Shown: in pieces, positions 1 through 33,610 of the stretch
How the letters are laid out: the number at the start of each line of letters is the position of its first letter
Position numbering within the stretch: the first letter of the stretch is position 1
Source of the DNA: Jimgerdemannia flammicorona
Lineage: Eukaryota
Assembly: GCA_003990765.1 (NCBI GenBank)
Contig: RBNJ01000304.1
Coordinates: forward strand, 1-33,610
DNA: 33,610 bases
Direction of reading: 5' to 3'
Notes under the pieces: generated by a model
Told to the model about the DNA's origin: nothing
The model's input: the letters and a program-made list of their open reading frames with translations, nothing else
Database searches by the model: none
Program-made: the position numbers and the translations under genes

Positions 1-1
1 T

Positions 2-455
2 TCCGAAGATGGCAAGGTTGTGGAGCTTCCATCGGGGACTTCGAAACAGACAGCGCGGCTCTCCGTCCCCAAGACAATGGCTCACAATAGTATATGCGAA
101 TGGGACATTGTCGTTGAATCCATTGGACTGCATGGCGTCTGTATGATTGGGCTCGTTGGAGAGGAATTCGCTGATTTTGATATACATCTCAGTCCAGGAA
201 TATTCGTGGGGTTTCTATTCCTCCAGCGACACCAAAAAAACGTTTAGTGATGTAGAATGGGGAAGTGGTAATTATGGCAAACGTATTGAAAATGGTGATA
301 TCATAACCCTGCATTTAAATGCAAATGACCGTACCTGTGCCCTTTCCATCAACGGAATCAATTACGGAATCGCCTGTAGCAATCTACCCGATAAGGTCTA
401 CCCTGCCGTGACCTTATGTAAAGGAAGCCAGTATCGGATAAAAGATCGTCGGTGA
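2..455 (+). pseudogene. C-terminal B30.2/SPRY (concanavalin A-like) domain of a gene starting left of the window; frameshifted near 190-195
   Basis: Frame 2 reads ...CEWDIVVESIGLHGVCMIGLVGEEFADFDIHLS. The SPRY motifs continue in frame 3 as QEYSWGFYSS...YGKRIENGDIITLHLNANDRTCALSINGINYGIACSNLPDKVYPAVTL, ending at TGA 453-455. There is no room for an intron at the frame switch. Confidence 0.7.
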
Positions 456-1271
456 AATTGTGAATGGTCCATATGTATACTCTTAGCTTAGAAATAGTCA
501 CCAAATCCTATTTCATGACATCTTGACATTTTGATGAGTTATTTGTATTTTTTGCAGTAACTAGTCATATCTGTCTTGTTATTCATTATCACTAAGTAGG
601 GCCAATACAAATAGCGTTTGAATGTTGTTATTAAATTTTGTGCTATTTCATTGGATGAAAAGCCTATATTAGAACTCTATATATTTGATTCAGAATCTGG
701 AACGAAATTCATTGCATATATTATTCAGCACAAACTACCCTGACCCATAGGCACTTATTATGGTGCGAAATACCTAGACAAGAAATCCCGTCCCGGATAT
801 ATTATACTATATAGAATAGGTAATTCGAACAACTGGAACCCCGATCTAAATTATCAGCACATATGCGCATTTTCCTGCCTGTTCCCTACGCATCCTTCGT
901 AATTGTTCGGTTAGTTTGCGGCCCAGAGGCCAATTTGACAATGCCAAAAAAGATAACCACTGCATCCGATTGATCAAAATCAAGCGGGGTGCTTGTATTT
1001 TATATCACATGAATTGTCTAAGCAAATAGTGTACATCAGGTCTCGCGGCCCAGACATGGTATCGCTCCACAATATACTCCATTTTCATGTACTGGTAGGC
1101 TTCTCGATATTTGCACATTAAATTCATCGAATGTATGTTCAATAAACAAGTCCATGTGTCGGGTGGCTTACCGTAGAAATGGCTTCTTTAGAATATGGGG
1201 CAGTTGGAACGATATTGTGCGCAATGGCTGTGGCTACAGGTCTTGCAATATGGAATGGTAGTCCTTTCTTG

Positions 1272-1274
<3 letters not shown>

Positions 1275-1306
<32 letters not shown>
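1275..1306. repeat. Poly(T) homopolymer, 32 nt (poly(A) on the minus strand)
   Basis: Direct reading of the sequence. Confidence 0.95.
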
Positions 1307-1307
<1 letters not shown>

Positions 1308-1404
1308 TCGCTGTTATGCACGTTCGCGGAATGGTTTCATTTATCGGAAAAGAGCCAGTTACTTTTACATTTCTTTGGCCCATAGCTCAGTACTCTAACT
1401 GTGA

Positions 1405-2235
1405 TCAAAGCCTGTTATTAAATATGTTGGCTGATTGCCTAATTACAAAGCGACAGAGCTTGAGGCGTGTGCGGCGCAATAGGCAAGGGACTGGTTCGTG
1501 AGATTGGTGGCCTGGATGAGTTCGAGTGTGTCGAGGTGCGGCAGGTGTCAATGAGGTGGAAGAGCGAATTTTCGAAAATGTCTGGTGGCGGTGGTGTCTC
1601 AACGTCAGATTCTTGAGATTACGGTAAGATTGAAGAGTTCCCATACTACTTCGACAGAAGTCAGAGCAACCGGATACAACAAGCCACGTAAAATCCGGTT
1701 GCCAATATTCCAAGCCTTGTTTCAATAGATCGGACATAATGCGTATTTCCGATAGACAAAGTTCTCGCAGGTTCGGAAGGATGAAAATGCCGTCGTATTT
1801 CGTTACCGGAATGGCTTCGTGTTCATGAATATACTTTCTATTCAGCCGGAGGGTCTCAAGTGACTCGGGGAGGTTTCTGAGTGTAAAATCTACAGTGAAT
1901 GAAAAGGCACCATCGGGACCCCCAAAAACGCAAGATACTGCAAAATGCACAAGTAAGGCTCTTGAGGTTATTTCTGCTCATCGAAGGGGAGAAATAGATT
2001 TCAGTGTGCCGAACCTGGAATGGACAGAAAATTATCGTAATGTAGTGGACCAGGGCCGTGGTGGTGACATTCCAATATTTCTCGTTGCCATGCCAGGCCC
2101 ACTGTTCGACGTTTCAAATGTGGTGGTCAATGATTTGAGAGTCACCCCCAATTCCAATCGCAGGTGGGCTGGACAAACTGGTCCACGGGTGCCAAAATTG
2201 TGCCGGGAATTCGTGTGATATTGGATTGCCTTCAA
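1405..2235 (-). pseudogene. LRR/RNI-like (F-box-associated type) protein remnant
   Basis: ORFs 2235-2032 and 1950-1405 are in the same frame, separated by TAA (2034-2032) and TGA (1980-1978). They carry LxxLxL motifs: LPESLETLRL, LPNLRELCL, RNLKNLTL. Confidence 0.5.
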
Positions 2236-3213
2236 TCAGTACACAGCCTTGCAGATGGGCGAAGCAGATGATGGTGAGTGTGAAAGTGTGTTCTGTATCA
2301 CGGATTTTTAAGGGTTGGTTTCGAATTTTGTGCGAGAAATCTAATTCTCCCCCTTCTTTTTTTATTTCTTTTAATTTTTTGTTGTGCGATCTATATCGAG
2401 CTCTCAAGTGTCTCCTGCATACAATTGTCTACGAGGACCACCCGGCCTCTCCACGACCCCGGAATAAAAAATACTGCCGATGAATATATTTTGGAACTGG
2501 TAGTCATTTGAATGTTCGTGCATGTATCTCGATATCTACACTTCAATGAATCAATGGTGATTACAAATACATAGTCAACATGTAATTTCCATAAAGTGTA
2601 ATAGATTTTATGTTTATTACAACCACCCATTCCAATAATACTCACATCGCACAAATGACCCACCCGATTCCTGTAATAATGGTGGCCGTAAGTGTGCTAG
2701 TAACCGGGCAGCTGGTGGGTAGGTAAGATAATGTGTAATTTCTTTTCGACTGAAACCCTTGTTCATTCATATCTGGCAGTAAAAATACTTTTAAATACAT
2801 ATATTTGTGATATAAAATGATTGGGATGACGTGATAAAGATATACGAACTGCTTTCACCTGCCGAGCGCAAGATTTTCACACTTGCGCTGCGTCGGCTCA
2901 AGTTTCGGATGAACAGGTGAACAGAACTTCCGCGACCACAGATGTCCTATGGAATGAATATATTTTGGAACATTTACGTCGGATACTATACATCCCAATA
3001 TGATCCCAAACAGACTCATCACAGTTTGGAATGGGCTGGAATGGCTTCTCATCATCATTTAAACGAAATGGTTTATTCACAATTAGACTGAAGTTTGTTA
3101 ACTGCTAAACTAGTGCCCCTCTCATTGCATGATATAGAAAATTGTGACGCTTCTCAAAATGATATTTGCAAAGTTGGCCTATCGCTGTAGCGATCCTGCC
3201 TTAATTTCCATCC

Positions 3214-6200
3214 TCATTTTTTGACTAGTTGCTCGAAGAATTCAATTATGGTTGCCGCATGAGCTTGCAACTTATATTCGGCAGCCCTGAAATGATTTTA
3301 AAGGATAATTACATTAAGCAAAATGGAAAACTGAATTCAACGGGATTTTATATTACTTACTCTCTATCAGAAATCTCCTTCTGAAAGCAAATAATGTCTC
3401 CATCTTGAATTTCCGACTGCTGGAACGTCGCTCTTGTCGTCATGGCCTTAATCACGCTGGGTTTGAGTTCCTTTAATTTGGAATATATCAATTGTTGAAG
3501 GATTGCTTAACAATATTATGGACCCCTTCACACACATCAAAATTATTTATCATTTCATTAGCTTACCTCGAACAATTTCAGAGTAGTATTTGATGGAAAC
3601 CCCTTCTTCGCGTTTAAGATTGGGATGATATCGCGAACCTTCCTATTCCGCTTCACATAGAGCTTGCCGCAACCCCTATTGATACACATTTCCGAGGCAA
3701 CATCTGATTAAGGTCTTTGGTATCACTAAAGCAAAGCAGCAAAATCAAAACAGAAAAGCTCTACCAACTCAATCATCTGTGTCTTTGGATCAAAGTACTT
3801 GATAAATATCATCAGAGATGGGCTGGAGAGTTTGCCACCAATGGGCATGTCAATCTCCTCGAGATAGAGTCGTAGGGTGCTCTGGTTGGCATTCATTTTG
3901 GTATGTATGACTTCCATGGCTATATATAAACAAGTGGGTTTAAAAATATTATATTAGTAAAGGCATTTTATGGCACCGGAAACCAAAGCCAGATATCTGT
4001 TTAAATTTGGATGAAACCCCAATAAAATAAAATAAATATTCCAATGCTCACATGAACTAGCTTCAGTCTCTGGGATCGGTTGGTCAGGTCTCACCGTTCG
4101 ATTTTGTCGGTTGGCAAGAATCCATAGCCTAAATCTGTTAATCGAGATCTGGAAATGGTCTGCGACTGATTGTTTGAATACTGCGAACGGCTCCTCCCTC
4201 TTTACGCAGAAGGATGGAATTTCTGACTGCATTGTTATATCGTCGAAATTCGCCAGATCGAAACCTTGATGCACCTTGAATGTTTCGTCCGTTACGATCT
4301 GGAGCAAATGGTCGCAAATGTAATAGATATTGTAGCAGAGAAACCGTAAGTTACACGACCACTGGTGAACGCAGCTCACCTGGGCCGTCAGATGCGTTTT
4401 GATTTGTTCTTGCATACGCCTGTCCCTTTCCCGAAGGGCCTTCTCCTCGTCAAGATGTATTTCTATAGTAAATAGTTTTGAACACAATAAAAGTTGTGTA
4501 ATGCGACACTCATGTGTTTTTCTGTATCATTTTTGCTTTTGTTGCTTGATCAAGTTCCCCGAGCAAACGAAAGAATAAGAATAAAAAATAGAAAAATAAA
4601 CGATACGCACTTATATGGGGTGGAATATCACCCGGTGACATCGGTGCGAGCATCTCATCGACGTCGGACTCACGAATATACACAAGTACGTACGCGTTTG
4701 TAAACCTTTCTTTTGCCGCCATTTGTGGTCGTCGGGCAATGAGTTGGTTGGCGTTGAGTGCCTCACCCCCATAATTAGCCTCAAACACCTCACGGTCCGT
4801 TACAGGCGTGACACGGTGACATTCGTATTTGAACCACTTGTTATCCTTTTCGGGCTTCAGAAAAGCAAAGTATTGACCACTGTTGAGATCACCACTATGT
4901 ACAATGACGCTGAATATGACAGAGTGAAATATCATCAAAAGTCTGTATACAAATAATATGCGGGGTGTTGTCATTGACAGTAGGTTTCTGATGGAGCACT
5001 CTTACCCATGAAGGAGATATTTGTGCGGTCTGCTTCTGTCAGCGATCGGAGAAAGGAACTCCTCGAGATCGATCTCAGGTGGAAATTCATGACGGTCATT
5101 AATCTAAGCACAAACGGCATGGTTAATTCCTTTCAGAATTCGAGGCTAAGTGTCTATTATGCAGGAGCAACCATATCATGGACCCACCTTGACCACAACA
5201 TCCCTTGAAATATCATATTCAAACCGCTTTAGTTGTACATAGAGTACGGGCGGGAAGCTCTCGAAATAGACACCCCTCTTGACGTCTTGCAAACCGTGGT
5301 CTCCGATCTGTTGCTTCTCCACGAACTCAGCCACAAACTTCACGAAAGATTCATAGAGGTTTTTGCACCCCTTTACGTCGAGAAGAATGTCTAATAAATT
5401 GCGAAATCAAAAGAGTCAAGAATCAATATTCGTCTGCGTCGGTGATTCGAAAGCAGTGCTTTCCTAGTTTACCATAATAATCCTCCACGCGCGAGAACTC
5501 ATAATCGGTGCTGATTCCTTTGCCATAAGTCTTCATCTTGCCGACGAATAGTTTCTTCATGTCGCCATCGGCCGGCGTGTTCTAAAAATGGCAGGAATCT
5601 CGTCAAATAGACTTATTGTAGCAAAGAACCTGATATCGACTTGCCCAATAACGTAGCATTTACTACTCACCTTCATTTTCGACTCCAGGTTTTCCCGTAA
5701 AGCTCGGTTAAACTCTAGAAAGTCGCGCTCCATTGATGTGTCGAGAGAGTCCCACCCGAAACTCCCTGTCAACTCCGTTGTGTCTAATCATACATAAGCA
5801 TTCCAGAATCGTTCTTCGTTAGCCAAAAAGCCAAGCTGATTCAAAATTTCCCCTACATTTAAATGATACTCGCTGCCTCATACAAGCCATTCCAGCGCCC
5901 TTCCCTGTACTTGGCATCCTAGGGCCTACCTACCAACAGCTACTTCCGAGAACTGGAGATTATAAAACACGCGCTGCAGTGCCAAGGCAACGTTCTTTGT
6001 GGGTACGTCGGATTCCGTTGGGATCTTGTAGACAGATCTACGAAAGTATTTTATCATATATAAACATTGCACGGCCGTGTTCAAGTAACCGGTCGCTCCC
6101 TGGTTTATGAGACCGACAAAACCGGTGACCTTTTTGGAGTCGTAGCTAGATAAGACAATTGCAAACAATCAGCTTCATTTACAAATGCAAGGAATGGATT

Positions 6201-7770
6201 CGCTACAATTTCCCACACGGCACACTCACTTGATAAAGTTGTGCCACAGTACCCCAGTAGGGTCTTTCATGATCCGCACGAAAGCTGAAATGACTGTCTG
6301 GTCATCGTCAATCAAGGGAAGTGAGCGCCCATCATTCGGCTGAAACATCATGTTGATATCATAGAATCGGGTGAAACCCCAGTCGGGCTCGTCAGCACAA
6401 AATCGATTGTGAGCATTACGATGCATCCGTTGGGTCGGATCGAACGGGTTAGACATCACCAACGCGAACTGAGCGCACGAATGTTTTCCCTGCTCGGACG
6501 GCCCGGGGTCAGCGAATTGAAGATACATGGAGGTACTCTCTTTCTGGTTGTTACCAAGAGGGAAAAGCAGAATATTCCTGCATGTGTGGGATAAAAGGTT
6601 GAAACCCCAGTTGAGAATGCAAAGTTTGGCCTGATAGTTTGAGTGCGAATACATAGAGAGGTAAAGCATGCATACCATTTCCAACCGCCCGCCTCAAATT
6701 CCGGGCTGAGCACCCTCCCTGTTAAGGCACGCCAACTTTCGATTTTCCAGTGGAAGGCTTGAAAATCTTCTACGTCGTGATCTAGGTCGGGCAGTATCTG
6801 ACGCGTAGGGCATACGGTGTTCTTACAGGCGTGATAGCAATACGCCCTGTAGTGCGGAGATGTTTCCGCAAACGTGTCAACTGTCTCCGTAAAGGTCTTG
6901 AGTCGATTCGGACAAACAAGTGTGAGGTCGAAGTGGCTCATCATTTTCAGCAACAAGGCGCGTGATGCGCCGTCTCCTTGCCAGAGTGTCCCAGCGCGTC
7001 CCGCAACCATATCGTTAATGTCATGCAGAACTGCACGGCGTTTCAAAGCTGACGGCGCGTTCTCGTTGCGTCGCCAGAACCAGTGAACGACGCACAACAA
7101 TAGGTCATGCTCGGGTGTGGGAAGAATGGCTGACTCGGTGAGGAGCAGCTCGAGGGACTCTTCAGATAGGTCGGACAGCTCACCAATGGCAAGTTTGTGA
7201 GAGCAGAAGGGGTTGAGGAGCACGTCGTAGAGGTCCTTGCTGGCTTCGCTCCAGGGGATGGCAGCGACAGCTTCGTTTAGAAGCGATGAGGCGAAACCAG
7301 AAGTAACGAGGTCTTGCGCGCGCTCCAGCACTATCTCCATGAGCTTTTGAAGAAGAAGAAAGCTTGCTGCGTGGTATATTCCTACCGCGATGGAAATGGT
7401 GACAGTGTTGTCGATGGTTTCGGTGTGAATGAAGCCGAGGACAATGTTGAGCACCGTGGAGGTGATGTCGTTGAGGGTTACGCGATGAGAATAACCCTCT
7501 CGCATGTTTCCGTACAGCATCGCCTTAAAGACTGGGCATCTTTTAAGAGATTACATAATATTAAATGTGTGTAAAATGTGTAGAAACCGACGGACACAAT
7601 TAAACTGTACAAAATAGAAATCAGACATACCTTGAAGCCAGTACTGCACGGCATGCGCCAAGCTCGACTCCGTCAGCGCAGACGATGGTCACATCATGGT
7701 AAGTTGGGTCTTTCCAGATGGAGGCGATGTCGTCCCTGAGATTAAGACCGCTGTCGCATTGTACGACCAT
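3214..7770 (-). CDS. BTB/POZ-BACK-MATH-USP-UBL fusion protein: Ubp15/USP7-like, predicted catalytically inactive, ~1052 aa, 15 exons
   Basis: Exons: 7770-7631, 7539-6676, 6577-6230, 6145-5934, 5783-5671, 5581-5473, 5390-5188, 5103-5006, 4909-4611, 4462-4380, 4298-4052, 3919-3769, 3675-3567, 3470-3361, 3286-3214. All introns are GT..AG and the total of 3159 nt is in frame. BTB: YHDVTIVCADGVELGACRAVLASRCPVFKAMLYG. MATH: SPEFEAGGWKWNILLFPLGN...DWGFTRF. USP boxes: YDSKKVTGFVGLINQGAT, SFGW, LKRFEYD, VHSGD, NAYVLVYIR. UBL-like: RQNRTVRPD, IFIKYFDP, EIQDGDIICFQK. Confidence 0.88.
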
Positions 7771-8059
7771 GTTTATAAAGGCGAAATAAAGAGGTTTGGT
7801 TGTGATGGATGTGGTTTGACTGCGGCAATTTTACAGTGCATGATATCTAGTCACGACATAAACCTTAAATTTTCTCAGAGCAGCCACGTAGTGATTTTTT
7901 ATAATGACTGCAGTTCCGTCAAAATTCTGCCAGCATCCTCATCATCCAATTCTCTTGCCTGTATTATGTTGCTGAGATTTATCATCTTTACCCATTTGCC
8001 ATCTTTCTTTTGCCCTACATTATCTTCTCTTCACTATCCACTATTTTCTCTTAATTATT

Positions 8060-8450
8060 TTACTAAGATCTCTCTTCACTCACTGTCTTCACTGATATTC
8101 TCCTTTGCTATCTTTATGTCTTCACTGAGACCCCTCTTTGTCATCTTCACTATCTTTACTGATTTGTTATTTTTACTAATTTATAATTTTACTAATTTGC
8201 TATCTTTACTAATTTACTATTTTTACTACTATTTTTACTAATTTACTATCTTTTTAATATGTTATCTTTTAATATAATTCTTTTTATTATCTTTATAAAT
8301 ATTATTTTTACTAAAATTCTCTTTGCTATCTTTACTAATTAATTATTTTTACTAATTTACTATCTTTATTAATTAAATATTTTTATTAATTTTAATTTAT
8401 TATTTTACTAATTTATTATTTTTACTAATTTTCTGTGTTTTTACTAATTA
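8060..8450. repeat. Degenerate ~18-bp tandem array (TCTTCACTGATTTGCTA-like, decaying to TTTACTAATTTACTAT)
   Basis: Recurring tttactaat/ttcactgat units at about 18-nt spacing, with G+C content falling from left to right. Confidence 0.55.
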
Positions 8451-10652
8451 ATATCTCAACATATCACTATTAAAAAGATAATAATAAAATACTTTAAAAA
8501 TAAAAAATAAAAATAAAAATAAAAAAAAATAAAGTAACTAAAGATACTAAAGAGTAAAAAAAGATCTTAACTAAAAGTGAGATTGATGAAAAATTAGATA
8601 AAGAGAATATTTAATATATAAATAAAAAAGACTTTTAACTAAGATAAACTCTATTAAATCCATAAAGAAATATTATTTATATAAATATTATACTAATTTA
8701 TCTCAAGTTTCAAAATTTTACCAAAAAGTATAAAAAAGTAATCTAAGATCAAAAATCTAAATATTAATATATATGTATATATTATTTTTATTAAGAGCTT
8801 TAGAAATATCATTATAAATTACTATATAATTATCCATATTATATACATATCTTTATTAAGAGTTTTATTAAAGACTTTAGAGATTTTATTATTAATTTTT
8901 ATACTATTATCTATATTATATTTATTAGGAGTTTTATTAAAGATTTTCATTATTAAATTCTTTATTATTATTTATATTATCTTTATTAAACCCCTCCGAA
9001 ACTTTATTATTAATATATATATATATATCTATATTATTATATAAGCAGACTTAGCTAAGACTACTGATTAATAAATATAAAAATATCTCAAATATATATA
9101 ATTATATTAAATATAAGTATTATAAGTTTTAATATTAGTAAATATATTTAATATTTTATTTCAAATTGATATTATTAGATATTATAATAAGTTAGTAGAG
9201 AAATATACCAAGTTACTATCTAAATTAATTACTATAATTTAGCTATATACTATATTAGATATACTAGACAACTAGAACTACTCTATTATATCAATATATA
9301 TAAATAACTCAGATAGCTAAATAAGAGTACAAAGTATTCCTAGCTGATATATTATATTCAAATTCCAGATTAATATTTTGAGCTAGTATACTAAATCAGA
9401 ATTTGAGATATGTTTTTAATAGAAAAAGCTAAATATTGCCAAAAATAGTTAGATATATAACTATACTAGTATACCATATTTAGTCGTAGTCTCAAATATA
9501 TATAAATACTCTCTATACTGAGTATATTATAACCTTAGCTCCACTTTTTTCAAATATAAGAATAAAGCAGTATTCCTATTATAAGAAATCCTCAGATCTA
9601 ACTTGTTAATAATTCTGAGCCTAATTAACTTAAAATACAAGTACAGTTCTCTTACTAATATAAGAATTTAAAAACAATATCTGGACTCTGCTGCAATAGG
9701 TAATTGAAACTCAGTACTTCTTTAAGAACTCAGAACTTAGGGCTGAAAGTTGTCTTTAACTCTCAGTAATATATTAATTTTATCAATATATAGTTTTATT
9801 ATAACTTATTAATATACTCTATACTATAGTCAGAGATAAGTTCTTCAAGAGATCCATATCTGAGTATGAGACTATAGAGGAGGCTAATGATAGTTAGAGT
9901 ATCAGTAATTTCTATTGAAAATACTTTAGACCATTTAATTAGATATTTAATAAATACTAGAATATATATACTATTTTGAGTAATTATAACTACTAATAAA
10001 AAATTATATTGGAATTTCTATTGAAATTTCCAGAGACTTATAGATATATATAATAATTTATTATATCCTTCTCTTCTTTGCTTAAGTCTACTCAGTACTA
10101 AACTTTAAATATTCATTAAACTGAAAAGTAGTATACTAGACTACAAGTAAAACAATTTTACTCTATTATTTATCACTCAAATTAATAATTTTCTTCAGGA
10201 GATATTTTATAAAGATGGTCAAGGACTTGGGGTCAGATACAGAAAAGAATATAGAGTTATTTAGCAACTATATAAATATAGTTGTCAATAAAAAGATGAG
10301 CTTATTATTTGATAGTACTGAGGGTAGCTTGTTGATAGATAAGATATCCTATCTTATATATAGTACTTCTTAAGTTCTTATTAATAGAGAAAAGCCTGGA
10401 AATATTATATCTTTTTAAGATATTATTAGGCTTCATTTGGATCAGAATATCCAGAGATTCATATATTAACAAATTATAGTTTAGTGGAGTTTTATTGATA
10501 TTTAATTACTTTAAAGATAGTAGTAGTAATCTAATTCTTAATTTATTCTTAATGTTATTACTGAGTATTCATATTAAGAGAGTGAGTTATTTATATAGAA
10601 TTGTTTTAGAATATTTATACTTCTTTTTACTAGAGTGATTTAGAGATATAAC
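8450..10652. mobile_element. Highly AT-rich decayed transposon relics; 9460-9810 is a copy of the family at 31735-32080 in the opposite orientation
   Basis: Almost no CpG, TpA-rich, no ORFs. 9721 tttaagaactcagaacttag matches the reverse complement of 31801 cttaagttctgagttcttga, and the similarity extends about 350 bp. Confidence 0.55.
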
Positions 10653-11114
10653 TGTTGTAATGTAGCAGATGCTTACTCTTGAAAGTACGTTGGATTTCTG
10701 TATCTTGAAAACTTGACCGTTCTGACTCTTGCAGAGTCTCTTGAAGTTGTAGGGAAGGGTGGGTGAGTTCAAAGTATATCTGCCCACAGGCTTACTAGTT
10801 CCTTTACTATCTCTTTGCTTTTGAACTATTTCGATCTGAGGTTTATTCACTCAAAGATACTGGGTTATTTATACAAGTTTGCTAGCTATGAGAGGGTGGC
10901 TAAGTAATAAATGAGTCATTTGGACTTTGTCGAAACATTTGGACAATGTCTAAATGCTATACTAAATCGGAGTGTTCGATTTGGATAATGTCTAAAAATT
11001 TAGACAATGTCGAAATTGAGGACTGCTGACTATAAGGCTATACTACTTTGGGAATGGGTGTGATCAAGTATCTATTCCCTATTTCCTTCTTCCAAATTTG
11101 GCTATACCATCACA
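10653..11114 (-). repeat. 3' LTR (462 bp, TGT...ACA)
   Basis: Direct repeat of 16883-17344 with 23 mismatches. On the minus strand it has a TATA-like TATAAATA at ~10866-10873 and repeated TTGGACAATGTC-type motifs at 10919-11015. Confidence 0.95.
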
Positions 11115-11614
11115 ACTTCCTCCTGAATAGATGGTCTCATCTCTGAGGCATCTTATTCAAACTCTCAGGCTTCAACTGTCTGTATGGTTTTGTACTGCTC
11201 AATTTGCTACATGACCATCTCCCAATGATGTCTTCTCACTTTCTCAAAGTCAGTGGGGGTTACTCCTCTCAGGTGGTCTATCACTGCTTCATCTTCTTGG
11301 AATAACTTGTGGATCCTTTTGGTGATAGTGATCTGTGAGTGGGAGAGTTAATACTCGGCAATTCAGTCCTCTTTGGTCTTTGCTGGATCCTGATTGAGCA
11401 CCTGTCCAAGCTTGAAGTACTCTTGAAATTCTGCCCAATATTGATAGGCTCTAAAGTGTGAGATCTGAGAGAGATGAGTCTGTACAATACTCTGAATATT
11501 CTCATAGTATGCCTCTATGGTCGGAGGCTCAGTGGTATGCCATTGTCTTTTGATGGCTCTTTGGGCAGCACTAGTGATCTTGAGTGCCATCACAGTACTT
11601 TTGTTACTGGCCAT
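11030..11614 (-). pseudogene. Accessory ORF3 of the Gypsy element (env position, unknown function), extending into the 3' LTR
   Basis: One frame from ATG 11614, directly after IN, interrupted by stops that almost all revert to CGA/CAA/CAG. The translation includes QEYFKLGQVL...ITITKRIHKLF...IDHLRGVTPTDF. Confidence 0.7.
11115..11124 (-). promoter_or_regulatory. Polypurine tract
   Basis: Minus strand reads AGGAGGAAGT immediately before the 3' LTR TGTG. Confidence 0.75.
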
Positions 11615-14299
11615 GATATTTCTTGAGTCAGTTTTGGTGAATGGTGGTGGGGATTATTGTGCCTGAGGGTTTTTATAGCCAAAAGGTAGTCTCTTTTATA
11701 TCTTGCACAAGGTAAGGTCCTTCCCACTTGGGCTCCAGTTTTCGTGACCATGAAGCTTCTACCATATTCTGATACACTAGGACCTTGTCTCCTATCTTAA
11801 TAATCTCCAAGGGCTTGTGGGTCTTTTCCGCATTCCTCTGTTGTAGTGTCTGCACCTTGGTTATGTAATCCTCAGCCTTCTTTCTGATTTGGTGTAGTCT
11901 CCATATTTCCATGTCCACATGTTTCCATATAGCATCTCCATTGGATGATAGAGTTCCTTGAGAACATTCTTCTCCAAACAGCATTTCTGGAGGGGTAAAG
12001 TGGGTGCTTTGTGATTGGATGTCTCGGAGAGCAGATAATGCTATTGGTAGATAGTGATCCCAGTTCTTGTAGTTATTGCAGATCTTGGCAATAACATTCT
12101 TGAGAGTTTTGTTGGTCCTTTCTACTTGTCTGTTTCCTTGGGGGTGATAGGCTGTGGTCCAAATGTGCTGGATCTTGTACTTCTTGTAGAGAACCTCAAA
12201 GAGCTGGTTTATGAATTCTGTTCCTCTATCTGTAGTTACTTGTGTTGGGGTCTTGAACCGGCAGATGATTTCCTTGTGGAAGAAATTGGCAATTGACTGT
12301 GTATTGGCTTCTTTGAGGGGTCCTGCTTCTATCCACTTCGTAAAAAGGTCTATGATGACAATGATGTATCAGTTACCACTCAGGGTCAAGGGTAGAGGGC
12401 TGATTACATCCATTGCTATATGGCAAATGGTACTGGTTCTATGTGTGCTGATCCTGGGGCTTGATTCCATTGGTCTTGTTTCTGTTTCTGGCATTTGTCG
12501 CATGTCTTGACAAATTGTCTGATATCTTCCTCTATCCCTGGTCACCATATTGTTCTTCTTGCCTTGTCATATATATTTGTTCCTCCTAGATGGCCAAGTT
12601 CATGTACTGATTTCATCGCTTGCTCCTTCTTGTGTTCTGGTATGACCAGTAGTTTTCCTTTCTTCAGTATTTCTCCGTCAGTTTCGAATTGTTTCCATGT
12701 CCTGTTGATAATTGTTTGTATCTATTCTTCCAGATATTGGGGCATCTTTCGCTGTCCCAGGTGTATGATAGTTCCGTAGTAGAGCTCCTTATTCATGATT
12801 GATTTATTGGTTGGAGGTAGTTCGAGGTGTCTGTGAGAGAGCATCTGTATTGGAATTTGTTCTTCCAGGGTGGTATACGATGGTTACATCATAGGCTTGT
12901 AACTTCATTATCCATCTGGCATAGATTCCCTTGGGTTGTCCAGTTGTCAGTAGCCAGATGAGAGCTGAGTAGTCTGTCTGGATGATGAAGTGTCTTCCAG
13001 CCAGATAGTAGTGGAACTTTTCCACAGCCCAGATGACTGCAAGGCATTCCAACTTGTAGGACTCATATTCTTTTTCAGCCCCTTGGGTTCTGTGGCTAAG
13101 ATATGCAATGATATACTCTTTTTTGTCTTCTTTTTGAGCTAGGACTGCTCCTAGTCACTGTGCACTTGCATCCGTCTGAAGGATAAATTCTTGGATCCAA
13201 TTGGGTCGTCTGAGAATGGGTGCCTGAATTAGTCTGATCTTGAGTTTGTCAAATGCTTTTTATTGTCTGCCAGTCCACTGGAACTTGGTATCCTTCTTAT
13301 TGAGTTCATAGATTGGACCCATGATATTGGAGAATCCTCTAATAAATCTGTGATAGTAGGAGGCAAGTCCCATGAAAGCTTGGGCTTCTGTAACAGTAGT
13401 GGGCCTTGGGTATGCTGCTACTGCTTGTATTTTGAGAGGGTCCGTGTGTGTTCCATCTCAATTGATAATATGACCAAGATAGGAGATCTCAATTTCTGCA
13501 AACTTGCACTTCTTGAGTTTGATATAAAGGCCATATTGTCTTAGTCTCTCTATTATCTGCTGTATGTGCTGCAGATGTTCCTCAGGTGTCTTGCTGTAGA
13601 TGATTACATCATCGACATAGACCATCATCCATCTTCCCATGTCATGGCAGAAGATTTTGTTCATCATTCGCTGAAAGCTTGCTGGTGTATTGCACATTCT
13701 GAATGGCATTTGTAGGTAGATGTAGGTTCCGTCTGAGGTGATGAAGGCTGACTTTTCACTTGCCATTTCTGTAGGTCCGATTTGGTGAAATCCTGAGTAT
13801 AAGTCCAAGGTGCTGTAGTACTGTGCTTCATCTCCTAGTGTTATAAGGATGTCACTGATGAGCAGCAGTGGTTGGCAATCCTTCTTGGTAACTGCATTGA
13901 GCTTTTTGTAGTTGACATAGAGCCTTGGGGCAAATTCTCCAAGTTTGCTTCCTTTTTTCAGGGCTAGTACAACTGGTGAAGACCAGGGGCTGCTGGCTTC
14001 TTTGATGATGCCGGCTTCTTCCATCTGCTTGATTTCTTCTCTGAGCCATTCTTGGTAAGCTGGTGGGACAGGTCTTGCCTTCTGATAAATTGGTTTGGTG
14101 TCTCCGATATCTACCTCGTGATAGTAGTGTGGGGTCTTTCCCTTGATATCCTTGAAATCCGTGGCAAGGACATCCTCGAATTTGTAGAGTATTTTCTTGA
14201 GTTCCTCCTTGAGTCTCCGATGGTGTAACTGTGCTTGCTCATGTTTTCCTCCTTCTTATACTCAAGTTCGGTGATCTTGGTGCTAGCGAATACTCCTCT

Positions 14300-14715
14300 T
14301 CCTGTGGATCTGAATCCTTTCTTTCCTCTTTTCATTTCCTCCAGATTCTTGACTTCTATGATCCTTGGCTGTATGATTTGGAAGATCAACATCTGTGCCA
14401 ATCAGTCCTTCTTCTTGACTGGGAATGGAATTGTAGGATTGTGATTCCTAGCAATGAGTAGAATTTCTCCAATATAGTCTGAATCAATGACTCCTCCTTC
14501 GATTGTGATTTCACTTCTAGCCAGGCTGCTTCTAGTCTTGAGAATCCTGACATGATCCTTTGGGATGGTCATCTCTAGTCCAGTTGCGAGTAGGGTGGTT
14601 GTCTGGGGTTCGAGTACAGTTTCTTCTACTGTAGCAATGTCCATTCCGGCTGCATTTTCTGACTTATATTCTGGCAAGACTGCATCAGGGTGGATCTTTT
14701 GAATCTTGACCTTGA
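14300..14715 (-). pseudogene. dut: Trimeric dUTPase domain inside pol, between protease and RT
   Basis: Motifs AAGMDI, RSSLA, GGVIDSDYIGEI, LAQML and RGKKGFRSTG, with one in-frame TGA at 14404-14402. Confidence 0.92.
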
Positions 14716-16873
14716 TTTCTTCTTCATCATCACTGTCCTCCAGGAGGGCTGGTGGTTCATCATCTTCCTCCTTCTCTTCTTCTCTAATCTGTTTTTCGAG
14801 AGCTTTCTGCCTTCTTTCCTGGTAGATCTTCTTGGTTCCGATGGTGTACTGGTAGCAATCATTGACATGCTCTATATAGTACATTTTGATTCCATGAGGA
14901 CAGACTCCTTGTGGGGCATAGCTTTCTGCGATCTTCTTGTACCATTCTTCTTCACTCATCTATCCAACTTTCTTCTTCTTTGGAGTAGTCACCATATAAG
15001 CTTCCTCTTGCTCACTCTCTTCTTCCTCTATATCGGGCAGGACTCCTTTGTTGATGTTGATGGGAATTTGTATCTTCTGTCCCTAGTAGGTGATCTGCAT
15101 CTTCTGAGCATTGAGATTGATTACCGCCTTGGCTTTGTGAAGCCATTGATTGCCGATGAGGATGTCATAGTTGGTGGCATTGGTTATGATTACATCTACT
15201 GGGATTGTTGCTCCTCTGATCTTGATGGGAATATCTCGGATCTATCCCAGAGGTGTGGCTCTTGTGCCATTGGCTGTGGCGAATACTAGCTTAGTTGCTT
15301 CTTCCACGTCCCAACCTAGGCAGTCTGCTGCCTTCTTACTGAGGAGACATCCTCCTGCTCCCATATCAATAATGGCTTCAAAGACTCGATCCTCAATTTG
15401 GCATGTTGCATAAGCAGAGGTTTTGCAATTATCCTCACTTTCTTCTCCTGAGTCCTCTTGAACATTATTGGCCTCAGTTATCTTTCATCCTTGTTTCTTG
15501 GTTGTTTTGGTAAGTCCAAATCTCATTTGCTGTCTGAATGTTGGGATTTCTGCAAGCTGACCAAAGGTTGCATTGACCTTTTGTTGACTGAGATTCTTAA
15601 AGATATCATACTTGAAGGTCTTGGTCTTGTGAAGCTTCTTTTATTTTTCTCCTTCACTGGCTGGAGTGGTTCCTCGGATGATATCCTGAACTGCTTGCTC
15701 TAGCTTGATATCTTGATTCATCTCTTCAGCTTGGCTTTCTGTGTCAGTTTCTATTTGTTTTTCCACTGGGTTCTTCTTGGGTCTTCCTGGCAGTCTCTTG
15801 TAGGGTTCTTTGCAAGCATCCTTCTTGGTGGTCTGAGCAGGATAGGCCTCCCATTCCTCTTCATTGGATTCTCTAATTTCTTCAAAGGTGATTATATTGG
15901 CCTGCTTCTTGTTTCATGTGGCATTGTTTGGTTGAGCCTTGTATTTGGTTTTACTCATATATTCATAGGAGTAGTGGCCTTCTTCTCCACAGCTGTAGCA
16001 GGTACCTTTCTTCTTATCTGAGGTAGCAGCAAACTTCTGAACAGGGCGGCGATCTCTTTCTCAGATTTCCTTTACCACATCCCCCAGGTGGGCAGTCATT
16101 TCAGCAAACCTTTTGGCGAGTTCCTCCATAGGGTCACTGTTCTTTTGCTGCTCTGTAGCTTTTGACTGAGGTGTGTTTCGATTGATCATTGTGGTGGGGA
16201 TCATACTAGTTGCCTTGGGTGCCTTAATTCTGACTCCTGTAACTCTCTCCATTGTATGGTCTTGTGGGTGTCTAGCTATCCAGTATCGCTGAGCATAGGT
16301 GACCTTCTGTGGCAGATCCAGAATTACTAGTGATGAGCAGATGGCCATGGCTATTTCTGGATGGACTCCTTTCATGAAGGTTGCTTTGGCTACTTGATCT
16401 CAGATGGCAGTAGCATAATCTGCAAGAATTATCTGATATCAAATTCTGGTATAGAATGTGTTTGGATTCTCACTCATTTCTTGGCATATTGTGTTGAGCT
16501 GATCCTTCAGGGCTTGCTTGATCTCATCTGTGTAATATGTATTTCGGAGCCAGGTCTTCTGTGCTGTCAGTATGGCATCTGCATCATTTTCTGCATGGGT
16601 TGCGACTGTGAATGCTGCTCTGGCAGGGCCTCATAGACTGAAAGGCATGAGGGCTACTTGCTGTGCTGCTGTCAGAGTCCTTATAGCAGCATACTGCTCG
16701 AAATCATCAATGAAGGTGATGATTAATTCATCTGAGGTATATCCATGGAATACTGGCAGTCTCATATCCATCTTGTCTGGGTATTGGGGCTTGGTTTATA
16801 TGGTTGTTCAGATAGTGGTAGTTGTTCGTTGTTCAGCTTGAAAGTGAGGGATTCATCTTGAATCACCAGTCAA

Positions 16874-16882
16874 TGGGCACTA
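16874..16882 (-). promoter_or_regulatory. Degenerate primer-binding site
   Basis: TAGTGCCCA follows the 5' LTR and is two transitions away from a TGGCGCCCA tRNA-complementary PBS. Confidence 0.55.
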
Positions 16883-17344
16883 AGTTATAATGTAGCAGAT
16901 GCTTACTCTTAAAAGTACATTGGATTTCTGTATCTTGAAAACTTGACCATTCTGACTCTCGCAGAGTCTCTTGAAGTTGTAGGGGAGGGTGGGTGAGTTC
17001 GAAGTGTATCTGCCTGCAGGCTTACTAGTTCCTTTGCTATCTCTTTGCTTTTGAACTATTTCGATCTGAGGTTTATTCACTCAAAGATACTGGGTTATTT
17101 ATATAAGTTTGCTAGCTATGAGAGGGTGGCTAAGTAATAAATGAGTCATTTGGACTTTGTCGAAACATTTGGACAATGTCTAAATGCTATACTAAATCAG
17201 AGTGTTCAATTTGGATAATGTCTAAAAATTTAGACAATGTTGAAATTGAGGACTGCTGACTATAAGGCTATACTACTTTGGGAATGGGTGCGATCAAGTG
17301 TCAATTCCTTATTTTCTTCTTTCAAATTTGGCTGTACCATCACA
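16883..17344 (-). repeat. 5' LTR (462 bp)
   Basis: Direct repeat of 10653-11114. Confidence 0.95.
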
Positions 17345-19950
17345 CTGTCTTTTGGAAATTTCATCAGAATTTTTATTATACTAGATATCTGTATCAGATT
17401 ACTACTTCTTCTATATTTGGTAAAAGATTTTTTTCTTTTTTCCAGATAGTGTCATACTTAGGATATCTTTTCTATTTCACAAAATAGTATCAGATAGACT
17501 TAGTAGCTCATCTAAATTAATGATCCTTGTGATCTACAATATGTATAGTCTACTTTATATTCTGATTATTGATCAATAATTACTAAATCTAATGGTAGCA
17601 TAATTCTTTCTTTAAAGATATTTGGAGTATATGACTAGAGTTGAGATATATGAAACACTAGATAGATTTTTCTTAGTATTACTGAGAGGTCCAACTTATA
17701 TATAATAGATTCATATTTTTTGAAGATCTTGTATGGTCTAATGTAATAGAGTTCAAGCTTCTTTTTAGGACCTATGTTGCTCAGAGTCAGGTGCTGAGTA
17801 TTGAGTAATACTTATTCTCCTATTTTATAGATAACTTCTCTTCTATTTTTATCAGTATATACTATTTATATTCTTTGTACTTCTATGAGGATATATATAT
17901 GTATCATATCTGCTGAATATTATCTTTTAAGATATCAGTAATTTCTTATACTATTAATACTATAGTTTAGATGATAACTATAGGGGTTTATAGGTATTAC
18001 TCATGATTTAAATAAAATTGTATTATTTTGATACTTATATTTGAGTTGTAATTATATATAAATTTGGCTAGAGTTAGCTTTTCATCTTAATTATTTTATT
18101 TGTATATAGCTATAATAAATGCTAAGTATCTACTTTAAGGTTCAATTGGTTCTTTCTGTTTGGCCATTTATTTATAGATAATATTCTGTAGATATTTTCA
18201 GTTTTACTTCTAGGCTCTTGAAGAGTACTTACCAAAAGTTACTTATAAACTTTATATCTTTGTCTAAGATAATTACTGATTGTAGTCTATAGAGACAGAA
18301 TATATTATCAATAAATAGTTATACTATTTCTGATACTATTGCAGTAGTAGTTGTTGTAATAAAGAGAGTCTGCTTACTGAGATAATTGATGAAGATGATA
18401 ATTATATCTCTTTTTTTCTTAGTTTTTGGTAACTAAATAATAAAGTCTACTCTAATATAGTGTAGAAATTGATAGTAGTTATAGTATACTGACTGGTGCC
18501 TGGTTGCTAGCTTTATATCTTTGATAGATATTATAGAATACAATATAATTCTTAATGTTAGATATCATTTTAGACCAGTAAAAGTCTCAGATAATATATT
18601 GGTATATCTTGTCAAATTTCATATATCTAGCTATAGGTAATTCATATAGTTCTTATATGATTCATAAGTAGATAAGAGTATTGGAGATCCAGATTCTCAT
18701 ATTATCAAGATATATATATCTATTTTGGATAGATATATTCTTATAGATCTTTTTTATGATATTACTGTTTTCTTCAAAGATTTGTTTAGTAATTTTTTAT
18801 AAATTGGTATCTTTAGTATACTTCTTCTTGACTTCTTTGAATAGACTGGTATTGATATTGCTAATTATAATAAGGTTACCTTTCTGAGTACTCTAGAAGA
18901 GAGTATTAGCTACTTTATTTTTAGTTCTAGTAATGTATTTGATTTTGATATCAAAGGGTACAAGAATCTGTATCCATCAGACTTATCTTTCTGTAGGGAT
19001 TGGCTGTACCTAAATATATCAAAAAGCTTAATGATTAGTCTATATGGAGAATTTTTTGCTAAGAAGAAAGTATATCTATACTTATAGGAATCAGATAATA
19101 GTAAGGAGTTTCTTATCTTGTATAGTATAGTTTCTTTCATATTTTTTGAGTTTTTGGGACAGATAGATGATATAGTATTTATGTTGAGTTAAGATAGCTC
19201 CAATAGTAATATTTGAAGTATCAGTAGTGACCACAAAGAGTTTTATTGAGTCAGAACTTATTAAGATCATTATATTAGTCAGTATTCTCTTAAGAGTATT
19301 CATAGCTATTATACATACTTCTGTCTATTCTTTTTCAATATTGGTATCTTTTTTGACAAGACTTGTGAGTAGGGTAGCAATTATAGAGAATTCTTGAATA
19401 AATCTCTTATAATATCCTATTAGTTTATTAAATCCTTATAGAGACTTGAGAGTCTTCAAAATGGGTCAATTGTAAATTGCCTGGGTTTTTTTGAGATTAA
19501 GTACAATAATATTTTCTGAGATAATATATCCTAGATATTCAATTTTCTTCTTAAAGAAGTAGTATTTCTTTCTTTTTACTGAGAGCTTATATTTGTAGAG
19601 TATATTGAAGACTATTTATAAGTATTGTTAGTAAATAATACTGCTTATGCTATATACCAGAATGTTATCTAAGTAGACCAGAATAAATACTCTAAGGTGT
19701 TTTCAAAAGATATCATTCATTAGTATTTAGAATATTACTGGTATATTAGTGAGGCTAAATATTATTATATAGAATTTATAGTGTCTAAATCTTATTTGAA
19801 AGACTGTCTTGGCTATATCTTCTTCTTTAATATAAATTTTATAGTATTTGGATATAAGATTAATGAGTGAGAAGATCTTGATCTTATATACTTTATTGAG
19901 TAGTTTATCAATTTTTGAGAGTATATATTAGTTCTTAACTGAGATGTTAT
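17345..19950 (-). mobile_element. Heavily mutated chromovirus-type Ty3/Gypsy pol (RT-RH-IN-chromodomain)
   Basis: Minus-strand remnants: ILVYLDNI (~19660-19685, YLDD), VVTTDTSNITIGAILTQ (RH), QTERTN (IN, ~18145-18165), and YFVK*KRYPKYDTIWKKEKNL (chromodomain, ~17425-17487). Confidence 0.8.
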
Positions 19951-20664
19951 TGAGTACTTGATAATTAATATATATTGTGATGGCTGATCCGAATTAGTAA
20001 TATGAAACAGGGGAATTAGACATTTGATTGCAATACCTGAATCTGATTCCCAATATAGCTTAGCCTCATAAATAGCAGCCATATTCTGCAAAGTACCGAA
20101 ACTTTAATGTTTGCAAAGATTTAGGAGATATTAGAATCTTCACAATCAGTGAAATCTTAGCAGAAGTAGAGGAGGAAGAAGGCCCAGCAGGAGCCAAGGG
20201 AGCGAACCCAGAGCGAGTGTCAAAGCGAATAGAAGACATGTGGAAAGGCGTGTATAAGGGGGACAAACAAAGAATGTAACCGAAATTGCATCAGCCATTT
20301 ATTGCCACGTACAAACATGGTCCTTATATACAAAATACGACGTCCCAAAAGGGAGGACATGCCACAACTCGGGGCGAACTGAATTAGGAACCATATGACC
20401 GCTGGAGATAGGCAGAGATAAAGAGGGAGCCAATCCCAGTTGCAGGATAAAAATCACAAACAAACACAAACAAAACAAATCCAAATCGAGATTAAAAAAC
20501 ATCTGCAGACCCTGGAGGGGTGAGCGCAAGTGAGGGGTGAGGCCAAAATAAAGCGAGCTGCAGCGAGCCTGAGTGAAGCAAGGGGCCGAAGGCAGCAGAG
20601 GGGAGCAGAGTAAGACCAAGACCTTGGAGCGAGGGCGAGACCCCGGAGGGGGCAAGGATGTTTT

Positions 20665-22749
20665 TTAATCCTCTCCGGCAGAACCGGAGGCACCAGAAGG
20701 TGACGAAAACGCAAAACGAGAGTGATAGATTGAAGAAGAAACAGAAGAAAGATGCAAATGAGCAATCAGAGGGCATCGGGAAAGAGATGAAAGTCCATGG
20801 CGCGAAAGAGAAGAGCATAGGACAGTATCAGGGTGTTGAGTGACCCAGCGAGCATGATCAAATGGTACAACGAGAATCAGGGGTGGGAAAGAAGAGGGGG
20901 TACAGAGAGGGTAAGGGGGGAGAGAGGGAAGGGAGGGGGGGTAAAGGGGAGAGAGGAGGGAAGAGCGAACAACAGACCATTCAACAGAAGCAAGTAGATC
21001 GCGAACAATAGAAATAGGGTAGGCACGATGATGGACCACGAAGTTGCCAAGAACCCGAACAGCAGACACCCAATCAGAACGACGGGAGCAGCACAATGCA
21101 AGATGACAAGCCTCACTATGAACACATTCAAGAAGAGTGCGACGAGGATGGTTGGACAAGAAGTCAGAGAACTGTTGGGAATGGGGAAAGCAGGAATAAA
21201 CAACAGTTCGGAAGGGAGAAAGACAAATAGAAAGGTCCAAAAAAGGAATACTAGTCATACCGCACACCCAAGTAATAGAATGATGGGGAGGGTAGATGCC
21301 CAGGAACACACTAGGGATATCAATGCCAGCAACAGCGAAGACAATAAAGTCATCAATGTATCGGCAAAAGAAGATATCTCCAGCCCGGAATGCAATGGAA
21401 AGAGGTGAAGTAATATCATGTAACACATGCAATTCATGGGCCAGGCCAACAAGGTTGGCAAGGGTGGGGGCACAATTCATACCCATGGCAATACCAGAAG
21501 TCTGGTGAAAGGAGCCAAGGGCCGACTCAAAATAATTCAAGCCGCAGACGAGGAGCATAAGCTCAACAATGGAAGCCAGCAAAACTGGGGAATCCAAAGG
21601 AAAAATCAAGGAACCCAAGAAGCGAAGGCAGTCATCAATCTCATCAAAACGAATAGCAGTATAGAAGGAAGAGAAGTCACCAGAGGCCAAATGGGAAAAA
21701 CGGTGAACAGGCACAATGGTGGAGCAGAGAAGGGCGAGCTCCTGAGTATCATGAAGAATAGTATACTCAGGCCCAAGATGGTGTTGTAAGAGAGCCATCC
21801 AGGAGAGAAAGAAGCGAGATAACCACTTTGAAATCTCGGTGGTAGGAGAACTGTACACAGCCGTAATAGGACGCCAAACCAAAGTAGGCTTGTGAACTTT
21901 AGGAAGAGCATAGAAAACTGGAAGAGAAATATCCGGGGAGGACAAAGAGTCCTGGAAGAAGTTAAAAATGGGGTTCGCGAATGGGGAGTCCGAAAGTGAC
22001 CTAGCGTGAGCCAGAGAAACCCAAAGAAGAGTGAGAACCTCATTCAATCCAAGAGCACTAGGCTCGTAAGCCATGGCTCGAAGGAGGGCAGAAAGGCCAT
22101 CAAGATAGAGCAACTTAGGAATAAGTGCAAAACCCTGATTCTTATCAGTGACTGTGAGCAAATGCATAGGCAATTGCTTGATCGATTTAAGTGTGGTATG
22201 CATGGCACAGTCCGAAACCAAGCAAGAGTGAGCTCATCCAGGAACGGACAGTGAGCAGGCCATGTCAAGGAATACACAGTGTGAAGAGACATTGGGAGGG
22301 GAGACTCAATCGCTGGGAACAAAATAGCGAGAGGGCATCTCACCACGATCTTGAAAGAAAATGGCAAGGTCAAGAGCATGACGAAAACGTGTTAGACGAG
22401 CCAGATCAGTGAAGGAGAATTGTGAGGGAGTCGCAGGAAAAACAAAGCAAGGACCCAAGGATAAGGCAAAGACTTGAAGGGGAGAAAGGGGGCAGTCAGC
22501 CGAAGAAAAAGGAGGAGACAAAAGTATTCCAAGAGAAGAATAAACCCGAAAATTTGGGACAAGCAACTGGGAAAGGCGAAGGGGGGACAACATGAGGAAC
22601 CACTCAGGGCACACCAGAAGCGACGACGGAATCCGAGAAGGGACAGGGACAACGGGGGAGAACCACGCCAGGGAGAAGTTTAAGAGCGGGAGGCCTTCCC
22701 CTTCCCTCTGACTTTTTTTGAAGGTGGCAAGCCCGACGAATGGGAGCAC
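20665..22749 (-). pseudogene. PLE reverse transcriptase ORF2, copy A; 518-aa open core, TGA stops at 22308-22306 and 22236-22234
   Basis: ORFs 22749-22306 and 22221-20665 are in one frame and carry the RT motifs listed for copy A. Confidence 0.85.
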
Positions 22750-23896
22750 ATCCCATCAGAGTGCCAGACCTTGCGGTTACAGGCTTTCGTGCAGCCCTTA
22801 TATTCAGGGGCATGGGTGGAGGAGGCGGAGGAGGAACCGGCGGAGGAGGCCAAAGGCGAGCAAGCAGCTGAAGGGGCAGCAGTGCGAGGAACACCACCAT
22901 GGGGACAGATGGACTTGGCCGGGTGCCAGTAGGCATGGTGGAGGCGGCTGGAGCAGACAGCGCAAGGCCAGGCCCCAACGGGGTGAGAACCAAGTTGGCG
23001 GCCATACTTGGGGGCAGGGGGAATGGAGGAGGAAGCCTTGGCGGGGGAGGGGGACCAGGAAGAGGCCGACGAAGCCTGGTTGGGCTTGGCGGGGGTCTTG
23101 GCGGGGTCTTGGAGGGGGCCTTGGCGGCGGCGGCGGCGAAGGAACGAACCTCAGCATGAGCAGCAACATGAGCCTTGGTGCAGATGGCCTCGGAGACCAA
23201 AACCTCAGGAGAGGCAGGCAGGGGAGCAGTGGCGGTGGCGCAAGCAGCAGCGGCAGCACGTGACATTTCCTGCTCGTGAAGGCAAGTGACAAAAGAGGTG
23301 CCGGCGAGGAGGAAGCGACGCACAGCATTGATGTCGGTGGCAACAGAAGGGACATCCTGGATGGCGAAGCCACAGAAGGGGGCAGCATCTGAAAGATGAG
23401 AGGAGGCGAAGGCCATGAAAGCGGCACAGGCATGTTGGAAGGAGGTGGAGGTGGCAGCAGCAGAAGCAGCGGTGGCATCAGCGGCGGCAAGTTTGGCGGC
23501 GGCAGTAGCAGCACGAACCTCTTCAGAGAGGGCTTGGCGGCGGGCCTCAGGGAGAATGGAGTAGCGGACAGTGAGCGGAGCGACGATGTCGACATCATGG
23601 CGGAGATGAGCCTCCTTGGCAGAGAGGGCAAGGACCGACCGGAACTGAGAGAGGAGTGGATGACCAGAAGGATGAAGGTCCAAGGGGAGGGAAAGGATGG
23701 CAGAAGAGACATAGGTCTCGAAGGAGACAGTGGCGGAGGTGAAGGCAGGGGGAGGAGGAGGAGGAAGTACCTCATCCATGAGCTCGTCAACGAGGATGGA
23801 GGCCCCGAGGGCAGGCGGTACAGCAGAGGAGGAAGAAGGCCCAGTGGGAGCCAAGGGAGTGAACCCAGAGCCAGTGTCAAAGTGAACGGAAGACAT
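22680..23896 (-). pseudogene. PLE ORF1, copy A; 1-bp deletion near 23103
   Basis: Aligns with 24566-25795 until the PAKT 12-bp repeats, where one base is missing. Confidence 0.75.
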
Positions 23897-24486
23897 GTAG
23901 AAAGGTGTGTATAAGGGGGACGAACAAAGAACGTAACCGAAATTGCATCAGCCATTTATTGCCACATACAAACGCAGTCCTTATATACAAAATACGACGT
24001 CCCAAAAGAGAGGACGCGCCACAACTCAGGGTGAACCGAATTAGGAACCACATGATCGCCAGAGATAGGCAGAGATAAAGGGGAAGCCAATCCCAGTTGT
24101 AGGATAAAAATCTCAAACAAACACAAACAAAACAAATCCAAATCGAGATTAAAAAACATCCGCAGACCCTGGAGGGGTGAGCATGAGTGAGGGGTGAGGC
24201 CGAAATGGAGCAAGCTGCAGCGAGCCCGAGCGAAGCGAGGGGCCGAAGGCAGCAGAGGGGAGCGGAGTAAGGCCGAGACCCCGGAGCGAGCGCGAGACTC
24301 CAGAGGGGGCAAGGATGTTTTTTAATCTCGATTTGGATTTGTTTTGTTTGTGTTTGTTTGTGATTTTTATTCTGTAACTGGGATTGGCTCCCCCTTTATC
24401 TCTGCCTATCTCCGGCAGTCATGTGGTTCCTAATTCGGTTCGCCCCGAGTTGTGGCACGTCCTCCCTTTTGGGACGTCGTATTTTG

Positions 24487-24519
24487 TATATAAGGACTGC
24501 ATTTGTACGTGGCAATAAA
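24487..24519 (+). promoter_or_regulatory. TATA-like box and AATAAA within the pseudo-LTR
   Basis: TATATAAG at 24487-24494 and AATAAA at 24514-24519, conserved in all four pLTR copies, about 50-80 nt upstream of ORF1. Confidence 0.4.
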
Positions 24520-24565
24520 CGGCTGATGCAATTTCGGTTACGTTCTTTGTTCGTCCCCCTTATAC

Positions 24566-25795
24566 ATGTCTTTCCACATGTCTTCCGTTCGCTTTGACAC
24601 TGGCTCTGGATTCGCTCCCTTGGCTCCCGCTGGGCCTTCTTCCTCCTCTGCTATACTGCCTGCCCTCGGGGCCTCTGTCCTCGTCGACGAGCTCATGGAT
24701 GAGGTACTTCCTCCTCCTCCTCCCCCTGCCTTCACCCCCACCACTGTCTCCTTCGAGACCTATGTCTCTTCTGCCATCCTTTCCCTCCCCTTGGACCTTC
24801 GTCCTTCTGATCGTCCGCTCCTCTCTCAGTTCCGGTCAGTCCTTGCCCTCTCTGCCAAGGAGGCTCGTCTCTGCCGTGACGTCGACGTCATCGCTCTGCC
24901 CACTGTCCGCTACTCCGTTCTCTCTGAGGCCCGCCGCCAAGCCCTCTCTGAAGAGGTTCATGCCACTACTGCCGCCGCCAAACTCGCTACCACTGACACT
25001 ACCGCTGCTTCCACCGCCGCCACCTCCACCTCCTTCCAACGTGCCTGTGCCACTTTTGTGGCCTTCGCCTCCTCTCGTCTTTCGAATGCCGCCCCCTTCT
25101 ATGGCTTCACCATCCAGGATGTCCCTTCTGTTGCCACTAACATCAATGCTGTGTGTCGCTTCCTCCTCGCCAGCACCTCTTTTGTCGCTCACCTTCACGA
25201 GCAGGAAATGTCATGTGCTGCCACTGCTGCTTGCGCCGCCGCCACTGCTCTCCTGCCCGCCTCTCCTGAGGTTTCGGTCTCCGAGGCCATCCGCGCCGAG
25301 GCTTGTGCTGCTGCTCATGCCGAGGTTCATTCCTTCGCCACCGCCACCGCCAAGGCCCCCTCCAAGACCCCTGCCAAGACCCCCACCAAGCCCAACCAGA
25401 CTTCGTCGGCCTCTTCCCGGTCCCCCTCCCCCACCAAGGCTTCCTCCTCCATTCCCCCTGCCCCCAAGCATGGCCGCCAACTTGGTTCTCGCCCCGTCGG
25501 GGCCTGGCCTTGCGCTGTCTGCTCCAGCCGCCTCCATCGTGCCTACTGGCACCCGGCCAAGTCCGTCTGTCCCCATGGTGGTGTTCCTCATGCTACTGCC
25601 CCTTCGGCTGCTCGCTCGCCTTTAGCCTCCTCCGCCGGTTCCTCCTCCGCCTCCTCCACCCATGCCCCTGAATGTAAGGGCTGCATGAAAGCCTGTGGCT
25701 GCAAGGTCTGGCACTCTGATGGGGTGTGCTCCCATTCGTCGGGCTCGCCACCTTCAAAAAAAGTCAGAGGGAAGGGGAAGGCCTCCCGCTCTTAA
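24566..25795 (+). CDS. PLE ORF1, 409 aa: Pro/Ala-rich helical region plus two Cys/His clusters
   Basis: Open frame containing CAVCSSRLHRAYWHPAKSVCPH and HAPECKGCMKACGCKVWHSDGVCSH. The ATG shared by all copies is at 24578. Confidence 0.7.
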   Translation: MSFHMSSVRFDTGSGFAPLAPAGPSSSSAILPALGASVLVDELMDEVLPPPPPPAFTPTTVSFETYVSSAILSLPLDLRPSDRPLLSQFRSVLALSAKEARLCRDVDVIALPTVRYSVLSEARRQALSEEVHATTAAAKLATTDTTAASTAATSTSFQRACATFVAFASSRLSNAAPFYGFTIQDVPSVATNINAVCRFLLASTSFVAHLHEQEMSCAATAACAAATALLPASPEVSVSEAIRAEACAAAHAEVHSFATATAKAPSKTPAKTPTKPNQTSSASSRSPSPTKASSSIPPAPKHGRQLGSRPVGAWPCAVCSSRLHRAYWHPAKSVCPHGGVPHATAPSAARSPLASSAGSSSASSTHAPECKGCMKACGCKVWHSDGVCSHSSGSPPSKKVRGKGKASRS

Positions 25796-27810
25796 ACTTC
25801 CCCCCGGCGTGGTTCTCCCTTGGTGTCCCCGTCTCTTCTCGGATTCTGTTGTCGCTTCTGGTGTGCCCTGAGTGGTTCCTCATGTTGTCCCCCCTTCGCC
25901 TTTCCCAGTTGCTTGTCCCGAATTTTCGGGTTTATTCTTCTCTTGGAACACTTTTGTCTCCTCCTTTTTCTTCGGCTGACTGCCCCCTTTCTCCCCTTCA
26001 AGTCTTTGCCTTATCCTTGGGTCCTCACTTTGTTTTTCCTGCGACTCCCTCACAATTCTCCTTCACTGATCCGGCTTGTCTAACACGTTTTCGTCGTGCT
26101 CTTGACCTTGCTATTTTCTTTCAAGATCGTGGTGAGATGCCCTCTCGCTATTTTGTTTCCAGCGATTGGGTCCCTCCTCCCAATGTCTCTTCACACTGCG
26201 TATTCCTCAACATGGCCTACTCACTGTCCATTCCTGGATGAGCTCGCTCTTGCTTGGTTTTGGACTGTGCCATGCGTACTACACTTAAATCGGTCAAGCA
26301 ATTGCCTATGCATTTGCTCACAGTCACTGATAAGAATCAGGGTTTTGCACTTATTCCTAAGTCACTCTACCTTGATGGCCTTTCTGCCCTCCTTCGAGCC
26401 ATGGCTTACGAGCCTAGTGCTCTTGGATTGGACGAGGTTCTCACTCTTCTTTGGGTTTCTCTGGCTCACACTAGGTCGCTTTCGGACTCCCCATTCGTGA
26501 ACTCCATTTTTAACTCCTTCCAGGACTCTTTGTCCTCCCCGGATATTTCTCTTCTGGTTTTCTATGCTCTTCCTAAAGTTCACAAGCCTACTTTGGCTTG
26601 GCGTCCTATTACGGCTATATATAGTTCTCCTACCACCGAGATTTCGAAGTGGTTATCCCACTTCTTTCTCTCCTGGATGGCTCTCTTACAACACTGTCTT
26701 GGGCCTGAGTATACTATTCTTCGTGATACTCAGGAGCTCGCCCTTCTCTGCTCCACCATTGTGCCTGTTCACCATTTTTCCCATTTGGCCTCTGGTGACT
26801 TCTCTTCCTTCTATACTGCTATTCGTTTTGATGAGATTGATGACTGCCTTCACTTCTTGGGTTCCTTGGTTTTTCCTTTGGATTCCCCAGTTTCGCTGAC
26901 TTCTATTGTTGAACTTACGCTCCTCGTCTGCGGCTCGAATTATTTTGAGTCGGCCCTTGGCTCCTTTCACCAGACTTCTGGTATTGCCATGGGTACGAAT
27001 TGTGCCCCCACCCTTGCCAACCTTGTTGGCCTGGCCTATGAATTGTGTGTGTTACGTGATATTACTTCACCTCTTTCCATTGCATTCTGGGCTGGGGATA
27101 TCTTCTTTCGCCGATACATTGATGACTTTATTGTCTTCGCTGTTGCTGGCATTGATATCCCTAGTGTGTTCCTGGGCATCTACCCTTCCCATCATTCTAT
27201 TACTTGGGTGTGCGGTACGACTAATATTCCTTTTTTGGACCTTTCTATTTCTCTTTCTCCCTTCCGAACTGTTGTTTATTCCCACTTTCCCCATTCCCAA
27301 CAGTTCCCTGACTTCTTGTCCAACCATCCTTGTCACACTCTTCTTGAATGTATTCGTGGTGAGGCTCGTCATCTTGCATTGTGCTGCTCCTGTCATTCTG
27401 ATTGGGTGTCTGCTGTTCGGGTTCTTGGCAACTTCGTGGTCCATCGTCATGCCTACCCTATTTCTATCGTTTGCGATCTGCTTGCTTCTGTTGAATGGTC
27501 TGTTGTTCGCTCTTTCCTCCTCTCTCCCCTTTACCCCCCCTCCCTTCCCTCTCTCCCCCCTTACCCTCTCCATACCCCCTCTTCTTTCCCACCCCCGATT
27601 CTCGTCGTACCATTTGATCGTGCTTGCTGGGTCACTCAATGCCCTGATACCGTCCTACACTCTTCTCTTTCATGCCATGGACTTTCATCTCTTTCCCGAT
27701 GCCCTCTGATTGCTCGTTCGTGTCTTCCTTCTGTTTCTTCTTCAATCCATCACTCTCGTTTTGTGTTTTCATCACCTTCTGGTACCTCTGGTTCTGCCGG
27801 AGAGGATTAA
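25726..27810 (+). pseudogene. PLE reverse transcriptase ORF2, copy B; -1 frame relative to ORF1, single internal TGA at 26239-26241
   Basis: ORFs 25726-26241 and 26254-27810 are in the same frame. RRYIDD is intact. Confidence 0.85.
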
Positions 27811-28307
27811 AAAACATCCTTGCCCCCTCCGGGGTCTTGCGCTCGCTCTGGGGTCTCGGCCTTACTCCGCTCCCCTCCGCTGCCTTTGGCCCCTCGCTTC
27901 ACTCAGGCTCGCTGCAGCTTGCTCCATTTCGGCCTCACCCCTTGCTCGCGCTCACCCCTCTGGGGTCTGTGGATGTTTTTTAATCTCAATTTGGATTTGT
28001 TTTGTTTGTGTTTGTTTGTGATTTTTATCCTACAACTGGGATTGGCTCCCCCTTTATCTCCGCTTATCTCCGGCGGTCATGTGGTTCCTAATTCGGTTCG
28101 CCCCAAGTTGTGGTGCATCCTCCCTTTTGGGACGTCATATTTTGTATATAAGGACTGCATTTGTACATGGCAATAAATGGCTGATGCAATTTCGGTTCTA
28201 TTCTTTGTTCATCCCCCTTATACATGCCTTTCCACATGTCTTCCGTTCGCTTTGACACTGGCTCTGGGTTCGCTCCCTTGGCTCCTGCTGGGCCTTCTTT
28301 CTCCTCT

Positions 28308-29505
28308 TCATTGATGATTTTGAGCAGTATGCTGCTGTGAGGACTCTGACAGCAGTACAGCAAGTAGCCCTCATGCCCTTCAGCCTACAAGGTCCTGCCA
28401 GAGCAGCATTCACAGCTGCAACCCATGCAGGAAATGATGCCGATGCTATACTGACAGCACAGAAGACCTGGCTCCAAAATACATATTATACAGATCAGCT
28501 CAATACAATATACTAAGGAATGAGTGAGGATCCAAACACATTCTATATCAGAATTCGATATCAGATAATCCTCATGGATTATGCTGCTGCTATCCAAGAT
28601 CAAGTAGCTGAAGCAACCTTTATGAAAGGAGTTTACCCAGAGATAGCCATGGCTATCTGTTCATCACTAGTAGTCTTGGATCTGTCACAGAAGGTCATCA
28701 GACACCAACAAGACTATACAATAGAAAGAGTCACAGGAGTCAGAATCGAAACACCCAAGGCAACCAGTGTGATTCCTACTACAATGATCAATCAAAATAT
28801 ACCTCAGCCAAAAACTACAGAGCAGCAAAAGAACAGTGACCCTATGGAAGAACTTGCTAAGAGGTTTGCTGAAATGACCACTCACCTGGGAGACGTGGTA
28901 AAAGAAATCCAAAGAAGAAACTGCCAACCAGTTCAGAAGTTTGTTGCCACCTCAGATAAGAAGAAAGATACCTACTATATCTGTGGAGAAGAAGACCACT
29001 ACTCCTATGAATATATGAGTGAAACCAAGCACAAGACTCAATCAAGCAATGCTATATGAAACAGAGAGCAGGCCAATATAATTACCTTCAAGGAAATTGG
29101 AGATTCTGATGAAGAAGAATGGGAGGCCTATCCTGCTCAGACTATCAAGAAGGATGTTCGCAAGGAACCCTACAAGAGATCACCAGGAAGACCCAAAAAG
29201 AACCCAGTAGAAAAGCAGATGGAAACAGCCACCGAAAGCCAAGCTGAAGAGATGGATTAAGATATAGAGCTGGAGCAAGTAGTTTAAGATATTATCCAAG
29301 GAACTATCCCAGCCAGCAAAGGAGAAAAAGAAAAGAAACTTTGCAAGATCAAGACTTTCAAGTATAATATCTTCAAGGATCTTAGCCAACAAAAGATCAA
29401 TGCAACCTTTGGTCAGCTTGCAGAAAACCCAATATTCAGATAACAAATGAGGTTTGGACTTGCTGAAACAACCAAGGAGTAAGGATGGAAGATAACTGAG
29501 GCTAA
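28308..29505 (+). mobile_element. Truncated gag fragment of the same dUTPase-Gypsy family
   Basis: Matches the reverse complement of ~16713-15470 (NSDPMEELAKRFAEM, zinc-knuckle remnant YYICGEEDHYSYEY), with small deletions. Confidence 0.88.
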
Positions 29506-29509
29506 ATAT

Positions 29510-32087
29510 AGATGATCTTCAATATCTTAGTTTTCTCCTTGATCTTGTTAGAGTACTTTTCTGTTAATCCAAAAGCTTTTCCTCCTCTATCAAAAGATGA
29601 TAGTTTATTTATTTCTTCAACTTCAAGATTATTACATATTATCTCAATAAAGGTTTAAGTAATTTATTTTTCATATATAATTTTGATAGTCTTTTATCTG
29701 GTATTATATAGTAGAACTTTGATCTTACTTTTGAATTCTTGATCTATAACTACTCTAGCTATATAGAGTCTCTTTTCTTTAGTCAGACTACTTCTTTCTG
29801 CAAAGCAGATATAGGTACCTTTGGGGACTTCTATTCTAATATCTATGCTAATAATTACTTGCTTATTTGGTTCAATAATTACTTCTATATTAAAGTAGAG
29901 ATTATAACTAGTATTAAATTTATCTACTTTGTCTGGGATCTTTACAGCAATGTAGAATCTCTTGATCTTGATTTTCTCAGAGGTTTCTTTGAGATTATCT
30001 TCTATTATAGTAATGGTATGTAAGCAAAATAGTTCTTTATTTATATTAGTCTTTTTGTCAGAATATTTGTAAGACTTATATCTTCTCTTTTTACTTATCA
30101 GATAGTTTCTTAAATCTACCTTATGGTCTTGAGGACCTATTCTAAAATTTATACTTTTTCTTAAATTGGCATTATTTGTCTTCTTTGTTATTTCTATTAT
30201 CTCACTATAAGAATAGTATATACTCTAATAATAGCTTATCCTAAATACTATTACTCATATAAGTAATTATAGAGTTGTTCTTATTTATAGATTTTTTCTA
30301 ATAATTATTTAGGGGTAATATTGAAGAAATAGATAGCTTGTATTTTATTTACAATCCTTTTATAGTATTTAGAAAGATTTCCAGTCTTATATTGAATACT
30401 TTAAGATTTTCTTTTCTATTATTATAGAATTATAAGTTCTTTACCTTAGTTCAGGCTTTAATAATATAAGCTGAGCTGTAGAACTATTAGATGATTAGTT
30501 TCTTTAAATCTATAGTTGCTGAATAGACTTATAGTCAGAGCAATCATTATCTCCTTCACTTGTATTAATTTTAGCATAGGTTTCTCAGGTAAGAGAGTAT
30601 ACTAGCAGATTATACTACTACTAGACAGCTGTACCTATAAAGTGTATAGCAACTTTGTCTACTTATGAGCTTACAGTTATATAGAGATCTTTAATCTCAT
30701 TATACTCATTATTATTGAGAGAACTGTCTGGATTCTAATTGTCATTTCAACTATTGATATAATAATTAGTATCAATGTATCTTATAAATATTACTACTTA
30801 GTCTACTTTATCTTTAAATTAGATGAGACAGAGGTCTTTTATAGAGTTGTTGTTCAATACTGAGGTAAAGGACTTGAGTGAGTATAGCTACTTAATTAGC
30901 TAATATTATTATCTTATCATCTGCTAATATTATTCTACTATTTCTATTATCTATTTAGTAAGATTATTGAGATTCTTCTTCTGTTGTTATGATATGTTAA
31001 TCATAGTTTGAAGTTAATTCTTCTATAATATTACTGAGATAAGTGAGCTTGTAGACTAGTGGTCTTGATAGAATGACTATTGGATCTGCTATAATTTTTA
31101 ATAGACTTAATGACCTCAGTAATAGTTTTATAATAGTACTAAGATCACCAATATCAGATTAAGGTATTTTTACAATTATTCTCCTAGATCTGAATGATAT
31201 GGTAGAGACTTTACTAGATCTGGTAGCATATAGTTCTTATTGCTGAATTATTCTTATCTATATATAGAAAATTCAGTAATAGAAGTGGAATTTCTTTTAA
31301 TAGATATAGTATCCCTTGTAGTTCAGAAAGACATTAGCTTTATAATAGCAATTATTAGAGAGAGGGTTTAGAAAATATTTGCTTATAGCCTCAATATTTA
31401 TATTTCTTATAGAAGTGACTACTGACTAGCTTATTGAATTTCTCTTTAAGTTTAGAAGTATAGAAAACTTCCTTATTGAGTATAAGGAAAGTATTGAATA
31501 CTTCTTGAATGATTTCATTGTTGAGTTTATTATACTTCTCTTGACTGATATAGGGTTTAGTCTACTTGATAATAATTCTGTTAAATTCTTCAGCTTGAGT
31601 CTAAGGAATATTCAGAGTATAGATACTTTTAGACTATCACTGACAATATTAGCAATATTGATCAGTTCTGATTATCTATAGTAGATTCTTAAAAGAAGAT
31701 TGCTTGTAAGTGGAGAGTAACTTCCACTTCTACTAAATTATAATAAAACTATATACTAATAGAATTAATATATTACAGAGAGTTAAAGGTAACTTTTGGT
31801 CTTAAGTTCTGAGTTCTTGAGGAAGTACTGAGTTCCAATTATCTATTGTAGTAGAGTTCAGATATTACTTTTAGATTCTTATATTAGTGAGAGAGCTGTG
31901 CTTATATTCTAAGTTAATTAGGTTTAAAATTGTTAATAAGTCAGATATGAGGATTTCTTATAATATAAATACTACTTTATTCTTATATTTAGGGCAAGTG
32001 GAGCTGATGTTACAATACACTCAATATAGAGAGTATTTTTTATATATTTGAGGCTATAACTAAATATAGTATACTAGATATATCTAT
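29510..32087 (-). mobile_element. AT-rich decayed element, possibly a non-LTR (LINE-like) RT
   Basis: Minus-strand remnants resemble NYRPI (~31070-31100), LADD (~30916-30927) and RY(L/I)G-like FIRYID (~30772-30789). All are very degenerate. Confidence 0.4.
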
Positions 32088-32401
32088 TGTCACGTAGTGG
32101 TCGCTGAGTCCTTCAAATACGCCAGATTCTCTTCAAGGTGTATCTCTTAGACTAACTCAAGTTATTATAAGCAAGTTCTTATTGGACTGCCTTCCCAAGG
32201 TCTTATAGTCCTCAAACTTCTTATCTTTAACTGTCTTGTTATCTCTTAGATTGCTTGCAAGGAAGTGTGTATATTGCACTGAGAGGAACTGACTTTATTT
32301 CAGAGGAAATAAGGGAGGTATTTATACAAAATATAATTCAATAGTTGCTAAGATATAAAGCTAAATATAAATTCCAATAACTAAAACTACTGAGTTCCAG
32401 G

Positions 32402-32598
32402 GCTGGCATTATTTAGTACCACATCAAAATACCGGTGCTGGAACAATTTCACGTCACCTGAGAATACCGGTGCTGGCATTATCCAGTGTTACATGAGAAT
32501 ACCGGTGCTGGCATTATCCAGTGTTACATGAGAATACCGGTGCTGGCATTATCCAGTGTTATATGAGAATACCGGTGCTGGCATTATCCAGTATAACA
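32402..32598. repeat. 35-bp tandem repeat, ~5.6 copies (GCTGGCATTATCCAGTGTTACATGAGAATACCGGT)
   Basis: Units start at 32402, 32437, 32472, 32507, 32542 and 32577; the first two are diverged. Confidence 0.92.
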
Positions 32599-32605
32599 AA
32601 GAACT

Positions 32606-33415
32606 TTAGAGCAGAAAGTTCAGGATCATGGGAGCTTCATCATCATCATCATCACTGAAGGAGATGAGGTCCGTGAATACTTCGTCATTTTCGCGTGCCT
32701 CGACGTTGTGTGGGATGACGTCATTGATGACGTCATCACGTTCGGGTGTGGCAGGAAAATCGGGAACAAGGTCTGGAGCTCTCCAGTCTATGAGGTTCTC
32801 CTCCACAAAATAGGGGACAAATGTGGGGTCTTGGGGGGATCTAACCTGGATGCTTGGGCCTTGGAATACTGAGATCAATCCTTGCAGGAATTGGTCTGGG
32901 TTGTCCTGAAGGATTGGGTGCCAGAAGTCTTCTACTTCTTCGCTGTTGAGGGTGATGGTGGACTGGGCTTCTGTAGCCACCCTGGCTTCTAGTGCATTGA
33001 TGCAGTGAGATGACAGATCTCTGAAATCTGAGACTCTAATATACTCCAGGTTGGGAATCGACCATGGTGTATGCCTGAAGATCTGATGGATCTTCTTAGC
33101 TGTCCTTGTTTCACGTATATCCATGGGAGTGGCATCTTGTAGCTCTTGGGTGCTGGCCTGTGGGAACTCCTGGCAGAGGAGGTTTCCTATTTCGTACTCC
33201 TGCCACATTTGGAGACATTCGGTGGTGATGGTGATCCTTGTTTCCATTTCACGGCGGTAGAGGATGAAGTGATAGGGGTCTGCAGTACCCAGATAGATAC
33301 TAGGAGTCCTTCTTGAGTGGGTCTCCATGGCTCTTCTGATGTCTTGAAACATCCTTTCCTCAACCGAGATACCTTGATGATTCCTTGACCTTGAGGTTTG
33401 GTGGGCAGCAGGCAT
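32606..33415 (-). CDS. Intact 269-aa hypothetical protein with an acidic tail; accessory ORF3-like protein of an LTR element
   Basis: Open ATG-TAA frame. Its motifs QEYEIGNLL, TRTAKKIHQIF and IPNLEYIRVSDF match the decayed ORF at 11614-11030. Confidence 0.72.
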   Translation of the reverse strand: MPAAHQTSRSRNHQGISVEERMFQDIRRAMETHSRRTPSIYLGTADPYHFILYRREMETRITITTECLQMWQEYEIGNLLCQEFPQASTQELQDATPMDIRETRTAKKIHQIFRHTPWSIPNLEYIRVSDFRDLSSHCINALEARVATEAQSTITLNSEEVEDFWHPILQDNPDQFLQGLISVFQGPSIQVRSPQDPTFVPYFVEENLIDWRAPDLVPDFPATPERDDVINDVIPHNVEARENDEVFTDLISFSDDDDDEAPMILNFLL

Positions 33416-33610
33416 TTTGTTTGTGGTAAGTCTTTGAGCTATTTTGGGATTGGGGTTCTTGTTGGTTGCTGCTACTGCGGTTTCTTGATCCTTCTTTTAT
33501 ATTCTTCAGGATGCTTGTGCTGTGGTCACAATGACTCACAGTTGGTCATTGTTGCTCATCTCGCATGCCGTATGATCTTCTTGTACTCTGATCTGGTGGC
33601 TTGTAAAGAA

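Follow-up and report, generated by a model that had tools for sequence, protein, structure and literature searches.

A head-to-head pair of full Penelope-like element copies without an encoded endonuclease, joined at their own hairpin in a soil fungus

Head-to-head copies of Penelope-like elements (PLEs) with palindromic junctions, together with self-priming, have been published for PLEs that bear an endonuclease (EN), and the inverted junctions described in Adineta vaga include an overlap of 15 bp and palindromes of 18 and 38 bp (PMC3846280). According to the same article, fungal and protist EN-deficient PLEs lack this organisation. PMC8557442 calls features of PLE transposition 'still undefined' and suggests endonuclease cleavage properties as the cause, ascribing the tandem and inverted organisation to the properties of the endonuclease.

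The arrangement known from nuclease-bearing animal relatives occurs here in a soil fungus, at one decayed locus within a 33.6-kb window (the whole stretch of DNA analysed), where two full copies of a nuclease-less PLE lie head to head, joined at the element's own hairpin. As in EN-bearing PLEs (Adineta vaga Penelope, PMC3846280; Naiad/Chlamys and canonical elements, PMC8557442), a 5'-truncated tandem copy precedes a full copy, an inverted copy lies head to head at the 5' end, the pLTR holds the ORF start, and a palindrome or short overlap marks the inverted junction; as in some of their insertions (PMC3846280, PMC8557442), the junctions show microhomology without target-site duplication. However, the inverted copy of those elements is usually a short truncated pLTR, whereas both copies are full length here, and they have a GIY-YIG domain, animal hosts and, in most cases, hammerhead ribozymes, whereas neither a nuclease nor a ribozyme was found at this locus and the host is probably a fungus of the Endogonales. 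With Coprina and Athena (PMC8557442, PMC3846280, PMC13159263), the element shares the lack of GIY-YIG, a DKN-type rather than a DKG motif (TDKNQG), a pair of ORFs that may overlap in the -1 frame, terminal repeats in direct orientation, an apparent use of pre-existing DNA ends and a fungal host, in a comparison by described traits. Unlike this element, Coprina and Athena attach to telomeres via reverse-complement telomeric repeats beside a hammerhead ribozyme, and neither was found here.

Anatomy of the palindrome

The locus is laid out as follows, the arms being defined by inverted/direct repeat comparison and alignment, and the pLTR copies by an alignment of all four.

20168..24327, minus strand (sense on the minus strand): arm A
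24313..28307, plus strand (sense on the plus strand): arm B
24147..24327, no strand: palindrome centre, a 15-bp inverted repeat around 151 nt
20168-20504, minus strand: pLTR copy A3
23825-24161, minus strand: pLTR copy A5
24313..24649, plus strand: pLTR copy B5, 337 nt
27971-28307, plus strand: pLTR copy B3

A real 8.1-kb palindrome, in which 151 nt separate arms at 20168-24161 and 24313-28307 and an inverted repeat of 15 bp marks the middle, was recovered by the inverted-repeat search and alignment, just as a first-pass annotation of this DNA had drawn it. The arms form two collinear inverted blocks, 20168-23106 with 25369-28307 (2939 nt, 94%) and 23103-24161 with 24313-25371 (1059 nt, 91%), and a chance origin of the inverted 4-kb arms is excluded. 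Their global alignment comprises 3994 columns, of which 280 are mismatched (93.0% identity), and a single gap, opposite B 25372; the arm lengths differ (3994 versus 3995) because of this gap, which had been correctly equated with a deletion in ORF1. The outer ends of both arms are the identical element base, ...GGGCCTTCTT(C/T)CTCCTCT, as had also been noticed, and adjoin unrelated flanks.

The first description needs correcting as to the spacer, whose 151 nt are element sequence rather than foreign DNA, namely the reverse complement of B 27820-27970; arm A therefore extends to 24327 and overlaps arm B by 15 bp. In its sense direction, arm A consists of the last 166 nt (24327-24162, the 'spacer' included) of a 5'-truncated copy lying upstream, the full 3658-nt unit and, outermost, a 337-nt partial tandem copy up to the element 3' end (20168), while arm B consists of the full 3658-nt unit (24313-27970) and a 337-nt partial tandem copy (27971-28307) up to the element 3' end. 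The partial-tandem pLTR layout expected of a PLE is thus present in each arm, where the 3658-nt unit is followed by 337 nt from a second copy, and arm A has 166 nt more. Inspected by eye in the alignment, pLTR copy B5 contains TATATAAG and AATAAA as putative motifs, together with the ORF1 start codon.

The centre reads GATTAAAAAACATCC (24147-24161), 151 nt, and GGATGTTTTTTAATC (24313-24327). No perfect inverted repeat in the unit is longer than this one of 15 bp, the second-longest measuring 11 nt, and the proposal that the arms invert at the element's own inverted repeat is borne out. The same quasi-palindromic hairpin recurs in normal element context, both at 27805-27985 and within arm A around 20490-20670. 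The 151 nt are more than a loop, and with the 15-bp stems they fold into an extended, imperfect hairpin (-77.7 kcal/mol as RNA, z -4.3, 0/200 shuffles as good). In the DNA strand that ends at 24327, the final 15 nt are fully paired in the predicted fold (-33 kcal/mol, z -2.8, 3/200 shuffles as good). An exact scan of metagenome contigs for the pattern stem, 140-165 nt, stem gave 0 matches.

Coding capacity and lineage of the element

Two reading frames were traced in each arm, the RT frame of arm B by the frame itself and alignment with relatives.

24566..25795, plus strand: ORF1 of arm B, 409 aa
22604-23896, minus strand: ORF1 counterpart in arm A, frameshifted
25720..27810, plus strand: RT reading frame of arm B
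20665..22203, minus strand: 512-aa RT ORF of arm A, with 88% identity to its arm B counterpart

The ORF1 protein is Ala/Ser-rich with a Cys-rich C-terminus and had no match in Pfam or in the Atlas. Its frameshift in arm A is the 1-bp deletion opposite B 25372, and a soil-metagenome contig spanning 25259-25494 is gapless against arm B. From an ATG at 26272, the 512-aa RT ORF of arm B contains TDKNQG, LPKVHK, the motif A Asp, GIAMGTNCAP, YIDD and the thumb. In the -1 frame relative to ORF1, whose end it overlaps, the RT frame of arm B extends upstream of the ATG (RRALDLAIFF...SDWVPPP), and this stretch, which aligns with the N-terminal region of relatives, is broken by a TGA at 26239; arm A has one additional stop in it (TGG>TGA). 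Since the TGA at 26239 is common to both arms, the template may itself have been defective and copied in trans.

The RT has 2516 relatives at E<=1e-3, which carry PF26215 HTH_animal and PF28514 DUF8422 and, in 31/217, a C-terminal GIY-YIG domain. Named matches were frog PLE-like proteins only, the Pfam RVT_1 matches lay under the curated cut-off (24.8 and 18 bits versus 29.6), and a comparison with PDB sequences gave no match at E<=1. PLE-type RTs are marked by a DKG/DKN motif, LPK(V/I)HK, N-terminal motifs and a thumb, and by these motifs and its relatives the element is a PLE.

EN-bearing PLEs (Penelope/Poseidon, Neptune, Nematis, Hydra, Naiad/Chlamys) have a GIY-YIG domain at the C- or N-terminus. 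A search of both ORFs of both arms with Pfam gave no GIY-YIG match up to E 10. Furthermore, a GIY-YIG profile built from 5 EN-bearing relatives, which recovers 31/217 relatives, reached at best 1.3 bits in a six-frame translation of 20000-28500, although a very divergent N-terminal Chlamys endonuclease could escape it. A tree built from 194 RT cores placed the element within a clade of 39 (support 0.927) without a GIY-YIG member, some relatives being cut by contig ends, so that absence there is no proof, whereas 30 EN-bearing sequences fell inside a separate clade of 40 tips. These results uphold the earlier classification as an endonuclease-less PLE, and the lack of an endonuclease is probably a trait of the RT lineage, as for Coprina and Athena. 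A hammerhead ribozyme, which sits in the pLTR of most PLE clades but is absent from Naiad and most Chlamys, was not detected on either strand of 19500-29000 (0 Rfam matches at E<=1). The telomeric setting typical of EN-deficient PLEs, which the first-pass annotation had invoked, left no sign in the 33.6-kb window, as no TTAGGG dimer was present even with 1 mismatch (the host telomere repeat being assumed to be TTAGGG). Reverse-complement telomeric repeats were not found at the element 3' end (...GGGCCTTCTTCCTCCTCT), and transposons surround the insertion site, with about 12.6 kb between it and the closest ORF of a host gene.

Arm divergence, flanks and rival origins

Over 3994 sites, transitions account for 274 of the differences between the two arms and transversions for 6, next to a single 1-bp gap; 199/274 transitions are at CpG, and the inferred derived changes number 145 in arm A and 129 in arm B. 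Because the differences are nearly all transitions, 199 of them at CpG, the arms were near-identical when made. The four aligned pLTR copies show 22-30 differences per pair (30 within A, 22 within B) in a star pattern, in which private C/G>T/A changes make up 38/50 variable columns and each of the three possible groupings is backed by two of the six 2:2 columns. On these sequence patterns, the arms are evidently of equal age and decayed in place after their formation, by methyl-cytosine-like C>T changes; a derivation from different subfamilies, which had been raised as the observation that would speak against a common origin, is contradicted by the star pattern and by the small share of transversions (6/280). 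Synonymous and non-synonymous changes stand at 20:66, versus about 24:66 simulated without selection. Selection on the arms was considered and dropped, with P = 0.046 for both RT ORFs staying open (simulation, reconstructed-state contexts) and with stops in the upstream frame. RIP-like mutation at CpA was likewise dropped, given the 199/274 transitions at CpG and the similar values of CpA (6.4%) and CpC (5.8%).

Chimeras in long-read libraries are known to yield artefactual palindromes. Tandem and inverted PLE structures are moreover described as troubling assemblies (PMC8557442). However, a fold-back chimera gives identical arms, whereas 7% of sites differ here with a biological spectrum, which matches that of the neighbouring LTR pair (21:1), and an assembly or chimeric-read artefact is extremely improbable.

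The same counts bear on the reading that the pair arose in two successive events, in which arm A would be a resident tandem insertion, later broken at or beside its fragile hairpin end, with a second cDNA primed from the right-hand end and then attached at its 5' end to the resident copy, to which it annealed through 15 nt of microhomology. PLEs and LINEs are described as forming 5' junctions by microhomology (PMC3846280), the long hairpin is a plausible fragile site, and arm A has slightly more derived changes (145 versus 129; pLTR pairs 30 versus 22). Yet we estimate this excess at about one standard deviation of the counts, the star pattern shows no sign of two ages, and the second hit would have to fall exactly at the 5' end of the earlier copy, which makes two events quite unlikely.

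Outside the arms, the window continues on each side as follows.

28308..29505, minus strand: right flank, an LTR retrotransposon fragment, 83% identical to 15468-16713 of a neighbouring full copy
17345..20167, no strand: left flank, AT-rich (25-29% GC)

The LTR fragment on the right breaks off precisely where it meets the palindrome, which corresponds to 16713 in the full copy, and has 2 nt (CT) in common with the element end; the final 3 nt of the left flank (AGT) match the element sequence expected after the 3' end, so that each outer junction has 2-3 nt of microhomology. No target-site duplication was seen at these junctions. The remainder of the target is absent on the left, where the flank showed no similarity to the missing part of the LTR element, and no inverted similarity to the right flank was detected.

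Palindromic amplification offers a comparison case for fold-back inversion at the DNA level, by which a break near the inverted repeat of a single tandem insertion would be resected and folded back, and host synthesis would duplicate the arm. The centre shows the signature of such a process, a short inverted repeat with a spacer, but copying would have run on into host DNA beyond the element, whereas the arms stop at its last base and meet unrelated DNA. We therefore consider this origin very improbable.

The first-pass annotation had preferred fold-back second-strand synthesis, in which one target-primed cDNA (arm A) runs through the hairpin, its 3' end folds onto the stem 151 nt upstream and copies itself as arm B, and the end of this copy is finally joined to the other side of the target. 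The exact stem-loop-stem centre, the predicted pairing of the final 15 nt of the strand ending at 24327 and the near-identity of the arms at formation all agree with such a snap-back, and self-priming at palindromic junctions is not a new idea, having been proposed for EN-bearing PLEs (PMC3846280). However, copying should have continued into the left flank and left an inverted copy of it on the right, and none is present; otherwise an exact stop at the joint between cDNA and target, followed by ligation to unrelated sequence, is required. The 2-nt microhomology of the right junction to the element 3' end and the missing target sequence would also go unexplained, and a single snap-back is thus possible but unlikely.

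Origin of the head-to-head pair and its wider setting

We infer instead, with about even confidence, a single insertion of the EN-less PLE at a chromosomal break, in which two cDNAs annealed at the hairpin; this had been the second choice of the first-pass annotation and fits the anatomy better than snap-back. The two 3'-OH ends of the break, one per strand, would each prime reverse transcription of an element RNA longer than one unit, starting from one and the same defined 3' base, and two antisense cDNAs would grow toward one another. Being of the same sequence, they could pair only at a self-complementary site, the 15-nt hairpin stems, after which each would serve as template for the second strand of the other. 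The product would be a head-to-head pair with tails outward, the hairpin central, both outer junctions on one element base, and target sequence lost without target-site duplication, followed by C>T decay in place. The occurrence of the same element base at both outer ends fits reverse transcription starting at a fixed template site from each end; flanks that are neither inverted copies nor contiguous favour two cDNAs from break ends and make a pure snap-back less likely; and annealing of two cDNAs is supported by the central overlap of 15 nt, which falls on the unit's longest perfect inverted repeat, itself part of a stable hairpin. The 2-3 nt of microhomology at each outer junction, the near-identity and equal age of the arms and the lack of an encoded nuclease point the same way. 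Against these points stand the single locus, on which a 'programmed' route, as it had been termed, is a conjecture, and the palindrome centre, which one snapped-back cDNA predicts equally. The break-end origin of the flanks is suggested by one diverged target paralogue in a region full of transposon fragments, and the LTR fragment on the right may have been truncated earlier. The route is 'nuclease-free', another of its terms, only in that the element encodes no nuclease.

In human L1 twin priming (reportedly proposed by Ostertag and Kazazian in 2001), both 3' ends of the target are said to prime cDNA, the second primer annealing inside the same RNA, and the cDNAs to be joined by microhomology, to yield one element with an inverted 5' part. 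Here, unlike in L1, each arm is an entire element, and the 3' terminal base from which it starts is common to both. The purified EN-bearing PLE protein PAc of Anolis cleaves and extends both target strands in vitro, and starts reverse transcription at defined RNA sites non-homologous to the target (PMC11167929), much as we envisage here; the analogy for two-strand extension comes from an EN-bearing animal PLE of another lineage. Unlike the present element, PAc cuts with its own GIY-YIG domain (PMC11167929), and no 'tail' extension was seen at this locus.

With two complete copies joined at its own hairpin, an EN-less lineage has built this architecture in its fullest form, which argues that the RT and the structure of its template are enough for the tandem and inverted organisation of PLEs. 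It is a distinctly improbable extension of this argument that the hairpin at the pLTR boundary is a built-in second-strand device, by which cDNAs pair with themselves or with the cDNA of the break partner, that it allows nuclease-free double-stranded integration, and that all tandem and inverted PLE architecture derives from the RT and RNA structure, not from GIY-YIG. In addition, an EN-deficient PLE integrated away from visible telomere repeats, apparently at a break with target loss, widens the known landing sites of such elements. Hypothetically, transcription through the 8-kb palindrome would yield long double-stranded RNA, which could silence the PLE family. The weight of these implications is that of one decayed locus.

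Related sequence was found in only one public run, the soil metagenome X1 (9% of sampled words), which gives no basis for habitat or copy number. Its 240 contigs on 23900-28700 are mostly 90-99% alike, the eight listed being 171-629 nt. The two joints reported in it, 24023/28116 (opposite strands) and 28048 to 24393 (back 3656), are, on our reading, both as expected from the equivalences of the pLTRs and arms and are not new junctions. A protein-guided scan with self-comparison covered 46 loci, all of them distant (22-31% identity), and gave no head-to-head RT pair; that one of these, L026, might be a rearranged L017 was ruled out by comparison. Unrelated inverted repeats were observed at two of the 46, L026 and L044.

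Architecture of the head-to-head palindrome

Self-comparison of the window resolved the inverted repeat into two collinear blocks with 151 nt between their inner ends, and global alignment of arm A (20168-24161, sense on the minus strand) with arm B (24313-28307, sense on the plus strand) gave 3994 aligned columns with 280 mismatches, or 93.0% identity, and a single gap column opposite B 25372. Both analyses agree to the base with the first-pass annotation, which had described an 8.1-kb palindrome of a Penelope-like element (PLE) lacking an endonuclease (EN), and the palindrome is confirmed as a real, old head-to-head dimer of this EN-less element.

Features of the palindrome
20168-23106 / 25369-28307: inverted block 1, 2939 nt, 94% (self-comparison)
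23103-24161 / 24313-25371: inverted block 2, 1059 nt, 91% (self-comparison)
Arm A in its own sense: 166 nt of an upstream truncated copy, full unit, 337 nt
Arm B in its own sense: full unit, 337 nt
Element 3' end: ...CCUCCUCU
24338-24362, 27996-28020 and 20455-20479: G/T-rich period-10 tract in the pLTR copies B5, B3 and A3, respectively

Each arm also contains a direct repeat (self-comparison matches D2 and D3) at a spacing of 3657-3658 nt. The 3658-nt unit is therefore complete once in an arm and then starts again for 337 nt, the partial-tandem (pLTR) layout of PLEs. Furthermore, an additional inverted match in the self-comparison (I4, 23825-24327 versus 27805-28307) revealed that the 151-nt "spacer" is itself element sequence, the reverse complement of B 27820-27970. 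The outer end of both arms is ...GGGCCTTCTT(C/T)CTCCTCT, adjoined by unrelated sequence. The palindrome centre runs from GATTAAAAAACATCC through the 151 nt to GGATGTTTTTTAATC, and the 5' ends of the two arms overlap by 15 bp. Perfect inverted repeats elsewhere in the unit reach 11 nt at most, making the 15-bp one the longest; by our estimate, chance alone would put about 0.01 such pairs in 4 kb. As RNA, the 15-bp stems and the intervening 151 nt are predicted to form an extended, imperfect hairpin of -77.7 kcal/mol (z -4.3, equalled by 0 of 200 shuffles). In the predicted fold of the DNA strand expected at the 3' terminus of an arm A cDNA, the last 15 nt are all paired (z -2.8, equalled by 3 of 200 shuffles). 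The G/T-rich short tract, TTTGTGTTTG in 2.6 copies, follows the hairpin stem in B5, B3 and A3.

Decay and age of the arms

The 280 arm differences comprise 274 transitions and 6 transversions. As read from the C/G-polarised state, 199 of the 274 transitions fall at CpG, where 38% of 522 CpG cytosines differ, and the other contexts are CpA (29/453), CpC (41/703) and CpT (5/545). Three other repeat pairs in the window are also biased toward CpG-concentrated transitions.

Transitions to transversions in the repeat pairs compared (rounded ratio)
20168-28307, palindrome arms: 274:6 (46:1)
10654-11114 / 16884-17344, LTR pair: 21:1 (21:1)
28308-29505 / 15468-16713, LTR-element fragment versus full copy: 156:12 (13:1)
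31731-32082 / 9462-9811, fourth pair: 45:7 (6:1)

Since the bias is common to these repeats, it therefore reflects the general decay of methylated repeats rather than a property of the palindrome, and divergence almost exclusively by transitions, seen in all repeat pairs of the window, points to repeats being heavily methylated at cytosine in this probably Endogonales genome. An assembly artefact, to which we would assign a negligible probability, is ruled out because the arms have decayed with this same spectrum, like the other repeats in the window.

Arms grouping with different subfamilies, which the first-pass annotation had named as evidence against its proposal, were not observed. Any two of the four 337-nt pLTR copies differ at 22-30 sites. 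Of the 50 variable columns, 38 are private, with T or A in one copy and C or G in the other three, and six are 2:2 columns, of which each of the three possible groupings accounts for two. By this star pattern all four copies, and hence both arms, were therefore once alike. The inferred derived changes number 145 in arm A and 129 in arm B. In the reverse transcriptase (RT) ORF, the synonymous to non-synonymous ratio is 20:66, against about 24:66 simulated without selection, and in a simulation both RT ORFs stay open with a probability of 0.046. The 1-bp difference between the arms may be a deletion in arm A, since a soil-metagenome contig over 25259-25494 aligns to arm B without a gap.

Junctions and the origin of the dimer

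The sequences at the outer junctions bear on how the dimer arose.

Flanking features
28308-29505: right flank, LTR retrotransposon fragment, matching 15468-16713 of the full copy at 83%
10654-17344, minus strand: full LTR retrotransposon copy

In the alignment to the full copy, the right-flank fragment breaks off at the very edge of the palindrome, where 2 nt (CT) are common to it and the element end. The continuation of this target, as predicted from the full copy, was not found in the left flank, which has neither similarity to the LTR element nor inverted similarity to the right flank. The last 3 nt of the left flank (AGT) are those found after the 3' end within the tandem unit (D3 begins at 20165), and the outer junctions carry no target-site duplication.

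We favour, with about half of our confidence, two-ended priming at a break, which the first-pass annotation had given as its second option. Each of the two 3' ends would prime a cDNA starting at the same defined template base, and the two antisense cDNAs would then anneal at the sole place where they can pair, the 15-nt central overlap. This model accounts for outer ends that are equal and carry small microhomologies, for the loss of target sequence without duplication, and for the central overlap. In PMC11167929, purified animal PLE protein extends both target strands, and reverse transcription starts at defined internal RNA sites.

The snap-back preferred in the first-pass annotation, in which a single chromosome-primed cDNA folds and copies itself, is consistent with the palindrome centre but not with its outer ends: copying should enter the left flank, which is no inverted counterpart of the right, or else would have to stop exactly at the joint and be followed by ligation to unrelated DNA, and we consider it unlikely. 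A sequential version, in which a second cDNA joins an earlier copy by microhomology, appears doubtful, as neither the derived changes nor the pLTR pattern gives a clear age difference between the arms. Fold-back of DNA at a short repeat, which we hold to be highly improbable, would duplicate host DNA beyond the element and is rejected because the arms stop on the element's last base. The remaining probability belongs to something not considered here. Most likely, the dimer thus arose at a break in a single event, with the hairpin of the element itself as the joint. The programmed, nuclease-free integration route proposed in the first-pass annotation is still offered as a hypothesis, because it concerns one locus only.

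The LTR retrotransposon has 461-nt LTRs that are 95.2% identical, an RT ORF (13458-14024, RVT_1 E 1.5e-28) and a dUTPase ORF (14402-14959). At 45%, the fraction of its LTR CpG cytosines that differ is near that of the palindrome, so the two insertions are similar in age.

Lineage, relatives and surroundings of the element

The absence of an endonuclease, claimed earlier from the sequence, was borne out: a Pfam search up to E 10 found no GIY-YIG domain, and a profile built from the C-terminal domain of five relatives, which detects the domain in 31 of 217 relatives, gave at best 1.3 bits in the six frames of 20000-28500. In a FastTree phylogeny of 194 RT cores, the element belongs to a clade of 39 (support 0.927), none of whose members has GIY-YIG, and the 30 EN-bearing sequences sit inside a separate clade of 40 tips; the absence is thus probably a lineage trait, not a recent loss.

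According to PMC3846280, Penelope insertions in Adineta vaga carry two direct pLTRs and one inverted pLTR, with a 15-bp overlap between inverted and direct pLTRs, palindromes of 18 bp and 38 bp occur at pLTR 5' ends, and some insertions are microhomology-joined without target duplication. The head-to-head structure type and the self-priming idea are thus already published. The same paper states that EN-deficient PLEs of fungi and protists do not have such organisation, and PMC8557442 ascribes tandem and inverted organisation to the cleavage properties of the endonuclease; in contrast, the present element lacks the endonuclease, its host is probably fungal and both copies are complete, the fullest form relative to these accounts. 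In Athena and Coprina, telomeric repeats and a ribozyme define chromosome-end attachment (PMC8557442, PMC3846280 and PMC13159263), whereas the present element has neither telomeric (TTAGGG) repeats nor a ribozyme match: the window contains no TTAGGG dimer, and Rfam at E<=1 matched no hammerhead or other family. No joint mention of "Penelope" and "Jimgerdemannia" was found in the literature searched.

A protein-guided scan of metagenome contigs detected distant relatives at 46 loci (22-31% identity), with GIY-YIG in three and none in the contig DNA examined for the other 43. At 16 loci a direct repeat of about 100-240 nt joins the two contig ends, with units of about 3.1-5.5 kb (one, L027, is also a GIY-YIG locus), and on the contig with loci L018/L019 a 3196-nt unit is present in about 3.7 identical tandem copies. 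A tandem (or circular) layout is thus common among these mostly nuclease-less relatives, and long head-to-tail arrays or circles seem to be the form they take. None of the 46 loci showed a head-to-head RT pair, but contigs from short reads seldom extend through such repeats. The only public run with related sequence words, a soil metagenome, gave 240 short contigs on arm B and no informative junction.

The 512-aa RT ORF matches Pfam RVT_1 below threshold (24.8 and 18 bits, cut-off 29.6) and has 2516 relatives at E<=1e-3, 350 of them at E<=1e-10. PF26215 (HTH_animal) and PF28514 (DUF8422) occur in relatives. Alignment with relatives identified TDKNQG, LPKVHK, GIAMGTNCAP, YIDD and the thumb. The frame extends upstream of its ATG (26272), where it encodes the N-terminal PLE region (RRALDLAIFF...SDWVPPP) and contains stops: both arms have an in-frame TGA (26239-26241; arm A about 22234-22236) within this conserved N-terminal part, and arm A has a further stop. 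The shared TGA stems either from a template that already carried the defect and was copied in trans or from two separate CGA>TGA changes. Neither Pfam nor Atlas gave a match for ORF1 (409 aa in arm B). Its end overlaps the start of the RT frame by about 75 nt (25720-25795), with RT in the -1 frame, so that a programmed frameshift could occur; figure 1 of PMC8557442 shows a PLE ORF1 set apart by a frameshift.

Very AT-rich blocks (17-29% GC; 8000-10650, 17345-20167 and 29500-32300) separate genes and transposons of 42-60% GC, and degenerate short repeats such as TATTTTTACTAATTT fill the first block. A 35-nt unit is tandemly repeated at 32402-32592 (5.5 copies, 86% matches), immediately upstream of a minus-strand ORF of 269 aa (32606-33415) that matches no Pfam family.

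Host gene pieces
3954-4974, minus strand
6456-7520, minus strand

The pieces include two ubiquitin-hydrolase (USP7-like) exons about 95 nt apart. The ORF at 6456-7520 is 87% identical, over 32% of its length, to a Jimgerdemannia flammicorona protein named TRAF-like, by which the host is probably a fungus of the Endogonales; the same 354-aa ORF has a weak BTB match (19.9 bits, below the 20.5 cut-off).

Follow-up and report, generated by a model that had tools for sequence, protein, structure and literature searches.

The question raised by this locus is how a 181-bp cassette, closed by its own short inverted repeat, comes to lie at the exact hinge of an inverted retroelement dimer, and what it does there. 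Within the window (the whole stretch of 33,610 nucleotides that was analysed), positions 20165-28307 form a giant palindrome, each half of which is one copy of a retroelement, the left on the minus strand and the right on the plus strand. The outer arms of the palindrome (20168-23106 and 25369-28307) are 94% complementary and the inner arms (23103-24161 and 24313-25371) 91% complementary, the latter lying 151 nt apart. The reading that we favour, to which we give about an even chance, is that the inverted junction arose by pairing at the cassette during reverse transcription. An earlier note on this DNA had proposed instead that it functions as folded single-stranded cDNA, by way of exceptionally stable GNA-triloop mini-hairpins that would serve as a terminator, primer or origin. 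Below, we describe the anatomy of the element and its identity, the cassette and its hinge, and the explanations that compete for them.

The unit is 3,658 bp long. In the right copy, on the plus strand, the order is a U region, ORF1, ORF2, the 181-bp cassette and the U region again, to the end of the element at 28307. The right upstream pseudo-LTR (24313-24652) begins at a 15-bp arm that it shares with the centre cassette and extends 87 nt into ORF1. ORF1 (24527-25795, first ATG at 24566) encodes a low-complexity product that is Cys/His-rich near its end and belongs to no Pfam family; ORF2 (25720-27810), which is in a different frame and overlaps ORF1 by 76 nt, encodes an N-terminal region of the kind found in Penelope-like elements (PLEs), a DKN motif, a reverse transcriptase (RT) and a thumb, with no GIY-YIG domain. 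The right cassette (27805-27985, sense strand plus) carries the RT stop codon TAA (27808-27810) in its 5' arm, and is followed by the remainder of the 3' pseudo-LTR (27986-28307). TATA-like boxes were found by eye in the right copy at 24487-24495, upstream, and at 28145-28153, in the 3' pseudo-LTR. The left copy lies entirely on the minus strand. Its ORF1 (22604-23947) is Ala/Ser/Pro-rich and again without a Pfam family; its ORF2 (20665-22752; RVT_1 E 2.1e-5) has the same N-terminal PLE region with DKN, RT and thumb, interrupted by two in-frame stops. The left cassette (20490-20670), 3' of the RT ORF, is 88% identical to the right one and has one arm that matches at 14 of 15 positions; beyond it lies the 3' pseudo-LTR remainder (20165-20489), consisting of the U region with a TATA-like box and the first ~87 nt of ORF1, so that the 3' end of the left copy is at about 20165-20168. 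On the upstream side of the left copy the pseudo-LTR remainder (U region, 23822-24146, minus strand) leads to the centre cassette (24147-24327), which is oriented as in the left copy and forms the hinge of the palindrome.

In each copy, the last 340-506 bp are repeated at the 5' side with a spacing of 3657-3658, giving the direct repeats 24313-24612 with 27971-28270 (93%) and 20165-20464 with 23822-24121 (90%). The 3' end of the element falls 87 nt inside ORF1 (24566-24652; 28224-28307), and the junction with the flanking LTR retrotransposon is at 28306-28308, where homology to another copy of that retrotransposon begins. Both copies of the element are decayed: they differ by 280 substitutions, 274 of them transitions and mostly at CpG, and by one internal 1-nt indel. 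An in-frame TGA in ORF2 (26239-26241; left mirror within 22222-22248) is common to the two, and ORF2 upstream of it is still homologous to the N-termini of relatives; the shared stop reflects either parallel CGA-to-TGA decay or inheritance from the source. Purines are extremely scarce on the sense strand (A 13%, G 19.5%, C 33%, T 34%), and the encoded protein is rich in Leu, Ser, Pro and Phe, whereas P0001, its 48%-identical relative, is more ordinary in residue make-up. Since transitions cannot create a purine-poor bias, the bias must be older than the decay of the copies. A frame that stays open for 121 codons past the RT stop was discarded as meaningless; all frames of a purine-poor strand are long, and this one matches no family.

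To judge from its sequence, the element is a PLE without an endonuclease, and the similarity of its RT bears out the assignment to PLEs in the earlier note. ORF2 has a weak match to RVT_1; an RT search gave 59 matches, many of them with PF26215/PF28514, and one (P0033) was confirmed to carry both RVT_1 and GIY-YIG. The closest match, P0001, is a 406-residue fragment with 48% identity (E 1e-127). Ahead of the RT, both copies contain the DKN motif as TVTDKNQGFALIPK, aligned to TDKNLG of P0060 and P0061; such a motif is described as typical of PLEs in the portion of PMC13159263 compared here. For GIY-YIG, there was no Pfam match at E<=1 in 13 ORFs of the element, a motif scan of all forward frames gave one stop-containing chance match and nothing else, and the domain was found in 0/20 of the nearest representatives scanned. 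An exhaustive RT search returned 2959 matches at E<=1e-3 but only four of them reached E<=1e-30, and the lineage, which has neither endonuclease nor hammerhead, is thus one that is rarely sampled.

By architecture, the element resembles Coprina. Coprina and Athena are the endonuclease-less PLE clades named in the relevant parts of PMC8557442, and Coprina-1_Alen is described, in the section of PMC13159263 that treats it, as having two ORFs and flanking direct repeats. The likeness extends to an RT with DKN and thumb but no GIY-YIG, together with the two ORFs and direct repeats of Coprina-1_Alen. The element differs from these clades in being interstitial, with its 3' end abutting a retrotransposon, in having no hammerhead core, and in the absence from the window of the telomeric repeat (TTAGGG)2 at up to one mismatch, the single repeat type scanned. 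It also lacks the GIY-YIG domain that is C- or N-terminal in the canonical endonuclease-bearing PLEs (Penelope/Poseidon, Neptune, Nematis and Naiad/Chlamys).

The three 181-bp cassettes had been reported by the earlier note at 20490-20670, 24147-24327 and 27805-27985, each bounded by an inverted repeat of 15 bp, and we find them just so. Each is the first 181 bp of a pseudo-LTR, taken as the stretch from the RT stop to the start of the next ORF. The right copy is in sense on the plus strand, and the centre and left copies on the minus strand; 28 of 181 columns vary among the three, with a mean column identity of 95%. The 15-mer GGATGTTTTTTAATC, allowing up to two mismatches, occurs six times in the window against 0.17 expected (none of 100 shuffles reaches six). 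All six matches are at cassette ends; five arms are perfect and that at 20490-20504 has one mismatch. It should be noted that CpG, the main mutable site in this DNA, is absent from the arms, and their perfect conservation is therefore uninformative on selection. The claim that one arm overlaps the RT stop codon stands for the right and left copies, in which the ORF ends at 27810 and 20665, and not for the centre copy, which no ORF enters.

The arms of the palindrome are flush with the 15-bp arms of the centre cassette (24147-24161 and 24313-24327) and continue unbroken from them, so that the sole unique spacer of the palindrome is the 151-bp interior of that cassette. At their outer ends, the two palindrome arms finish at one and the same element coordinate (20168 versus 28307). 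In a unit of 3,658 bp, only a few positions would place a junction flush against an existing inverted repeat, and it is therefore very unlikely, as far as one locus can tell, that the junction fell on such a repeat by chance. Both arms end at the element's own 3' end, where reverse transcription would start, and on the right this end is set independently by the homology of the flank to another retrotransposon copy from 28306-28308. Such an end argues for a retrotransposition event rather than a later folding back of DNA. To this extent, the palindrome anatomy supports the suggestion of the earlier note that the cassette acts as a folded or self-paired nucleic acid.

How might such a junction arise? 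From the observed anatomy and element identity we infer a pairing during reverse transcription, in one of two variants. The cassette, as an imperfect palindrome closed by the 15-bp inverted repeat, would form a stand-alone hairpin in transcript or cDNA, and no other part of the unit is markedly self-complementary. Two cDNAs made from one template have the same polarity, and could therefore pair only where the sequence is self-complementary, namely at the 15-nt arms. In the first variant, same-polarity cDNAs primed from the two sides of a break would anneal at the cassette; in the second, a single cDNA would fold back on itself there. Extension from the 15-nt pairing would, in either case, yield two full copies with their 3' ends outward and one cassette interior as the spacer. 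In vitro, the purified anole PLE protein cleaves its target on both strands and extends each of them (Frangieh et al. 2024, PMC11167929). For this reason we lean towards two-ended priming, with annealing and then extension taking place at the cassette, and with fold-back of a single cDNA as a close variant. Priming of cDNA from both target strands would give outward 3' ends as here. A further parallel is that reverse transcription of the anole element starts inside the 5' part of the ORF, at 111-118 nt compared with 87 nt in the present element (PMC11167929). However, the anole element possesses an endonuclease and a hammerhead, and the main text of PMC11167929 describes no palindromic joining site.

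The arrangement should also be seen against what is already known of PLEs. An inverted, 5'-truncated copy beside the upstream pseudo-LTR is frequent in these elements, according to the passages on their structure in Craig et al. 2021 (PMC8557442), and the combination of a pseudo-LTR with an inverted partner is, as such, known architecture: the same partial tandem is seen, with the inverted partner at the 5' side and the 3' ends outward. As compared with those passages, the inverted partner here is full length, and the junction lies exactly at the 15-bp repeat that closes the 181-bp cassette. The complex structures of PLEs are there attributed to the GIY-YIG endonuclease, and the word 'hairpin' is absent from the main text of that paper. 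In the literature compared, which was a selection and not an exhaustive search, a palindromic cassette starting from the RT stop, an exact hinge and the joint lack of endonuclease and hammerhead are undescribed. The locus bears on how PLEs integrate and on why tandem and inverted terminal repeats are so frequent among them, in that the inverted arrangement occurs here in an element without an endonuclease and has its junction on a short inverted repeat. It is thus a mechanistic clue that the junction can arise when two cDNAs pair with each other, or one with itself, and it adds a lineage without endonuclease and without hammerhead to those known. In L1 twin priming, an inversion arises within a single copy. 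The two-ended priming is alike, but the outcome is not two full copies as found here.

The explanation that competes best with pairing during reverse transcription, although we think it unlikely, is that the cassette is chiefly an RNA hairpin of the transcript, beginning at the stop codon, and that its position at the hinge is a by-product. Such a hairpin might serve in RT binding and cis-preference, in translation termination, or in the processing of longer-than-unit transcripts in place of a hammerhead. The predicted fold is stable. The sense RNA of the cassette has a predicted energy of -70.7 kcal/mol (z -6.2 against shuffles), with z from -5.6 to -6.2 across the right and centre copies, and in a 631-nt context the hairpin stays a separate domain in both the minimum-energy and the centroid structures. 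The antisense DNA is comparable (-37.6 kcal/mol, z -5.0). Whichever strand is folded, and whether with RNA or with DNA parameters, the minimum-energy structure is a single long hairpin with interruptions. It has a 15-bp stem, which in the RNA would contain the stop codon, and then short G/C helices between internal loops that are pyrimidine-pyrimidine on the sense strand and purine-purine on the antisense strand. A separate 7-bp hairpin is predicted in the RNA at 27786-27802, formed by the last codons of the RT ORF immediately before the cassette.

Nearly all of the excess stability of the cassette, however, stems from the 15-bp arms. Without them, the sense-RNA interior is no better than its shuffles, or barely so (z +1.4 to -1.8 in the natural copies, -1.5 after restoration of CpG); it stands out solely on the antisense strand with RNA parameters (z -3.9 for the right copy and -5.2 for the restored sequence). 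A separate test found moderate palindromic symmetry of the interior in the right, centre and restored sequences (z 3.0-3.8, equalled by one or two of 500 shuffles); this symmetry is lost in the most decayed copy. The three near-identical copies show no covariation, in that 0/51 pairs change on both sides, and paired cells amount to 93.5% across the copies, the same as in the shuffle control. Moreover, a role in RNA leaves the flush fit of the palindrome to the 15-bp arms unexplained.

One attraction of a role in RNA is the place of the cassette. It was noted earlier to sit where PLEs usually carry a hammerhead, and it does occupy the ORF-to-ORF (pseudo-LTR) interval that contains hammerhead candidates in relatives. 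In the treatment of clades in PMC8557442, a hammerhead is present in the pseudo-LTR of all PLE clades except Naiads and most Chlamys. Hammerheads whose helix III is large are described for fungal PLEs in the relevant part of PMC4209133. A search of Rfam found no known ribozyme or other family that matches the cassette: at gathering score the window gave no match, and at E<=10 none was found that touches the cassette or lies in the pseudo-LTR. Rfam also found no hammerhead at gathering score in 20 distant PLE loci, nor in 10 at E<=1. A scan of both strands for the ribozyme core (CUGANGA followed by a helix II of 4 bp or more and by GAAA), which included a positive control, gave hammerhead candidates in 29 of 77 distant PLE loci (L001-L077), with 33 of 34 matches on the sense strand; in 18 loci the candidate lies 82-2301 nt past the ORF stop (median 425). 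Given that Rfam was blank in 30 distant loci whereas the scan was positive in 29/77, Rfam is treated as insensitive and the motif scan carries the weight; the Rfam models seem blind to these minimal PLE hammerheads. The same scan found no hammerhead in the element or in the window, on either strand. The sole CTGANGA of the element lies in ORF1, without GAAA within 90 nt, and a hammerhead of the fungal type with a large helix III was likewise absent from the element. In comparison with the PLE hammerheads of Cervera and de la Pena 2014 (in the part of PMC4209133 that places them), the cassette falls in the same interval, from ORF stop to next ORF, but has no core. On sequence grounds it occupies the ribozyme interval of its relatives, yet is probably not a ribozyme itself.

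A stronger form of pairing during reverse transcription is that the cassette has been selected as a replacement for ribozyme and endonuclease, being a built-in cDNA pairing site with which the RT bridges the ends of a break in a PLE lineage that has neither. This we regard as tentative, and rather doubtful. If it were true, head-to-head dimers and short fold-backs of the form U-cassette-U' would be regular products of integration. Of the 77 distant loci, 54 extend 300 nt or further beyond the ORF stop. In none of these does the region near the stop contain a perfect inverted repeat of 11 nt or longer; the longest is 10 nt, which is within the background of each locus. The cassette is therefore lineage-specific rather than part of a general PLE mechanism. 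Large inverted repeats were found in two of the 77 (L023 and L033), neither with a comparable hinge.

The proposal of GNA mini-hairpins in single-stranded cDNA fares less well, and we consider it improbable. The individual motifs are where they had been reported, with GCGAAGC at 24230-24236, GCCGAAGGC at 24242-24250 and CCCCGGAGGGG at 20641-20651. In its favour, mini-hairpins of the form x-C-GNA-G-x' number four on the antisense strand after restoration of CpG, where 0.77 would be expected (P 0.004), and the sense strand has none; GCGAAGC forms the apical triloop of the minimum-energy DNA fold in the centre copy; and motifs of the CCCCGGAGGGG type, at both cassette ends, give five matches at up to one mismatch, every one within the cassettes. 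However, this form of motif was defined after sight of the sequence, and the natural antisense copies contain one, two and two of them (P 0.38, 0.09 and 0.03). GCGAAGC occurs in one of the three cassettes, and its four copies in the window, against 1.47 expected, are equalled by 5 of 100 shuffles. The mini-hairpins are not conserved among the three cassettes, and the predicted fold is, in place of a set of them, the single long hairpin driven by the 15-bp arms. Interior DNA folds of the natural copies are no better than dinucleotide shuffles (z -1.55 to +0.27), although the DNA energy model may undervalue GNA loops, and folding of the CpG-restored consensus, which had been suggested as a check, left the interior no more stable than shuffles (z -0.45 and +0.58). 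The other check suggested, of conservation and covariation, is a weak test; it too came out against the proposal, both in the distant relatives, none of which has a comparable feature at the stop, and in the paired positions. Nothing was found in support of a role as origin, primer or terminator. Analogies had also been drawn with parvoviral terminal hairpins and the a1/a2 repeats of retrons, and like these the cassette is self-complementary DNA able to self-prime, with its GNA motifs on the cDNA strand. The analogies fail on position, in that the cassette is internal to the unit rather than at the terminus of a linear single-stranded genome, and there is no sign of rolling-hairpin replication or branched msDNA.

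A further possibility, which appears equally improbable, is a DNA event after insertion: a single copy would have been broken by its upstream cassette, after which the resected strand folded back at the 15-bp repeat and the element was copied from there. This would yield the same hinge geometry, and the formation of large palindromes by way of short inverted repeats is established in other systems. It would require, however, that copying halt exactly at the 3' end of the element (20168 and 28307, with target sequence from 28306-28308), and the repeats listed include no inverted pair between the left flank and the right. Least probable of all, and in our view very doubtful, is a foreign origin, in which a miniature inverted-repeat or fold-back element would have entered an ancestral copy at its 3' end and been passed on with it, as might be suggested by 181 bp with perfect 15-bp terminal inverted repeats that have no counterpart at this place in the 54 distant PLEs; the cassette has no target-site duplication at its flanks and no copy or fragment in the window beyond its three element positions, one of its arms provides the RT stop codon, and its pyrimidine-rich sense strand matches the remainder of the element.

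The surroundings of the dimer may bear on how it entered its site. The head-to-head dimer is interstitial, within a second, inverted copy of an LTR retrotransposon that bears a dUTPase. The other copy of this retrotransposon, at 10654-17344, encodes dUTPase, RT and integrase between 461-bp LTRs that are 95% identical, and the closest named relatives of its RT are from Rhizophagus irregularis, at 40-46% identity; a segment at 29694-30224 is grouped with it. These relatives hint that the host is an early-diverging fungus, and a fungal host would be a further likeness to the endonuclease-less clades. The right flank of the dimer (28308-29505) is 83% identical to 15468-16713 over 1246 nt. The left flank (19975-20078) has a weak BLAST match to the start of the LTR (11023-11115; 64% over 104 nt, E 8e-4), and a transition-tolerant alignment of this flank to the retrotransposon target was rejected as spurious. 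If the weak match is real, about 0.44 kb of target would be missing at the insertion site, and a loss of this size would suit insertion at a break rather than at a staggered cut.

Relatives that might show the cassette in other settings were sought more widely. A metagenome scan with the RT alignment produced the 77 loci mentioned above, all of them 22-30% identical and none of them close kin; a scan of viral contigs found no relative, and a search of sequencing runs listed no RNA run with the sequence of the window. One soil-metagenome run (X1) contains 0.13 of the sequence words. Its contigs include many diverged copies, on 354 contigs and mostly with transition differences, and the element family is thus multi-copy and diverged elsewhere. 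Two opposite-strand joints occur in X1, at 20366/28116 and 22718/25730, on one contig each at a depth of 2-2.7. They could be further inverted junctions of the family, or artefacts of assembly; if real, they would mean that inverted junctions form away from the cassette too.

The window is eukaryotic, and its remainder is a mixture of genic and repetitive DNA. Intron-split pieces of a USP7-like gene, with matches to MATH, UCH and USP7_ICP0_bdg, are seen as exon-like ORFs at 3954-7550 on the minus strand, together with a BTB-like ORF for which a search found no longer relatives; this host gene adjoins the repeat-rich region. The ratio of observed to expected CpG is 0.98 in the genic part (1-8000), 0.61-0.67 in the element and 0.06-0.24 in the AT-rich flanks and old repeats, a pattern that looks like methylation-type decay aimed at repeats. 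The window also contains very AT-rich stretches. As minor features, 32402-32592 and 8151-8452 contain a tandem repeat with a 35-bp unit (5.5 copies) and an AT-rich minisatellite of the TTTACTAA type.
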